From NCBI GenBank assembly GCA_020725385.1, contig DYFC01000017.1, forward strand, positions 9,055 through 73,054: a stretch of DNA of 64,000 nt, in the 5' to 3' direction. Positions within the stretch are counted from its first letter, which is position 1, and each line of letters begins with the position of its first letter. The position numbers were made by a program, and so were the translations under genes. The stretch is from Nitrospira japonica (GTDB lineage: Bacteria > Nitrospirota > Thermodesulfovibrionia > Thermodesulfovibrionales > SM23-35). The notes below the pieces were generated by a model. The model made no database searches. It saw only the letters and a list, made by a program, of their open reading frames with translations, and was not told where the DNA came from. Positions 1 through 64,000 of the stretch are shown here, one piece after another.

Positions 1-493
1 AAAGTTCTTTCCTACAGTATCATGTGGAATGGATGACCCGAGAGTTGAGATAAAGATTATGGATGGTGCTGATTTTATCAAGAAAATAAAAACTCCTGAA
101 ATTGATGCAATTATTATTGACTCAACTGATATTATTGGTTTTGCAAGAAGTCTTTTTACAAAAGAATTTTTCACTTCAGTAAAAAATTGTCTTACACACG
201 AAGGCATGTTCGTTACGCATACAGAGTCAATGCATTTTCACAAAGATATGGTCATAGAACTCCAGGAAGCATTAAAAGAAGTCTTTCCCCTTGTTGATCT
301 CTATTCAGCACCCATAGCAACATACCCGGGGAACTGGTGGGTATTTGCTGTTGCTACAAACGGAGCATCACCGAGAGAAATTAAACGTAATTTTGATATA
401 AATACTAAGTATTATAGCGATGAAATACATCAACAGGCTTTTATAACAAAAGGATTATATGAGAAATTAATGCAAAGAAAACTGCAATGGTAG
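1..493 (+). CDS. speE: Spermidine synthase (polyamine aminopropyltransferase), C-terminal part; 5' end outside window
   Basis: Frame of ORF 29..493 stays open back to nt 2 (KFFPTVSCG-MDDPRVEI). DAIIIDSTD and YPGNWWVFAVA motifs are typical of SpeE. Confidence 0.85.
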   Translation, partial: KFFPTVSCGMDDPRVEIKIMDGADFIKKIKTPEIDAIIIDSTDIIGFARSLFTKEFFTSVKNCLTHEGMFVTHTESMHFHKDMVIELQEALKEVFPLVDLYSAPIATYPGNWWVFAVATNGASPREIKRNFDINTKYYSDEIHQQAFITKGLYEKLMQRKLQW

Positions 494-521
494 CCTTGAA
501 TAATCTATCCTTATAGATTTA
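482..521. repeat. 40-bp direct repeat copy 1; covers speE stop (CAA TGG TAG) and hairpin aatctat-cctt-atagatt
   Basis: Identical 40-mer ctgcaatggtagccttgaataatctatccttatagattta recurs at 1354..1393. Weaker similarity continues about 40 nt further in both copies. Confidence 0.9.
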
Positions 522-639
522 AAGAGAAAAGTTTAAAATTTTGGTCCGGGATTTTAATTCTTCTTTAAGAATAGCTTTTTATAATGAATGTCTTTTTTCT
601 AAAGTAACTCATGCACTCGTATCAATAAAAGCTCTCATT

Positions 640-975
640 TTATTTCAACTTTATCCATACTTCTGAAAGGAAATTGATTATTTCTTCAACAGTTTTCGGA
701 GTTATTTCACTATGAGTTTCAGGATTTTCAAGAGGATGCAAATGCCAACCTCTTATATTATCATAATCAATTCCCCAGATTCTTTTTCCTCTTTCTATGA
801 GCGCAAAAGCTTTTGTTTCTGTAAACTCATTATAATATATCTGCAAAAAACGATTTTTCTTTAAGAACGCACGGCCTTTTAGAATAAAAGCTTCGCTTTG
901 GATGTCAACTTTTTCAACAAAATCTAATCTGGATAGATTTTCAAGTAGTAGAACGAGAAATTGAGTTATGTCCAC
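640..975 (-). CDS. DUF6516/TumE-like toxin-antitoxin family protein
   Basis: 111 aa. The C-terminal pattern WGIDYDNIRGWHLHP...H resembles the conserved (R)YDN..H..HxH core of the TumE/DUF6516 family. Overlaps the upstream small gene by 10 nt. Confidence 0.55.
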   Translation of the reverse strand: MDITQFLVLLLENLSRLDFVEKVDIQSEAFILKGRAFLKKNRFLQIYYNEFTETKAFALIERGKRIWGIDYDNIRGWHLHPLENPETHSEITPKTVEEIINFLSEVWIKLK

Positions 976-1283
976 TGTTCTTTGATTTCGTCATAGTGTT
1001 TTTTTAAACTAACAGCTTCTTCCCATTCCCAAAAATCCTGCTCGGTGTCAAAAGAATATATATCTGCTCTCAGCGTTTTGTCTTTAATATGTTTTTTGAA
1101 TTCTTCAAAAGACATATTCCATTTTTTTTCGAATCCTTCGATAGTTTGTTGTAATTTCTTTAACTTCAACTCTAAATATTCGGAAAAAATTTTATTTAAT
1201 GCATCCTCTATGTCTTTTGAATGTGTTGTTTTAACTAGAACTTCCCCCAATTTAGGTGACACTACAGGCATATTAACCTCCAT
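966..1283 (-). CDS. Hypothetical small acidic protein, putative partner of the TumE-like gene
   Basis: 105 aa, helical/charged composition, overlapping stop/start with 640..975. No recognisable DNA-binding motif. Confidence 0.4.
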   Translation of the reverse strand: MEVNMPVVSPKLGEVLVKTTHSKDIEDALNKIFSEYLELKLKKLQQTIEGFEKKWNMSFEEFKKHIKDKTLRADIYSFDTEQDFWEWEEAVSLKKHYDEIKEQWT

Positions 1284-1353
1284 TAGAAGTAGAATTCTAT
1301 AATTATTATAGCAAATCTAATAGATAAAGACCTTGACTTTTATTTTATCTTCC

Positions 1354-1393
1354 CTGCAATGGTAGCCTTGAATAATCTATCCTTATAGATTTA
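1354..1393. repeat. 40-bp direct repeat copy 2 (duplicate of the speE 3' end)
   Basis: Perfect match to 482..521; lies on the far side of the two-gene TA cassette 640..1283. Confidence 0.9.
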
Positions 1394-1459
1394 TAATAAA
1401 AAAGTTGAAAATCTTTGGTCTGCGGTTTTAAATCACAAAAATTATGGAGGTGTATTATA

Positions 1460-1750
1460 ATGCCTATCTACGAGTACGAGTGCATGAACTGCGGAAAGTA
1501 TTGTGAAATAATTCAGAAATTCAATGACGAACCTTTGGAGACATGTCCCGAGTGCGGCGGACATATGCACAAACTTATATCACAATCTACCTTTGTACTT
1601 AAAGGTTCCGGATGGTATGTTACTGATTATGCATCTCCTGAAAGAAAAAAGGCGATGGAATCTGATGGAACCTTACCGAAAGACTCAAAGCCCTCAAATG
1701 GTGATAAAAAGAAAGAAAATATCAAGACCGAAACCGCTATAAAGAATTAA
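1460..1750 (+). CDS. FmdB-family zinc-ribbon protein
   Basis: [12 protein letters not shown]...CPECGG motif. GGAGG at 1446..1450 precedes ATG 1460, so the track start at 1415 is probably too far upstream. Confidence 0.8.
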
Positions 1751-2502
1751 TGATAGCTCCACATATTCATATGCCCTATCACAGGATAGGGCATTATTTA
1801 TCTTTTATAATTGAACATAAAATAAATCTTGAGTTATATTTTTCATCCAATATACTTGATGAAACAAATATCTCCGAAATCGGGAAAATTTTAGAAAATC
1901 TATCATACAACCCTTCTTTTACCATACATGCACCATTTATGGATTTATCTCCGGGTGCGGTTGATTCCAGAGTAAGGGCTGTGACAATAGAAAGATTCAA
2001 TCAGGTATTTTCATTTGCAGAAATAATAAAACCGAAAGCGATTATATTTCATTCGGGTTACGAAAAATGGAAATACGCTCTTAAAGTTGATGTATGGCTC
2101 GAAAATAGTTTAAAGACATGGGAAGAGTTCATAAAAAGAGCAAAGGAAATAAATACAAAAATAGCCATTGAAAATATATTTGAGGATAATCCTGATAATC
2201 TAAGGCTCTTAATGGAAAAGCTCGCTTCAGAATATTTCGGACTGTGTTTTGATACAGGCCATTTTAATTTATTTTCAAAAACCACATTAAAAGACTGGCT
2301 TAATCAAACAAAAGATTATATCTTTGAACTCCATCTCCATGACAATAATAGAACCTCTGATGCACATCTTGCTATCGGTGAAGGGAATTTTGATTTTGAT
2401 ACGCTTTTTTCGGAATTAAAAGGAAAGAATATTATTTACACAATCGAAGGGCACACCGAACAAGATGTTCTAAAAAGCCTCGAAAGATTAGAGTATATTT
2501 AA
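1750..2502 (+). CDS. Sugar phosphate isomerase/epimerase-like TIM-barrel protein (xylose isomerase-like / AP endonuclease 2 fold)
   Basis: 250 aa with HAPF...D, IIFHSGY, IAIEN and HLHDN metal-ligand-like motifs. Its ATG overlaps the FmdB stop (TAATG). Confidence 0.65.
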   Translation: MIAPHIHMPYHRIGHYLSFIIEHKINLELYFSSNILDETNISEIGKILENLSYNPSFTIHAPFMDLSPGAVDSRVRAVTIERFNQVFSFAEIIKPKAIIFHSGYEKWKYALKVDVWLENSLKTWEEFIKRAKEINTKIAIENIFEDNPDNLRLLMEKLASEYFGLCFDTGHFNLFSKTTLKDWLNQTKDYIFELHLHDNNRTSDAHLAIGEGNFDFDTLFSELKGKNIIYTIEGHTEQDVLKSLERLEYI

Positions 2503-5500
2503 TCCTGCAGAATACCTTCTGTCTTTTTTATAAGACTCAGGATTTCATTGTCATAGGGGTCTATCTTTAGATATGTTTCAAAAAGTCTGCGGGCTTTGGT
2601 TATATCTCCGGCATTTAGTAACATCTGACTGTATGGCAAGACAACCGAACGATTAAATCGGGATGCCTTCAATGCTTCAATAAAATATTCTTCAGCAATT
2701 TTGTAATTTCCTTCTTCCCAGTATATTAATGCAAGGTTCGATAAAAAAACGTAATTCATAGGCCAAAGTCTTACAAGGTCAAGAAGAATTGCTTTTCCCC
2801 TTGCTATATTGCCTGATTTTACATTTACCTCTGCCTGCATATAATTCAGATCAGGAGAATCAGGATACCTGTTAACTGCATTAACCAACAATTCATTTGC
2901 TTTTTTGAGCTCTCCACTTTCAATGATACTCTGTATCTTATCAATCTCCAGGTTTATCTTTACATGTCTTTGTCTTTCTGCTTCTTCTATCCTTAAGTAC
3001 AAATCTTCATATTGCTCTGAAATTTTCTTTATATCAAACATCTCACAAACTCTCTGCCTTGCGCTCTTACCGAATTGCTCCCTTAAATCAGGTGAAAAAG
3101 CTAATCCGGTCAGAGAACTAATCAATGCATCGGTGTCCTTTGTTTCTACAACCAGTCCCTCAATTCCATCCCGGATAATTTCAGGCACTCCTCCGGTTGC
3201 AAATGATACAACAGGCAAACCGCAGGACATTGCCTCAAGAACAGCAAGAGGACAATTCTCTGCCAGGGATGTAAAAAGAAATATATCCAGTGATGAATAA
3301 AGCTTTGCAAGTTCTTTTTCGTCATTTACAGGTGGTATATTCCTGACATATGGCATCCCTGAATCTCCAGATGCTCCAATATTTAGGAACTCACAATCAG
3401 GAAAACTTTCCCTCATCTTCTCCATTGCTTTTAGTACATATTCTCCACCCTTGAAAGTGCTCATCAAAACCCCGCCATTAGAAATGTTACCAAAAAGAAG
3501 TTTATCGGCAGGCAGTCCAAATTCCTTTCGCGCTTTGTCTTTCGGATAAGGTCTGAAGACTTCTGTGTCAACACCATTATATATAAGCTCTATCTGCTGG
3601 TTACCGAGTATGCTCTTTTCAACTTTGTCTTTCAACCACTTAGACGGTACTACTATATAAAGCCTTGAATGTTCATAAATGAATTTCTTATCCTTCCATA
3701 ACTCTGAAGTCGAATCAACTGCAAGTCCGGGATATATCGTAAGATCAGGACAATTACCGCATCCTGTCTGCCATTTTTCACACTCAAAAGAATGTGCGCA
3801 ATGCCCTGTAAATGACTGCATGTCATGTAATGTCCAGACCACCGGTTTAAAATGAGAAAGCGATGAGATTGCAAAGGGACTGAAATAACCTCCGTGAAGA
3901 TTGTGAAAATGTACTATATCAGAAGATTGTATTAATGGATGATTTACCAGTTCATAACTCTTTTGGAATTCATAGTCAAGCCATCCCTCCCTATAACAAC
4001 TCTCGTGTAACGCTGCATCGACCTCATATGGAATTGAAACAGAATGATCCGAATTGCTCCATTTGTTCTTAACCAGCATTTTCGAAGAATGCCCCTTGAG
4101 CCTTTGAGTCTCGGATAATCTCCATGCTACCTTAGCAGCCCCACCTGCTATGTCATCTGTGTTGATATGGACGATGGAAAGACGCTTTTGGGGCGGTGAG
4201 TCATATAGCCCATAAATCATGCCGTTACTATCAAGTTCTGTTTCAACTGGTATTCTACAAAGTAGTGACCGAGGCTGGTTAACAGGTTCATTATTGGATA
4301 TTTTAGATAACATTTTTTCAGCCCATTTAATAGTTTTTAGACTGTACAAATTCGGGTGGTTTAGAACTATTTGGGCTTTCAATTCAATGTCATGTTTATA
4401 CGCATTAGTAAGCATGCTATCGCCTTTGATTCTGTACATAAATAAAAGTTTAGGAACTCTTTTTCCAAAAAAGCCTTTCTCACCACATGCAATCCAGAAA
4501 TCCCAATCCTCATATCCCCAGAGCATCTTAGTGTTATAACCGCCTACAGCTTCCCATGCTTTTCTTCTGAATAAAGAGCAATAATTTAGTATGTTAATTA
4601 AAGAGAGTCTTTTGAGATCATACTCTCCTGTTGGGTATGTATCATTAACCGAGCCAAATCTTATCGTATCTGTATATGCGATAGCAATTTCCGGGTTATT
4701 TTCAAGTAAATCTACTGTATTTTCGAGCATCTCGGGAAGTATTTTGTCATCGGCATCTAAAGGAAGTATATATTTTCCCCGAGAATTTTTAATGCCAAAA
4801 TTCCTTGCGTCAGCAAGTCCGCCATTTTGCTTTTCAGCAAGGATAATTTTCTTGTCAGGATATTTTGAAATTAATTCCCTCGCAACTTCGCTTGTATTAT
4901 CGGGACTCCCATCATTTACTATAATACATTCCCAATCTTGAAATGTCTGATTTACAACACTTTCAACAGCTTCATTTAAAAAATGAGCCTGATTGTAACA
5001 CGGAATTACTATAGAAACCATTGGAGGCCGGTATTCATCAATTTTTATAGGCTCTATAAATTTAAACCTAACTTCCTGATGACAGGCATTAGGGATGAAA
5101 TTAATATATTCATTTATGTCAATTCTCTTTCCCTCAGAAAATATTGCAGCGAGGTTATCGGTAGTATATTTGGTATCTTTATTTGCCCTGTTTTTCCATT
5201 CTGTCTGAACAATATTCATAGGAGCAGAGAAAGCGACAGATTCTTCAAAGCATAAAATCTCGGGGAAATCGGATTGGAAATAAGATTTGTTGCTTGCCAT
5301 AATATATTCAAGAGTGTTTGGATTTTTAAATTCCAGTTTAGCTATAAAGGGTATTATGTCTTCTGCTCTGTATAAAGAACTTGAAACTTCTAATGGATAA
5401 CCAAAATCATGCTCTGCCTTTGTCCAGTCATATTTGAAAAGATTTTTACCAATACTCTGAAGATCCGGAACTCTCTGCGCCTTGTCAAGAGAATAACAAT

Positions 5501-5876
5501 AAATAGTGTTACTTCCCAATCTCAATGAAACACCAATTGCACGGGGTTGCTCTGAAAAACTTTCAATAGTATTTCTTAAACTAAAATCTCTTATAAAAAT
5601 GGTATCATCAACCAGAAAAAGAACATAATCAAAAGGTGCAATCAAGGCAATAACATCTAACCTGAAATTTTCTTCTTTGATGAATTGAATAAAGGGATAT
5701 TTTTGATAGTCATTCTTTAATGCTTCATACTGTATCGCGTGTAAATCAGATGAAGTCTTAAATAATACTCTTGTTTCGAATTCATCTGCGTCTTTACAGT
5801 GAAGCAGAAAAGAACGGATTGTAGCATCAAGCTGTAAAGCACGGTCTTTAGAAAATATAAGAACTATACAACTCAT
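2499..5876 (-). CDS. Multidomain glycosyltransferase: N-terminal GT-A-like domain + GT2 + GT4 (GT-B) + C-terminal TPR repeats
   Basis: 1125 aa. aa 1-280 is a GT-A-like region (LFLVDD). aa ~286-510 is GT2 (VSIVIPCYNQ..FL..AV.S...QT; NDGSPDNT; PLDADD). aa ~565-930 is GT4 (GGAAKVA..., E..P....EAMSCGLPVV). aa ~960-1125 has TPR-like repeats. Confidence 0.85.
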   Translation of the reverse strand: MSCIVLIFSKDRALQLDATIRSFLLHCKDADEFETRVLFKTSSDLHAIQYEALKNDYQKYPFIQFIKEENFRLDVIALIAPFDYVLFLVDDTIFIRDFSLRNTIESFSEQPRAIGVSLRLGSNTIYCYSLDKAQRVPDLQSIGKNLFKYDWTKAEHDFGYPLEVSSSLYRAEDIIPFIAKLEFKNPNTLEYIMASNKSYFQSDFPEILCFEESVAFSAPMNIVQTEWKNRANKDTKYTTDNLAAIFSEGKRIDINEYINFIPNACHQEVRFKFIEPIKIDEYRPPMVSIVIPCYNQAHFLNEAVESVVNQTFQDWECIIVNDGSPDNTSEVARELISKYPDKKIILAEKQNGGLADARNFGIKNSRGKYILPLDADDKILPEMLENTVDLLENNPEIAIAYTDTIRFGSVNDTYPTGEYDLKRLSLINILNYCSLFRRKAWEAVGGYNTKMLWGYEDWDFWIACGEKGFFGKRVPKLLFMYRIKGDSMLTNAYKHDIELKAQIVLNHPNLYSLKTIKWAEKMLSKISNNEPVNQPRSLLCRIPVETELDSNGMIYGLYDSPPQKRLSIVHINTDDIAGGAAKVAWRLSETQRLKGHSSKMLVKNKWSNSDHSVSIPYEVDAALHESCYREGWLDYEFQKSYELVNHPLIQSSDIVHFHNLHGGYFSPFAISSLSHFKPVVWTLHDMQSFTGHCAHSFECEKWQTGCGNCPDLTIYPGLAVDSTSELWKDKKFIYEHSRLYIVVPSKWLKDKVEKSILGNQQIELIYNGVDTEVFRPYPKDKARKEFGLPADKLLFGNISNGGVLMSTFKGGEYVLKAMEKMRESFPDCEFLNIGASGDSGMPYVRNIPPVNDEKELAKLYSSLDIFLFTSLAENCPLAVLEAMSCGLPVVSFATGGVPEIIRDGIEGLVVETKDTDALISSLTGLAFSPDLREQFGKSARQRVCEMFDIKKISEQYEDLYLRIEEAERQRHVKINLEIDKIQSIIESGELKKANELLVNAVNRYPDSPDLNYMQAEVNVKSGNIARGKAILLDLVRLWPMNYVFLSNLALIYWEEGNYKIAEEYFIEALKASRFNRSVVLPYSQMLLNAGDITKARRLFETYLKIDPYDNEILSLIKKTEGILQD

Positions 5877-6307
5877 TTTTTCGAATACTTTTCAAAAGGA
5901 TTTTCTATAAGTATGCCTTCAATAATTTGTCCAGCGTTCAGGTCTTCGGTAAATATTTTATCAACCTTTGCCTCATATGCTGCAACAACTACCAAAGCGT
6001 CCCAGAAAGAGATGCGATATTTTTCCTCAATTTCGGATGCTCTTATAATAGACATCGGATGGTTTTCTTTAATATCCCAACTTAAATATGCCCTGATTAT
6101 TTCCCTTGCTTCTAAAGGTGAGATAGGCGATAGAATCTTTTTTGTTACATTAATATAAAATTCTTGCAATATCTGTGTGCTTAATACACCATTCCTCTTT
6201 TCCCACAGATCTTTTACAATTTGAAGTGCAATAGTGTGTTTCATACCCGCATCAAGATCATGTGCATAAATAAGGATATTTGTATCAAGAAAGATTTTAT
6301 CGCTCAT
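5873..6307 (-). CDS. vapC: PIN-domain ribonuclease toxin (VapC-like)
   Basis: FLDTNILIYA N-terminal acidic motif plus a later D/E (FTEDLN). Stop overlaps the glycosyltransferase ATG by 4 nt; start overlaps the antitoxin gene. Confidence 0.8.
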   Translation of the reverse strand: MSDKIFLDTNILIYAHDLDAGMKHTIALQIVKDLWEKRNGVLSTQILQEFYINVTKKILSPISPLEAREIIRAYLSWDIKENHPMSIIRASEIEEKYRISFWDALVVVAAYEAKVDKIFTEDLNAGQIIEGILIENPFEKYSKK

Positions 6308-6542
6308 GAATCTCTTCTCTTGAGCAAGTTATCTTGCCACCCATATGAAAACCTTTATCCAATATGGATAGTGCCTTCTTTTTGGAAATCGCATAAGATT
6401 CTTCTTGATTGATAATTTCTTTTAAAAAATCACTTAAGAGCCGGCTCAATGATGTGTCTCTTTTAGATGCAATAACTTTGCCTTTTTTTATCAAATCTTT
6501 TTCTAAACTCAAAGTAATATTTTGTTTCATTCTTATTTTCAT
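6297..6542 (-). CDS. vapB: VapB-type antitoxin (small, N-terminal ribbon-like DNA-binding segment)
   Basis: 81 aa, directly upstream of and overlapping the PIN gene by 11 nt. ITLSLEKDLIKKGK resembles the start of ribbon-helix-helix/DUF6364-type antitoxins. Confidence 0.6.
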   Translation of the reverse strand: MKIRMKQNITLSLEKDLIKKGKVIASKRDTSLSRLLSDFLKEIINQEESYAISKKKALSILDKGFHMGGKITCSREEIHER

Positions 6543-6568
6543 ACGCTATAAAATTTGTGGTTGATTTT

Positions 6569-6597
6569 AAATTAACACGTAATTTACGTGTTGTCAA
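6569..6597 (-). promoter_or_regulatory. Putative sigma70-type promoter with palindromic operator for vapBC
   Basis: Minus-strand reading gives TTGACA (6597..6592), a 17-nt spacer, then TAATTT (6574..6569). The spacer is filled by the perfect inverted repeat aacacgt-aattt-acgtgtt (6574..6592). Confidence 0.45.
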
Positions 6598-6673
6598 TAT
6601 AACATCTTCGAACGGTTATTATTAAAATATCCAGTTTTTATAATTAATGCTATCTGTAAGAGATAAAGAACTC

Positions 6674-9061
6674 TTAATCTTTCTTTAATTTTTCCAATAA
6701 TTTCTTAGCGTTATTATTTTCAGGATCAAGTGTTAAAGCTGCAATTAAAAGATTCTGTGCTTTTTTATAATTTGAATTTTCTATTTCAATCTCTGCAAGA
6801 TTAATAAAAGATGGAACATGCCTGAAATCTTTCTGTAACCTTCTACTTAGCATTAAACTTTTTTCATTTCTTTTTGAAGAAGAAATAGGTTTGACCATTT
6901 CAACATGGTAACCTACTGTAAACTGATCAATAAAACATTTGTCATCTAATTCGAAAAGATAACGAGGTAATATCTCGTTAAATAGTTTGTAAATAAATTC
7001 AGCATATTCATGGTGTAAATGCTTATGTTTTTCAAATGTCCAAGCTACACGTGCGCATTCTTGAGAAAGCAACTTAAAAAAACCACCATTTGGTACGATT
7101 TCTATAATCTGTAAATTGAATTTATTCGCTATAAATTTATACCATTCTGGGGTAAATCCACCATAATAATGATAAGGAAGTTGGTGTAATCCGGAACCAA
7201 GTGGAGCTGTGAGCAATAGATGTCCATCTGGTTTTAATATACGTACAATTTCTCCAATCGCTTTAATTGGCTCGGGAACATGTTCAAGAACTTCGGTGCA
7301 AAGAATAACGTCAAAGTAATTATCTGGCACAGGAATATTAGTAATATCAGATTCAAAATCTATTGCTCCATATTCTGTTGTGCCACCGAGTTTTTCCCCA
7401 GTATATTTTTTAAAATCATGTGTTTTGTAATCACAGTGAACAAAATATGACCTATAAGGGCATGTTCCAGCACCAACATCTAATACACGTGCACCTTTAG
7501 GAATAGTTTTAGCTTTTTTCTGAACCCAATAGTCGCGATATAATTGATTAAACCCGTGAATTTCTGAAAGTGTTCTTTGATTTTTAGAGGAAAAACAAAT
7601 TGAGTCTAAAATTGAGTTATTTTGAAGGTAACTAAAAGCCTTCGGGGAATTTATAACATTATGTTGTTTGTTAAACATATCCCGGAGTTGTTTTTTCCAT
7701 ATTTCAAAAGAAGCTTTTTCATTAATTGATACAGTGCTTTCTAAAAGCAATTCGTCAGCGACTCGAAGGAGTTCATTAAAAGATAAAGTACGAGATTTAA
7801 ATGCAACTGCCTGTACATTTGATAAAAAAGGTTCTTTTTGCCATTGTGTTGTTTTTATATCGACTGGGTCAAATCCAAACTTAGTTAGCGTATGTTTGAA
7901 TCTATCAGAAAACCAATTGTCTAAATGAAAAGCCCACTCCGCGGTCTGGTCACCTGTTAAGTGACGGATAGCAGCTATTTTGAAACGCCACGGAGCATCT
8001 GAGATTATCATTTTTGCACTTCCAACAAAATCAGGTGTTTCGATACAAAGTTTTCCTCCAATTTTTAACCATTGATGCCATTTTATTAATAAATAAAGTG
8101 CAGTTACCCTGCTAAAATGTTCGAAGACATGATGTAAACGAATCTCGTCTACCGAGTCGGATGGAAAACCAAGGGTAAGAATATCAGCATAAATATCAGC
8201 CTTGACTTCCATCACGTTATGTTCTGATGGTGGAAAATCAATATTTACATAACCTTCAAGATACTGTTCTCCGCAACCGAGATGAAGACGAAGAGGTTGG
8301 TTTTCAGACCAGAGACCTTTTTGTCGTATTATATCGTATAAATTAATTTCCTGTTTTTCTACTAAATTTATTTCATTATCATTATCATGCTTTTTATACA
8401 TATCTGAATCTCTTGTGTAAATATCTCCCCATAATAAATCATTATTTAGACTTTCTTTTTCTATATAATTGAAGAGGATATCTTTACTAACCCATTTAGA
8501 AAAATTAAAGTTATTATTTTCTCCAAATGCAACATTGAATTCACTATATCCAATATCTTGAAGATATTGGATACATTTTTTAGCATCGTCCAAAAATTCG
8601 ATGGTAAATTCGAAAGATAAGAATGGAATTTTTTTTGATAAACCCCTTAGTACTTCATATTCAAATCCTTCAACATCAATTTTGCAATATTTTGGAACTC
8701 CATATTGTTGTATTACTTCATCCAATGTGGTTACTTCTACTTCTATTTGTTGATCCCATTCATAATTAGAAAATCTACCTTTTTTCCACCTATTTGATAA
8801 GGAAGAAATTGTAGGGGCAACGCTACAAATAGAAAGTAACATTTTGCCAGATTTTGCAGCAATACCTTTCCCGATAATAATTACATTTACATTATTGTTA
8901 AACCTTTTATGTAATTCTTTAACACAACTTGGTTGTGGCTCAATACATATAACTTTTGCACCTTTTTGAAGAAATTTATCAGCTTTACTACCAATATGTG
9001 CTCCTATATCAAATACTAAATCACCTTCTGAAATAAATAATTCTTCTAAAATTGTGCCCAT
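6674..9061 (-). CDS. Triple methyltransferase fusion: FkbM-family MTase + two class I SAM-dependent MTase domains + C-terminal TPR-like tail
   Basis: 795 aa. N-terminus has VFDIGAHIG...CIEP...KIDVEGFE (FkbM). The middle has LHLGCG...FEH..R (class I MTase). The third domain has VLDVGAG...VLEHV..P...I.RILKPGG. Confidence 0.8.
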   Translation of the reverse strand: MGTILEELFISEGDLVFDIGAHIGSKADKFLQKGAKVICIEPQPSCVKELHKRFNNNVNVIIIGKGIAAKSGKMLLSICSVAPTISSLSNRWKKGRFSNYEWDQQIEVEVTTLDEVIQQYGVPKYCKIDVEGFEYEVLRGLSKKIPFLSFEFTIEFLDDAKKCIQYLQDIGYSEFNVAFGENNNFNFSKWVSKDILFNYIEKESLNNDLLWGDIYTRDSDMYKKHDNDNEINLVEKQEINLYDIIRQKGLWSENQPLRLHLGCGEQYLEGYVNIDFPPSEHNVMEVKADIYADILTLGFPSDSVDEIRLHHVFEHFSRVTALYLLIKWHQWLKIGGKLCIETPDFVGSAKMIISDAPWRFKIAAIRHLTGDQTAEWAFHLDNWFSDRFKHTLTKFGFDPVDIKTTQWQKEPFLSNVQAVAFKSRTLSFNELLRVADELLLESTVSINEKASFEIWKKQLRDMFNKQHNVINSPKAFSYLQNNSILDSICFSSKNQRTLSEIHGFNQLYRDYWVQKKAKTIPKGARVLDVGAGTCPYRSYFVHCDYKTHDFKKYTGEKLGGTTEYGAIDFESDITNIPVPDNYFDVILCTEVLEHVPEPIKAIGEIVRILKPDGHLLLTAPLGSGLHQLPYHYYGGFTPEWYKFIANKFNLQIIEIVPNGGFFKLLSQECARVAWTFEKHKHLHHEYAEFIYKLFNEILPRYLFELDDKCFIDQFTVGYHVEMVKPISSSKRNEKSLMLSRRLQKDFRHVPSFINLAEIEIENSNYKKAQNLLIAALTLDPENNNAKKLLEKLKKD

Positions 9062-9084
9062 TATTTACCTGGTTCTTCTCCAAA

Positions 9085-9655
9085 TTAGTTGGTATAAGCG
9101 AAAGCATTTTTAATGATTAAAGAGAAATATTCTATATCATGAAACCCATAAGCTTTACGTTTAATAACCTTAAATTTTATTGTTAATCCCCTCCATACGG
9201 CTTGTATGAATTGGAAATCTGCAATGGTTAATAATCCCATAAGCATATTTCTCAAGGGTTTTGTCAAAGGCTATGACAGGCTTTATAGCACTTTCTTTAG
9301 CTATAGAACACCAGTGTTTCAAAAAGCTTTCCGCACATTTCCGATAGCGATACTGCCAAAGTTTTTTCAGATAATCTTTCAGGATATAAACTATTGTAAG
9401 GGCTTCATTCAACTTAAGAAGAACTTTAAGTTTTGGTTTTTCTTCTGGAAGAAGATTACTCTTATTCTTCAGAAGAATATATTTACTCCCTTTAATAACT
9501 TCTTTGCCCTCTTTATTTGCCTTTCTGTATTCCATATTACGAACTTTATCTATTACCTGACCAAAGGCTTTGACTACATGAAACTGGTCAAACACAATTG
9601 CAGCATGGGGACAACTTTCTTTTACTGCTTTGATATAAGGATCCCACATGTCCAT
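9085..9655 (-). pseudogene. ISL3-family transposase remnant (5'-truncated, frameshifted)
   Basis: MDMWDPYIKAV...FDQFHV...EGINNKI continues in another frame as KVIKRKAYGFHDIEYF (ORF 9085..9267). An extra T in the run near 9175..9185 breaks the frame. The N-terminal half of the usual ~400-aa protein is absent. Confidence 0.8.
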
Positions 9656-9973
9656 CGCAATAGCCTGTATAGAATTTTTTGTTCCTCAAAAAGGTTGTGT
9701 AACATATACTTGATTTTTAAATCTATTCATCTGATGCACTCTTTAGAGTAAATTTTTATTTTTAGACAATCTTTTAGGATGTCTATATTAACAAATGGCA
9801 GATATACAAAATCTGGTAATTGGTTACAAGCAGGCGAGTGCCCAAAAATATTAGGATGAATGAAATGAGGAGCGAAAAACGAACCCAACCTCTAAACTCC
9901 TTTTGATTTTTTTATTTAATTTTTACATAAAATGTCCTTTCTTTTCAATTAAAATCGTAGAAACGTGAATATA

Positions 9974-10140
9974 ATTAAAAGCGTAGAGCAGAGAGCTAAG
10001 AGCATAGAGTGAAAAACCGTAAGGCGTAAAACGGGAAAAACCGGGAATCGTGTCCGCTGCCCGTGACCGTAAGTAAAAATGTAAAACGTAAAATGTAAGG
10101 CGTGAAACGTAAAGCGTAAACGCGTAAAACGTAAGGCGTC
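9974..10140 (+). repeat. Heptad-repeat mosaic element, copy A (AGAGNNN x4, conserved core, then NNNNCGT heptads)
   Basis: agagcag/agagcta/agagcat/agagtga at 9985..10012. CGT or TGT recurs every 7 nt from 10080 to 10139. About 140 bp is homologous to 11981..12122. Confidence 0.85.
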
Positions 10141-10346
10141 TTATTTGCCCGAAGAATGCAGTTAAAAAAATTAGAAAGCAGACTTGCCTAGATTTATGAA
10201 GACTTATGCAAATAAGTCTTGAATATTTTTATTCAATGGAAAAAGATAAATTTCTTTTTATAATCCTATACGTTCTGCGTTTATCTGTGTCCCAATGCAT
10301 TTTTCGGGTGTATTACCATATTTATTCAGCATTTACTATAATTCCT

Positions 10347-10372
10347 GTCATCCTGAACTCGTTTCAGTATCT
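10347..10372 (+). repeat. GTCAT-hairpin element (solo copy)
   Basis: gtcatcctgaa-ctcgt-ttcagtatc; same architecture as the cluster at 15116..15304. Confidence 0.5.
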
Positions 10373-10511
10373 CTATATTTTTAAAAATAGATTCTAAAAT
10401 TCAGTGCGACATTGTATATATAGACTTTGAATCGAGAGCAGAGTCACATGAAAGGAGGTTTTGGACAGTCTGTAAATATTTTTTCTTGAAAAATCAACTA
10501 TTCACTTATCT

Positions 10512-10685
10512 CTACGACAACCTTTTAATGATTCTTTTAGCTAAGCCGTCTTCAATCTCTTTATGTCTTGGAATAGGTTGACTTTTACCTGTTTTAGGAT
10601 TTTTATACCAATCATGATTAGCACCGTGGCGAACGAAAATACAACCAATTGAATTAATTATTTTTATCAATTTTTCTCTTTTCAA
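10512..10685 (-). CDS. hicA: HicA-family mRNA interferase toxin (absent from ORF track)
   Basis: My translation: LKREKLIKIINSIGCIFVRHGANHDWYKNPKTGKSQPIPRHKEIEDGLAKRIIKRLS*. TTG start overlaps the hicB stop (TTTGA). The GxxH...P.H.KEI pattern is typical of HicA. Confidence 0.7.
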   Translation of the reverse strand: MKREKLIKIINSIGCIFVRHGANHDWYKNPKTGKSQPIPRHKEIEDGLAKRIIKRLS

Positions 10686-10873
10686 ATTGCTACTTCTAAT
10701 ATACTAAAAGGTTCTGCATCTGGTACTAATCCTTCTTTAATATCATTAGCTATTTCTATTAAATTATTTTTTAATTCTTCCAATGTCTTACCCTGACTTT
10801 CATAATCAGGATATTCCTGAATATGTCCTACATACCATTCTTTTTCTTTTTTATATATAATATTTATCTTCAT
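10682..10873 (-). CDS. hicB: HicB-like antitoxin (UPF0150 fold)
   Basis: MKINIIYKKEKEWYVGHIQEYPDYESQGKTLEELKNNL matches the HicB N-terminal domain pattern. Directly followed by hicA. Confidence 0.7.
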   Translation of the reverse strand: MKINIIYKKEKEWYVGHIQEYPDYESQGKTLEELKNNLIEIANDIKEGLVPDAEPFSILEVAI

Positions 10874-10999
10874 AATTTTATCCTTACAGCACTTTTTATG
10901 AATTTAAAAAGGTTTAGGGGTCAATCAGTCATCTCCTTACTTTTCATATTTTATTGATTTATATTAAAGTATAACCTTCTTTTGTTTCAACAGAATTTT

Positions 11000-11148
11000 G
11001 ACAATAGCGAGCAAGCCTGCAAGCAAACAACAATTGTTCTATGTACAATGTTCTAAGTTCTAAGTTCTATGTTCCATGTTCTACGTTCTAAGTTCTATGT
11101 TAAAAAGATAGCAGCAGCAGAAGAAGAAGTTATCAAGAAGCCAAGCAA
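11000..11148 (+). repeat. 149-bp direct repeat R1, left copy (contains 9 GTTCTAN-type heptads and a GCA/GAA triplet run)
   Basis: Matches 11801..11949 with 3 mismatches by manual alignment. Heptads gttctat gtacaat gttctaa gttctaa gttctat gttccat gttctac gttctaa gttctat lie at 11036..11098. Confidence 0.9.
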
Positions 11149-11330
11149 CAGCCGCAAGGCGTGAAACGTGAAACCGTAAAACGTAAAGTGTGATTTTTTT
11201 AACATTTTACTCTTTACGATTTACTTTTTATAGGAGAAAACGTAAATCTAAGAGTAAAAATAGCGTGAAATGTACGCACGTTAGGAGTAAAATTAAACTC
11301 TAAAATATTAAACATAAAACCGTAAAACGT
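11149..11330 (+). repeat. CGTAAAN heptad tract ending in a forward/reverse heptad hairpin
   Basis: cgtgaaacgtgaaaccgtaaaacgtaaagtg (forward), then tgatttttttaa, then cattttactctttacgatttac (reverse) form an imperfect hairpin around 11175..11218. More CGT-phased heptads extend to ~11330. Confidence 0.7.
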
Positions 11331-11401
11331 GCAACTTTGCTTTTTTTTACTAATAAAAGGTAAAATTGAATCTAACGTATATGAGAGGAGGTTTTTTCCC
11401 T

Positions 11402-11605
11402 TTGATTAAAAATTTTACTCTTGAATATTGGCTTGACGAAGGTTGGTATGTAGGTAGGTTAAAAGAAGTTCCCGGGGTGTTCAGTCAAGGTGAGACTATT
11501 GAAGAATTAGAAAAAAATATACAAGAAGCTTATAAATTAATGTTGGAAGAAGAGGAGCCAATCCGGGATAATGTTCAAGAAAAGGAGATTGAAGTCAAAG
11601 TTTGA
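11402..11605 (+). CDS. hicB: HicB-like antitoxin
   Basis: A TTG 11402 start (GAGGAGG at 11385..11391) gives IKNFTLEYWLDEGWYVGRLKEVPGVFSQGETIEEL, which aligns with the N-terminus of the 10682..10873 product. Alternative starts are ATG 11381 and TTG 11366. Confidence 0.7.
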   Translation: MIKNFTLEYWLDEGWYVGRLKEVPGVFSQGETIEELEKNIQEAYKLMLEEEEPIRDNVQEKEIEVKV

Positions 11606-11781
11606 AAAGACAAGAATTCATTAGGGAACTTGTCAATGCAGGATGTTACCTCAAAAGGCATGGTTCAAACCATGATATTTACATAAATCCTAAAACTGGC
11701 AGTAAATCACCTGTTCCAAGACACCATGAAATCAAAGGCAGTCTTTGTAAACTAATTAAAAAACAACTTGGTATCATATAA
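11602..11781 (+). CDS. hicA: HicA-family mRNA interferase toxin (absent from ORF track)
   Basis: My translation: LKRQEFIRELVNAGCYLKRHGSNHDIYINPKTGSKSPVPRHHEIKGSLCKLIKKQLGII*. TTG start overlaps the hicB stop in the same TTTGA arrangement as the first pair. Confidence 0.7.
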   Translation: MKRQEFIRELVNAGCYLKRHGSNHDIYINPKTGSKSPVPRHHEIKGSLCKLIKKQLGII

Positions 11782-11800
11782 ATATATCTATTAACCCGAT

Positions 11801-11949
11801 GACAATAACGAACAAGCCTGCAAGCAAACAACAATCGTTCTATGTACAATGTTCTAAGTTCTAAGTTCTATGTTCCATGTTCTACGTTCTAAGTTCTATG
11901 TTAAAAAGATAGCAGCAGCAGAAGAAGAAGTTATCAAGAAGCCAAGCAA
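11801..11949 (+). repeat. 149-bp direct repeat R1, right copy
   Basis: See 11000..11148. Together the two copies bracket the hicBA pair 11402..11781. Confidence 0.9.
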
Positions 11950-12233
11950 AAAAGACCGTAAAACGTAAAGTGTAAGTATGATTAAAAGCGTAGAGCAGAG
12001 AGCTAAGAGCATAGAGTGAAAAAACCGTAAGGCGTAAAACGTGGAAAACCGGGAGTCGTGTCCGTTGTCCGTGACCGTAAGCAAAAACGTGAACTGTAAA
12101 CACGTAAAATGTAAGGCGTGAAATGTAAAAAAGTAGCCAAGTAGCCAAGAAGCCAAGAACAGCCATAAAGCGTAAAGCGTTAAACGCTAAATGTGGATGA
12201 TGATTTTCTTACACTTTATTTGTACGATTTATG
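11950..12233 (+). repeat. Heptad-repeat mosaic element, copy B
   Basis: Order of modules: CGTAAAN heptads, AGAGNNN x4, core homologous to copy A, (T/A)AGCCAAG x3, then forward/reverse heptads (gcgtaaagcgttaaacg ... cttacactttatttgtacgattt). The two ORFs 11882..12166 and 11896..12156 are translations of this repeat. Confidence 0.85.
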
Positions 12234-12381
12234 AAAATTTGTATTCTAACTAAAAAATGCAGATATTGTCATAAAGCCCCTTAAATGCTGGAGATGCTAA
12301 AATAATCTGAACTTGTTCAGAATCTAAATCTTTCCACCTTTAAACTAACAGGGATTAGAGGTGATTTTATGTTTCTTACTC

Positions 12382-12648
12382 TTAGACTATTCCTTTTTCT
12401 ATTAATACCCTTAGATAGTCTTCGCGTGACATGGGACATGATATTAAATCTTTAAAGTCTTTTTGTGAAAGCTTTAATTGTCCTCTAATTTTATTTACTA
12501 CCTTTTCTGAAATTTCTCCTTTACCATGTGAATAATGAACCCTAAGAATTTTTTTTCCGTTAACTATCAGCCATCCATAATTATGACCTGTGGAACGCAC
12601 TTGTAGTTTTAGTTTCCTAAAGACTTTTTCAATAGAGCTTTTCTTCAT
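12382..12648 (-). CDS. Divergent HicA-like toxin candidate
   Basis: 88 aa. The pattern LKLQVRSTGHNYGWLIVNGKKILRVHYSHGKGEI resembles HicA (G.H....P.H.GK.I) with a C-terminal extension. 4-nt overlap with the upstream gene. Confidence 0.45.
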   Translation of the reverse strand: MKKSSIEKVFRKLKLQVRSTGHNYGWLIVNGKKILRVHYSHGKGEISEKVVNKIRGQLKLSQKDFKDLISCPMSREDYLRVLIEKGIV

Positions 12649-12989
12649 TTAATTTCAATAAATTCTTCTAAATATGCAAGCCATTTTGCTGGCAATTTCC
12701 CTAAATTCGTTCTGTCGTTTTTCAAATCCTCATACAATGCTATAATCTCATCGCATAAAAGATTAATCGCCTCAAACTCTGTATCAGCATATGCAAAAGC
12801 TTCAATTTCATCAAGAGAAGAAATGACTGAATTTTTATCCATCTCTATGGTAATATAAAGGGGTTTTCTTAAAACATAATTTGGATGCTTCAAAGAGTTT
12901 ATAGGCAATACTTTATAATTTTTTTCTATTTTATTAAGTATTTTTCTCGAAAGTAAATTATATTGCTTATCAGTCAATATTGTCTGCAT
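12645..12989 (-). CDS. HicB-like antitoxin candidate
   Basis: 114 aa. The segment LYITIEMDKNSVISSLDEIEAFAYADTEFEAINLLCDEIIALYEDL resembles the HicB/UPF0150 beta-alpha core. Translationally coupled to 12382..12648. Confidence 0.45.
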   Translation of the reverse strand: MQTILTDKQYNLLSRKILNKIEKNYKVLPINSLKHPNYVLRKPLYITIEMDKNSVISSLDEIEAFAYADTEFEAINLLCDEIIALYEDLKNDRTNLGKLPAKWLAYLEEFIEIK

Positions 12990-13102
12990 AATTCAACTCC
13001 TTATATATATTTTTAAATATCTTTATTTTATCACAATAAAATATATATTTATCAGCAGAATAAAAATTAAAGCAATTATAAGATTGTTAAATGGCAACCG
13101 GG

Positions 13103-13252
13103 TATCAAGAAGCCAAGCAACAACCGTAAGGCGTGAAACGGGAAAAACCGGTAATCGTGTCCGTTGTCCGTGACAGTAAGTAAAAACGTAAAATGTAAAT
13201 TATGGAAATTGATTTTTCTAACATTTTACTTTTTACGATTTACTGTTTACGG
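13103..13252 (+). repeat. Heptad-repeat mosaic element, copy C
   Basis: Order of modules: tatcaagaagccaagcaaca (3' end of R1), core ccgtaaggcgtgaaacgggaaaaaccggtaatcgtgtccgttgtccgtgac, then a hairpin pairing cgtaaaatgtaaa (13187..13199) with tttactttttacg (13225..13237) at 12 of 13 positions. Confidence 0.85.
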
Positions 13253-13291
13253 AATAGAGAGAAAAGCAAAGAATTTGATTCATTTTTCTTG

Positions 13292-14326
13292 TTAAGCTTC
13301 TATAAACTTTTTATAAAAATCTAAGAGATTAGGTGGCACTTGATGAATAAAAGGATTAATTTCCTCAGCTTTTGCGTAATGAAATAAAGCTTTTGATGTA
13401 TTACCGAGTATATCGTGGATTGAGCTTATAAAATTGTGCAAAAAAGCAAACCCCGGGTATTTTTTAAGAAGATTTTCTGCTTCATTGATTGCTTCGCTAT
13501 ATTTTTTATTCTTCGCAAAAGAAAACATTTTCCTTTGAGAATCTTGTAAATCATTTGCAGTTTTACACTTAATACAAAGATATTCTTCTGCATAAGTAGA
13601 TTTGTAGTATAATGGTCTGAAGCCTTTGAAAAATCCATAAACATTATTGACAATTTTTTCATAGTTGTTGTTCTTTTCAAATTGCTCATTTTTCCAAGTA
13701 GTATATTGGGGATTATCACTAAAATTCATGTGTAATGCTGTTTGTTTATCATTCAGATAAATGTTCAATAATCCTACAAGTTGAATTCTTATTCCATAAT
13801 CAAGATCTTCTTGCCCATATACTCCATAATCTTCACACCAATAACCAAGTAGTTTTTCGGTTCTCTTTGGAATTAAAATACAAGCTCCTCCTAAATTGCC
13901 ATGTTTGATTATTACATGATGTCCGTTAATTTCTTGAGGAGGATATTCTTTGTTTTCGAAATTATAGGCAACAGCTCCGGCTACAGGTATATCTTCAATT
14001 GTTTTAACCATTGGAGCAAGCCATGGAGATTTTTGAATCATAACATCGTTATCTAATTTTAAATAATATTCAGCATCTGGCTCACATAGCCATCCAATAT
14101 TTGATGCCTTTGCAACTCCTAAATTGCTATCAAGACAAAAAAGATTTTTTATCAATTCTCTCGACTTCAAATTGTTCAAATATTTTCTTGTACCGTCAGT
14201 GCTATTGTTATCCACAACAGTAATTACATGAGGGTAATCAGCATATGCAAATATAGATTCAATGCATTTTTTAGTGTATTCAAGTCTATTGAAGGTAACA
14301 ATACAAATATTTATAAAATTGTTCAT
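13292..14326 (-). CDS. Family 2 glycosyltransferase with C-terminal TPR-like segment
   Basis: ICIVTFNRLEYTKKCIESI...VVDNNSTDGT...LDND motifs; helical repeat tail. Confidence 0.8.
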   Translation of the reverse strand: MNNFINICIVTFNRLEYTKKCIESIFAYADYPHVITVVDNNSTDGTRKYLNNLKSRELIKNLFCLDSNLGVAKASNIGWLCEPDAEYYLKLDNDVMIQKSPWLAPMVKTIEDIPVAGAVAYNFENKEYPPQEINGHHVIIKHGNLGGACILIPKRTEKLLGYWCEDYGVYGQEDLDYGIRIQLVGLLNIYLNDKQTALHMNFSDNPQYTTWKNEQFEKNNNYEKIVNNVYGFFKGFRPLYYKSTYAEEYLCIKCKTANDLQDSQRKMFSFAKNKKYSEAINEAENLLKKYPGFAFLHNFISSIHDILGNTSKALFHYAKAEEINPFIHQVPPNLLDFYKKFIEA

Positions 14327-15115
14327 ATATATTGATATAATTTAACATAAAAATGTATTTTAAAAAGCAAAAAACTAAATTGCCAATAATTTATGAAGAT
14401 TAAAGAGCATATAGTGGATAGCGAAGTTTTAAAACATACCATTCAACCATATTTTTAAAGTCTAAAAGGAAAAAAGACTTTATTTTTGGTTCTTCTCAAA
14501 TCGATTCTTTCTGAGTCGTTTTTTAAAACTTTCATTAATAATGTTTCTTAATGGCGCTATATCTGAATAATATATAAATGTATCTTTCTTAAACTGAATA
14601 AATTTTTCCTTATCCCTGCAGAAAATCAATTGTCTCTTTGATACTATCTCAAATGCAATGACAGGTTTCTTTGTTAGAGTTCACTGAAAGTTGATTCCTG
14701 ATTATTGTCTTTTTCCATTATGCCCGAAGCCTGCCCTCGAAATACTTTGCCGGAGTTTTCAATCGGGCATCCAATTTCTTTATATTATGGATTCCCCCTT
14801 AATGACTGCAGTGATGACGACATTAACGTATGTTTTTTTATACAATGTTTTTAGGTACTATTATAAGAAGATTAATAAAAAAGAGTGAAATGCTGACCCC
14901 TTTTTATTTCAGATTATTACATGTTATATTTATTACACATTATTTATTACACACTATTTATACGGTTTACCCAGTTTATATGGTTTGCACGGTTTAATCC
15001 AGATAACATAGGAATTGTATTTGCAGGATACAAGATGCAAAAATAAAAGACAAAAAAGACAGGATATAAAATTCCCATTAGAAAAGGGGAATGAGGGTGG
15101 TTATAATTATATGTT

Positions 15116-15304
15116 GTCATTCTCTGGCTCTCTGGTTCCACCAAACAAATGTCAGACAAGCCAGAGTATAAACTTGACCAGATAATTCCAGTGTCATACC
15201 ATGATTTGATCGTGGTGTTCAGAGGAAGTATAGGAAATGGATTCCCCGATTAAATCCGGGAATGACTCTTTTTTCTGTCATTCTCGGGCTTGACCCGAGA
15301 ATCC
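15116..15304. repeat. Cluster of four GTCATTC-stem-loop-stem-GAATCC hairpin elements
   Basis: Copies: 15116..15170 (gtcattctctggct...agccagagta); 15193..15222 (gtcataccatga-tttga-tcgtggtgttc); 15239..15266 in reverse orientation (ggattccccgattaaatccgggaatgac); 15277..15304 (gtcattctcgggcttgacccgagaatcc). A stemless relic lies at 14789..14806. Confidence 0.75.
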
Positions 15305-15448
15305 AGAAGATTGAAATAATGATTCCCTGAGCCTGCAAAAAAAACGACGGGTGGGAAAGTTAGGGAGTGACAATATAAATTATAAAAGGAAAATGTAAAA
15401 GTTAGATGATAAAGTTAATTTTAATAATAACTTGTGAGGAATGATTCT

Positions 15449-16693
15449 ATGTTGATAGTTCAAAAATACGGAGGAACATCTGTTGGCAGCATTGAAAGAA
15501 TAAAAGCTGTAGCTGATCGTGTATCGAATACAAAAAAACAAGGAAATGATGTTGTTGTAATCGTTTCGGCAATGTCAGGTGAAACCGATAAATTAATCGG
15601 TCTTGCAAATCAAATCTCGGCAGAACCGGATGGACGGGAGATGGATCTTTTACTTTCTTCAGGAGAACGCATCAGCGCAGCGCTTACTGCCATTGCAATT
15701 TCAGAACTTGGATTTAAATCAATGTCTTTTACCGGAAGACAGACAGGTATTATTACAGATGAAGCACATACAAAAGCCAAAATTGAATATATCTCTGGAG
15801 AAAGAATTAAAAAGGCTATAAAAAAAGGAATTATTCCGGTAATTGCAGGATTTCAGGGTGTTACAGAAACATCCGATGTAACAACATTAGGCCGTGGTGG
15901 CTCAGATCTTTCCGCTGTTGCGGTTGCTGCTGCGTTAAAGGCAGACTTGTGCGAGATTTACACGGATGTTGATGGTGTATATACAACCGATCCGAATATT
16001 GTGCCTGATGCAAGGAAATTAGATAAAATATCTTATGATGAGATGCTTGAATTAGCAAGTCTTGGAGCAAAAGTTCTTCAGACGAGGTCTGTTGAATTTG
16101 CCAAGAAATATAATGTTCCTGTTGTTGTAAGATCAAGTTTCAACAATAATCCCGGTACACTTGTTGTTAAGGAGGATAAGGATATGGAAAAAGTTGTTGT
16201 TTCAGGTGTAGCCTACGATAAAAATCAGGCAAAAATTACAGCTATTGCTGTGCACGATAAACCAGGTGTCGCTGCAATGTTGTTTAAGGCTATTGCAGAT
16301 GCAAATATAGTTGTCGATATGATAGTGCAAAATATAAGCAGTGATGGCAAATCTACCGATATTTCTTTTACAGTGCCTAAAACTGACAGCAGAAAGGCTT
16401 TAAAGATTACCGAAGAAATCGTATCTGAAATAGGTGCAAAGGAAGTTAAATTGAGGGAAGACATCGCAAAAATTTCAATTGTCGGTGTAGGTATGAGAAC
16501 ACATTCAGGAGTTGCAGCTACAATGTTTGATACACTCGCAAAGCATAATATAAACATAATGATGATTAGCACATCGGAAATAAAAATTTCCTGTATTATT
16601 GATGTGAAATATACAGAGCTTGCGGTGAGGGTATTACATGAAGCTTTCGGGCTAAGCAAGAATGTAAAAACAAAATCAAAAAAGAAGCTTTAA
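15449..16693 (+). CDS. lysC: Aspartate kinase (two C-terminal ACT domains)
   Basis: [12 protein letters not shown] start, [14 protein letters not shown] motifs. GAGGA sits 8 nt upstream of ATG 15449; the track start GTG 15434 is less likely. Confidence 0.9.
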
Positions 16694-16694
16694 A

Positions 16695-18260
16695 GTGAGA
16701 ACAATAGAAATATACGATACAACTTTAAGGGATGGTGCACAAACAGAAGGAATTGCTTTTTCTGTAGATGACAAACTTCGCATTACAGAAAAATTGGATG
16801 AACTTGGAGTTCATTATGTAGAAGGTGGATGGCCAGGTGCCAATCCGAAAGACATTGAATATTTCAGGAAAGCAAAAAAACTAAAACTCAAGACAGTCAG
16901 GGTAACAGCATTTGGAAGCACACACAGACCTAAACATAAACCCTCTGATGACTCGATATTCAAATCCCTTATAGAGGCAGGTGTCCAGACTATAACAATA
17001 TTTGGCAAGACATGGGATTTTCATGTTAGAGAAGCTCTAAAAATTAGTCTCGAAGAAAACCTTGAGATAATTTATAACTCGGTTGCTTTTCTGAAAAAAT
17101 ATGCGGAAAAAGTATTCTTTGATGCCGAACATTTTTTTGATGGTTATAAAGATAACCCTGAATATGCACTCAAATGTCTTAAATCTGCACAGGAAGCAGG
17201 CGCTGATTGCATAATTCCATGTGATACAAATGGCGGTACATTGCCTTCTGATGTAAAAAGAATTTTCCTTGAGCTAAATCCCCATATAAATGTTCCTTTA
17301 GGAATACATGCTCATAATGATTCTGAATGCGCAGTCGCAAATTCAATTGTAGCGGTTGAACAGGGAGCATCACAGGTGCAGGGCACAATAAATGGTCTCG
17401 GTGAAAGATGCGGCAATGCAAATTTATGTTCTGTAATCCCGAATTTGCAGTTAAAGGCAGGCTTTAGTTGTATTTCATCCGAACAATTAAAAAAGCTAAG
17501 AGAAGTTGCACGTTTTGTTAATGAAATTGCAAATATCAGACATTTTGCGAGACAGCCTTTTGTAGGTGACAGCGCTTTTGCGCATAAAGCAGGAATACAT
17601 GTAAGTGCAATTAGAAAACGTCCGGAGACTTATGAACACATTAATCCTGAACTTGTAGGAAATCTACAAAGAGTAATAATATCAGACCTGGCAGGTAAAA
17701 GTAATGTTCTCAAAAAAGCAGAGGAATTTGGCATCAGCCTTTCACCCGATTCACCTCAATTACAGGATATTGTCGCAACACTCAAGAATCTTGAGAATGA
17801 AGGGTTTCAATTTGAAGCTGCGGAAGCATCGTTTGAACTTCTTATGAAAAAAGCGCTGGGACTTCATAAAAGATTTTTCGACCTTATAGGATTCAGGGTT
17901 ATTATTGAAAAAAGAAAAGAGAACGAAGAGGCGATTAGTGAAGCAACAATTATGGTAAAAGTAGGCGGAAGAATCGAACATACTGCTGCTGATGGTAAAG
18001 GGCCTGTGAATGCGATTGACAATGCTTTAAGAAAGGCTCTCGATAAATTTTATCCAGCACTTAAAAATGTTAAATTACATGACTATAAAGTACGCGTAAT
18101 TACAGCAGGGAAGGGCACATCTGCAAAGGTCAGGGTATTAATTGAATCCGGAGATGAAGAAGAACGCTGGAGCACAATAGGTGTTTCAGAAAACATAATA
18201 GAAGCATCATATCAGGCTCTTGTTGACAGTATAGAATATAAATTACTAAAAGAACAATAA
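16695..18260 (+). CDS. cimA: Citramalate synthase (IPMS/homocitrate synthase family, CimA-type)
   Basis: IYDTTLRDGAQ, HAHND, GERCGNA motifs. The 521-aa length and a C-terminal regulatory domain match TIGR00977-type CimA. Confidence 0.8.
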   Translation: MRTIEIYDTTLRDGAQTEGIAFSVDDKLRITEKLDELGVHYVEGGWPGANPKDIEYFRKAKKLKLKTVRVTAFGSTHRPKHKPSDDSIFKSLIEAGVQTITIFGKTWDFHVREALKISLEENLEIIYNSVAFLKKYAEKVFFDAEHFFDGYKDNPEYALKCLKSAQEAGADCIIPCDTNGGTLPSDVKRIFLELNPHINVPLGIHAHNDSECAVANSIVAVEQGASQVQGTINGLGERCGNANLCSVIPNLQLKAGFSCISSEQLKKLREVARFVNEIANIRHFARQPFVGDSAFAHKAGIHVSAIRKRPETYEHINPELVGNLQRVIISDLAGKSNVLKKAEEFGISLSPDSPQLQDIVATLKNLENEGFQFEAAEASFELLMKKALGLHKRFFDLIGFRVIIEKRKENEEAISEATIMVKVGGRIEHTAADGKGPVNAIDNALRKALDKFYPALKNVKLHDYKVRVITAGKGTSAKVRVLIESGDEEERWSTIGVSENIIEASYQALVDSIEYKLLKEQ

Positions 18261-19043
18261 CTATGGATAGTTTAATTGTAATCTTTGAATCGCAGTTGCT
18301 TTTCCTGTTTCTTCATTAATTTCTAAGATTACTGCTGATAATGTACAATTTCCCTTGGCAACTTCAAATCGCATCGGCATATTAGTAAGAAATCTCTGTA
18401 TGATTTGATCTATTTCTATACCAATTATAGAATGTACCGGACCTGTCATTCCAACATCAGTAATGTAAGCAGTTCCACCCGGAAGTATTTTTTCATCTGC
18501 GGTTTGAACATGAGTATGTGTTCCGATGACGGCGCTTACATTACCATCAACATAATAACCAAATGCGATTTTTTCAGAAGTGGCTTCAGCATGAAAATCT
18601 ACTATGATAATATTAGTTTGCTCTTTTAGCTTTTCTATTTCTTCCAGGCCTTTTCTAAAAGGACAGTCTGTGTTTGACATGAACACTCTTCCAGAAAGGT
18701 TAAGTACAGCAATTTTTTTACCATTACTTGTCTGTATAACGACACTTCCATAACCCGGAACACCCGGTGGATAGTTTAACGGCCTGATTATTCTGTCAAT
18801 TTTTGATATTTGTGGTATAAATTCCTTTTTATCCCAGACGTGATTGCCAGTTGTAATAACATGAATTCCTATATTGAATAAATCATTTGCAATTTTTTCG
18901 GTTATCCCGAATCCACCGGCAGCATTTTCGCCATTTGCAATAACGAAATCTAATTTAAATTTATTTATAATCGAAGGCAGTAATGCTTTGACAGCATTCC
19001 TGCCTCCTTTTCCAACTATGTCTCCAATAAAAATTATTCTCAT
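18261..19043 (-). CDS. ymdB: YmdB-family metallophosphoesterase (TIGR00282)
   Basis: MRIIFIGDIVG...GENAAGG...GNHVWD...HAEATSEK motifs. Immediately downstream of rny, as in many bacteria. Confidence 0.85.
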   Translation of the reverse strand: MRIIFIGDIVGKGGRNAVKALLPSIINKFKLDFVIANGENAAGGFGITEKIANDLFNIGIHVITTGNHVWDKKEFIPQISKIDRIIRPLNYPPGVPGYGSVVIQTSNGKKIAVLNLSGRVFMSNTDCPFRKGLEEIEKLKEQTNIIIVDFHAEATSEKIAFGYYVDGNVSAVIGTHTHVQTADEKILPGGTAYITDVGMTGPVHSIIGIEIDQIIQRFLTNMPMRFEVAKGNCTLSAVILEINEETGKATAIQRLQLNYP

Positions 19044-20612
19044 TTATTTTGCATATTCGACATAACGGGATTCTCTTATGACAGTGACTTTAATTTGCCC
19101 CGGATATGTCAATTCCGATTCTATTTTTCTTGCGAGTTCTCTTGAGATCATGGCTGATATTTCATCGGTTACATCTTCAGGCTTCACTATAATCCTTATT
19201 TCTCTACCAGCCTGAATTGCATAACATTTATCAACACCTTTGTATGAGAGAGCCATTTGTTCAAGTTTTTCAAGACGTTTGAGGTAATTTTCTATACTTT
19301 CTTTCCTAACACCCGGACGGGCAGCAGAAAGCGCATCAGCAGCAGCAATTAATGCTGCTTCAACAGTTAGAGGTTCACCTTCACCATGATGTACAAGTAT
19401 AGCATTTATTACCTTTGGATTTTCACCATATTTTTTTGCCAGGTTCATTCCTATCTCCTGATGTGAACCTTCGATTTCATGATCAACTGCCTTTCCAATA
19501 TCATGTAATATCCCGGCTCTCTTAGCGAGTTTAACATCAACCTTTAATTCACCTGCCATCATTCCCGCAAGATACGCTACTTCTCTTGAATGCTGGAGCA
19601 CATTCTGTCCGTAAGATGTCCTGTATTTTAATCTACCAATTAATTTTACAAGTTCAGGATGAATGCCTGAAAGTCCAAAATCAAAAACAGCTTTTTCTCC
19701 TTCTTCCCTAATATGAGCTTCAACTTCTTTTTTGACTTTCTCGACTATTTCTTCAATTCGGGTGGGATGGATTCTGCCATCTGTAATCAATCTTTCAAGA
19801 GAAATACGTGCTATTTCACGTCTGACAGGGTCAAAAGCTGAAAGGGTAACAGTCTCGGGTGTATCATCTACAATTAAATCAACTCCTGTTGCAGCCTCAA
19901 GTGCCCTAATATTTCTACCTTCTCTGCCGATAATCCTTCCTTTCATTTCGTCGTTAGGAAGGCTTACGGATGTTACGGTTGAATCACTAACATAATCACT
20001 TGCATATCTCTGAATTGAGAACCCTATAATTTCTTTTGCTTTCTTTTCAGCGTTTTCCCTTGCTTCATCTTCGATTTTCTTAGCAAGTTTGGCAGCTTCA
20101 AATTTAGATTCTTCTTCGACTTTTTTCAAAAGTTCTTGTTTTGCTTCTTCAGAACTCAGCCCGGAAAGCTTTTCGAGAAGTTCGGTTTGATCCTTGAGTA
20201 ATTTATTAATAGTGTTTTCTTTTTCCTGAATACTGCGTTCTCTTGAAGTAAACTCTCTTTCCCGCTTTGAGAGTTCTTGCTCTCTTTTTTCAATTTGTTC
20301 ATATTTTTTATCAAGTACTTCTTCTTTTTGCCTGAGCCTCTTATCAAGATGATTTAGCTCGGAACGTCTTTCTCTTATTTCTTTTTCAGCTTCTGCTTTT
20401 GACTGATAGACAATGTCTTTTGCTTCAACATGTGCTTCTTTTCTAATACTTTCTGCTTCTTTTTGGGCTTCCTCGATTAATTTTGCCCTCTGCTTTTCAA
20501 TTTCAATCTTTTCGTTTTTTATTTTTGAATGTAAAACGAAAAACAACACAAGTCCTGATATAAGACCAGCAACAACACCGATAATAATAAACATGATATT
20601 TGAACCAAGCAT
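19044..20612 (-). CDS. rny: Ribonuclease Y
   Basis: N-terminal TM helix, long coiled coil, KH domain ([15 protein letters not shown]) and HD domain (HSREVA...LHDIGK). Confidence 0.9.
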
Positions 20613-20672
20613 CTATAGTTAAACCCCCTTCCTCAGAATTTCCCCATAAGATGAGGGATTGGATTTTGAGGC

Positions 20673-20701
20673 ATTATACTCCATTTCATATTTTTGATTA
20701 A
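20673..20701 (-). promoter_or_regulatory. Putative promoter of rny
   Basis: Minus-strand reading gives TTAATC (20701..20696), a 17-nt spacer, then TATAAT (20678..20673), about 60 nt upstream of ATG 20612. RBS gaggaaggggg. Confidence 0.35.
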
Positions 20702-20849
20702 GGGGCCGGGGTATGACTTTACAGAATCATAGAGGAGGTGAGAAAGACGGTGTTTTAAGTAAAAATTCCCATTTTTTCTCTATGTTATAAAGTAATTCTT
20801 TATTTCTCCTCGATAAATTTGTCATAACAACCAGCCTGTTAAATATTCC

Positions 20850-21025
20850 CACCCTGCCGTGTAAAGCGAAATTAGATCCCATTTTTGTTATAAGTGGGTG
20901 CCCTGAAAGGACCCGTAGGCTTCCCAGTATTAAACAGGGCATGCACAAAAGGCCTTTACACAGGCTCCCTAAAGATCTAATTTGCCGGATCAACATGTTC
21001 GCCTTATCACTAACAGGGCAGGTAA
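20850..21025. ncRNA. Candidate structured RNA / GC-rich element of unknown class
   Basis: Locally GC-rich island in an AT-rich spacer. Complementary pairs: 20856..20866 with 20954..20965 (11 bp, 1 bulge); 20869..20878 with 20974..20983 (10 bp); 20899..20905 with 20935..20941 (7 bp). The strand is not determined. Confidence 0.25.
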
Positions 21026-21129
21026 TTTATTACCCTGAAATATATTCCTCCTGAATTAATTAATTTTATTCTTAGATTTAGAATATACTATAAAAGGGTT
21101 TTAAGGCAAGAAGAAAATTTTAAAATTAA

Positions 21130-21774
21130 CTAGTTTTTCAAAGACGTTTTGGGGATGATATAAGTGCAGGAAGGATGCCCGTCTATAATGCATTCATGGC
21201 GTGTTAAGTCTTTGCTTATAAGTTCTTTAAACATCTGAAGATCATGTTTACAGACTTCTTTATATACCAAGGCAAGTTTATAAATGGGACAATTGTATAG
21301 TTTTAAGGTATAATGATTATTTGAACCATTCAATTCGGCAAAATATCCTTCATTTTCAAGGATATCCCGCATTGCCAATACTCTTTCCTGAATAGTCTTC
21401 TTGTCACCGATAAGCTCTTTGACTTCTCTAATTATCCTATTTTTTCTCCATCTGAATATCTCGTCAATTTTTTCTCTTCCTTCATTTTTCTCAATATCCT
21501 GAAAAAGGTTAAGAATAAGTTTGTCGTATTCTTTTGGGAAAAGATCATTAGCTTTCTCTGAAAGTTTGTAAAGGAAAGCGGGTCTTCCGATTCCTTGTCT
21601 TTTAGTTATATATTCAATCAATCCCCGTCTTTCCAGTGAAAGAAGATGTTGTCTGATGCCCATCGAAGTGATGTTTAGTTCTTTGCTAAGTTCTTCAATT
21701 GCAAGAGGACCTCTTTTTTTGAGAAGAAGAATTATTTTTTCACGTGTTGGATTTTCATTTAATACTGCCCACAT
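21130..21774 (-). CDS. Winged-HTH transcriptional regulator (ArsR/DeoR-like N-terminus) with C-terminal Cys cluster (SufR-like architecture)
   Basis: The N-terminal segment ILLLKKRGPLAIEELSKELNITSMGIRQHLLSLERRGLI is a winged HTH. Four Cys residues lie in the last ~60 aa. Confidence 0.55.
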   Translation of the reverse strand: MWAVLNENPTREKIILLLKKRGPLAIEELSKELNITSMGIRQHLLSLERRGLIEYITKRQGIGRPAFLYKLSEKANDLFPKEYDKLILNLFQDIEKNEGREKIDEIFRWRKNRIIREVKELIGDKKTIQERVLAMRDILENEGYFAELNGSNNHYTLKLYNCPIYKLALVYKEVCKHDLQMFKELISKDLTRHECIIDGHPSCTYIIPKTSLKN

Positions 21775-21842
21775 GTTTTTTTATACCATAAAATATAAAG
21801 TTTTGTAAATAATTTAAATAAAAACTTTTCTATTATTTTTGC

Positions 21843-22787
21843 TTATTTAATCTCTATTTGTTCGGCAATTTCAATCCTATTCCTACCCTTATTTTTTGCT
21901 TTGTAAAGAGCAATATCAGAGGCATCAATTAATTTTTCAGCGCTGTTAACTTTAAGTTCTGGCATAGTTGCAATCCCTATACTTACAGTTATCTGCTGAT
22001 TTATTCCGGTGTAATTAAAATCAGAAACCATTCTTAGAATTCTTGAGGCAACAATGAAAGCGTCTTCCTTTTTAGTGCCGGGAAGAAGAACTACAAATTC
22101 TTCACCACCCCATCTTGCGATAGTATCAATTTTTCTAAGGCAGTTCTTTATATTCTGGGCAATTTCTTTTAATACTATATCTCCTGCACTGTGACCAAAA
22201 TTATCATTGACATCTTTGAAATGGTCGACATCAACCATCAGACAAGAGAGAGGAGAATTATACCTTAAAGTTCTTGCAAATTCTTTCTGAATAATAAGGC
22301 TAAAGTGCCGTCTATTATAAATTTCAGTTAAAGAGTCTGTTATAGCAAGAATTTCGACTGTTGATAATACATCTTCGAGTTGACGGTTTTTTTCCTTGAG
22401 TTCATCTCTAAGATATTTTGTTCTTAAAGATGCATATATCCTTGCATTAAGTTCGATTTCATTATAAGGTTTTGGTAAATAATCATCAGCACCTGCTTCA
22501 AGCCCATCAACTTTCTCCAAAACAGACCCCTTTACAGTAAGCATAATAATAGGAATTCCTCTTGTATCTTTATTCAATCTTAACCATCTACATACTTCGC
22601 TACCATCCATGTCAGGTAAAATTCTGTCAAGTAAAATGAGCTCTATATTTTCGGTTTTAGCGATTTTCAAAGCTGATTTGCCGTTTTCGGCTAAGATAAC
22701 ATCGTAACCGTTTGCTTCAAGATATTTTTTTGTTTTATCTGCCTGCAGTTGATCATCTTCAACGAGAAGAATTGATGCTTTTGCCAT
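21843..22787 (-). CDS. Response regulator-diguanylate cyclase (REC + coiled-coil + GGDEF)
   Basis: ILLVEDD...LLD...KP REC motifs. GGEEF active site with an RKID I-site 5 residues upstream. Confidence 0.9.
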   Translation of the reverse strand: MAKASILLVEDDQLQADKTKKYLEANGYDVILAENGKSALKIAKTENIELILLDRILPDMDGSEVCRWLRLNKDTRGIPIIMLTVKGSVLEKVDGLEAGADDYLPKPYNEIELNARIYASLRTKYLRDELKEKNRQLEDVLSTVEILAITDSLTEIYNRRHFSLIIQKEFARTLRYNSPLSCLMVDVDHFKDVNDNFGHSAGDIVLKEIAQNIKNCLRKIDTIARWGGEEFVVLLPGTKKEDAFIVASRILRMVSDFNYTGINQQITVSIGIATMPELKVNSAEKLIDASDIALYKAKNKGRNRIEIAEQIEIK

Positions 22788-22978
22788 TTTATGCCTTTTA
22801 ATTACTTATAAAAATTAAGAAATTATCCGAAATTTACTACTTAATAAAGATATAATAATTCAATTAATTTATCAATATAAATTTATATTATTGCTAAAGA
22901 TTTTATCAGGCAGTTTTATTAACAAAAACCTATTTTTGTTAGCCGGAAGGATCCAGTTAATTTGGATATATACCTTAA

Positions 22979-23908
22979 TTATTCCGATATAATTACTCTA
23001 TTTCGCCCGTGTTTTTTTGCTTCATACATTGCTGTATCAGCTTTATGTATTAATTTCTCAGCGTTGTCAATAGATTCATCGGGTATGCTGGCAATTCCTA
23101 TACTTATTGTAATTGGTCTATTGACACCTTCAAATTCATTATCAGAAATAGCTTTTAAAATTCTTTGTGCAGCGACAAATGTATCTTCTTTTGTAGTTCT
23201 TGGTAAGATTGCAATGAATTCTTCACCGCCCCAACGGGCAACAACATCTACTTTGCGAAGATTGTTTTTAATAATATTGGCGATGCCTTTTAGAACAACA
23301 TCACCAATACGATGTCCGAATTCGTCATTAACACTTTTAAAATTATCAATATCTATCATCATACAAGATGCGGGCGTTTTGTACCTTAAAGTATTTTCGA
23401 ATTCTTTTTCAATAACAGATTCAAAATATCTTCTATTATAAATCTGGGTTAATGAATCTGTTATTGCAAGAATTTCGAGTTTTGTAAGCAAGTCTTCAAG
23501 CTGACGGTTCTTCTCACGAAGTTCATCCTGCAGTGCTTTTGTTCTAAGACAGGCATATATACGGGCGCTTAGTTCAGATTCATTAAATGGTTTTGTAAGA
23601 TGGTCGTCAGCGCCTGCTGTAAGGCTTGCTACTTTATCCGATGTTGAGCCCTGTGCTGTAAGCATTATGATAGGTATTCCTCTTGTATCCTGATTCAATT
23701 TCAACCATCTGCAAACTTCATTACCGCTCATATCAGGTAAAACTAGATCGAGAACAACCAGATCAATATCCTGCGTTTTAACAATTTTGATAGCTGATTT
23801 TCCATCTTCTACCCATGTGACATTATAACCCGATGATTCAAGGTAATGTTTTGTCGCACTACCCTGAACTTTATCGTCTTCTACAAGTAATATTTTCGAT
23901 TCAGCCAT
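22979..23908 (-). CDS. Response regulator-diguanylate cyclase, paralog of 21843..22787
   Basis: Same architecture, GGEEF with an RKVD I-site. Roughly 60% identical to the neighbour by eye. Confidence 0.9.
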   Translation of the reverse strand: MAESKILLVEDDKVQGSATKHYLESSGYNVTWVEDGKSAIKIVKTQDIDLVVLDLVLPDMSGNEVCRWLKLNQDTRGIPIIMLTAQGSTSDKVASLTAGADDHLTKPFNESELSARIYACLRTKALQDELREKNRQLEDLLTKLEILAITDSLTQIYNRRYFESVIEKEFENTLRYKTPASCMMIDIDNFKSVNDEFGHRIGDVVLKGIANIIKNNLRKVDVVARWGGEEFIAILPRTTKEDTFVAAQRILKAISDNEFEGVNRPITISIGIASIPDESIDNAEKLIHKADTAMYEAKKHGRNRVIISE

Positions 23909-24206
23909 AATAAAAGTATATCAAAAATAATCTAAAAAAACTTATAGTTTAGTTAAGATATTCAAGTTTTCTTAAGTATTATAGCTGAAATTGATATTAT
24001 ACTGGTAATTATCAGCTAAATAATTCATAATGCAAGATATTATGTGAGTAAGATAGCAAGCCACCGAGCTATCAAGCGAAAAAGCGGAGAGCATAGAGCT
24101 TAGAGAAGCAATACACTTGATCTAATAGGCTATATTTTTTTATTTAAAATAGATTAATTTATTGAAAAGATTTCCCAAGGTGAACAAGGTGATAAAAATA
24201 TCAGAA

Positions 24207-25715
24207 ATGTCTTTAATGGAAAAATTATATCAACTAATTATTCATAGACTGGATGGGGATAAAATTAATTCTGATTCATATAGAAAATATATTTATTCTT
24301 TAATACAGAAAGGTGTGGGTGGTTTCATACTTTTTAACGGGGAATCAGAAGAAATAAAGGAATTTATAGATGAAATACAAAAGCGTTCGGAAATAATTTT
24401 ATTTATCGCATCTGACATTGAAAGGGGTGTCGGGCAACAGGTTTTAGGCTGTACACATTTTCCACCCCAGATGGCAATCGCTGCTGCTATAAAAAGAAAT
24501 TTTCAAGAAGATGTTTCTTTAATATGTCAAACAGTCAAAGCAATTACAGATGAAGCATCATACATTGGAATAAATATGCCTTTAATTCCTGTGCTTGATA
24601 TTAACCTCAATCCAGATAATCCAATAATATGTACGAGAGCTTTCTCAGATAATCCTGAAGTAGTATCATGGTTTGGCAATGAATATATTAAAATCTTAGA
24701 AGAAAATGGCATGATAAGCTGTGCCAAACATTTTCCCGGACATGGAGATACATCAGAGGACTCTCATTTAAGTCTTCCTGTAATAAAAAAATCTAAGAAT
24801 GAACTTATGTCTATGGAACTGAAACCCTTTAAAAAAGCTATTGAACAAGGTGTTAGCAGCTTGATGATCGGGCATCTTCTGTTGCCGGAGATTGATAATA
24901 TGCCTGCAAGCTTATCATATAATGTAATAACTAACTTGTTGCGCAAAGAAATGGGATTCGATGGCCTTGTTCTATCAGATGCACTTAGTATGAAAGCATT
25001 GAACGGCATTCAGAGTATATCTGCTCTATGTATCAAAGCAGGTACTGATATACTTCTCCATCCAAATAATCCTGATATTACCGTAAAAGAGCTTGTTTCT
25101 GCTCTTGAATTGAATATAATAACTGAAGAACATATAGATAAAGCGATAAATAGAATTTTAAAAACAAAACAAAAAATAAAGAGTAATTTAAAAGATGAAA
25201 TTAATTATAAAATTCATGAAGATATATCATGCCGGATTACTAAAAAATCAATTACCCTTGTTAGGAATACTCAAAGCATAATACCTATAAAGGGGTTAGA
25301 TTCTACAACTGTTGTATTAGCTGGTGATGAACAATATTTTAATGATTGCTTTTTTAAGAATACGTTTAGTAATGTTTGCACATTAAAAGATATTAAAGAC
25401 ATAACGTTACAGACGCCGGAACAGATTATTGTTAATATATTTACGAGTGTCTCTGCATGGAAAGGTAGTTCAGGTATTTCAGATATTGAAAGAGATTATA
25501 TAAAAAAATTAATCCAGAAGTCTTCACGTTCAATAGTAATTTCTTTTGGAAGCCCGTATGTTTTAAGACATTTTATGGAAGCAAATACTCTGATCGCAGC
25601 ATATGAACCATCACTTCAAGCTCAAACTGTTGTTTTAAAGTGTATTTTAGGTAAAACAAAAATATCTGGAACACTTCCAGTTAAGTTAACAAATTTTACT
25701 AAGAATGATACTTGA
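24207..25715 (+). CDS. Glycoside hydrolase family 3 (NagZ-like beta-N-acetylhexosaminidase with extra C-terminal domain)
   Basis: KHFPGHGDT...DSH motif, SD(A/S)L...M motif. The start is uncertain: track TTG 24162, or ATG 24207 giving MSLMEKLYQLIIHRLDG. Confidence 0.8.
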   Translation: MSLMEKLYQLIIHRLDGDKINSDSYRKYIYSLIQKGVGGFILFNGESEEIKEFIDEIQKRSEIILFIASDIERGVGQQVLGCTHFPPQMAIAAAIKRNFQEDVSLICQTVKAITDEASYIGINMPLIPVLDINLNPDNPIICTRAFSDNPEVVSWFGNEYIKILEENGMISCAKHFPGHGDTSEDSHLSLPVIKKSKNELMSMELKPFKKAIEQGVSSLMIGHLLLPEIDNMPASLSYNVITNLLRKEMGFDGLVLSDALSMKALNGIQSISALCIKAGTDILLHPNNPDITVKELVSALELNIITEEHIDKAINRILKTKQKIKSNLKDEINYKIHEDISCRITKKSITLVRNTQSIIPIKGLDSTTVVLAGDEQYFNDCFFKNTFSNVCTLKDIKDITLQTPEQIIVNIFTSVSAWKGSSGISDIERDYIKKLIQKSSRSIVISFGSPYVLRHFMEANTLIAAYEPSLQAQTVVLKCILGKTKISGTLPVKLTNFTKNDT

Positions 25716-26580
25716 TATTGTTAGAAACGAAGGTGATAAAAGCAAATATGCTATTGTTTTTATTCATGGACTTGGTATGGATAAAAACATATGGCTCGAT
25801 CCTTCAAAATCAAGAATACTCGGTGGAATGTTTCCGCTTAAAGTTCTCCTCAGAAAATATCCGAAAGTTAAAACTGTTTTCAATGATCTAAGTAAATTTA
25901 ATTACCCTTTAATAACATGGAGTCAAAGGAATCCTGCAGGCGAAATTGACACTGTTGTGAAAGAACTAAATGAAATTATGTCTATTGCTTCTAATATGAC
26001 AAAAGCAGGAATAATTATTATTTGCCATAGCAGAGGCGGGCTAATTGCAAGAAAATATCTCATGAATCAAGTAGTGCCTATTAAAGCATTGATAACGATT
26101 TCAACCCCTCACAGAGGAAGTTCCCTGGCAAAGATTTCAAAATATCTTTCACCTATTGTTTCTTTATTTTTTCCGTTTGTTCCTGAAGGAAGAAGAAATT
26201 CTACAAGAAGTGCAATTAGAAAAATTATGCAATTTCTCAGAAGCAAAGCCCTAAATGAATTGCTCCCTGATTCAGAGTTTTTCCTATCGTTGAATGATTC
26301 TCCAATTGAGGGAGTAAAATATTTTTCCATAGGGGGCACGATACCAACACTATTTAGGTTATATAAAATGTCGTTTCCTGACATTTTAGAAAAAATAATT
26401 CCAGCCGGGCTATTCCCTGATGAATTCAGAAAAAACAAAGGCGATGGACTTGTTACAGTTGAAAGCTCAAAATTGCAATGGGCACAGGAGCATTGTAATT
26501 TCCCTTGTAATCATGCAGGAATTTTGTTTAATAAGAATGTTAGGAATTATATTATGAAAATAATAAGAGGAATACGATAA
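25705..26580 (+). CDS. Alpha/beta-hydrolase, lipase/esterase-like
   Basis: VFIHGLG oxyanion region and a CHSRGG nucleophile-elbow variant. 11-nt overlap with the GH3 gene. Confidence 0.65.
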   Translation: MILDIVRNEGDKSKYAIVFIHGLGMDKNIWLDPSKSRILGGMFPLKVLLRKYPKVKTVFNDLSKFNYPLITWSQRNPAGEIDTVVKELNEIMSIASNMTKAGIIIICHSRGGLIARKYLMNQVVPIKALITISTPHRGSSLAKISKYLSPIVSLFFPFVPEGRRNSTRSAIRKIMQFLRSKALNELLPDSEFFLSLNDSPIEGVKYFSIGGTIPTLFRLYKMSFPDILEKIIPAGLFPDEFRKNKGDGLVTVESSKLQWAQEHCNFPCNHAGILFNKNVRNYIMKIIRGIR

Positions 26581-26583
26581 TAA

Positions 26584-26616
26584 AAGAAGGGTTAAGCAAT
26601 TAAACTTACCCTTCTT
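26584..26616. terminator. Bidirectional hairpin between convergent genes
   Basis: aagaagggt (26584..26592) pairs with acccttctt (26608..26616). Flanked by A-run/T-run. Confidence 0.5.
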
Positions 26617-26639
26617 TTATTAAATTAATAGTATCGATA

Positions 26640-28505
26640 TTAAAAACTAAAACTCATGCCCGCTGAAAATTGAACAGGCGGCATTGGATAATCTTTAAGA
26701 ATCTCGAAATTTCTATCAAATATATTTTTACCTATGACAAAGATTTCTGTAGGAATCTTCCAGATATCTAATTTTTGAGCAATTTTCCCGTCGAGCAAGA
26801 AATAGCAACCCGGATCTCCTTTCTCTACTTTATAACGATGTATGTAACTTCCTTCAAAAGCAATAGTATTTCCCTTGAAAGGATGCAGGGAAACATTTCC
26901 TTTAATCTGATGGCGGGTGCTAAAGCGTATTTTTTTGTCTGAAGTTCTATCCTGAGGGTCCATAAAAGTATAGCTTAACCCGATGTCAAGATAATCAAGG
27001 TGTAAGCTACTTTCTGTTTCAAATCCAGCAACACGTGTTTTTGCAATATTCACAGGAGACCATTTGAAAGGGCTAATTTCCTGCCATTGGATAAGGTCTT
27101 TTGATTGTTTAATAAATCCAACTGCTTTTATATTTGCAATCTTTCCGAAGAATTTATTTATATTTACCTCAAATTCTGTTGACTTTTCCGGTTTTAAATC
27201 CGGATTACCCTCAGCCCATCCAGTATCAGGCCAGTAAAGAGCATTCATTTCAGGAATACGGAATCCCTGTCCTATAGAGAAAGAAAGATTTGTCTCGTAC
27301 GGGAGTTTTATTAATAAAGAAGCTTTCGGGCTGAACCTATCCTCTGATGAAATGGAATCATATCTTAGCCCGAGAGTCAATATTAAATATTTTTTCAAAG
27401 AAGTTTCATTTTGAAGGAATATCCCTTTTCTTGTTCTGCTATGTCTTCCAATTGACTCATTTTCATTAATATTGTTAGTGCTATCAATATCCTCTTCGAG
27501 AACTTCAATTCCACCTGTCAAGAGATTCATTGAGCCTAAAGAAAGACTATGCTGAAGATCAAATCCAAGAACATGGTTTTTATGAGTATTATCTTCAAGA
27601 CCTGGATTCATATAATCAATTGTTGAGTTGTGACTGTAAAATTTCATGATAGAATCTTTATATTTAATATTAATCCCGGCAAGAAAATTCTTGTCTTTTT
27701 CGTTTGCTTTTGGTGTTGGCCATGATAATGAACCCGGAGAGCCAGCGTCTCTGAAATTATAATCAAAGGAAATATCTGTTCTAATGTCTTTAGAAATATC
27801 ATAGGTTATTTTAACGCTTGCGGATTCTGAATCATATTCACTATTTTCTCTAAAACCGGCTGAGGAATTTTTTGATAGAGAAAGATAGAAACCAGCGTTT
27901 CTTATGCGTTGTGATGTATTAAAATTCAAGTCTTTTGTAACAAATCTACCATATGATGCTGAGATACTTGTCTTTGGAGTTTCAGGTATTTTTGTAATGA
28001 TATTTATAACACCTCCCATAGCATCCGCACCATATAATGCTGATGAAGCTCCACGCAATATCTCTATTCTTTCTATATTATCAACCGGTATTGAAAGAGC
28101 GTTTATGTCAACCTGTCCATCGCCCGGCTTGTTAAGTCTCTTACCATCAATAAGCACAAGAACCTGTGCTGAAGTTGAAGACCTCAGACTTACACTCGAT
28201 GATGAACCTTTATTACCATATTCAAAGAAAGTTAAACCTGTAATGTTCCTTAGAATCTCGGATATATTTGTATAACTGCTATTTTCAATTTCCTTTTTTG
28301 TTATAACAGTAACATCCTGTGGAATATCCTCAATTGATTCCTCAATTTTTGTTGCAATAACAACAATCTCCTCAAATGATACGACTTTTTCTTCTGCAGA
28401 TAAAGAAGTAATAAGTGAAAAGTAATAAGTGAGAAGTAAAGAAATGCAAATAATGAATTTTGAAAAGTGATGACTGATGACTGATGACTGATAACTTTTT
28501 TCCAT
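26640..28505 (-). CDS. btuB: TonB-dependent outer-membrane receptor, cobalamin/corrinoid type (riboswitch-controlled)
   Basis: TonB box-like EEIVVIATK, plug domain motifs, terminal aromatic F. GAGGGAGGA precedes ATG 28505 (the track TTG start at 28535 is unlikely). A cobalamin riboswitch lies directly upstream. Confidence 0.85.
   Translation of the reverse strand: MEKSYQSSVISHHFSKFIICISLLLTYYFSLITSLSAEEKVVSFEEIVVIATKIEESIEDIPQDVTVITKKEIENSSYTNISEILRNITGLTFFEYGNKGSSSSVSLRSSTSAQVLVLIDGKRLNKPGDGQVDINALSIPVDNIERIEILRGASSALYGADAMGGVINIITKIPETPKTSISASYGRFVTKDLNFNTSQRIRNAGFYLSLSKNSSAGFRENSEYDSESASVKITYDISKDIRTDISFDYNFRDAGSPGSLSWPTPKANEKDKNFLAGINIKYKDSIMKFYSHNSTIDYMNPGLEDNTHKNHVLGFDLQHSLSLGSMNLLTGGIEVLEEDIDSTNNINENESIGRHSRTRKGIFLQNETSLKKYLILTLGLRYDSISSEDRFSPKASLLIKLPYETNLSFSIGQGFRIPEMNALYWPDTGWAEGNPDLKPEKSTEFEVNINKFFGKIANIKAVGFIKQSKDLIQWQEISPFKWSPVNIAKTRVAGFETESSLHLDYLDIGLSYTFMDPQDRTSDKKIRFSTRHQIKGNVSLHPFKGNTIAFEGSYIHRYKVEKGDPGCYFLLDGKIAQKLDIWKIPTEIFVIGKNIFDRNFEILKDYPMPPVQFSAGMSFSF
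28403..28496 (-). repeat. Heptanucleotide repeats inside the btuB signal-peptide coding region
   Basis: Plus strand: gatgact x3 perfect (28469..28489) plus gataact; NNNAAGT x5 (28403..28437: aagaagt aataagt gaaaagt aataagt gagaagt). Confidence 0.85.
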
Positions 28506-28559
28506 TTTTCCTCCCTCGGGAAATAATTTATTCAAAGCATGTTGTTAGCTCTGAAATTT

Positions 28560-28812
28560 TAGTTTCTACTGATCTGGATAGGTCTTCCGGCTTCAGGCAA
28601 TTTTATGTTTCCTACTAACCTTCCTTCCCGGAGAAACCGTTCAAACCATTTAAGCAGTTAAAACAGTTCTACTCCAGTGGATTAAAGACAGTGATTGAGA
28701 TTCTTCTAATTCACTACCTCACTAATTTCTAATTTACTGTCTTTCCGGGTTTTCGTTCCATTCACGGCTGCGGGGCAGCGATGGCTTTCCACCATTCTTC
28801 CCTGAATCCAGA
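28560..28812 (-). promoter_or_regulatory. Cobalamin (AdoCbl-type) riboswitch 1
   Basis: Minus-strand reading contains agggaagaatggtggaaagccatcgctgccccgcagccgtga, then ccactggag, then a B12-box-like gaagccggaagacctatcc. Sits upstream of btuB. Confidence 0.85.
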
Positions 28813-28880
28813 TTTATTAATAATTACCTGAATACATAGACTTAATTTATATCACCTCCTTTCATGTAAATTTTGATTAA

Positions 28881-29666
28881 CTAAAAAACCCTGTACCATA
28901 TCAGAGTAAAAAACAAAAATAATAATTCCGAAATTTCGCTTATAGCACCGAGAGTATCTCCTGTAAGACCTCCAAATTGTTTATTAAACAAAATGATTGA
29001 TAATCTACAAAAAATATATATCAAAGAAATTAAAAGGCAGCAGAAGATGAAGTCCATAACTTGGAAGGAATGATAAAAAATTGTTTTTAAAGATAAAAAT
29101 AAAATAATGAAAAATAAGAGAGAGATAAGGACTTCTTTAAATTTTAATTTTCCTATAAACAGATTTCCCATGCCTTCTTGTCTTGCCGGTTTAGCTTGAA
29201 ACATCGAGATAATAATTGACAATTTAGAAAAAACGGGCATTAAAAGAATTGATGTGTAAAAAACTGATGAGGTATAAAGCATAAGATTCTTTATAGAAAG
29301 AAATTTCAAAAGCAATATAAAAAATATTGCTGTAACACCAATTGGTCCTGCTGTGCCCTCTTTCATAATGGATAGTTTTTTTTCTTTGTCACCATTCATT
29401 GCAATACCATCAAAAGTATCTGAAAGTCCATCAATATGAAAGCCAGCATTATATAAAACAGAAGTCATTAGAATAATTCCTGCAACTATCTCATTATCAA
29501 AGAGATGTTTGGTTACTAAATAAATCAAAATAAGAATTATGCCCTGAAATACGCCAACCGGAACAAATGCAATTGAGCATCTTGGAATCCCGGATTTTTC
29601 AATGCTTATATTTTTGTTTAATGGAATAATTGTTAAAAGCTGTAAAGCAACTATGAACGTTTTCAT
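28881..29666 (-). CDS. cobS: Adenosylcobinamide-GDP ribazoletransferase (cobalamin synthase)
   Basis: Polytopic membrane protein with the DGLSDTFDG motif. Overlaps cobT by 4 nt. Confidence 0.85.
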   Translation of the reverse strand: MKTFIVALQLLTIIPLNKNISIEKSGIPRCSIAFVPVGVFQGIILILIYLVTKHLFDNEIVAGIILMTSVLYNAGFHIDGLSDTFDGIAMNGDKEKKLSIMKEGTAGPIGVTAIFFILLLKFLSIKNLMLYTSSVFYTSILLMPVFSKLSIIISMFQAKPARQEGMGNLFIGKLKFKEVLISLLFFIILFLSLKTIFYHSFQVMDFIFCCLLISLIYIFCRLSIILFNKQFGGLTGDTLGAISEISELLFLFFTLIWYRVF

Positions 29667-30739
29667 TCCTGAACCTTTTTATTTGATACTCCAGCTTTAT
29701 CAAATGTAGCCATTTCTTTATATATCTTTAGTCCTGCTTCTATGATAGTTAACGCAAGTGCTGCGCCGGTACCTTCACCGAGTCTCAAATCAAGGTCAAG
29801 TATGGGCTTAATACCTATTTTTTCAAGAATAGCTTTATGACCCTTTTCAACAGAATTGTGTGCGGCAAACATGTAATCTTTTGTATTTGATTCAATCGAA
29901 TAGGCGATAAGAGCACCTGCTGTTGAGATAAAGCCATCTATAACAACAGGTATTTTCTTTGCAGAAGCACCTAATATAAGACCTGCAATGCCTCCAATTT
30001 CAGCTCCTCCGACTTTTGAGAGAATGTCAATTGGATCAGTAATGTCAGGCTTATTAATTAAAATTGCTTTTTCTATTATTTCACATTTTTTTCTTAATGT
30101 AATATTATCAATTCCAGTGCCTCTGCCTGTTACTCCATAAATCGGTTTGCCTGTTAATAAAGAAGCAATTGCAGATGATGGTGTTGTATTCCCAATTCCC
30201 ATTTCACCTGTGCAGAAAATGTTATAGCCTTCATTTGCATATTCAATTGCAATCTCTATTCCTGTCTCTATACACTTTATAGCTTCATCCCTTGTCATAG
30301 CAGGATAATTCTTAATGTTTTTAGTGCCATAGATAACTTTTCTTGTAATAAAATGGCAATTTTCGGAAATATATATGGATTTCTCAAAGTCATACTTAAC
30401 TCCCAAATCAATGACAACAACATCCGCGCCTGCATGTTTTGCAAGAACATTTATACCCGCTCCGCCATTAATAAAGTTAAAGATCATTTGTTTTGTAACT
30501 TCTTGTGGATATGCACTTACTCCTTCTTCTGCAACTCCATGGTCACTCGCAAAAATGAAAATTGCTTTTTTATCCAATACTGGCATTGGATTTTCAGAGA
30601 TTACCACAAGTCTTTTTGCGAATTCCTCAAGTCTTCCAAGACTTCCTTGAGGCTTTGTTAGATTATCAAGATGTTCTTGAGCAATTTCACCAAATTTTGT
30701 ATTAACAGGTTTTATACTTTTAATTATTTTCTTAAGCAT
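29663..30739 (-). CDS. cobT: Nicotinate-nucleotide--dimethylbenzimidazole phosphoribosyltransferase
   Basis: KPQGSLGRLEE, GEMGIGNTT, LRLGEGTGA motifs. Confidence 0.9.
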   Translation of the reverse strand: MLKKIIKSIKPVNTKFGEIAQEHLDNLTKPQGSLGRLEEFAKRLVVISENPMPVLDKKAIFIFASDHGVAEEGVSAYPQEVTKQMIFNFINGGAGINVLAKHAGADVVVIDLGVKYDFEKSIYISENCHFITRKVIYGTKNIKNYPAMTRDEAIKCIETGIEIAIEYANEGYNIFCTGEMGIGNTTPSSAIASLLTGKPIYGVTGRGTGIDNITLRKKCEIIEKAILINKPDITDPIDILSKVGGAEIGGIAGLILGASAKKIPVVIDGFISTAGALIAYSIESNTKDYMFAAHNSVEKGHKAILEKIGIKPILDLDLRLGEGTGAALALTIIEAGLKIYKEMATFDKAGVSNKKVQE

Positions 30740-31277
30740 GGGTTCCCTTTATTTTTAATGGTATCCCGGCAATCATCATATATACTTCATCTGCAATTTC
30801 TGCAATGCTTTGATTCAATATTCCTAAATTGTCTCTAAATTTCCTTGCAAGTTTATTTTCAGGAACAATACCCGAACCAACCTCATTGGAGACAATAAAA
30901 ACTGTACAATAAAGAGAAGATAGAGTGTTACAAAGAGATTCTATATCCTTTTCAACATTCTTATTATTAAAAAAAAGATTAGAAAGCCAGAGAGTTAGAC
31001 AATCAATGACTATTACATTATATTTGTCTTTTATATTTTTGATTACATCTGAAATTTTAACCGGCTCTTCATATGTATCCCATTCATTACCTCTTTGCTT
31101 TTTATGTTTTTCTATCCTCTCTTTCATTTCCTCATCCTGTATGGGAGTATCGCCATACGTCCATATCGCTGTTGCAATAAATGCTTTATTTCCCAAAATC
31201 TTTGATGCTTCTTTCAAAGCAAAAGTGCTTTTACCACTTCTTGCTCCGCCTGTTATAAAAACTATTTTTTTATTCAT
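30732..31277 (-). CDS. cobU: Bifunctional adenosylcobinamide kinase / adenosylcobinamide-phosphate guanylyltransferase
   Basis: P-loop ITGGARSGKS, 181 aa, within the cob cluster. Confidence 0.85.
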   Translation of the reverse strand: MNKKIVFITGGARSGKSTFALKEASKILGNKAFIATAIWTYGDTPIQDEEMKERIEKHKKQRGNEWDTYEEPVKISDVIKNIKDKYNVIVIDCLTLWLSNLFFNNKNVEKDIESLCNTLSSLYCTVFIVSNEVGSGIVPENKLARKFRDNLGILNQSIAEIADEVYMMIAGIPLKIKGTHA

Positions 31278-31285
31278 CTTAGATT

Positions 31286-32086
31286 CTATACCCTTATAGA
31301 TTTTTTTCTGTCTTCCTCGTTGACTAAAAAAATATATGGTTTTGATGAAACCGGATTATTTCCGACAATCACGACAGTTTTATAAACTTCCTCAATAATC
31401 TGATAAGTCAATATTTCTTGAGGTGAACCGATTTTATGTATAAGGCCATTATTAAGCAGGATTATCCGGTCACAATATTCGCTGGCTAAATTAAGGTCAT
31501 GCAAAACTATTATTACAGTGAGTCCCGATTCTTTGTTCAATTTTCTTATAAGATCTAATATTTTTATCTGATGTGTTATATCAAGATGAGCTGTTGGCTC
31601 ATCTAATAAAAGTAGTTCAGGCTCCTGAGCCAATGCTCGTGCGATTGATATAAGTTGTTTTTCGCCACCGCTTATCTGATTTAGAAATTTATCTTTTAGT
31701 CTTATGGTGTCTGTTTGAAGCATACATTTTCTGACAACCTCATAATCTTTTTTTGTCTCTAAAAACTGAAATTTTTTGTAATGAGGGCTCCTGCCTAAAA
31801 GTATAAATTCTTCTACATTCATAAAATTAGGCTGGAGATTCTGGGTAACAACAGCTATTTTTTTAGACAATTCTTTATGAGTAATCTGCCAAATATTTTT
31901 CCCTTCAAAAATGACTTCTCCTTTTAGAGGTTTAATCAAGCGAGTTAATGCTTTTATTAATGTAGTCTTTCCAGAACCATTTGGACCGATTATGCCCAGA
32001 AGTTCCTTTTTATTGACATTAAAAGTTATATCTTTAAGTAAAAAATCTGAATTATATCCACATGTTAAATTTTTTATCTCAAACAT
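31286..32086 (-). CDS. btuD: ABC transporter ATP-binding protein (corrinoid/iron-siderophore type)
   Basis: Walker A GPNGSGKTT, signature SGGEKQ, Walker B LLLDEP. Confidence 0.85.
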   Translation of the reverse strand: MFEIKNLTCGYNSDFLLKDITFNVNKKELLGIIGPNGSGKTTLIKALTRLIKPLKGEVIFEGKNIWQITHKELSKKIAVVTQNLQPNFMNVEEFILLGRSPHYKKFQFLETKKDYEVVRKCMLQTDTIRLKDKFLNQISGGEKQLISIARALAQEPELLLLDEPTAHLDITHQIKILDLIRKLNKESGLTVIIVLHDLNLASEYCDRIILLNNGLIHKIGSPQEILTYQIIEEVYKTVVIVGNNPVSSKPYIFLVNEEDRKKSIRV

Positions 32087-33102
32087 TATTTTTCTCCGAA
32101 GAAAGCCGAACGTCTGGTAAGGGCATAAATAAAAAGGCTTCCGCCTAATATGCCGGTAATCACGCCGATTGGAAGTTCTACAGGTGAGATAATTGTTCTG
32201 GATAGCGTATCGCAGAAAATCAAAAAGCCTGCTCCAGAAAGAAAAGAACTTATTAAAACTATTTTGTGGTCTGTGCCTGCAAATATTCTGACAAAATGAG
32301 GTACAACAAGACCGACAAATCCGACCATGCCTGTAATAGAAACACTAAATCCTGTGAGAATGGAAGCCAAGAGGAAAAGTATTTTCTTAACCTTTTCTAC
32401 ATCTATACCAAGATGAGCTGCTTCTTCTTCACCTAATGAAATTGCGTTTAAATCCAGACAGAATAAGTAAGATATGAAAAGCCCGGAAATTGAGACAATA
32501 ACCATCAATTTTATTAGTAGCCAGTTCGGCTCTTCCAAAGAACCCATAACCCAGAAAACTATACTATGTAAATCTTCTGTACGGGATAAAGCCATAATCA
32601 GCATAATTAGAGATGAAGATATAAAGCTTATCATTACTCCGGTAAGTAGAATTTCGTGTATTTTAAAAACTTCTCTTTTCAAACTAAAAAAATAAAGTAA
32701 AACAATCACTGTAATTGCACCGGTAAACCCGCTTAATGGCAATGATAGAAAGCCTAATATTTCGTTTAACTTAAAAAGAATATTCAAGCATACTCCCAAT
32801 GCTGCTCCACCCGATATGCCAAGTGTATATGGTTCAACCAGTGGATTACGGAATATTCCCTGTAGAATAACACCTGCAAGACTTAATGCTCCTCCGGTAG
32901 CAAACCCTAAAATAATTCGTGGCAGGCGTATGTCGAAAATGATGCTGTATTCAGTGGTACACCTACTATATATAATAGAAGAAAAAATTTTTTTGGCAGG
33001 AATTCCTGATGAACCAACAGACAAAGAAAAAAGAATTATTACTGAAAGAATAATTCCTAAAATAAATAACCAGATAAGCCAATGTATTAATTTGTTTCTC
33101 AT
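32086..33102 (-). CDS. btuC: FecCD-family ABC permease
   Basis: About 10 TM segments. RLPRI and conserved G-rich motifs of FecCD/BtuC. Confidence 0.85.
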   Translation of the reverse strand: MRNKLIHWLIWLFILGIILSVIILFSLSVGSSGIPAKKIFSSIIYSRCTTEYSIIFDIRLPRIILGFATGGALSLAGVILQGIFRNPLVEPYTLGISGGAALGVCLNILFKLNEILGFLSLPLSGFTGAITVIVLLYFFSLKREVFKIHEILLTGVMISFISSSLIMLIMALSRTEDLHSIVFWVMGSLEEPNWLLIKLMVIVSISGLFISYLFCLDLNAISLGEEEAAHLGIDVEKVKKILFLLASILTGFSVSITGMVGFVGLVVPHFVRIFAGTDHKIVLISSFLSGAGFLIFCDTLSRTIISPVELPIGVITGILGGSLFIYALTRRSAFFGEK

Positions 33103-33938
33103 ATGTTTGGATGTAAGATATGAAATATTTCTTCCAATGTCTTAACAAAACTTACTGGAGTAGGGCTACAGAGTTTATTAGAATCGACAATGTAGATTCT
33201 ATTCTTTCTTATTGCATTTATAGTCTTATAATTTTGCCAGATTTTCTTTTCTTCTTCTCCAGCAATACCCATAGTAGCAATAATTATTACATCAGGGTTT
33301 TGTTTTAGTACTTCTTCTCGACTGTATATTCCCATTTCGTTGTTAGGACCAATATTTATCCCTCCTGCAAATTTAATAAAATCATCTATAAAAGAATCTT
33401 TTGGCGCTACCCATAAAGGTTTTGTGCCAATCTGTACAAGAACCTTTGTTTTTGGTAGATTCTTGACTTTATTTTGAATAGAGGATACATCTTTTTTAGC
33501 CTTATGAACTAGTTCCAGTGCCTTTTTTTCTTTTCCAACAATCCTGCCTAATTCAACAAATTGATTACATATCTCGTTGAAGCTTTTTGGTGCAGGAAAA
33601 GTAATTACCTTTATCCCCAGTCTTTTTAATTTTTCCTTAGCTTTTGGATTTATTAAAGACGTTGCAATAATTAAATCAGGATGAAGGCTTATTATCTTTT
33701 CAATGTTAACTTCTATTATATTGCCTATTTTTTCTATTTTCTGTGCTTCTTCCGGTCTATTACAATAAGTTGTAACGCCGACAAGTTTATCACCTCCACC
33801 CAAAAGAAAAAGTTGTTCTGTTATTGAAGGACATAAGGATATTATTCTTTGGGGATAAGTGGAACAAAAACCTATATTACAAATGCTAAACACAAAGATA
33901 ACTGTTATTAGTATTGGCATAATTATATATTTCTTCAT
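33099..33938 (-). CDS. btuF: Periplasmic corrinoid-binding protein (class III/cluster A SBP)
   Basis: Signal peptide, RIISLCPSITE, DLIIAT motifs typical of BtuF-like binding proteins. Confidence 0.8.
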   Translation of the reverse strand: MKKYIIMPILITVIFVFSICNIGFCSTYPQRIISLCPSITEQLFLLGGGDKLVGVTTYCNRPEEAQKIEKIGNIIEVNIEKIISLHPDLIIATSLINPKAKEKLKRLGIKVITFPAPKSFNEICNQFVELGRIVGKEKKALELVHKAKKDVSSIQNKVKNLPKTKVLVQIGTKPLWVAPKDSFIDDFIKFAGGINIGPNNEMGIYSREEVLKQNPDVIIIATMGIAGEEEKKIWQNYKTINAIRKNRIYIVDSNKLCSPTPVSFVKTLEEIFHILHPNI

Positions 33939-33959
33939 TTTAAATATATTCTTCTCATT

Positions 33960-34634
33960 TTATATTTCAAATTTGCTCCGTCTATTTTTTCTAAGCTTTA
34001 AGAACCAGTGTTTATCTTTTAAAACTTTTTCACCAGCTGTAAACTCAATAGTATTTTTAAAAATAGGGCCGTCATAAACAAAAGTATGATATTCACCTCT
34101 TTCGCCGCAAAGATCTACATTCAATAAAGCTTTTAAATCATCGATAAAACTTCCATCAATTTCGCGTCCTAACCAATCTTTATCTAGAAACTCAGAATTA
34201 GTAGCCACTATTATGGCTTTGAACCCTACGTCAATAAATTCATTAAGCAATTTTATTCTTTTTTCTTTCCATAAAGGCAAAATTGGCTTTATATTTATTT
34301 CTTTACAAACCCTTTCTACCCAATCTCTGTGCTCCTGAAGGTCAATATCTCCGAATATACCCGCTTCAATGCCATTTTTTTCTAAATTATAAACAGCTTT
34401 TTTGAATTCTTCTTCGTAATTTTTCCACGAAGTCTTTCTCTGAATAATGGATAATCCTATTGCTTCTGCCTGTGCTCTCAATAAATCAGAGCCAATTCCG
34501 TGAGAACGGGAACGATTTCCATCCTCTGTAGCCATATTTAAAAGGTATTTAATCTCGACTTTACCGAGATTCTTTGCCCTATAAAAGGCTAATGATGTAT
34601 CTTTGCCGCCGCTCCATGAAATAAATGCTTTCAT
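33960..34634 (-). CDS. PP-loop ATP pyrophosphatase of the Dph6/MJ0570 (ATP_bind_4) family
   Basis: MKAFISWSGGKDTS PP-loop at the N-terminus. ATG 34634 lies 1 nt after the stop of the upstream gene (the track start at 34661 is less likely). Confidence 0.7.
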   Translation of the reverse strand: MKAFISWSGGKDTSLAFYRAKNLGKVEIKYLLNMATEDGNRSRSHGIGSDLLRAQAEAIGLSIIQRKTSWKNYEEEFKKAVYNLEKNGIEAGIFGDIDLQEHRDWVERVCKEINIKPILPLWKEKRIKLLNEFIDVGFKAIIVATNSEFLDKDWLGREIDGSFIDDLKALLNVDLCGERGEYHTFVYDGPIFKNTIEFTAGEKVLKDKHWFLKLRKNRRSKFEI

Positions 34635-34635
34635 A

Positions 34636-35553
34636 TTATTTATTTCTCCAATCCAAAACATAACCGCATACCTTGCAGTGAAAAGCCGTAAGTTTCATTC
34701 CTGCTCCGCATCCCGGACATTCCTTCTGAGAATATTTTGGTCTGGGGATGTCTCCAATTTCTTTTCTATAAATCTCATAATAATAAAGGTGTTCCTTATT
34801 CAAAAAGTTTATGGGATATAGCTTTTTCTTTTCTTCAAACTCATCGTCAGAGATTTTTAATGAAATAATTTCTCTCAACTTAGTCATTCCCGAACCATAC
34901 TCAAGTGGCCTTTTATCCTGCCAGATAATTTCTGGCGGCAATGTATTTTCAAACGCTTTACGCAATATCCATTTGCCGAAGATTTTACCGTTATGTTTTT
35001 TTATTTTTGAATCAACAGGTATTTGTAAAGCAAAATCTATAATATCCTTATCCATAAAAGGTTGGATTATCTTAATTTTAAAAAACTTACCAATATTATT
35101 AGAGCTAAAACTCATGTTTCTTGAGATTCTTTTGATATAATTTTCTAAATCATTTATATCTTTCATAAAAGAATATCCGCCAAATAACTCGTCACTTCCA
35201 TCACCTGTTGCTACTTCATCTAATCCTAAATTTTTAGCTAACTCAAGGCCAAAGTAAACCACTAAATCATTTGGTAAGGCAGGGTCAAAAGATTTCAATA
35301 TTTTTATTACTTCTGGAATTTTTTCTATTGCCTCATTTACTCTTACCTTCCTCATGATGTGTTTAATATTAAGAAAACTTGCCAGAGATTTTGAATAATG
35401 GACATCTTCTCCATCAGATTCTAAATTTACTGTAATAGCTGTGATTTTAGGATTAATAACTGCTAAAATTGAAGTATCCAAACCACCAGAAAAAAGCAAA
35501 CATTTATAGGAGTTTTTTCTTACTATTTCAGAAATTACTGTCTTTAAAAACAC
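34636..35553 (-). CDS. Asparagine-synthetase-like PP-loop adenylating enzyme (synthetase domain only) with C-terminal zinc ribbon
   Basis: LLFSGGLDTS PP-loop, ATGDGSDELFGGY motif, no N-terminal glutaminase domain, C-terminal CPGCG...CKVCG. GTG start with AAGGAG 9 nt upstream. Confidence 0.7.
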   Translation of the reverse strand: MFLKTVISEIVRKNSYKCLLFSGGLDTSILAVINPKITAITVNLESDGEDVHYSKSLASFLNIKHIMRKVRVNEAIEKIPEVIKILKSFDPALPNDLVVYFGLELAKNLGLDEVATGDGSDELFGGYSFMKDINDLENYIKRISRNMSFSSNNIGKFFKIKIIQPFMDKDIIDFALQIPVDSKIKKHNGKIFGKWILRKAFENTLPPEIIWQDKRPLEYGSGMTKLREIISLKISDDEFEEKKKLYPINFLNKEHLYYYEIYRKEIGDIPRPKYSQKECPGCGAGMKLTAFHCKVCGYVLDWRNK

Positions 35554-35567
35554 TGGTCCAAGCTCCT

Positions 35568-35690
35568 TTAGTTATTATGGCAATTTTCTATTGGCAAAAT
35601 TAGGAAGAAAAAATTGAAAAGTAATTTAATACAGATAATAAAGTTAGAAAACCCGAAGCTTAAAACTGAAAATTGAAAACTTATTTTCAT
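35568..35690 (-). CDS. Leader mini-ORF: relic of a btuB-type signal peptide
   Basis: My translation: MKISFQFSVLSFGFSNFIICIKLLFNFFFLILPIENCHNN*. It aligns with the btuB N-terminus MEKSYQSSVISHHFSKFIICISLLL. GAGGGAG SD. Its TAA stop overlaps the SD (TAAAGGAG) of the next gene. Confidence 0.35.
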   Translation of the reverse strand: MKISFQFSVLSFGFSNFIICIKLLFNFFFLILPIENCHNN

Positions 35691-35759
35691 CTTTTCTCCC
35701 TCGAGAAAATTTTCAGGTTGTTTGTCCAAGTTTTAAAGTTCTTTTTAAACTTTTAACTT

Positions 35760-35997
35760 GGAACTTTTTGCTCTGGATAGGTCTTCCGGCTTAGGGCAGT
35801 TTAATTTCTTTTCTACTAACCCGCCTTCCCGGAGAAACCGTTCAAACTGTTCAATCAGTTCTAACAGTCTTACTCCAGTGGCTTAAAGACAGTGATTGAA
35901 ATTCTTCTAATTCACTGTTTTCCCGGGTTTTCGTTCCCATCACGGCTGCGGGGCAGCGGGAGAATTGCCATTGGCTCACTCCTCTTCCCTGACTTCC
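35760..35997 (-). promoter_or_regulatory. Cobalamin (AdoCbl-type) riboswitch 2, paralog of riboswitch 1
   Basis: Minus-strand reading contains cagggaagaggagtgagccaatggcaattctcccgctgccccgcagccgtga, then gccactggag, then taagccggaagacctatcc. Long stretches are near-identical to 28560..28812. Confidence 0.85.
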
Positions 35998-36175
35998 GAA
36001 TATTTTATAACATATCACACAGATAATTTTCAATTGAAAAGCGAATAGCGTAGAGCGAAGAGCAAAGAGAAAAAAATTTATAACTCGATACACGAAACTG
36101 AAAATTAGCTAACTGTAAAAAAGTTGTTAGTAATCTGTATGGAACGGATATGGAGAAAGGACACTGCTAACGGAT

Positions 36176-36574
36176 TTATTTTTTATCTGTTGATGTAAAT
36201 TTGTCTATGATTTTAGTTTCGTATTCCGGGAAATCTTCAAATGTTAGAGGCTTTTTGCGGGTAAGATTGACTTTTAAAAGTTTGAAATTAAGTTCCCTTA
36301 TTTTCTTTAAACGTTCTTTATCATCATCAATCGTATTAATCAAAGCACACATATTCATAATTTCTTTTCTTTCTTCAAGTTCTGGTGGGATACAACCTGC
36401 ATTTTTTAAAAATTTATAAGCTATTCTTAAATCTTCAGGAATCCATGTATCATCTTCAATCTCAATGGGTTTTCCCATATTTTCAAGATTGTCAAATTCA
36501 CCATTTGCCATTGCTTCACTGATACGTCTCTCGGCTATTTTCCAGAATATTTCCATAATATCTTCATTATACAA
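36176..36574 (-). CDS. DUF1992 (DnaJC28-like) domain protein
   Basis: AERRI.EA...GEFDNL...GKP motif. Confidence 0.7.
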   Translation of the reverse strand: MYNEDIMEIFWKIAERRISEAMANGEFDNLENMGKPIEIEDDTWIPEDLRIAYKFLKNAGCIPPELEERKEIMNMCALINTIDDDKERLKKIRELNFKLLKVNLTRKKPLTFEDFPEYETKIIDKFTSTDKK

Positions 36575-36668
36575 AAAATATAACTTTTTAAAATACAGAT
36601 AATTGATCTGAAAAATATTTTTTCTAATTAAGCTTGTTATTGCAACATTAATACGATAAAGTATAAAT

Positions 36669-37592
36669 ATGGCTAATAATTTACTGAATCAACTTCAGAG
36701 TCAGATTGAAATAGTTATAAAAGGTAAGAGTAATGCCATAAAAATGGCTCTTTTGACATTGCTTTCAAAAGGGCATTTGCTCATTGAAGATATTCCCGGT
36801 GTTGGAAAAACAACTCTTGCCTATACAATTGCGAAATCAATAAACTGTTCATTTCAGAGAATACAATTCACAAGCGACCTGCTGCCCACAGATATAATCG
36901 GGGTGAATATTTATAATCCAGAAACAAGAGAATTTGAATTTAGAAGAGGGCCGATCTTTTCGAACATTGTACTTGCTGATGAAATAAACAGAACAAATCC
37001 CAAGACACAATCAGCACTTCTTGAAGCAATGAATGAAAGAAGGATATCTGTTGAAAGGAAAACTTATTTATTACCCGAACCATTTATGGTAATAGCTACA
37101 CAGAATCCGGTTGAATATCACGGGACTTTTCCATTACCTGAAAGCCAGCTTGACAGGTTTATGATGCATATAAAGATCGGATATCCTGAAAGAGAATATG
37201 AAAAACAAGTTTTATTGCAGCCATCACCAATCGAAATTGCCGATACAATAAAGCCGATTATTACTTCTAATGATATTATCAAAATGCAAAAAGAAATTGA
37301 AAATATAGAAGTTGAAGAAAGTCTTCTCGATTACATTATGTCAATTATTGCTGAAACAAGAAAAGATGATAGAATAAGACTCGGAGTTAGTCCGAGAGGA
37401 GGACAATTTCTTTTACGTGTCTCAAAATCTGCTGCATACTTTGAGGGAAGACATTATGTTCTTCCTGGAGATATAAGGGAGCTCGCTCCATTAGTATTCG
37501 GACATAGAATTATACTTAAAACAAAATCTTATATATCGGATGCAGAAAAAGTAATAGAAGATATACTTCATAAAATTCCCTTACCACTATGA
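36669..37592 (+). CDS. MoxR-family AAA+ ATPase
   Basis: Walker A GVPGVGKT, Walker B LADEINR, ATQNP sensor motif. Confidence 0.9.
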   Translation: MANNLLNQLQSQIEIVIKGKSNAIKMALLTLLSKGHLLIEDIPGVGKTTLAYTIAKSINCSFQRIQFTSDLLPTDIIGVNIYNPETREFEFRRGPIFSNIVLADEINRTNPKTQSALLEAMNERRISVERKTYLLPEPFMVIATQNPVEYHGTFPLPESQLDRFMMHIKIGYPEREYEKQVLLQPSPIEIADTIKPIITSNDIIKMQKEIENIEVEESLLDYIMSIIAETRKDDRIRLGVSPRGGQFLLRVSKSAAYFEGRHYVLPGDIRELAPLVFGHRIILKTKSYISDAEKVIEDILHKIPLPL

Positions 37593-38593
37593 GACTTACA
37601 AAAGAGGGCAGGAGACTTGTCATTGCCACAGCGCTTATAAGCATTACCGCTCTTAACACAGGAAATAATCTAATTTATCTCATACTTTCACTTCTACTAT
37701 CCATTATATTTATATCGATTATTATTCTTAGAAATAACATGAAAAACCTTACTTTAAATGTAATTCAAAATAAACCTATTTTTGCAAACACACCTTCTGA
37801 GATTTTATTGAGACTAAAAAATATGAAAGGCTTCCCGGCCCGTTCTATAAAAGTTTTATCATCAAGTGGTATGAAAGAGGATGCTTATTTCCCCGAGATT
37901 CTTCCATATAAAGAGATATTTGCCAATGTCAATGTGATTTTTAAGAAAAGAGGATTATACAAGTATGGTGATTTTTATCTTGAATCAGGCTATCCTTTCA
38001 TTTTTTTTAAAAGAACAATTTTATGCAATGTTAAAGGAGAAATAATTGTCTATCCCGAGATTAAAGAACAGTCACATTTTTTGCAATCTTATATCAGAGA
38101 AGGTCAAGAAAGTATTAGTCAAAAGATAGGCGAGGGTGAGGATTTTTCGATGGTTAGAGAATTCAGATATGGCGATGATAGCCGTAAAATACACTGGAAA
38201 GCATCAGCAAAAACAGAAAAACTTCTTGTTATGGAATACGATGCTTCTGAGATCAGAAAATTAACTATAATTCTTGATAACCTTGATGTACCTGATAAAT
38301 ACGATTTTGAAAAAGCTGTTTCATTTGCAGCATCTGTTGCTGATTATTATATAACACAAGGTTACTATGTAAGGCTCTTAACCTGTGGAAAAGTTGTGCC
38401 TTTTGGCATAGGGCAGGAACATTTATTCAAAATACTTGATGTTCTTGCTGTTATTGAAAGTAAAAGCTTATGGGAATGTCCTCTTACTTTTTATTCAGAT
38501 GGTATTACTTTATTAATACTAAATTCATATGTATCTTCGATGAATAAATTTATTTCATCAGCAGACATGGTTTTTTATGCTCAGGACTTATAA
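37589..38593 (+). CDS. DUF58-domain protein (MoxR partner)
   Basis: N-terminal TM hairpin and the REFRYGDDSRKIHWKASAK motif typical of DUF58. 4-nt overlap with moxR. Confidence 0.8.
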   Translation: MRLTKEGRRLVIATALISITALNTGNNLIYLILSLLLSIIFISIIILRNNMKNLTLNVIQNKPIFANTPSEILLRLKNMKGFPARSIKVLSSSGMKEDAYFPEILPYKEIFANVNVIFKKRGLYKYGDFYLESGYPFIFFKRTILCNVKGEIIVYPEIKEQSHFLQSYIREGQESISQKIGEGEDFSMVREFRYGDDSRKIHWKASAKTEKLLVMEYDASEIRKLTIILDNLDVPDKYDFEKAVSFAASVADYYITQGYYVRLLTCGKVVPFGIGQEHLFKILDVLAVIESKSLWECPLTFYSDGITLLILNSYVSSMNKFISSADMVFYAQDL

Positions 38594-40487
38594 TATATTA
38601 ACAGCCATAATTGCTCTTACAGGAAGTGTAAGTCTTTTCATATCAGGGGAGATAAATCCAGTTTTTTTATTCAGCCTTGTTGTAATGATATATGGGTATT
38701 TCCGCGTGGTAAAAAATATGCCACAGGCTCCAAAGTGGACTATAAATTTACTTTCTATTACAACTTTAATTATTTTCTTGCTGGATGCATTTATTGCATC
38801 TGATGATTATCTTGTAAGTGTTGCAAATCTTACGATATTATTTCAGGCAATAAAAAGCTTTGATTTAAGGGAACCATGGGATAATCTTCAAGTCTTTTTC
38901 ATGTCTTTATTGCAGTTAATAATCACCTCTGAATTTACGAATTCAATATTATTTGGTGGAATATTTATTGTTTTTCTATCGTCATCAGTCAGTGCAATTA
39001 TACTCGCTCATTTTATAAAAATAGGTTTGAAAGAAAAAATAGTTCTTACAAAACCAATGGTTTTAATTACTCTGATAACATTTGCTCTTACAACAATTTT
39101 ATTTATAAGTATTCCAAGAATTGCAGGTGGTATTTGGGGTAAGGGTCATAAAAAAGGCATAAAAACAGCAGGATTTTCAGAAAGAGTTAATTTTGGATCA
39201 TTTGGAACTGTAAAACTCGACCCGACAATTGTAATGCGTATTGAATTAAGCGGCAAAGAAAGAAAAGACTTTTACTGGAGAGGTATGACGCTTGATTATT
39301 TTAACGGAATAATGTGGGAGAATACGGAAAGTGGAAGGAGATTGATATATAAACGTGAAGGATTTTTTACAATAAAACCTTTTAAAAAAGAAAATACATT
39401 AATACAGAAAATTTATCTTGAACCAATTGATACTGAAATCATCTTCGGAATCCCGTTAATTGTAGCTATTGAAACAAACAGCAGGATCATCTCAATGGAT
39501 GAAACAAATACAATATATGTACCAATGAAAAAAAATAAACAATTATTTTACACAGTGTATAGCGTTGATGAACCAATTTATTCAGGCTTTATAGAGAAAA
39601 AATATCTTCAATTGCCTGAGAGTATGGATAGAATCAAAGAGCTTGCAAGTAATATAGTTAAAGGAAAAAATAAAACTTTAGATAAAGCTATGGCAATTGA
39701 AAAACATCTTAAAGAAAAATACTCTTATACACTTAATGTTCCGGAACCTTCACGTGGAATGAATCCGATTGATGATTTTTTATTTAGGACAAAAAAGGGG
39801 TACTGTGAACATTACGCTACTGCAATGGTACTTATGTTAAGGTCTATCGGGATACCTTCCCGTATTGTAACAGGATTTTATGGTGGTGAAATCAATTCTT
39901 ATGGAGGTTATTTAATAGTCAGGCAAAGTAACGCACATTCCTGGGTGGAGGCAGTTATAGGCAATGAATGGAGAAAATTTGATCCAACTCCTGCAGTTTC
40001 TGTTGAAAAACCATCGATAATAATGCTCTATCTTGATATGATGAAAATGCAATGGAATAGATACGTTGTATCATTTAGTTCGTCGGATCAAAAAAACATT
40101 TTTAATTTATTAACATTTCCATTCAGAATACCTGACATGCCTGATTTCAGATTAAAAAAGATAAAGGATATACTATCCTTCGTTTTAATTGCTCTTATAA
40201 TAAGCACAATAGCGTTATTAATTCATAAATCATCAAAGAAAAAACATTATACCTATCCGACAATTCAATATATAAAAGCAATCGGAATATTAAAGAAAAA
40301 AGGGATAAAAATAACCGATAAAATGACTTCAACTGATATTAGGAGATTTATTAAAAAAGATGGTTTGAAAGAAAAAGTAGAAGAATTAATCACCATGTAC
40401 GAAGAACATAGATTCGGCAAAAAGACATTAACTCATGAAGAAAAGAAAAGATATAAAATGCTTTTGAAACAAATAAAAGCAATCTAA
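38577..40487 (+). CDS. Transglutaminase-like membrane protein (TgpA-type: polytopic N-terminus + TGase core + C-terminal TM)
   Basis: GYCEHYATAMVLMLRSIGIPSRIVTGF...NAHSWVE...FDPT catalytic Cys-His-Asp core. Confidence 0.8.
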   Translation: MLRTYNILTAIIALTGSVSLFISGEINPVFLFSLVVMIYGYFRVVKNMPQAPKWTINLLSITTLIIFLLDAFIASDDYLVSVANLTILFQAIKSFDLREPWDNLQVFFMSLLQLIITSEFTNSILFGGIFIVFLSSSVSAIILAHFIKIGLKEKIVLTKPMVLITLITFALTTILFISIPRIAGGIWGKGHKKGIKTAGFSERVNFGSFGTVKLDPTIVMRIELSGKERKDFYWRGMTLDYFNGIMWENTESGRRLIYKREGFFTIKPFKKENTLIQKIYLEPIDTEIIFGIPLIVAIETNSRIISMDETNTIYVPMKKNKQLFYTVYSVDEPIYSGFIEKKYLQLPESMDRIKELASNIVKGKNKTLDKAMAIEKHLKEKYSYTLNVPEPSRGMNPIDDFLFRTKKGYCEHYATAMVLMLRSIGIPSRIVTGFYGGEINSYGGYLIVRQSNAHSWVEAVIGNEWRKFDPTPAVSVEKPSIIMLYLDMMKMQWNRYVVSFSSSDQKNIFNLLTFPFRIPDMPDFRLKKIKDILSFVLIALIISTIALLIHKSSKKKHYTYPTIQYIKAIGILKKKGIKITDKMTSTDIRRFIKKDGLKEKVEELITMYEEHRFGKKTLTHEEKKRYKMLLKQIKAI

Positions 40488-40538
40488 TTTATAAAGTTAG
40501 AGCAAAAATATAATATATATGCTATCGTAAAAAGTTAT

Positions 40539-41639
40539 ATGTTAGCTTTACGAAACATTTTAAGGAGAAAGGTCAGAACACTAATAACTATTCTTGGTGT
40601 AGCGATTGGAATTTCACTTTTTGTTACTGCAATTTCTTTCAGTCATGGTTTTCAGAAGCAAATGTATGACATAATAAAAAATTACCAGGTTGATATTACT
40701 ATTCAAAGAAAAGGCTCCCCAACTCCTATACATTCAAGAATTACACGGGAAGATTATCAGAGACTTCAAAATATTGAGGAAATAGAGGGGATTTCAAGCA
40801 TGATTATAGGAACTATAAGGACAAAATGGAATCCATATTTCATGATAATCGGAGTTTCAAATGACATTTTGAATTATAGGATTGGATTACTTGAGGGCAG
40901 GGTAATGCTTCCAGATAAAAAGGAAGCAATTATTGGCCAGCTTGCTTCTGAAATGTTTAATTATGGAATTAATAGCGAGATTGAGATTGGAGAAGATGAA
41001 GTTTATAAAATTACAGGTATATATTCTACCTCGATAAGAATAATTGATGGAGCAATTTGCCTTAATTTAGAAGATGTTAGAAGGATACTAAGATTCAGTG
41101 ATTATGCCAATATGCTTTTTATTCGTGTTAAACATGATGCCGATCCTGTAACTGTAATACGGAAGATTAACAATAATTTTCCCGAACTTTATGCTGCAAG
41201 GAGCAGTGATTTTTCATCTCAAATGAGATTAAATAATACTGTTAAAGCTTTTGTATGGGCAATAACTGTTATTTCACTTTTTACTAGTTGCATCATTGTA
41301 AGCAATACATTAATTATGTCTATAACCGAAAGGACACGTGAAATAGGTATCCTTGTGGCTGTCGGATGGAGCAGACTCAGAATAATCAAAATGATTATGA
41401 ATGAAGCATTGTTGATAAGTTTTGCAGGGTGTCTTCTTGGAAATATTATCGGGATAATTCAATTGTGGATACTTAATTATGTAAATATAGCAGGACCGGG
41501 GTGGATTCCTGTTTCAATATCATTCTGGATATTTCTTCAATCTATTATATTCTCCACCATTGTTGGTGTTTTAAGTGCTATTTCACCAGCAATAATAGCG
41601 TCGAAATTACTTCCTGCAGAAGCATTAAGATATGAATAA
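40539..41639 (+). CDS. FtsX/MacB-like ABC transporter permease
   Basis: N-terminal TM, periplasmic domain, and a C-terminal FtsX 3-TM bundle (TERTREIGILVAVGW). Confidence 0.7.
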   Translation: MLALRNILRRKVRTLITILGVAIGISLFVTAISFSHGFQKQMYDIIKNYQVDITIQRKGSPTPIHSRITREDYQRLQNIEEIEGISSMIIGTIRTKWNPYFMIIGVSNDILNYRIGLLEGRVMLPDKKEAIIGQLASEMFNYGINSEIEIGEDEVYKITGIYSTSIRIIDGAICLNLEDVRRILRFSDYANMLFIRVKHDADPVTVIRKINNNFPELYAARSSDFSSQMRLNNTVKAFVWAITVISLFTSCIIVSNTLIMSITERTREIGILVAVGWSRLRIIKMIMNEALLISFAGCLLGNIIGIIQLWILNYVNIAGPGWIPVSISFWIFLQSIIFSTIVGVLSAISPAIIASKLLPAEALRYE

Positions 41640-41674
41640 TCCGGATATTTTTATGGAAATACTATATTAATATT

Positions 41675-42265
41675 ATGAAAATTAAAAGTTTCGATATTTT
41701 TATTTTTTTTAATATTATTCTTTTTATACTAATGTGCATATTTGTATATTACGATAGATTTATACTTTATAGAGGGTCAGAAAATATTCTCGAATTTTAT
41801 GCATATGCTTTTTTTGATCTTTTAATAATAACAATATGCTGGATATATTTTAGGAATTATGAAATAAATTTGATTACGCTCTGTCTTATAGAATTCGGAA
41901 TACTTATTCATTTTGGAGGTGGTCTTATAAATATTGATGGCAAAAGGCTGTACGATAATTATTTTTTCCAGATACGCTATGATAAGTATGTTCATTTTAT
42001 AAATTCATTTATTGCATGTGTAATTACAAGAAAAGTACTTAATAATTTTGGTTTCAGTATAAGAAGACTTGAAGGGTTTGTAGTGATTTTGATTGTTCTT
42101 GGTATGGGGGCTTTAATCGAAATAGTAGAGTATATTGTTGTCAGTACAGTGCCAGGTGCAGGAGTTGGAGGCTATGACAATAATATGCAGGACATGATTG
42201 CTAATTTTGCCGGAGGGACATTTTATTCAATAATAAAGAGATTAATACAAAAATTTTATCTTTAA
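41675..42265 (+). CDS. Integral membrane protein, possibly DUF2238/YjdF-like
   Basis: 5-6 predicted TM helices. YDKYVHF and IEIVEY motifs are reminiscent of DUF2238. Confidence 0.4.
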   Translation: MKIKSFDIFIFFNIILFILMCIFVYYDRFILYRGSENILEFYAYAFFDLLIITICWIYFRNYEINLITLCLIEFGILIHFGGGLINIDGKRLYDNYFFQIRYDKYVHFINSFIACVITRKVLNNFGFSIRRLEGFVVILIVLGMGALIEIVEYIVVSTVPGAGVGGYDNNMQDMIANFAGGTFYSIIKRLIQKFYL

Positions 42266-42281
42266 TTCGGTTAATTTCAGG

Positions 42282-42950
42282 CTAAACATAATAGTCTTCA
42301 TCTTTTTGCCAGCCATGCTTTCCAATTAAAGGCACAAAAACACATGGTGTATGTGTTTCTTTCTCAAGTTTACCTTTTGATTTTATGACTTTAAGAAGAA
42401 CTTGTGAAAATCTATCCCCGACAGGCGCAATTATTATTCCATTGTTATCTGAAAGCTGCTCAATTAAAGGCTGTGGTATTTGAGGTGTTCCGGCAGTTAT
42501 TAATATTCTGTCAAAAGGTGATTTTTCTTCCCATCCCAATGTCCCATCACCTGTTTTTATGTTTATATTTTTATAGAAAAGCGAATTTAAGATATTTTTT
42601 GCACTTTCCGCAAGTTGTTCGATACGTTCAATGGAATATACTTCTTTTGCAAGTTCAGCGAGAATTGCTGTCTGGTATCCTGATCCAGTTCCTATTTCAA
42701 GCACTTTTTCATCTCCTTTGAGCTCAAGAAGTTCTGTCATTATAGCTACCATATATGGTTGGGAAATTGTTTGACCTTCTCCAATTGAAAGAGCCATGTC
42801 ATCATAGGCTCTTGGTTGTATATTTTCCGGAACGAACAAATGTCTTGGAACTTTTCTCATGGCATCAAGGACACGATCATCGCTGATACCACGGGGTATC
42901 AGCTGGGTTCTAACCATATATTCTCTTAAATCTTTAAAATCCATCATCAT
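42282..42950 (-). CDS. pcm: Protein-L-isoaspartate O-methyltransferase
   Basis: TISQPYMVA, VLEIGTGSGYQTA motifs. Confidence 0.9.
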   Translation of the reverse strand: MMMDFKDLREYMVRTQLIPRGISDDRVLDAMRKVPRHLFVPENIQPRAYDDMALSIGEGQTISQPYMVAIMTELLELKGDEKVLEIGTGSGYQTAILAELAKEVYSIERIEQLAESAKNILNSLFYKNINIKTGDGTLGWEEKSPFDRILITAGTPQIPQPLIEQLSDNNGIIIAPVGDRFSQVLLKVIKSKGKLEKETHTPCVFVPLIGKHGWQKDEDYYV

Positions 42951-44326
42951 ATCCTCTTTAGTATTTCTCTTGCAGCGATTACTCCTGAAGCAGAAGCCTG
43001 TATTAATCCTCTGCTTACACCTGCGCCATCTCCCACTGCAAAAAGATTTCTAATCTCAGTTTCGAGTTGATTAGAAAGTTTCAATTGTATTGAATAAAAT
43101 TTTACCTCAACTCCATATAAAAGTGTATGCTCTGAATTAACACCAGAAGCAATACAATCAAGCGCTTCGATCATTTCTGTAATATCTGCAAGATAACGAT
43201 AAGGGAGTGCAAAGCTAAGATCGCCCGGAGTTGCATCAGACAATGTTGGAACAACTTCTCCTTTTTCAATTCTTTCAGCAGTTGATCTTCTGCCATTTTT
43301 CAGATCTCCCAGACGTTGAACCAGTACACCTTTGCCAAGTAGATTAGCGAGTCCTGCTATATATCTTCCATAAGATATAGGATCTTTAAAGGGTTCTGTG
43401 AATGTAGTGCTTACAAGAATCGCAAAATTTGTATTTAATGTTTTTTTGTCAGTATAGCTGTGACCGTTAACTGTCCATATACCTTTTAAATATTCTTTTA
43501 CTACCTCTCCATAAGGATTTACACAGAAAGTTCTTACTCGATCATTAAATTTTTTTGATTTAAAAATAAGTTTTGGTTCGTATGTAATTTCTGTTATTTT
43601 TTCAAGCACTTTCGCGGGCAATTCTACTCTAACACCAATGTCAACCGGATTTTGAAGTACAGGAAGTTTTAAACGTTTCACCTCTTTTTCAAGCCATCTT
43701 GAACCTTCACGCCCGGGTGCGAGAATGAGGTATTCAGAAAAATATTTTGTGCCATTCTTTAATTTTATACCGCAGACACTGTTTCTATGCATCAATATCT
43801 TTTCAGCTTCGGATAAAAATAAAATATCTATTTTATCTTTAATATATGCTTTTATATTTTCAAGAACAATTCTGCATCTGTCAGTTCCTATATGCCTTAT
43901 CTTTGACGGGATTAAAGATAAATCATATTTTAAGGCAATCGAAGAAAGATTTTTAATTGCTTCTTTATCTTCACCATAAATATGGTCAGGGGCACCATAT
44001 TTAACATAGATACTATCCGTGTAATTTATTAAATCTTCGAGCGAATTTTTATCAATATATCTCGAAAGAAAACCACCAATATCAGTCGAAAGTGTGAGCT
44101 TACCATCACTAAAAGCACCTGCTCCTCCCCAACCACTCAAAAGTGCGCACTCAGGACAGGTCATGCATTTTGTTTTTTTAACCTTCATCGGGCAGATTCT
44201 ATTATGAATATCTTTGCCTTTATCTATCATTAAAATGTGTAAATTATTATCTTCTCTGAGAAGTTCAAGAGCAGCAAATATACCGGCAGGACCCGCACCT
44301 ACAATTATGACATCATATCTTTTCAT
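42947..44326 (-). CDS. FAD-dependent oxidoreductase (COG2509-like)
   Basis: N-terminal VIIVGAGPAGIFAA dinucleotide-binding motif and C-terminal GDGAG motif. Confidence 0.75.
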   Translation of the reverse strand: MKRYDVIIVGAGPAGIFAALELLREDNNLHILMIDKGKDIHNRICPMKVKKTKCMTCPECALLSGWGGAGAFSDGKLTLSTDIGGFLSRYIDKNSLEDLINYTDSIYVKYGAPDHIYGEDKEAIKNLSSIALKYDLSLIPSKIRHIGTDRCRIVLENIKAYIKDKIDILFLSEAEKILMHRNSVCGIKLKNGTKYFSEYLILAPGREGSRWLEKEVKRLKLPVLQNPVDIGVRVELPAKVLEKITEITYEPKLIFKSKKFNDRVRTFCVNPYGEVVKEYLKGIWTVNGHSYTDKKTLNTNFAILVSTTFTEPFKDPISYGRYIAGLANLLGKGVLVQRLGDLKNGRRSTAERIEKGEVVPTLSDATPGDLSFALPYRYLADITEMIEALDCIASGVNSEHTLLYGVEVKFYSIQLKLSNQLETEIRNLFAVGDGAGVSRGLIQASASGVIAAREILKRI

Positions 44327-44329
44327 GTA

Positions 44330-45094
44330 TTATATTTTAATCTTAAATCTATTTTGCAGAAACTTCAGTGCATCATAATTTGTCAGGTCAAGATGAATTG
44401 GCGTAACAGAGACATAGTTATCGAGAATAGCCTGAATGTCGGTATCTTCACCATGTTCCCAGTATGGCATTCCACCGCCTATCCAATAATGCTTTTCTCC
44501 ATGTGGGTCAAATGTTTCATGAATTGAACCATCATATACTCTCTTCCCTTGACGTGTAAGTTTAAATCCTTTGAGATTGTTTATTGGTATATCGGGTACA
44601 TTTACATTGAGAAATGTATCATAAGGAAGGGAATTTTCAAGTATATACTTACCGATTTCGACCGCAACTTTCGAGGCAGTATCAAAATTAAAGGGTAGAC
44701 CGGGTTTTTTACTTAATACAAGAGAGATAGCAAAAGCAGGAATACCCATTATTGTGCTTTCAATAGCAGCTGAAACTGTTCCAGAGTAAGTTATATCATC
44801 ACCAAGGTTTGCTCCTTTATTTATTCCTGAGACAACAAATGCTGGTTTATCAGGAATGATTTTATTTATACCAACTGCAACACAATCAGTAGGGGTGCCA
44901 TTCAGACTAAATATATGATCATCAAGATGTTCTACTTTTAAGGGTCTATGCATTGTCAGAGCATGACTTACAGCGCTTCTTTCTCTGTCTGGAGCAACAA
45001 CATAAACATCACCGATTTCTTTCATTATTTTATAAAGTGAAATAATACCGGGAGAATGAACCCCGTCATCATTTGTAACAAGAATTATATTCAT
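44330..45094 (-). CDS. surE: 5'/3'-nucleotidase SurE
   Basis: MNIILVTNDDG start, GINKGANLG, YSGTV motifs. ATG 45094 is preferred over the track TTG 45109. Confidence 0.9.
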   Translation of the reverse strand: MNIILVTNDDGVHSPGIISLYKIMKEIGDVYVVAPDRERSAVSHALTMHRPLKVEHLDDHIFSLNGTPTDCVAVGINKIIPDKPAFVVSGINKGANLGDDITYSGTVSAAIESTIMGIPAFAISLVLSKKPGLPFNFDTASKVAVEIGKYILENSLPYDTFLNVNVPDIPINNLKGFKLTRQGKRVYDGSIHETFDPHGEKHYWIGGGMPYWEHGEDTDIQAILDNYVSVTPIHLDLTNYDALKFLQNRFKIKI

Positions 45095-45279
45095 ATGATA
45101 TTGTATCAAAAATATTGATGTTGTGTAATATTTTGATAAAAAGCTTGCTCTAATTGCTATTTTTATGCAAAATATATAGGTGCTTTTTTCAAAAATTCAT
45201 CCTGAAGGGGTTGGGAGAAGGATGAGCTTAATAATTTTAAAGAACAATTATCTCAGATATTTTTGTCTTTATAAATCAA

Positions 45280-46320
45280 ATGGAACAAAAACTAACTTAT
45301 AAAAAATCCGGTGTTGATATTGATGAAGGTGAACGTTTTGTTCATATTATTTCACCGATGGTCAAAAAGACGTTCCGTAAGGAAGTCTTAACCGGAATAG
45401 GTTCTTTTAATGCTCTTTTTAATATTGATACCCGAAAATACAAATCACCTGTTCTTGTAAGCGGAACAGATGGTGTAGGGACAAAACTTAAAATTGCTTT
45501 TATGATGGATAAACATGACACCGTGGGGATTGACCTTGTTGCCATGTGTGTCAATGATATTCTTACAAGTGGTGCCGAACCTTTATTTTTCCTTGATTAC
45601 TTTGCTTCCGGTAAATTGAATTCAAAAACAGCTATTAATGTAATTAAAGGTATAGTTAAAGGATGTAAGGAGGCAGGCTGTGCTTTGGTTGGTGGAGAAA
45701 CAGCAGAAATGCCGGGATTTTATCCCGAGAACGAATATGATCTTTCAGGGTTTGCTGTTGGAGTAGTTGAAAAAAAAGAAATAATTAATGGCTCAAGAAT
45801 AAGACAAGGGGATTTGCTTATAGGTATTGCTTCTGATGGTATTCATAGTAACGGATATTCATTGGTTCGTAAGTTGTTTTTTGATATAAAAAAAATGAAA
45901 GTTGATACCTATTTCCCAGAATTAAAAAAGACTCTTGGTGAAGAATTACTAAGACCGACTAAGATTTATGTTAAAGCATTTATGGCTTTAAAGAATCAAG
46001 TTGATATTAAAGGAATGGCACATATTACAGGCGGAGGGATTCCCGGAAACTTACCAAGAATTTTTCCAAGAGGTATAAGTGCTGTAATTAAAGAAAATTC
46101 ATGGGATGTCCCGGAGATTTTTAAGATTATAAGAGAAATGGGAAATGTGCCTAAAGATGATATGAGAAGAACCTTTAATATGGGTATTGGATATATTATA
46201 GTAGTACCTGAAGTTGATGCATATAATGCATTGAAAATATTAAAAAAAATAGGTTATAAGTCTTTTCTTATTGGAAATATTGTGAAAGGAGGTAAAGATG
46301 TTAGATATTCTGAAAATTAA
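45280..46320 (+). CDS. purM: Phosphoribosylformylglycinamidine cyclo-ligase (AIR synthetase)
   Basis: YKKSGVDID, GTDGVGTK, DYFA, GGETAEMPG motifs. Confidence 0.9.
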   Translation: MEQKLTYKKSGVDIDEGERFVHIISPMVKKTFRKEVLTGIGSFNALFNIDTRKYKSPVLVSGTDGVGTKLKIAFMMDKHDTVGIDLVAMCVNDILTSGAEPLFFLDYFASGKLNSKTAINVIKGIVKGCKEAGCALVGGETAEMPGFYPENEYDLSGFAVGVVEKKEIINGSRIRQGDLLIGIASDGIHSNGYSLVRKLFFDIKKMKVDTYFPELKKTLGEELLRPTKIYVKAFMALKNQVDIKGMAHITGGGIPGNLPRIFPRGISAVIKENSWDVPEIFKIIREMGNVPKDDMRRTFNMGIGYIIVVPEVDAYNALKILKKIGYKSFLIGNIVKGGKDVRYSEN

Positions 46321-47149
46321 GAATTTTCTAAGAAAAGTATTTACCCCTGTAACTATAATGTTTGTTCCTCACAGTAAGACCGAACCTTTGAACTTCAAGG
46401 TGCCTTTTATAGGAATTTTTACAATTGTTATTCTATGTTGTTTTGGTATTGTATATATAAGTATTATTGCAGTTAATACTTATGAATACTATAGAATGAA
46501 AAATAAATTAAATTATTATTCTCAACAATTTACGGAACTAAATTCAACTATTACTTCATTAAAAAAAGCTGATGATGATTTCAGGCAGTTGTTTTCACTC
46601 AAAAATAGGGATAGAATCTTGGAGCACGCTGATGTTATCGATAGCGGCTCCATAGATTTAGATATGGAAAGCTTAAAGAAACAGATTAGCAAAACTATTG
46701 AAAATATAGATGAAATAAAAAAATATTTGCGTTCTGAAAGAGATATATATCTATCCACGCCAAAGGGTTTTCCTGTAAATGGTAATATATCTTCTCCATA
46801 TGGAATGAGAGAACATCCAAATACAGGTTACAGAGATTTTCATTCAGGGATAGATATTTCAACTGATTCCGGTACTCCTGTGAAAGCAACTGCGGATGGT
46901 ATTGTTACTTTTGCCGGTTGGAATGGTGGAAGCGGCAATCTTGTAGCTATTGAACATGGACATGGATTTTCTACCTTTTATGCACATAATCGGTCAATTA
47001 ATGTTAGAGTGGGACAAAAAGTAAAAAGAGGTGAGGTTATAAGTTATTCCGGTTCAACAGGAAATTCAACGGGACCACATGTCCATTATGAAATATGGAA
47101 AAATGGAAGAGCAGTAAATCCTTATGAATACATAAAAGGGAGGTCATGA
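46298..47149 (+). CDS. M23/LytM-family metallopeptidase with N-terminal TM and coiled coil
   Basis: HSGIDI...GTPV.A..DG...HGHG..T.Y.H...GSTGNSTGPHVHYE. Confidence 0.85.
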   Translation: MLDILKIKNFLRKVFTPVTIMFVPHSKTEPLNFKVPFIGIFTIVILCCFGIVYISIIAVNTYEYYRMKNKLNYYSQQFTELNSTITSLKKADDDFRQLFSLKNRDRILEHADVIDSGSIDLDMESLKKQISKTIENIDEIKKYLRSERDIYLSTPKGFPVNGNISSPYGMREHPNTGYRDFHSGIDISTDSGTPVKATADGIVTFAGWNGGSGNLVAIEHGHGFSTFYAHNRSINVRVGQKVKRGEVISYSGSTGNSTGPHVHYEIWKNGRAVNPYEYIKGRS

Positions 47150-47517
47150 TGTTTTCCCGTAATTCTGAAAAACTTGAGGCATTAATTGGTGTTAATACAG
47201 AATTTAGAGGCAATATTGACACAAAAGGAACTCTTAGAATTGATGGTATTTTCGAAGGAAATATTAATGCTGATTGGGTAATACTCGGTGAAAAAGCTTC
47301 AGTAAAAGGAGACATTGAATCAAGAGGCATTGTTGTTGGAGGAAAAATAGAGGGAAACTTAAAAGCAAAAGAAATAGTTGAGATAAAATCAAAAGGTCAG
47401 GTTTTGGGGGATATTCATACAACAAAGTTAACAGTGATTGAGGGTGGAATTTTCGATGGAAGGTCAACAATGATAAAAGAAGGATCGAATGTTGTTGAAT
47501 TCCAGGTAAAAAATTAA
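47146..47517 (+). CDS. Bactofilin (DUF583 polymer-forming cytoskeletal protein)
   Basis: Repetitive beta-helix pattern G.I...G.L.I.G...G.I. 4-nt overlap (ATGA) with the M23 gene. Confidence 0.85.
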   Translation: MMFSRNSEKLEALIGVNTEFRGNIDTKGTLRIDGIFEGNINADWVILGEKASVKGDIESRGIVVGGKIEGNLKAKEIVEIKSKGQVLGDIHTTKLTVIEGGIFDGRSTMIKEGSNVVEFQVKN

Positions 47518-47572
47518 TTAGCCTAAAATGCAGTTTGAGAATTCTGTATAAAGTTCAGATAATATAAAAAAT

Positions 47573-47600
47573 GAGGGTAGTTTTAGCTACCCTCTTTTTG
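47573..47600. terminator. Rho-independent terminator (bidirectional)
   Basis: gagggtag-ttttag-ctaccctc followed by ttttt. An A-run upstream gives the same structure on the other strand for the convergent dehydrogenase gene. Confidence 0.6.
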
Positions 47601-47693
47601 CCTCTGGATTGCACCCGATAACCCAGAGCATATACGGTGTTTGACCCACTTAAATTATGTTAGCATATGCTTTAATATGTGTCAACAATAATA

Positions 47694-49004
47694 TTATGCT
47701 TTGATTATTTTTTTACTTTTGATATTTTTAATGGCATTTCTTGTATCAATTATAAGTGAACTGTTTTTTAGAATGAAATGGTAATTATATTTTGAATGGT
47801 CTGTAACTATTACAACACAGTCATATTGTTTAAGCTTTCTTTCTGTTAATGGAACACTTTTCATAGAAAGTTCAGGATAATGTCTCATGCCTGAAAATGA
47901 AGGAATATACGGGTCATTATAATCAACTTTTGCCCCTTTGTCTTTTAAGATGCTTATTATTTCAACTGCAGGTGATTCGCGGATGTCATCAGTGTCTTTT
48001 TTGTAAGCAACTCCGAGAATTAGGATTTTTGATTTTTTTAAGCATTTGCCATGCATGTTTAATCCATCTAAAATTTTTGAGACTACATATTCTGGCATAC
48101 TTGTATTTATTTCGCCAGCAAGTTCTATAAAGCGGGTGTTAAAATCATATTCCTTTGCTTTCCATGATAAATAAAAAGGATCAATCGGTATGCAATGACC
48201 TCCTAGCCCGGGTCCGGGATAGAATGGCATAAAACCAAAAGGCTTTGTTGATGAAGCATCTATAACTTCCCAAATATCGATTCCCATTTTATCAGAGAGG
48301 ATTTTTAGTTCATTTACAAGTGCGATATTTACACTTCTGAATATATTTTCAAGTAGCTTTGTAAATTCAGCAACTTCAGGAGAGGAAACCGGAATAATTT
48401 TATTAATAACCTGTTCATATAAGACTCTACCTATTTCTGTGCAATATCTGCTTATACCTCCGACTACTTTCGGAATATTTTTAGTGTTAAATTTTGGATT
48501 ACCAGGGTCTTCTCTTTCTGGAGAAAAAACTAAGTAAAAGTCTTTTCCGACTTTTAATCCTTTTTTTTCAAATTCTGGAAGAAGTATTTCCCTTGTAGTT
48601 CCAGGATATGTTGTACTTTCAAGAGATATCAGATGATTTCTTCTTAAATATTTAGCAATTTCAAGTGTAGTATTTTTGATATAACTTAGATCAGGTTCTT
48701 TGTTCTTTTTTAAAGGTGTTGGAACGCAGATTATTATACAATCTGTATTCCTGAGCCTTGAATAATCTGTTGTAGCTTCAAATAATTTTTTTTCTCTGAC
48801 AGCCAAAATATTCTCAGAAGGAATATGTTTTATATAACTTATACTATTATTGAGTTTCTGAACTTTTTTTATATCAATATCAAATCCTGTTACTTTAAAT
48901 TGCTCCTGTGAAAAACGAATACATAATGGAAGTCCAACATAGCCAAGGCCGATAACACCAACAGTTGCTTCTCTGTCCTTTATTTTCTGAATTAAATTTT
49001 TCAA
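47694..49004 (-). CDS. Nucleotide-sugar dehydrogenase (WbpA/WecC-like UDP-N-acetyl-hexosamine 6-dehydrogenase)
   Basis: N-terminal GVIGLGYVGLP Rossmann motif and catalytic GGHCIPIDP. Confidence 0.85.
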   Translation of the reverse strand: MKNLIQKIKDREATVGVIGLGYVGLPLCIRFSQEQFKVTGFDIDIKKVQKLNNSISYIKHIPSENILAVREKKLFEATTDYSRLRNTDCIIICVPTPLKKNKEPDLSYIKNTTLEIAKYLRRNHLISLESTTYPGTTREILLPEFEKKGLKVGKDFYLVFSPEREDPGNPKFNTKNIPKVVGGISRYCTEIGRVLYEQVINKIIPVSSPEVAEFTKLLENIFRSVNIALVNELKILSDKMGIDIWEVIDASSTKPFGFMPFYPGPGLGGHCIPIDPFYLSWKAKEYDFNTRFIELAGEINTSMPEYVVSKILDGLNMHGKCLKKSKILILGVAYKKDTDDIRESPAVEIISILKDKGAKVDYNDPYIPSFSGMRHYPELSMKSVPLTERKLKQYDCVVIVTDHSKYNYHFILKNSSLIIDTRNAIKNIKSKKIIKA

Positions 49005-50410
49005 TGGGGTTTTCTCCCATAAATATCATCCAATCTCACAATATCATCTTCTCCTACATATTCGCCATTTTGAACTTCTATTATTTCAAGAGGAACTTTA
49101 CCAGGATTTTCAAGCCTGTGAAGGGTTGATTTAGGAACATAGATTGACTCATTTTCATGGATATAACTCTCTTTGTCTCCAATAGTTACCTTTGCCGCTC
49201 CTTTTATTACCACCCAATGTTCCGAGCGATGATAGTGCATTTGAAGGCTGAGTCTTTCTCCCGGATTAACAACTATTCTTTTTATCTTATATCTTGTACC
49301 TTCTTCAAGAATTGTATAGCTGCCCCATGGTCTATAAGTAGTTAAATGTTCAAGAGCTTCTTTTCTTTTACTATTATTAAGAGTCTTCACTATTTCACGA
49401 ACTTTCTGTGTCTCACCTTTTTTAGCGATCAACACAGCATCATCAGTGTCTATTATAAGACAGTCTTCAATGCCTATTGTAGAAATAAGCCTTTTATTGC
49501 TGATTATTAGAGTATCCTTAGTATCAACAGTAATAGTATCACCCATTTTTACATTGCCTTTTTCATCTTTATTAGCAACATCATAAAGTGAATCCCATGA
49601 ACCAATATCATTCCAATAAATATCAAGAGGTAGTACAGTCATTTTATCGGATTTTTCTGCAATAGAATAATCGAGTGAAATATCAGGCATCTCATCAAAT
49701 CTTTCAACTAATTCATCGAATCCTAACTCATACATATTAGCAATTTCTGGAGCGTATTTTTTGAACTCTTTTTGCATTGTCCTGATTTTAAATGCAAACA
49801 TACCTGAATTCCAGTAATAATTGCCATCTTTTATATATTTTTCAGCTGTTTTAGTATCAGGTTTTTCAGTAAATTTATCTACTTTAAAAAATACTTGATT
49901 TCTTTGATGTCCCTTGTTTTCTACCTTTATATAACCGTAACCTGTTTCGGGTCTTGTTGGCTTTAGTCCAAATGTAACAATATAACCTTTACGGGATATT
50001 TCTTCTGCTGTTTTTACATATTCTGAAAACTTTTCAGCCGGTCTTATCATATGATCTGAAGGAGAAACGAACAATACTTCGTCCTCTGCAGTTCCAAGCT
50101 TATCAAGACAATATTTCATGCCCAAGGCTATTGCAGGTGCTGTATTCCTTCCAACCGGTTCGAGAATAATATTATTTACCGTTTTTTTACTATTGGATAT
50201 AGAATTAAGATCGGAAATAACGTGAAATTTATATTCATTGTTAGTCATTACAATTATGTCTTCAGGTGAAAAAATATTCAAAAGCCTTTTAATAGTTTGC
50301 TGTAATAGAGAGTTGTTGTCACCTAATTTCAAAAATTGTTTCGGGAAATTTTTCCTGCTCAAAGGCCATAACCTTGTGCCAGACCCCCCCGCGAGAACTA
50401 AAGCTTTCAA
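49001..50410 (-). CDS. manC: Mannose-1-phosphate guanylyltransferase / mannose-6-phosphate isomerase
   Basis: [14 protein letters not shown] at the N-terminus. C-terminal cupin with RPWG.Y and QMH.HR.EHW. Confidence 0.9.
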   Translation of the reverse strand: MKALVLAGGSGTRLWPLSRKNFPKQFLKLGDNNSLLQQTIKRLLNIFSPEDIIVMTNNEYKFHVISDLNSISNSKKTVNNIILEPVGRNTAPAIALGMKYCLDKLGTAEDEVLFVSPSDHMIRPAEKFSEYVKTAEEISRKGYIVTFGLKPTRPETGYGYIKVENKGHQRNQVFFKVDKFTEKPDTKTAEKYIKDGNYYWNSGMFAFKIRTMQKEFKKYAPEIANMYELGFDELVERFDEMPDISLDYSIAEKSDKMTVLPLDIYWNDIGSWDSLYDVANKDEKGNVKMGDTITVDTKDTLIISNKRLISTIGIEDCLIIDTDDAVLIAKKGETQKVREIVKTLNNSKRKEALEHLTTYRPWGSYTILEEGTRYKIKRIVVNPGERLSLQMHYHRSEHWVVIKGAAKVTIGDKESYIHENESIYVPKSTLHRLENPGKVPLEIIEVQNGEYVGEDDIVRLDDIYGRKPH

Positions 50411-50424
50411 TTTATAACCTCCGG

Positions 50425-51837
50425 TTACTTATAAAATTTTATACATTTATTTAATTCGTTTTCCATAAACTTTTTGTAGATATTCAAAGATTCCCGATCT
50501 TCAGCTTCAAAACGCATAACTATAACAGGCTGTGTATTACTTGTTCTTACAAGTCCCCATCCTTTCTCAAATACCACTCTTACACCATCTATGTCATAAA
50601 TTCTCTTAACTGGAAAAGGACTTTGTCCTGAAGAGATATAATTTCTAAATCTATCAACAAGTCTATCAACAATTTTTTTCTTCATATTTTCTTCGCATTC
50701 AAGGCGAATTTCCGGAGTATGATGTAATTGAGGGATTCCTGATAACAATTTCTTCAAATTCAAGCCGGTTTTTTTCATTATTTCGATAATTCGGAAAGAT
50801 GTATATAATGCATCGTCAAAACCAAAATAATCATCAGCTATAAAAATATGTCCGCTGAATTCTCCTGCAAGAATTGCTTTTTCTTCTTTCATTTTGTTTT
50901 TTACAAGAGAATGTCCTGTTTTCCACATTATGACTTTTCCACCATTTTTTTCAATATCTTCAAATACTGATTGAGAACATTTTACATCTCCTATAAAGAC
51001 TGAACCTGGCAATCTTTTTAGAATATCTCTTGCAAGTATAACCATTAATTGATCTCCCCATATAATATTACCATTATCGTCAATTACACCAATACGATCA
51101 GCATCTCCGTCATATCCTATTCCGATATCTGCTTTTTCTTCGATAGTAGTATGAATCAGATCTTTTATATAATCTACTACAGTGGGATCCGGATGATGAT
51201 TTGGGAATCTACCATCGGGTTCACAATAGAGTTGGATTACTTCACACCCCATTGATTGAATTATCTCAGGACTTACTATACCTCCGGTACCATTTCCTGC
51301 ATCAATAACTACTTTTAATTTTCTATAATCATTACTGGAAAGATAAGAAAACTTTTTTTTCATGAAGTCTTTATATGCGGTATTTATCTCGAAATACTCC
51401 ATATATCCTTTGACTTTATTATTTATAAATACCTTTTCTTCGATAATATATTTGAGTTCCTGTATCTTTTCTCCAAAAATTGTATCTTTGCCAACACTAA
51501 TTTTAAAACCATTGTATTCTGGTGGATTATGACTTCCTGTTACCATTATGCCACCATCAAGATTTAGATGAAAGATTGAAAAATATTGTAGAGGGGTAGG
51601 GCATAAACCTATATCATATACATTTATGCCTGTTCCAATAATACCTCTGATAACAGAATTAGCCAATGATTCAGAACTGAGTCTTCCATCCCTGCCAACA
51701 CTTACCCATTTTGCATCAGGATTTACTTTTTTAAGATAAGTTCCAAAAGCAAGGCCGAGATTATAGGCAAAGTCTTCATTTATATCTTTCCCTGAAATAC
51801 CACGAATATCGTATTCTCTAAAGATGTTCTTATCCAT
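50425..51837 (-). CDS. manB: Phosphomannomutase/phosphoglucomutase
   Basis: TGSHNPPEYNG active-site loop, DGDADR metal loop, GEFSGH sugar loop. Confidence 0.9.
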   Translation of the reverse strand: MDKNIFREYDIRGISGKDINEDFAYNLGLAFGTYLKKVNPDAKWVSVGRDGRLSSESLANSVIRGIIGTGINVYDIGLCPTPLQYFSIFHLNLDGGIMVTGSHNPPEYNGFKISVGKDTIFGEKIQELKYIIEEKVFINNKVKGYMEYFEINTAYKDFMKKKFSYLSSNDYRKLKVVIDAGNGTGGIVSPEIIQSMGCEVIQLYCEPDGRFPNHHPDPTVVDYIKDLIHTTIEEKADIGIGYDGDADRIGVIDDNGNIIWGDQLMVILARDILKRLPGSVFIGDVKCSQSVFEDIEKNGGKVIMWKTGHSLVKNKMKEEKAILAGEFSGHIFIADDYFGFDDALYTSFRIIEIMKKTGLNLKKLLSGIPQLHHTPEIRLECEENMKKKIVDRLVDRFRNYISSGQSPFPVKRIYDIDGVRVVFEKGWGLVRTSNTQPVIVMRFEAEDRESLNIYKKFMENELNKCIKFYK

Positions 51838-51840
51838 TTT

Positions 51841-52833
51841 TTAACTATATACTTTCTTCCAGTATTTTCTTAAAAATTTAAGTTTACGTTTTACCCAATC
51901 TAAGTTTTGTATGTACCATTTAACAGTTTTTTCAATTCCTACATCGAAAGTTACTTTTATATCCCATCCTGTTTCATTACGGATTTTTGATGAATTTAAA
52001 GAATACCTGAAATCGTGTCCAGGTCTGTCTTTAACAAATTCAATAAGACTATAGTCTTTTTCGAGCAAGTCTAATATTTTCTTAACAACTTCAATATTTT
52101 TCTTTTCCTGACCGCTCCCAACATTATATATTTCTCCTGCAATTCCTTTATTTATAATTTTAAAAATTGCTTCGGCACAATCAGAAACATAAAGCCATTC
52201 CCTTATATTTTCACCTTTACCATAAACTGGAATCTTTTCGTTATTTAATGCTTTTAAAATCACAACAGGTATAAGTTTTTCAGGATATTGCCATGGACCA
52301 TAATTATTTGATGGCCTGACTGTTATAACAGGAAGTCCATATGTTCTGAAATATGCTCTCCCAAGCATATCTGCTGATGCTTTGCTTACTGAATATGGGG
52401 AATTTGGATTAATTGCGCTTGTCTCGGTGAAATGCCCATTATAACCGAGTTCTCCATAAACTTCATCGGTGGAAATATTAATAAATTTTTTAATGCATTT
52501 TTCTTTTGATACATCCAGAAGAACTTGAGTGCCTTTAATATTTGTATCAATAAAAGGTGAAGCATTAAGAATACTTCTATCAACATGACTCTCTGCAGCC
52601 CAATGAACAACAATATCAGGTTTGAATTTATCGAAAATAATTCTTAAAGTTTTTATATCAGTAATGCTTCTTCTGTGAAAATCAATTTTATCAATGATAT
52701 TTTTAAGACGTTCCAAATCACCGGCGTAACTGAGATTATCAACTACAGCTATTGAGTAACCCTTTTTTACTCCTGATCTTACAAATTCACTACCTATAAA
52801 ACCTGCTCCACCTGTAACAAGAATTCTTTTCAT
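51841..52833 (-). CDS. rfbB: dTDP-glucose 4,6-dehydratase
   Basis: VTGGAGFIGS, STDEVYG, YSVSKA motifs. Confidence 0.9.
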   Translation of the reverse strand: MKRILVTGGAGFIGSEFVRSGVKKGYSIAVVDNLSYAGDLERLKNIIDKIDFHRRSITDIKTLRIIFDKFKPDIVVHWAAESHVDRSILNASPFIDTNIKGTQVLLDVSKEKCIKKFINISTDEVYGELGYNGHFTETSAINPNSPYSVSKASADMLGRAYFRTYGLPVITVRPSNNYGPWQYPEKLIPVVILKALNNEKIPVYGKGENIREWLYVSDCAEAIFKIINKGIAGEIYNVGSGQEKKNIEVVKKILDLLEKDYSLIEFVKDRPGHDFRYSLNSSKIRNETGWDIKVTFDVGIEKTVKWYIQNLDWVKRKLKFLRKYWKKVYS

Positions 52834-52839
52834 GGTTTA

Positions 52840-53697
52840 CTAAATATCTTCCTTTTTATATAGAGTTTCAATATATCTATCAATACCTGTTTTCCAATCA
52901 GGTATATCAACATTTAAAGCTCCGGAAAGCTTCTTATTAGACATTGCTGAAAAAAAAGGCCTTTTTGCAGGAGATGGAAAGTCATTTGAATTTGCCGGTA
53001 GAACAAGATTTTCTAAGCCTGCACGTTCTATGAAGTATCTTGCCACCTCATATCTCGAAGCATATCCGCTGTTTGTTAAGTGATAAACTCCACGAAGTCT
53101 TTTATTTATCGAAAAAAGCGTTAGGCTGACAATATCGTTGGTGTAAGTTGGAATGGAAATCTGGTCACATACTATCTTAAGAACTTTATTATTTTTAGCC
53201 CAATCCAATAACTTTGATAAGAAATTTTGTCTTCCTTGACCAAAAACCCAGCTAACTCTGAATAAAAGAAAATTATTCATGGTATCCTGAAGATATTTTT
53301 CACCTAATAATTTACTTTGCCCATATTTATTCAGGGGATTAGGTTCATCATCTTCATTATAAAAGTCTCTCTTCAACCCATCAAAAATATAGTCTGTACT
53401 GTAATGAACAAGCAAAATATTGTTCTTTTTACATGCAATGGCAAGATTCATAACACCTTCTGCATTTACTCGGAGAGCTATTTCATAATCATCTTCAGCC
53501 TTATCAACAAAATTATACGCTGCACAATTTAATACAATATCAGGTTTATTTTCCTCTATTTTTTTTAGGACAGCATCCATATTTGAGATGTCAAGACTTG
53601 CCTTATCAAAAGAACAATAATCATGTCCAAAATCTTTTAAATATTCAGGAAATTCTTTTGCAAGCTGTCCGTTAGCCCCTGTGATTAAAAATTTCAT
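52840..53697 (-). CDS. rfbD: dTDP-4-dehydrorhamnose reductase
   Basis: ITGANGQL, STDYIFDG, YGQSKLLGE motifs. Confidence 0.9.
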   Translation of the reverse strand: MKFLITGANGQLAKEFPEYLKDFGHDYCSFDKASLDISNMDAVLKKIEENKPDIVLNCAAYNFVDKAEDDYEIALRVNAEGVMNLAIACKKNNILLVHYSTDYIFDGLKRDFYNEDDEPNPLNKYGQSKLLGEKYLQDTMNNFLLFRVSWVFGQGRQNFLSKLLDWAKNNKVLKIVCDQISIPTYTNDIVSLTLFSINKRLRGVYHLTNSGYASRYEVARYFIERAGLENLVLPANSNDFPSPAKRPFFSAMSNKKLSGALNVDIPDWKTGIDRYIETLYKKEDI

Positions 53698-53727
53698 AAA
53701 ATCTTATAAAAGTAATGAAGATTAATG

Positions 53728-54282
53728 TTAATAAACAAAATTATTATCTGCTTCCTTCAAATAAGGATGCTTTTTATCTTTTTCTGAAAGTATAGGTTCT
53801 AATATAGGCCAGTTAATATTTATATCAGGATCATTCCATATTATACCTCTATCACAAACAGGGGAATATTCTCTTGTGCATTTATAAAGAACTTCAGCAG
53901 TTTCTGAGATTACAACAAAACCATGTGCAAAACCTGATGGGACATAGAGCATTAACCTGTTTTCTCCTGATAACTCAACTCCAATCCATTTTGAATAATA
54001 AGGTGAATTTTTACGTATATCCACTACAACATCAAATATTTTACCTCTTAAGCACTGAACAAGCTTTGCCTGAGCATCGGGATTTTTTTGATAATGAAGT
54101 CCGCGCAAAACCCCTTTATATGAAAATGAGAAATTATCCTGTAAAAAGTATTCTTTGATTCCAGCTTTTAGAAAGTCTGAATATTTGTAAGTCTCAGCAA
54201 AATACCCTCTTGAATCAGAAAAAATTTCAGGTGTTATTAAAATTACTCCCGGGATTTCTAATTGCTTAAAAGTAAATGGCAT
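53728..54282 (-). CDS. rfbC: dTDP-4-dehydrorhamnose 3,5-epimerase
   Basis: D.RG.F.E, LRGLHYQ, KLV.C..G...DV.VD.R motifs. Confidence 0.9.
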   Translation of the reverse strand: MPFTFKQLEIPGVILITPEIFSDSRGYFAETYKYSDFLKAGIKEYFLQDNFSFSYKGVLRGLHYQKNPDAQAKLVQCLRGKIFDVVVDIRKNSPYYSKWIGVELSGENRLMLYVPSGFAHGFVVISETAEVLYKCTREYSPVCDRGIIWNDPDININWPILEPILSEKDKKHPYLKEADNNFVY

Positions 54283-54286
54283 ATAT

Positions 54287-55159
54287 TTATTTAATCAATC
54301 TCATTAAATATTTTCCGTATTCATTCTTATTAAGATTTTGGGCAAGTTTAATTAACTGTTCCTTATTTATGTAACCTAATTTAAAAGCTATTTCTTCAAT
54401 ACATGCAATCTTAAGCCCCTGTCTTCTCTCGATTGTTGCTATAAATTCACCTGCTTCAAGAAGGCTTTCATGTGTCCCTGTGTCAAGCCATGCAAAACCT
54501 CTACCCATTAATTCTACCCTTAATTTTTTATTTTTCAGGTATTCTTTGTTTACATCTGTTATTTCAAGTTCTCCTCTATGTGAGGGTTTTATTCTTTCTG
54601 CGATACAAATTACTTGATTATCATAGAAATAGAGTCCTGTAACCGCATATTTTGATTTTGGAGTTTTTGGTTTTTCTTCGATTGAAAGAACATTACCGTT
54701 TTCATCAAACTCTACAACCCCGTATCTTTCAGGATCATTTACATAATATCCAAATACTGTGGCTCCTCCAAGATTCTCAATATCAGAATATGCTTTTTTC
54801 AGTAAATTTGTGAAACCATGACCGTAAAATATATTATCTCCAAGAACAAGGCAAACATTATCATCTTTTATGAATTCCTTAGCGATTATGAATGCCTGGG
54901 CAATTCCACCGGGATGTGGCTGTTCTTTGTATGAAAAATTCAGACCAAGATTTTCTCCTGTCCCAAAAATCTGGATAAAGCGGGGCAAATCAGCAGGTGT
55001 TGAAATGATAATAATATCCCTTATCCCTGCGAGCATTAAAACAGATAAGGGATAATAAATCATCGGTTTATCGTATATAGGTAACAACTGTTTACATACC
55101 CCTAAAGTAATGGGGTATAATCTTGTTCCGCTTCCGCCTGCTAAAATTATGCCTTTCAT
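54287..55159 (-). CDS. rfbA: Glucose-1-phosphate thymidylyltransferase
   Basis: [29 protein letters not shown] motifs. Confidence 0.9.
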
Positions 55160-55245
55160 TTTGTATTTTATTTTACATTACATTAATAAATATTAAAATA
55201 CCTTGTTATTCACATTATTTCAAATTTTGTGATAAGATTAGTCTG

Positions 55246-56106
55246 ATGAAAATAATTGATATTCATACTCATGGGATTGGCGGGTATGACACAAGAACTA
55301 CAGATTTTAAACACCTCTTAAACATAGCACATCTTCATGGCTTAAAAGGTGTAGAAGAAATTCTCCTTACAATTTATCCAGCAACAATCAAATTAATGCG
55401 TGAGAACATGGAAAATATAAGAAAAGCTATGGAAATACAAAATCAATTAATTGATAATGGTTCTAAAATTATTGGAATTCATCTTGAAGGTCCTTTTCTT
55501 AATCCTGCCTATTGTGGCGCTTTAAATGCTATGACTTTTCTTGAACCTTCTGAAAAATTATTTTATGAATTGGTGGAAGGTTATGAAAATATTATTAAGA
55601 TTATAACAATTGCACCGGAACTTGATGGTGCTCCTGAACTTATTAAAAAAATTTCCGACATTGGAATCATGGTAAACATGGGACATTCAGAGGCAACATA
55701 CAATGAAGCTGAAAATGGATATAATCATGGGGCAAAAGGAGTTACACATATATTCAATGCCATGAAAGGGTTACACCATAGGGAACCGGGGCTTGCAGGT
55801 TTTGGTTTGTTAAATAAGGATGTTTTTATAGAAATGATTGCTGACCCTTTTCATCTTAGTGAAAAAACAATCGAATTAATTTTTAAAGTTAAAGACCCTG
55901 AAAAAATAATTATTGTTTCCGATTCTGTAAAAGAGACAGAAACTTATCCGGAAAACAAAGGGATATATAGCAATTATGGCAAATTGCTCGGTGGTAGTAT
56001 GACTATAACTGAGTCTGCAAAAAGGCTAATTGATTCAGGATATGAAAAAGAAATAATAATGAATTGCATCACATCAAACCCAAAAAAATATTTAGAAAGG
56101 GAGTAA
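55246..56106 (+). CDS. NagA-like amidohydrolase (N-acetylglucosamine-6-phosphate deacetylase family, lacking the N-terminal beta-sandwich)
   Basis: IDIHTHGIGGYD, GIHLEGPF, ITIAPEL, MGHSEAT, THIFNAM, ADPFH match the NagA metal/catalytic motifs. ATG 55246 is preferred, because the track start at 55123 overlaps rfbA and encodes low-complexity sequence. Confidence 0.6.
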   Translation: MKIIDIHTHGIGGYDTRTTDFKHLLNIAHLHGLKGVEEILLTIYPATIKLMRENMENIRKAMEIQNQLIDNGSKIIGIHLEGPFLNPAYCGALNAMTFLEPSEKLFYELVEGYENIIKIITIAPELDGAPELIKKISDIGIMVNMGHSEATYNEAENGYNHGAKGVTHIFNAMKGLHHREPGLAGFGLLNKDVFIEMIADPFHLSEKTIELIFKVKDPEKIIIVSDSVKETETYPENKGIYSNYGKLLGGSMTITESAKRLIDSGYEKEIIMNCITSNPKKYLERE

Positions 56107-56110
56107 ATTA

Positions 56111-56317
56111 ATGTCAGAGAAAGTTATTATTTATGGAAAGCCGGGTTGACCATATACAAAAAAAGCACTTGATGCTTATGGAGATAATGTTGAATATTAT
56201 GATGTGAAAGCAGATGATAAAAATATGGAGAATATGCTAAAGATTTCAGGCGGAATAAGAAAAGTGCCTGTAATAGTAGAAAAAGGTAAAGTTACGGTAG
56301 GATTTGGTGGTGCATGA
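56111..56317 (+). CDS. Glutaredoxin-like selenoprotein (in-frame TGA = Sec at 56147..56149; UxxT redox motif)
   Basis: My translation: MSEKVIIYGKPG-U-PYTKKALDAYGDNVEYYDVKADDKNMENMLKISGGIRKVPVIVEKGKVTVGFGGA*. The thioredoxin-fold pattern (VPV...G..V.GF) continues after the TGA. A candidate SECIS hairpin lies at 56150..56181. Confidence 0.7.
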
Positions 56318-56328
56318 ATTGTTTAATA

Positions 56329-56346
56329 ATTTAGCGGCAGCTAAAT
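56329..56346 (+). terminator. Hairpin after the selenoprotein gene (weak terminator candidate)
   Basis: atttagc-ggca-gctaaat forms a perfect 7-bp stem, but no clear T-run follows. Confidence 0.25.
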
Positions 56347-56443
56347 AAAACAAAAATTTGCAGATTATTTATGCTTATCATACATAATGGCAATTCTTGG
56401 AGCTTCATCCTGAATAAATCCAGTAAATATGATTAAATAAAAT

Positions 56444-56926
56444 ATGTGGTATGCAATTTATTTGAAATCAGGAAAAGAAGATTCGGTTTCCTCACATCTC
56501 AAGAATGCTGGGATTGAAGTAATTAATGCAAAGCTAAAAATAAAAAAGTTTAAAAATAATAAATTAACAGAGGTTATCGAGCCTTTATTTCCCTGTTATA
56601 TATTTGCCAATTTTGATAAGGATAAATATTCTCATATGATTACGTTTACCAGAGGAGTTCGTTATATAGTTGGAAAAAGTAATCCGTTAGTTGTAAGTGA
56701 AGATATAATTCAAGCTATTAAAGAAAATATGAATGAAAATAATTTTGTAATTATAAAACCCCGTAAATTTTCAAAAGGGGAAAAAGTTATTATTAAAGAA
56801 GGTCCTTTGAAAAATTTTTATGGAATATTTGAGAAAGAGCTTAAAGGACCAGAAAGAGTAATGATACTTCTTGAAACTCTTAATTATAAAGTGGAGATTG
56901 ATGGAAGTTATCTTGAAATAGCTTAA
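56444..56926 (+). CDS. NusG-paralog transcription antiterminator (UpxY/RfaH-like)
   Basis: The MWYAIYLKSGKE NGN-domain start with PLFPCYIF, plus a C-terminal KOW (KGEKVIIKEGPLKNFYGIF). Confidence 0.75.
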   Translation: MWYAIYLKSGKEDSVSSHLKNAGIEVINAKLKIKKFKNNKLTEVIEPLFPCYIFANFDKDKYSHMITFTRGVRYIVGKSNPLVVSEDIIQAIKENMNENNFVIIKPRKFSKGEKVIIKEGPLKNFYGIFEKELKGPERVMILLETLNYKVEIDGSYLEIA

Positions 56927-57022
56927 AAGAAATAATTAAGACAATGTCCAATACTACTAAAGATATTTTGACTGTAAATATCTTTATCTGTTATCTTATT
57001 CAAAATTGATAAATATTTAGAA

Positions 57023-58303
57023 ATGGTAAAAAAATCAGAAAATAAAGAATATATCAGACCCCTTGAAAGAAAAGTCGAAGCTTTAAGAATTCTTACAGAG
57101 GTATCTTCAATAATATCATCTACACTTGATATCCGAGAATTGATGTCTCTTGTTATGGAAAAAGCAAAAGAAATTTTAAGTGCAGATGCATGTTCGATTC
57201 TTATTTATAACAAAAAGACCAATAAACTCGAGTTTGAAGTTGCTATATGCGGTGAAGAATCAACTTCAGAAATGTTAAAGGAAAAAATAACTCTTGATAT
57301 GGGGCAGGGCATAGCTGGTTGGGTTGCACAGAACCAGCAAATTCTTGTAATTAAAGATGTAAAAAAAGATAAAAGGTTTTTTCATGATGTAGATAAAATG
57401 ACTGGTTTTGAAACAAAATCTCTTATCGCTGCTCCTTTAATTGGAAGGCGTGGTTTAATCGGAGTTGCCGAAATAATCAATCCGCAAAAAGAAGATTATG
57501 ACCTTGAAATATTAAGTATCCTTACAAAGCATTTTGCAACTGCAATAGAGAATGCTATATACCATTCTGAATCTCTTGAAAGAGAAAGAATTAAACAGGA
57601 ACTCGAAATTGCAGCAACATTGCAAAAAAGTTTTTTGCCTGAAAACCCTATTTTTGAAAAAGGAAAAATTAAAGTTTTCGCAATAAACATACCAGCAAGA
57701 CATGTAGGTGGAGACCTTTATGATTTTGTAGAACCGGTCAGGGGAAAAGTAGGAGTTTTTATTGGAGATGTTTCAGGTAAAGGTGTATCTGCTGCTTTAT
57801 ATATGGCTAAAATTATAAGTGATTTCAGGTATATTGCACGTGGAATTAATTCTCCTTCAGAAGTTATGGGTAAATTGAATAAAGTACTATCTGGTGCGCC
57901 TAGAGGGATGTTTCTTACTGCTATATATCTTATTATTGATGTGGGAAATGGAGAATCGGTTATTTCAGTTGCAGGGCATCCTCCCTGCATACTCATAAAT
58001 AAAGATGGAATAAAGGTTCTGGAAATGCAGACGGGGCCGCCGCTTGGAATTATTGAAACTGATTTTAAGGAGAATAAGATTAGTCTAAGGAGCGGTGACA
58101 GATTAATTATGCTTACAGATGGAGTATTTGAAGCAAAAAATATTTCAGGAGAAAGAATAGGTTTTAATGCTATATTGGAGTTTATTGGAGAAAACCAAAA
58201 TATTGAAAATTTGTCTGAAAAAATAATAGGCCATATTAATGAATATTCAAAAAATACAGAAATGGCTGATGATATCACAATTGTAGAAATTAAAATCCGG
58301 TGA
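57023..58303 (+). CDS. GAF-domain PP2C-type serine phosphatase (RsbU/SpoIIE family)
   Basis: GAF region (aa ~25-180). PP2C motifs are GGDLYDF, GDVSGKGVSAA, TDGVFEA, DDITIVE. Confidence 0.85.
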   Translation: MVKKSENKEYIRPLERKVEALRILTEVSSIISSTLDIRELMSLVMEKAKEILSADACSILIYNKKTNKLEFEVAICGEESTSEMLKEKITLDMGQGIAGWVAQNQQILVIKDVKKDKRFFHDVDKMTGFETKSLIAAPLIGRRGLIGVAEIINPQKEDYDLEILSILTKHFATAIENAIYHSESLERERIKQELEIAATLQKSFLPENPIFEKGKIKVFAINIPARHVGGDLYDFVEPVRGKVGVFIGDVSGKGVSAALYMAKIISDFRYIARGINSPSEVMGKLNKVLSGAPRGMFLTAIYLIIDVGNGESVISVAGHPPCILINKDGIKVLEMQTGPPLGIIETDFKENKISLRSGDRLIMLTDGVFEAKNISGERIGFNAILEFIGENQNIENLSEKIIGHINEYSKNTEMADDITIVEIKIR

Positions 58304-58707
58304 AAGATTCGGTTAAAATAATAATACCTTCACATCCAAAGTATTTATCTGTGGTCAGGAATGTTACTTCAAAGATTGGTGAAATATACGGGATTGATGA
58401 AACAATAGTGAATGATTTAAAACTTGCAATTGATGAAGCATGTACAAATATAATCAGACATGCTTATAAAGGTGATACAACAAAGAGAATTATAATTAGA
58501 TATACAGTTAATCCCGGGCAATATACTGTTGTTCTTGAAGATAATGGAATAAAAGCCGATAAAAATAAACTAAAGGGAAGAGATCTGAACGATATAAAAC
58601 CTGGCGGACTCGGAATACATTTTATAAAAAGAGTTTTTGATATTTTTATGCTTGATGAAAAAAAGAAAAAAGGCAATAGGCTTATTCTTGTTAAATATCT
58701 TAAATGA
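58300..58707 (+). CDS. Anti-sigma-type serine kinase (RsbW/SpoIIAB-like HATPase_c)
   Basis: EACTNIIRHAY N-box and DNG...GGLGIHFI G-boxes. 4-nt overlap on both sides. Confidence 0.8.
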   Translation: MKDSVKIIIPSHPKYLSVVRNVTSKIGEIYGIDETIVNDLKLAIDEACTNIIRHAYKGDTTKRIIIRYTVNPGQYTVVLEDNGIKADKNKLKGRDLNDIKPGGLGIHFIKRVFDIFMLDEKKKKGNRLILVKYLK

Positions 58708-59036
58708 AAACTGAAATAACAGATTTTAAAGGGAATAAAAGAATTAAGATAACAGGTGATATTGATATGCATACTTCTCCTGAACTCAGAGAAGTTCTTT
58801 TATCAATAATAAAGAAGTCAAAAAATCAGTGCGTCTGTGTGGATTTTACGGATGTTACTTATATAGATAGCTCAGGTATTGCCACATTTGTTGAAGGACT
58901 TAAAGCAATAAGGGCATCCGGGAGTAGATTATTTTTCTACGGATTACCTGAAAGTATAATGGAAATCTTCAGGTTCTCAAGACTTGATAGGGTATTTGAG
59001 ATATTCAGGACATTTGAAGATGCCTTCGGAATCTAA
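58704..59036 (+). CDS. STAS-domain protein (anti-sigma antagonist RsbV/SpoIIAA-like; possible MlaB analog)
   Basis: 110 aa with the YIDSSGI phosphorylatable-serine motif. Directly abuts and overlaps mlaE. Confidence 0.85.
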   Translation: MKTEITDFKGNKRIKITGDIDMHTSPELREVLLSIIKKSKNQCVCVDFTDVTYIDSSGIATFVEGLKAIRASGSRLFFYGLPESIMEIFRFSRLDRVFEIFRTFEDAFGI

Positions 59037-59826
59037 GAATATTGTAGAAGTTATAGGAAGTAAAACAAAACCTATTAAGATAAGCATACATAATATTTCA
59101 TGCATTATTAATGATATTTTTTACTGGACTTTTATCTCTCCTTTTAAAGGATTTCCCATAAGGTTTAAGGCTTGTGTTAATGAAATGGTTAAAGCAGGAT
59201 ATAATTCAGTTCCTATAATCTCTGTAATCTCTTTTTTTATAGGTGTTATTCTTGCTTTTCAGGCTGCTTATCAACTTAAAAAAGTAGGGGCTTTGATTTA
59301 TGTTGCAAATCTCGTTGGAGTGTCTCTTACAAGAGAACTCGGACCGATAATTACAGCAATAATTGTCTCTGGAAGAAGCGGCTCTGCTTATGCCGCAGAG
59401 ATAGGTTCAATGAAAGCTGCTGAAGAGATTGATGCATTGATAAGTATGGGAATAAATCCTGTCAGGTTTATTGTTGTTCCAAAACTCATAGCTCTGATGG
59501 TAATGGTTCCCGCTCTTACGATTTTTTCTGACTTGATTGGAATATTCGGTGGCTTCGTATTATCAACTACTATTCTTGAAATACATCCTTCAAATTATTT
59601 CCAGCAAACTATAAATGCACTTCTTGTTAAAGACATCCTAACCGGGCTCATGAAAGCATGGGCATTCGGAGTTGTAATAACAATAGTCGGTGTTTATCAA
59701 GGGTTTATGGTAAAAGGCGGAGCTGAAGAAGTAGGCCGTAGAACTACATCAGCTGTTGTTGCTTCTATCTTTTTAGTAATTGTATCGGATTTATTTTTCA
59801 CAGCATTATTTTATTATTTCACGTAA
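59020..59826 (+). CDS. mlaE: MlaE-family ABC permease
   Basis: REL.P.....V.GRSGSA..AEIG.M...EEIDA motif. ATG 59020 is preferred over the track start at 58984. Confidence 0.85.
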   Translation: MPSESKNIVEVIGSKTKPIKISIHNISCIINDIFYWTFISPFKGFPIRFKACVNEMVKAGYNSVPIISVISFFIGVILAFQAAYQLKKVGALIYVANLVGVSLTRELGPIITAIIVSGRSGSAYAAEIGSMKAAEEIDALISMGINPVRFIVVPKLIALMVMVPALTIFSDLIGIFGGFVLSTTILEIHPSNYFQQTINALLVKDILTGLMKAWAFGVVITIVGVYQGFMVKGGAEEVGRRTTSAVVASIFLVIVSDLFFTALFYYFT

Positions 59827-59827
59827 T

Positions 59828-60613
59828 ATGGAAAAAGCAATAGAAGTAGAAAACTTAGTAACACATTACGGAGATAGAGAGATATTAAAGAATATATCTT
59901 TCTCAATACCAAAAGGTTCGATTACTGTAATACTCGGAGGAAGCGGATGCGGTAAAAGCACTTTGCTAAAACACCTTATAGGATTGCTCAAGCCAACTTC
60001 AGGAAGGATAATTATAAAGGGAAATGATATAACAAAAATGAATGAAGATCAGATGAATGAGATAAGAAAAAAAATGGGTATACTTTTTCAGGGTGCTGCT
60101 TTGCTTAATTCAATGACAATTCTTGATAATGTTGCTTTGCCTTTACACGAACATACAAAACTTAAAGAATCAACAATTGAAATAATGGTCAGGATGAAAC
60201 TTGACCTTGTTGGGCTGTCAGGTTTTGATTCTTTCTATCCTTCTCAACTTTCAGGTGGAATGAAAAAAAGGGCAGGACTTGCGAGAGCCCTTGCCTTAGA
60301 CCCTGAAATGCTTTTTTTCGATGAGCCTTCAGCAGGACTTGATCCTGTTACTGCTGCCGGACTTGATGAACTTATTATTAAATTGAATAAGGTTTTCAGA
60401 ATGACAATTATAGTGGTAACTCATGAATTGCCGAGTGTATTCAAAATAGCTGATTATGTTATTATGCTTGACAAAGGCTATGTGATTTTCTCGGGAACTC
60501 TTAATGAACTGAAGACTTCTGATAATCCAAGAATCAGAATGTTTCTTGAAAGGCAGCCTGAAGAGGAAAAATATTCACCAGATGATTATTTCAAGGTAAT
60601 TGCAGGAGAGTAA
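59828..60613 (+). CDS. mlaF: MlaF-family ABC ATPase
   Basis: GGSGCGKST Walker A, LSGGMKKRAGLARA signature, FFDEP Walker B. ATG 59828 lies 1 nt after the mlaE stop. Confidence 0.9.
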   Translation: MEKAIEVENLVTHYGDREILKNISFSIPKGSITVILGGSGCGKSTLLKHLIGLLKPTSGRIIIKGNDITKMNEDQMNEIRKKMGILFQGAALLNSMTILDNVALPLHEHTKLKESTIEIMVRMKLDLVGLSGFDSFYPSQLSGGMKKRAGLARALALDPEMLFFDEPSAGLDPVTAAGLDELIIKLNKVFRMTIIVVTHELPSVFKIADYVIMLDKGYVIFSGTLNELKTSDNPRIRMFLERQPEEEKYSPDDYFKVIAGE

Positions 60614-60614
60614 T

Positions 60615-61490
60615 ATGAAAGAAGAGTTTAAGGCCGGTATAATTATTGTTTCAGCTATTGTAATCCTTAGTATTTTCATAATCCTTATAGGTGGCGGCCA
60701 GTTGTTCGAGAAGTTTGATATTTACTATGTAAAAGTAATGAACGCAGCAGGGCTCGAGACAGGTGCTCAGGTAAAGCTCGGAGGAGTTAAAGTTGGCAGG
60801 GTTTTAAATGTAAAACCTCCGGTATCTTTTGGTGAACCTGTTAATATAGAAATAGGTCTAAAAAAAGGCACAATTCTATATAAAGGAACAAAAGCTTATA
60901 TAACACAAATTGGTTTTGTTGGAGATATTTACCTGCTTCTTTCTGTAAAAGATACAACCAATGAAATTATAAAAGTCGGCTCGGTTATTCCATCTGAAGA
61001 GCATATGCAGATGGATGTTCTCATGGCAAAGCTGAATAACCTTTCTTCATCTGTTGATAAACTCATAAATGACGTAGATAAAATATTTAGCGAAAGAAAT
61101 GTAAAAGGAATCGAGAATATTATAGGCAATACTAATAAAGCAATTGTCACAAGTTCAGAAAATATTGATAAAGTTGCGCTTGGCTTGAAGAATACAACAG
61201 AAAGACTTGAAAAAGTATTAAATGAGATTGAAAGTCTTCTTAAAGAAAATAAAGGTGATGTTGCCCAACTTCTGAAAAGGGCGCGTGAAAATATAGACAA
61301 AGCCGGTGATATGATGAAAAGCATAGAAAAAACTTCAAAATCGGTTGATAAAACAGTTTTGCACCAATCAAAAAATATTGACCAATTAATTAACTCTATG
61401 ACAAGAACTACCGAAGAGCTTCAGGAAGTTTTACAAGAAATAAAAAATAAACCATGGAGTCTTATTTATAAAGATGGGAGGGGAGAATAA
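60615..61490 (+). CDS. mlaD: MlaD/MCE-domain substrate-binding protein with long C-terminal coiled coil
   Basis: N-terminal TM, MCE domain (V.LGGVKVGRV), helical tail. Confidence 0.8.
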   Translation: MKEEFKAGIIIVSAIVILSIFIILIGGGQLFEKFDIYYVKVMNAAGLETGAQVKLGGVKVGRVLNVKPPVSFGEPVNIEIGLKKGTILYKGTKAYITQIGFVGDIYLLLSVKDTTNEIIKVGSVIPSEEHMQMDVLMAKLNNLSSSVDKLINDVDKIFSERNVKGIENIIGNTNKAIVTSSENIDKVALGLKNTTERLEKVLNEIESLLKENKGDVAQLLKRARENIDKAGDMMKSIEKTSKSVDKTVLHQSKNIDQLINSMTRTTEELQEVLQEIKNKPWSLIYKDGRGE

Positions 61491-61491
61491 G

Positions 61492-62094
61492 ATGGAAAAG
61501 AAGACTAAACTAATTTTAATATACCTTTCAATAATAGTATTTTCTATAAGTTTATTAATGAGTGCATGTACAATGCCCCAGACAAAAATTTATAGCCTTG
61601 ATTTGAATTATCCTTATAATGAAAAAGATTTGAAAAGCAAATTCTCTGAAAAGGCAGTTACGATTATTGTTAATGCACCAAGACATCTTTCGCAACCTTA
61701 TATTGTCTATAGAACCTCACCATATGAAATGGAAATATCAAAATACTCAAAATGGGAAGCTTCTCCGCAAGAGATTATAAAAAAAGCAATGAAAGATTAC
61801 CTTTCATCCTCAAGAATATTTAAAGAAGTTAAAACATCATATACTTTTCAGGAAGGCTATTATACTCTTGAGATTGATTTGAAAAAATTTGAAAGATTTG
61901 ATTCAGAGAATAAATCATATGGAGAATTATTATTTGATTATATACTAATTTCTCCTGAAGGAAATGAGATTGTGTGCTCAACAATAAATAAAAGAATGGA
62001 ACTTCAGGAAAAATCATTTCTCGGTCTTGCAAAAATTCTTACTAATGCAATAAAAGAAGCCTCCATTGAAATCGGTGATAAGATTGTAAAATGA
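61492..62094 (+). CDS. ABC-type transport auxiliary lipoprotein (DUF330/PqiC-like)
   Basis: Signal peptide ending in LLMSAC (lipobox-like). Size and position downstream of an MCE protein fit this family. Confidence 0.6.
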   Translation: MEKKTKLILIYLSIIVFSISLLMSACTMPQTKIYSLDLNYPYNEKDLKSKFSEKAVTIIVNAPRHLSQPYIVYRTSPYEMEISKYSKWEASPQEIIKKAMKDYLSSSRIFKEVKTSYTFQEGYYTLEIDLKKFERFDSENKSYGELLFDYILISPEGNEIVCSTINKRMELQEKSFLGLAKILTNAIKEASIEIGDKIVK

Positions 62095-62170
62095 TAAATT
62101 GTCCTGAATTTAATGTGTTCCAGCTTGTAAGCTTTTTCAACCGCATTACTTGTTTGAATATATTCAATAT

Positions 62171-63526
62171 TTATAGTATCGGAAGATAACGCATATGTTC
62201 ATACGGATGAATTTGAATACTATACTCATCCCACTCAATTTTTTTGCTCATTATAAACTGCTCAAATATATGATCTCCAAGTGTTTCTTTTAAAAGTTCA
62301 CTTTCTTCAGCAAATTCCAAAGCTCTGTTAAGGCTTCCCGGAAGACTATCTATATTATATTTTTTTCTTTCTTCTTCAGTCATATGATAAACATCCATTT
62401 CTATTGGATCGGGCAGGATATATCCTTTTTCGATTCCTTTTAGCCCGGCGTTAAGCATACACGCAAATGCAAGATATGGATTGCAGGAAGGATCAGGTGA
62501 GCGAAGTTCAACACGTGTTGCTTTTTCTTTGCCGGGTTTGTATAAAGGAACTCTTACCAGAGTTGATCTATTACGTCTTGCCCAGCATATATAGACAGGA
62601 GCTTCGTAGCCCGGAACTAATCTTTTATATGAATTAACCCATTGATTGAGTACAAGTGTTATCTCTTTTATATGTGTGAGGAGCCCTGCAATGTATTTTT
62701 TTGCAATATCCGATAGGAAGAATGGATCTTTTGAGTCAAAAAAAGCATTTTTATCGCCAGTAAATAATGACTGATGTGTATGCATGCCACTTCCATTCTG
62801 CCCGAATATAGGCTTTGGCATAAATGTAGCATATACATTGTATTGTTTGGCTATCTCTTTAACGATGATTCTGTATGTCATAACAATATCGGCCATTGTC
62901 AAAGCATCAGCATATCTTAAATCTATTTCATGCTGTGAATGGGCGACTTCATGATGCGAATATTCAACCTGTATTCCCATTGTTTCAAGAGCAAGTATAG
63001 TGTCTCTCCTCAAGTCTTCAGCAGCATCCAGAGGATAATCAAAATAGCCTCCTTCATCAAGTGGTTCTGTACTTTTATCGTTTTTAAAATAAAAATATTC
63101 CAATTCAGGTCCAACATAAAAGGTAAAGCCTTTTTGTTTTGCTTTATCAAGATTTACTTTTAATATGTATCGGGGGTCTCCTTTGTATGGAGAGCCATCA
63201 GGTTCGTAAATATCACAAAACATTCTTGCAACAGCCTTTTCTTTAGGTCTCCAGGGAAGCATTACAAAAGTAGCAGGATCCGGTCTTGCTATCATATCGC
63301 TTTCATCAATTCTTGCAAAGCCTTTTATTGAAGAACCATCAAAACCCATGCCTTCATTGAATGCAAATTCAAGTTCATCAACAGGAACCGCAAAGCTTTT
63401 CAATTGTCCATGAATATCAGCAAACCATAATCTAACAAATTTGACATCATATTTTTTTACAATTTCAAGAACATCTTTTTTATCCCTTGGTTTTTGTCCT
63501 GATTTTTTAATTTTTGCTTTTGCCAT
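62171..63526 (-). CDS. glnA: Glutamine synthetase, type I
   Basis: FDGSS, GSGMHTHQS, NPY motifs; 451 aa. Confidence 0.9.
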   Translation of the reverse strand: MAKAKIKKSGQKPRDKKDVLEIVKKYDVKFVRLWFADIHGQLKSFAVPVDELEFAFNEGMGFDGSSIKGFARIDESDMIARPDPATFVMLPWRPKEKAVARMFCDIYEPDGSPYKGDPRYILKVNLDKAKQKGFTFYVGPELEYFYFKNDKSTEPLDEGGYFDYPLDAAEDLRRDTILALETMGIQVEYSHHEVAHSQHEIDLRYADALTMADIVMTYRIIVKEIAKQYNVYATFMPKPIFGQNGSGMHTHQSLFTGDKNAFFDSKDPFFLSDIAKKYIAGLLTHIKEITLVLNQWVNSYKRLVPGYEAPVYICWARRNRSTLVRVPLYKPGKEKATRVELRSPDPSCNPYLAFACMLNAGLKGIEKGYILPDPIEMDVYHMTEEERKKYNIDSLPGSLNRALEFAEESELLKETLGDHIFEQFIMSKKIEWDEYSIQIHPYEHMRYLPIL

Positions 63527-63550
63527 TTTAATTCCTCCGGAGTTTATTAA

Positions 63551-64000
63551 TTACTTAATTTCTTTAAAAAATAATTTGTAAAAATTTCTTGCCCTACCTT
63601 TATATTCCTCATATATGCGTTCAGTTTCATTAATTATATTTTCTATGTCTGGATTATCATTCAACCATTCAAGGATCATCTCACGTGTAACCTCTATATG
63701 AAATTGGAATGCATATATATTATTCCCATATCTGAATGCCTGGTGTTTATACATTTTAGAACTTGCGAGAAGAACAGCGCCATTAGGTAAAGTAAATGTG
63801 TCGCCATGCCAGTGGAATACTTTAAATTTTTTCCAGAAATCTCCAACAGCAGGATGCTTTGCAAGTTGTCTCATTAAAGGATCTTTGATCCCTTCGCCTG
63901 TAAGTTCAATATGGTGCCAGCCTATTTCTTTCTCATCACCGGGATAAACGTCGGCACCAAGACAATGTGCAAGTAGTTGTGCTCCAAGACATATACCCAT
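63551..64000 (-). CDS. Class I glutamine amidotransferase-like protein, C-terminal part (5' end outside window)
   Basis: GICLGAQLLA nucleophile elbow and the FQFHIE catalytic His/Glu region. The ORF runs off the window edge. Confidence 0.75.
   Translation of the reverse strand: MGICLGAQLLAHCLGADVYPGDEKEIGWHHIELTGEGIKDPLMRQLAKHPAVGDFWKKFKVFHWHGDTFTLPNGAVLLASSKMYKHQAFRYGNNIYAFQFHIEVTREMILEWLNDNPDIENIINETERIYEEYKGRARNFYKLFFKEIK

Follow-up and report, generated by a model that had tools for sequence, protein, structure and literature searches.

RsbW-type serine kinases and SpoIIE-type phosphatases target the DSSG serine of STAS proteins. Which process would such proteins control when their genes directly precede a lipid transporter? 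This question is raised by seven co-directional open reading frames (ORFs) at positions 57023-62094 on the + strand of the window, i.e., the whole 64-kb stretch of DNA that was analysed. The reading that we favour, and on balance consider probable, is that the seven genes constitute one operon, which encodes a dedicated phospho-switch and, with it, a lipid ABC transporter of the MCE type that spans the envelope and is composed of MlaE2F2, a long MlaD and a PqiC-like outer-membrane lipoprotein.

Gene content of the cluster

All seven ORFs exceed the curated cut-off of a Pfam family, and the matches agree with the gene identities proposed in the initial annotation (GAF-PP2C, RsbW-like kinase, STAS, MlaE, MlaF, MlaD and PqiC/DUF330). 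The cluster contains:

57023..58303, + strand: GAF-PP2C (SpoIIE-family) Ser/Thr phosphatase, 426 aa (Pfam GAF 5e-15, SpoIIE/PP2C 6e-45)
58300..58707, + strand: RsbW-type GHKL serine kinase, 135 aa, GTG start (Pfam HATPase_c_2 5e-25; best NCBIfam match RsbW)
58704..59036, + strand: RsbV-type single-domain STAS protein, 110 aa (Pfam STAS 2e-19; TIGR00377 anti-sigma antagonist)
59020..59826, + strand: MlaE-family ABC permease, 268 aa (Pfam MlaE 5e-78; TIGR00056)
59828..60613, + strand: MlaF-like ABC ATPase with a C-terminal extension, 261 aa (ABC_tran 2e-34; best NCBIfam match MlaF PRK11831)
60615..61490, + strand: long MlaD with one MCE domain (Pfam MlaD 1e-8; TIGR00996 MCE 1e-17)
61492..62094, + strand: PqiC-like (ABC_trans_aux, formerly DUF330) lipoprotein, 200 aa (Pfam ABC_trans_aux 1.6e-9)

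The genes overlap or abut, and the junctions in the sequence confirm the tight packing described earlier (4-17-nt overlaps or 1-nt gaps). The phosphatase and kinase genes share the 4 nt GTGA, in which the kinase GTG start lies within the PP2C stop, and the kinase and STAS genes share the 4 nt ATGA. STAS and MlaE overlap by 17 nt (MlaE ATG at 59020, STAS stop at 59034-59036). Gaps of 1 nt separate MlaE/MlaF, MlaF/MlaD and MlaD/PqiC-like, given the ATGs at 59828, 60615 and 61492; an alternative ATG for the PqiC-like gene is located at 61474. Because the genes overlap, they are translationally coupled rather than "translationally fused", as they had been called.

The permease scores 243.7 bits against TIGR00056, above the cut-off of 212.2. 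The MlaF-like protein reaches 242 bits against PRK11831, under the equivalog cut-off of 441, and is 41% identical to E. coli MlaF in an alignment that extends into the C-terminal extension, where D253-Y254 are aligned with D260-Y261 of the E. coli protein. Among its homologues, the Walker A, Walker B and signature motifs are ~98% conserved and Y254 is conserved in 82%. In E. coli, the MlaF C-terminal extension docks at the MlaF-MlaB interface. Veillonella, which lacks MlaB, also has a shortened MlaF C-terminal extension (PMC10665443), and this feature is therefore not specific.

MlaD consists of an N-terminal transmembrane helix, one MCE domain and a helical C-terminal half of ~170 aa, with weak coiled-coil-type matches in residues 116-287. 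Its AF2 model, computed from the single sequence, is of low confidence (pLDDT 44) and was used for the secondary-structure pattern only, which comprises the transmembrane helix, a beta-rich region (38-120) and helices (128-278). The PqiC-like protein scores 38 bits against ABC_trans_aux (cut-off 26), its match to NCBIfam PqiC (2e-5) is under the cut-off, and its N-terminus (...SLLMSAC) resembles a lipoprotein signal peptide.

The cluster contains neither MlaA nor MlaC, and the transporter is of the long-MlaD plus PqiC-like, Brucella Mpc-like type. A role in outer-membrane lipid asymmetry is therefore an extrapolation, and both the lipid substrate and the direction of transport are putative. 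The Brucella abortus MpcEFDA system, an Mla-Pqi chimera, also comprises an MlaE-like permease, an MlaF-like ATPase, an elongated MlaD with a helical needle and, encoded by the last gene, a PqiC-like outer-membrane lipoprotein; in MpcE, a STAS domain is located immediately N-terminal to MlaE, i.e., at the same gene position as STAS here (PMC12436622). However, this STAS domain is fused and no kinase or phosphatase is described for it (PMC12436622), whereas the present cluster encodes a separate, translationally coupled STAS protein with a dedicated kinase and phosphatase.

The STAS protein, the kinase and the phosphatase

The DSSG motif of the STAS protein, initially described as intact and phosphorylatable, is indeed present as D55-S56-S57-G58, and Ser56 (codon 58869-58871) is the predicted phospho-acceptor. 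The protein reaches 69.7 bits against the anti-sigma antagonist model TIGR00377 (cut-off 53.45), but only 20 bits against the MlaB model NF033618 (cut-off 90). The folds nearest to its AF2 model (pLDDT 93) are RsbV, TM1442 and SpoIIAA, with MlaB chains at ranks 35-49; the TM-scores are 0.84-0.94 to RsbV versus 0.62-0.72 (query-normalised) to MlaB chains. Its sequence and predicted fold are typical of RsbV/SpoIIAA-type antagonists and place STAS outside the MlaB family.

In an hhalign alignment, Ser56 is opposite Thr52 of E. coli MlaB, at the start of helix alpha2. In the interface with MlaF, Thr52 occupies the centre, the phosphomimetic T52E exchange weakens MlaF binding, and the entry of MlaF into the complex requires MlaB (PMC7367683). 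By analogy, we propose that STAS serves as an MlaB-like subunit of the transporter. The cluster further resembles E. coli MlaFEDB in that a small single-domain STAS protein is encoded alongside an ABC transporter of the MlaE/MlaF/MlaD type, and in the MlaF identity and the D-Y motif of the extension. It differs by the failed match to the MlaB model and the RsbV-like fold, by the long MlaD and PqiC-like lipoprotein in a cluster without MlaC and MlaA, and by gene order, as mlaB is the last gene in mlaFEDCB whereas STAS here precedes mlaE. A survey of Mla in 1083 genomes scored MlaB as absent in these lineages. No kinase or phosphatase is known for MlaB, and phosphoregulation of MlaB in E. coli has been raised speculatively, as an open possibility (PMC7367683). 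In accordance with the initial claim of novelty, no paper was found that describes this arrangement of a kinase, phosphatase and STAS protein with an Mla transporter, but the idea that MlaB may be phosphoregulated is not new.

The closest solved structure to the kinase is B. subtilis RsbW (6m36_A, E 1.3e-14, full length). The N-box (E46/N50), G1 (D81/G83) and G2 (G102-G105) residues of the kinase are 97-99% conserved in 151 unique homologues. For the metal-binding residues of the phosphatase (D231, D249, D366, D416 and D417), conservation reaches 98-100% among 123 unique homologues. The GAF-PP2C protein is the presumed sensor and input, and would dephosphorylate STAS-P.

E. coli MlaB functions without any known kinase, nucleotides or fatty acids are bound by certain STAS domains, according to work cited in PMC7367683, and one locus (L097) contains PP2C-STAS-MlaE without a kinase. 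These observations would fit a constitutive MlaB-like assembly subunit that is not switched at Ser56, with the substrate of the kinase and phosphatase being elsewhere (e.g. MlaF or MlaE), or a STAS protein that is only a scaffold or a nucleotide or lipid sensor. We consider this very unlikely, because the DSSG serine of STAS proteins is the known site of action of RsbW-type kinases and SpoIIE-type phosphatases (PMC11418112), because the DSSG loop and the next helix are invariant even in profile-search matches that were not picked by the motif, and because the kinase and STAS genes overlap in 64 of 81 loci. YIDSSGIATFVEGLK is invariant across 24 STAS family members; the 100% DSSG conservation in the scanned loci is in part a circular result, as DSSG was itself contained in the patterns used for the scan.

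Conservation of the linkage and absence of a nearby sigma factor gene

The linkage to mla genes, on which the initial annotation staked its proposal, is retained in related genomes. In 170 related loci picked solely by STAS similarity, the kinase gene is directly upstream of STAS (156/157) and an MlaE homologue directly downstream (143/144), while MlaF is adjacent in 121 of 128 loci. A PP2C homologue is found immediately 5' of the kinase-STAS pair in 120 of the 129 loci with room for it, and a PqiC-like homologue closes the cluster in most loci. Scanning GTDB species genomes with STAS motifs matched 177 genomes, and the best 80 loci contain kinase-STAS (80/80) and an adjoining MlaE (79/80). 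Metagenomes scanned with a broader STAS alignment yielded at least 595 matching contigs, the best 80 of which share the kinase-STAS-MlaE core. STAS/MlaE is the best-conserved and tightest junction of the cluster, with an overlap of 17 nt in 55 of 79 genome loci and of 20 nt in a further 6; the MlaE/MlaF and MlaF/MlaD junctions are less tight. The flanks vary: the nearest upstream gene belongs to 56 families in 72 loci, and the nearest downstream gene to 49 families in 62 loci.

The core is present in at least four phyla (Nitrospirota, Calditrichota, KSB1 and Omnitrophota), with gene orders rearranged outside Nitrospirota, and STAS still adjoins transporter genes in the rearranged orders. In two loci (L134, L138), the order is STAS-MlaF-MlaE, and on one contig (P0355) STAS-MlaE-MlaF-MlaD come first, with the phosphatase and kinase after MlaD. 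Some Magnetobacterium-type loci keep PP2C-kinase-STAS-MlaE while MlaF, MlaD and the PqiC-like gene are located elsewhere. As a point against an MlaB-like subunit, no STAS-MlaE fusion occurs among the 150 nearest cluster representatives of STAS. The suggested GAF-sensed input applies to most loci, which encode a GAF-PP2C, but not to lineages with a CHASE2-PP2C (L174) or without an adjacent phosphatase (L170, L176).

In the canonical partner-switching topology, the output would be the kinase: the RsbW-like protein would bind and inhibit MlaF (or MlaE), as RsbW does sigma-B, and unphosphorylated STAS would lift the inhibition by capturing the kinase, without ever contacting the transporter. The kinase is a full-length RsbW homologue, and its linkage to the cluster is as tight as that of STAS (156/157 loci). 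However, it is STAS that always abuts the transporter genes, rearranged orders included, and to which the conserved 17-nt overlap with mlaE belongs. In one lineage, a single protein combines phosphatase and kinase (L089), which is more in keeping with two enzymes that act on STAS than with a stoichiometric MlaF inhibitor, and the MlaB and STAS-MlaE precedents favour STAS as the transporter partner. A kinase output thus appears improbable.

The initially noted absence of a sigma factor gene from the cluster extends to its surroundings. A Pfam scan of the ORFs in 1-31 kb of the window detected no sigma factor, and phmmer searches with E. coli FliA and RpoS as queries found no similar ORF, either in the 64-kb window, where every ORF of at least 100 aa was searched, or in the ~2 Mb that surround ~170 related loci; as a positive control, the FliA query recovers RpoS at 40 bits. 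No group 1-3 sigma gene is present within 7-10 kb in ~170 loci. The module could still be a classical anti-sigma switch, in which a sigma factor from another part of the genome is held back by the kinase and which is merely co-transcribed with a lipid transporter of the same stress regulon. By sequence and fold, STAS and the kinase are closest to RsbV/RsbW and SpoIIAA/SpoIIAB, Chlamydia reportedly has Rsb modules that lack a sigma gene and act in trans, and the sigma search covered the loci and the window, so that the kinase could bind a sigma factor encoded outside them. In addition to the lack of nearby sigma genes, the conserved neighbourhood speaks against this: the mlaE/F linkage is kept in at least four phyla and through several rearrangements and a sensor change while every other neighbour changes, unlike what is expected for a loose regulon association. 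In the sigB and spoIIA operons, the gene for the kinase's partner comes after the kinase gene, and the order kinase-STAS-transporter is the reverse of rsbV-rsbW-sigB. Considering the phosphatase-kinase fusion and the lack of FliA- or RpoS-like ORFs in the loci and the window, the kinase is unlikely to be an anti-sigma factor, and we give this explanation no more credence than a kinase output.

The Bacillus RsbU/RsbV/RsbW-sigmaB and SpoIIE/SpoIIAA/SpoIIAB-sigmaF modules share with the cluster a PP2C with an N-terminal sensor, a GHKL Ser kinase and a DSSG STAS protein, and provide the best sequence and structure matches of its switch proteins. They differ in that the present operon and the ~170 loci have no sigma gene in or near them, in the reversed kinase-STAS order followed by a permease gene that overlaps the STAS gene, and in the kinase-phosphatase fusion of one lineage.

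A putative partner switch on an Mla-type transporter

Partner-switching-like modules with a non-sigma output include BtrU/W/V of Bordetella. In Vibrio fischeri SypE/SypA and in Pseudomonas SiaABC(D) and HsbA, too, a STAS-type phosphoprotein is itself the output, under an RsbW-like kinase and a PP2C, and SypE unites kinase and phosphatase, like the L089 protein (PMC4517449, PMC10120452, PMC7647112). The Syp, Sia, HsbA and Btr systems act on biofilm polysaccharide, a diguanylate cyclase or type III secretion, and there is no report that any of them controls an ABC transporter or the transport of lipids.

The reading of a partner switch on an Mla-type transporter is supported, and we think it rather probable that STAS is an MlaB-like subunit whose reversible phosphorylation at Ser56 gates the transporter. 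Unphosphorylated STAS would act like E. coli MlaB by docking on MlaF, permitting assembly and ATPase activity, and the docking surface would be the helical face that has Ser56, located where helix alpha2 begins, at its centre. Phosphorylation of Ser56 by the RsbW-type kinase would release STAS from MlaF and reduce transport, and the kinase may also sequester STAS. Upon binding of a putative ligand to its GAF domain, the phosphatase would strip the phosphate and transport would be switched on again. In this partner-switching logic, the transporter ATPase would replace the sigma factor, and STAS rather than the kinase would be the output. The recurrence of the transporter with a kinase, phosphatase and STAS protein in at least four phyla suggests a phospho-switched transporter, rather than sigma control.

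The operon and its transporter genes

The operon at 57023-62094 comprises seven open reading frames, all on the plus strand, which were assigned by Pfam and NCBIfam models.

Genes of the operon, with the matches on which their assignment is based
57023-58303, plus strand: GAF + SpoIIE/PP2C phosphatase (Pfam GAF 5e-15, SpoIIE 6e-45)
58300-58707, plus strand: HATPase_c_2 kinase (Pfam 5e-25; best named match RsbW)
58704-59036, plus strand: STAS protein (TIGR00377 anti-sigma antagonist, 69.7 bits vs cut-off 53.45)
59020-59826, plus strand: MlaE (PF02405 5e-78; TIGR00056 243.7 bits vs cut-off 212.2)
59828-60613, plus strand: MlaF-like ATPase (best NCBIfam match MlaF; 41% identity to E. coli MlaF)
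60615-61490, plus strand: MlaD (PF02470 35.8 bits vs cut-off 25.1; membrane-anchored, with a single MCE domain)
61492-62094, plus strand: ABC_trans_aux/PqiC-like protein (38 bits vs cut-off 26; lipoprotein-signal-like N-terminus)

Of the junctions, the first reads GTGA and the second ATGA, the third is an overlap of 17 nt, and at each of the remaining three the genes are 1 nt apart. The initial annotation had described seven tightly packed genes that include a partner-switching set and an mla set, and reading frames, domain assignments and junctions all bear this out. It had also called the genes translationally fused; they are translationally coupled rather than fused. A promoter scan was uninformative, with promoter-like sites near the shuffled expectation, and a terminator scan found no terminator 3' of the operon. 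The closest homologues are, by name, proteins of Nitrospirota/Thermodesulfovibrionales MAGs, and the G+C content is approximately 32%.

The transporter encoded by the last four genes resembles systems with a 'long MlaD'. The C-terminal half of MlaD is long and helical, although the AF2 single-sequence model has a pLDDT of 44 and only its secondary-structure pattern is usable. Neither MlaC nor MlaA was found among the seven genes by Pfam and NCBIfam, and a PqiC-like ABC_trans_aux lipoprotein is present instead. This combination matches the 'long MlaD' systems, which have been argued to represent the ancestral MlaEFD core (PMC10665443). The MlaF-like ATPase scores 242 bits on the NCBIfam MlaF equivalog model, below the cut-off of 441, and its alignment with E. 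coli MlaF reaches into a putative C-terminal extension, where the D-Y motif D253-Y254 stands opposite D260-Y261. The closest described system is MpcEFDA of Brucella, in which the STAS domain is N-terminal and fused to MlaE in the protein MpcE, i.e., in the same position as the separate STAS gene here (PMC12436622). The Brucella Mpc system also contains a PqiC-like lipoprotein, as this cluster does. When 1.84 billion cluster representatives were searched by profile, no STAS-MlaE fusion came up among the 150 matches closest to this STAS protein, and the link between this STAS family and the fusion therefore comes only from the Brucella literature.

An RfaH/UpxY-like NusG paralogue (56444-56926, plus strand; RfaH NCBIfam 95 bits, below the cut-off; UpxY 78 bits) is located 97 nt upstream of the operon in the same orientation. 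The closest relative, locus L003, is the only one that shares it, and it was rejected as a member of the cluster. The genes beside it (53728-55159) are divergently transcribed and were recognised by eye as dTDP-rhamnose-like. Several other features of the window were recorded:

20842-21027, minus strand: 6S RNA (Rfam RF00013, 75.9 bits, full-length), between an RNase Y gene and an ArsR-type HTH gene
28560-28826, minus strand: cobalamin riboswitch ahead of a TonB-dependent receptor gene (26640-28535)
35759-36034, minus strand: cobalamin riboswitch ahead of an operon that ends in CobU, CobT and CobS genes (28881-31277)
21843-22787 and 22979-23908, both minus strand: two paralogous genes in tandem for response-regulator/GGDEF diguanylate cyclases, identical in their domain coordinates
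9170-12989: gene-poor stretch within a glycosyltransferase-rich region, with an ISL3 transposase fragment at 9170-9655
10512-10873, minus strand, and 11366-11781, plus strand: HicA/HicB-like toxin-antitoxin pairs, recognised by eye
11036-11101 and 11837-11902: two identical blocks of 28-nt tandem repeats

Conservation and rearrangement of the cluster

For the conservation analysis, one genome per GTDB species was scanned with two motifs of the STAS alignment, a selection that took no account of neighbouring genes. The scan matched 177 genomes, and in the best 80 loci, which were retained and searched by tblastn with the proteins of the window, the kinase gene is directly upstream of the STAS gene in 80/80 and the MlaE gene directly downstream in 79/80. 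The genes for PP2C, MlaF, MlaD and the PqiC-like protein are present in most of these loci. A profile search of the same 1.84 billion representatives placed the STAS family in a few clusters at 50% identity, followed by a continuum of RsbV-like STAS proteins of approximately 110 aa. Gene neighbourhoods were inspected for eleven ever more distant representatives; all ten contigs of informative length carry kinase-STAS-MlaE, and on the eleventh, which is too short, the kinase gene precedes that of STAS. Metagenomes were scanned with a STAS alignment of wider scope, which yielded at least 595 contigs, and the core of kinase, STAS and MlaE was found in the best 80 wherever the contig was long enough. 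By the source names that are available, contigs with this core come not only from Nitrospirota but also from Calditrichota/Caldithrix, the candidate division KSB1 and Omnitrophota. In total, 170 loci with 158 unique STAS sequences were collected, which are 35-91% identical to the STAS protein of the window.

Occurrence of partner genes among the loci with room for them
Kinase adjacent to STAS: 156/157
MlaE adjacent to STAS: 143/144
PP2C: 120/129
MlaF: 121/128

The linkage of the module to mla genes, for which the initial annotation had proposed a gene-neighbourhood survey, is thus conserved in relatives. The surroundings of the cluster are not. Its nearest upstream gene belongs to 56 families in 72 loci and its nearest downstream gene to 49 families in 62 loci, and no family occurs in more than seven loci at either side. 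Since the flanking genes are unrelated between loci, the cluster moves as a unit. The junctions within it differ in tightness: the STAS/MlaE overlap is exactly 17 nt in 55 of 79 loci and 20 nt in six more, and kinase and STAS genes overlap in 64 of 81, while the MlaE/MlaF and MlaF/MlaD junctions are less tight, the median distances being +17 and +18 nt and the largest 3.2 kb.

The partners of the STAS gene have been rearranged in several lineages. In one metagenomic lineage (locus L089, 3830-5599), GAF, SpoIIE and HATPase_c_2 domains are joined in one protein of 589 aa, a phosphatase-kinase fusion that corresponds to the bifunctional arrangement of SypE. Two loci (L134, L138) have the order kinase-STAS-MlaF-MlaE, and on the contig of the protein representative P0355 the run STAS-MlaE-MlaF-MlaD comes first and is followed by GAF-PP2C and the kinase. 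Locus L174 (421-6159) starts with kinase-STAS-MlaE-MlaF-MlaD, continues with FecR-like and other genes, and has a CHASE2-SpoIIE phosphatase at its far end. Two loci (L170, L176) are without an adjacent phosphatase, and one (L097) has PP2C-STAS-MlaE without a kinase. Several Nitrospirota loci (L016, L064, L067, L069), including Ca. Magnetobacterium, keep PP2C-kinase-STAS-MlaE, with the genes for MlaF, MlaD and the PqiC-like protein not adjacent. In all variants, the STAS gene stays beside transporter genes, kinase and phosphatase accompany each other or STAS, and the sensor domain varies.

These arrangements bear on what the module controls. In partner-switching modules of the RsbU/RsbW/RsbV type, the kinase has a cognate sigma factor as its alternative partner, whose gene commonly adjoins that of the kinase. 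RsbW-like modules could also act on a sigma factor encoded elsewhere, and the initial annotation had pointed out that the cluster contains no sigma factor gene. This proved correct: none is present among the seven operon genes, and Pfam scans of 20 further ORFs at 1-31 kb of the window detected none. Searches by phmmer with E. coli FliA (E up to 10) and RpoS (E up to 1) gave no match in 3,687 ORFs with a length of 100 aa or more, taken from the window and from ~2 Mb around approximately 170 loci, although such queries could miss ECF sigma factors; as a positive control, FliA detected RpoS with 40 bits. With the variable flanks and the lack of FliA/RpoS matches, the idea that the core has a conserved neighbour, be it a sigma factor or another gene, was rejected. 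The variants in gene order, the fusion of phosphatase and kinase and the conservation of the STAS/mlaE overlap speak indirectly against a sigma factor encoded elsewhere as the target, and we regard it as improbable. The same three observations speak, again indirectly, against a second alternative, in which the kinase itself is the output that binds the transporter, and this arrangement is likewise unlikely.

The STAS protein as a putative phospho-switch of the transporter

An intact phosphorylatable-type DSSG motif had been noted in the STAS protein, and it is confirmed as D55-S56-S57-G58. The motif is invariant across the scanned loci, which is partly circular because the scan motifs included DSSG, and the same invariance is seen in the matches of the profile search, which were chosen without a motif. 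In the AF2 model of the protein (pLDDT 93), helix 56-72 begins at Ser56. The folds nearest to this model are RsbV (TM 0.84-0.94, rmsd ~1.2 Å), TM1442 and SpoIIAA, and MlaB chains follow at ranks 35-49 with query-normalised TM values of 0.62-0.72. On the MlaB equivalog model NF033618 the protein reaches 20.1 bits vs a cut-off of 90, and by phmmer it matches E. coli MlaB at E 0.27 and the MlaB chains of Pseudomonas and Acinetobacter at ~1.5e-3. When the STAS family is aligned with E. coli MlaB by hhalign (probability 85%), YIDSSG stands opposite RVDTGG, with Ser56 in the position of Thr52, at the start of helix alpha2 in the MlaF-binding face. Because its model is RsbV-like in fold comparison, we do not place the protein in the MlaB family and propose only that it works like MlaB. 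It shares an operon with mlaE and mlaF, as MlaB does, and its gene overlaps mlaE by 17 nt.

Its predicted partners look catalytically active, as judged from conserved residues. The metal-binding residues D231, D249, D366, D416 and D417 of the phosphatase are 98-100% conserved among 123 PP2Cs. The kinase has B. subtilis RsbW (6m36_A, E 1.3e-14) as its nearest solved relative, with an alignment that covers the whole protein, and scores 73.8 bits on the RsbW equivalog model, under the cut-off of 145. Its N, G1 and G2 boxes are present, and E46, N50, D81, G83 and G102-G105 are 97-99% conserved in approximately 150 unique kinases. A constitutive STAS subunit, with kinase and phosphatase acting on something else, appears very unlikely to us.

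RsbW/SpoIIAB kinases, SpoIIE/RsbU phosphatases and the MlaFB complex are well established. Together with this background, the conservation of the cluster, its junctions and variants, the catalytic motifs and the relation to MlaB lead us to infer a mechanism in which phosphorylation of Ser56 probably gates the transporter via STAS-MlaF binding. The unphosphorylated STAS protein would bind MlaF and permit assembly and ATPase activity; the kinase would phosphorylate Ser56 and thereby take STAS off MlaF, and the sensor PP2C would restore it. MlaB-like binding of STAS to the helical subdomain of MlaF has indirect support from synteny and from the putative C-terminal extension of MlaF. In E. coli, MlaB is required for MlaF to join MlaE/MlaD, Thr52 of MlaB sits in the middle of the interface with MlaF, and the T52E exchange weakens MlaF binding (PMC7367683). 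The proposal of the initial annotation, that a MlaB-like STAS protein switched by kinase and phosphatase may regulate Mla lipid transport, is supported by comparative genomics.

Significance for Mla/MCE transporters and partner switching

Full-text literature searches found no description of Rsb-type kinases or phosphatases linked with Mla/MCE transporters, and a review that covers STAS-only proteins does not mention Mla. Outputs other than sigma factors are already known for partner-switching modules, from SypE/SypA, SiaABC and HsbA, and an Mla-linked module is therefore no new category. These operons bear on how Mla/MCE lipid transporters are regulated. The authors of the MlaFB structure asked what sets the amount of 'active' MlaB and raised phosphorylation of Thr52, naming no kinase; phosphoregulation was left open as a possibility, with the kinase not known (PMC7367683). 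A natural system with a STAS protein in the MlaB position and its own kinase and phosphatase makes this idea testable with four or five purified proteins.

A survey of Mla systems in 1083 genomes lists an MlaB_Cluster value of 0 for Thermodesulfovibrio yellowstonii, Caldithrix abyssi and a Nitrospirae MAG, each with 2-3 MlaE/MlaD paralogues. If the cluster is present in these three genomes, as it is in related MAGs, the MlaB profile of the survey missed this STAS protein. Should the STAS protein work like MlaB, the reported distribution of MlaB-like subunits would need revision, since the STAS family occurs in lineages scored as lacking MlaB.

That the sensor domain varies, with GAF and CHASE2 among the types, implies that the signals to which lipid transport is coupled differ between lineages. 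The proposed mechanism would extend partner switching from transcription and a few biofilm and secretion outputs to an ABC transporter and envelope lipid homeostasis as directly controlled targets. In its broadest form, the proposal is that trans-envelope MCE transporters, widespread in several phyla, are gated post-translationally by reversible Ser phosphorylation of a MlaB-like STAS protein, for which an RsbW-type kinase dedicated to this task and a sensor PP2C would be responsible; we put this forward tentatively and consider it possible rather than probable. If true, this would be the first phospho-switch found in nature to act on an accessory subunit of an ABC ATPase in bacteria, and the MlaB of proteobacteria, in which Thr52 is conserved but an orphan, would be a kinase-less descendant of such a phosphoprotein. 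Transporters, and not sigma factors alone, would then have been among the targets of partner-switching modules from an early stage of their evolution.
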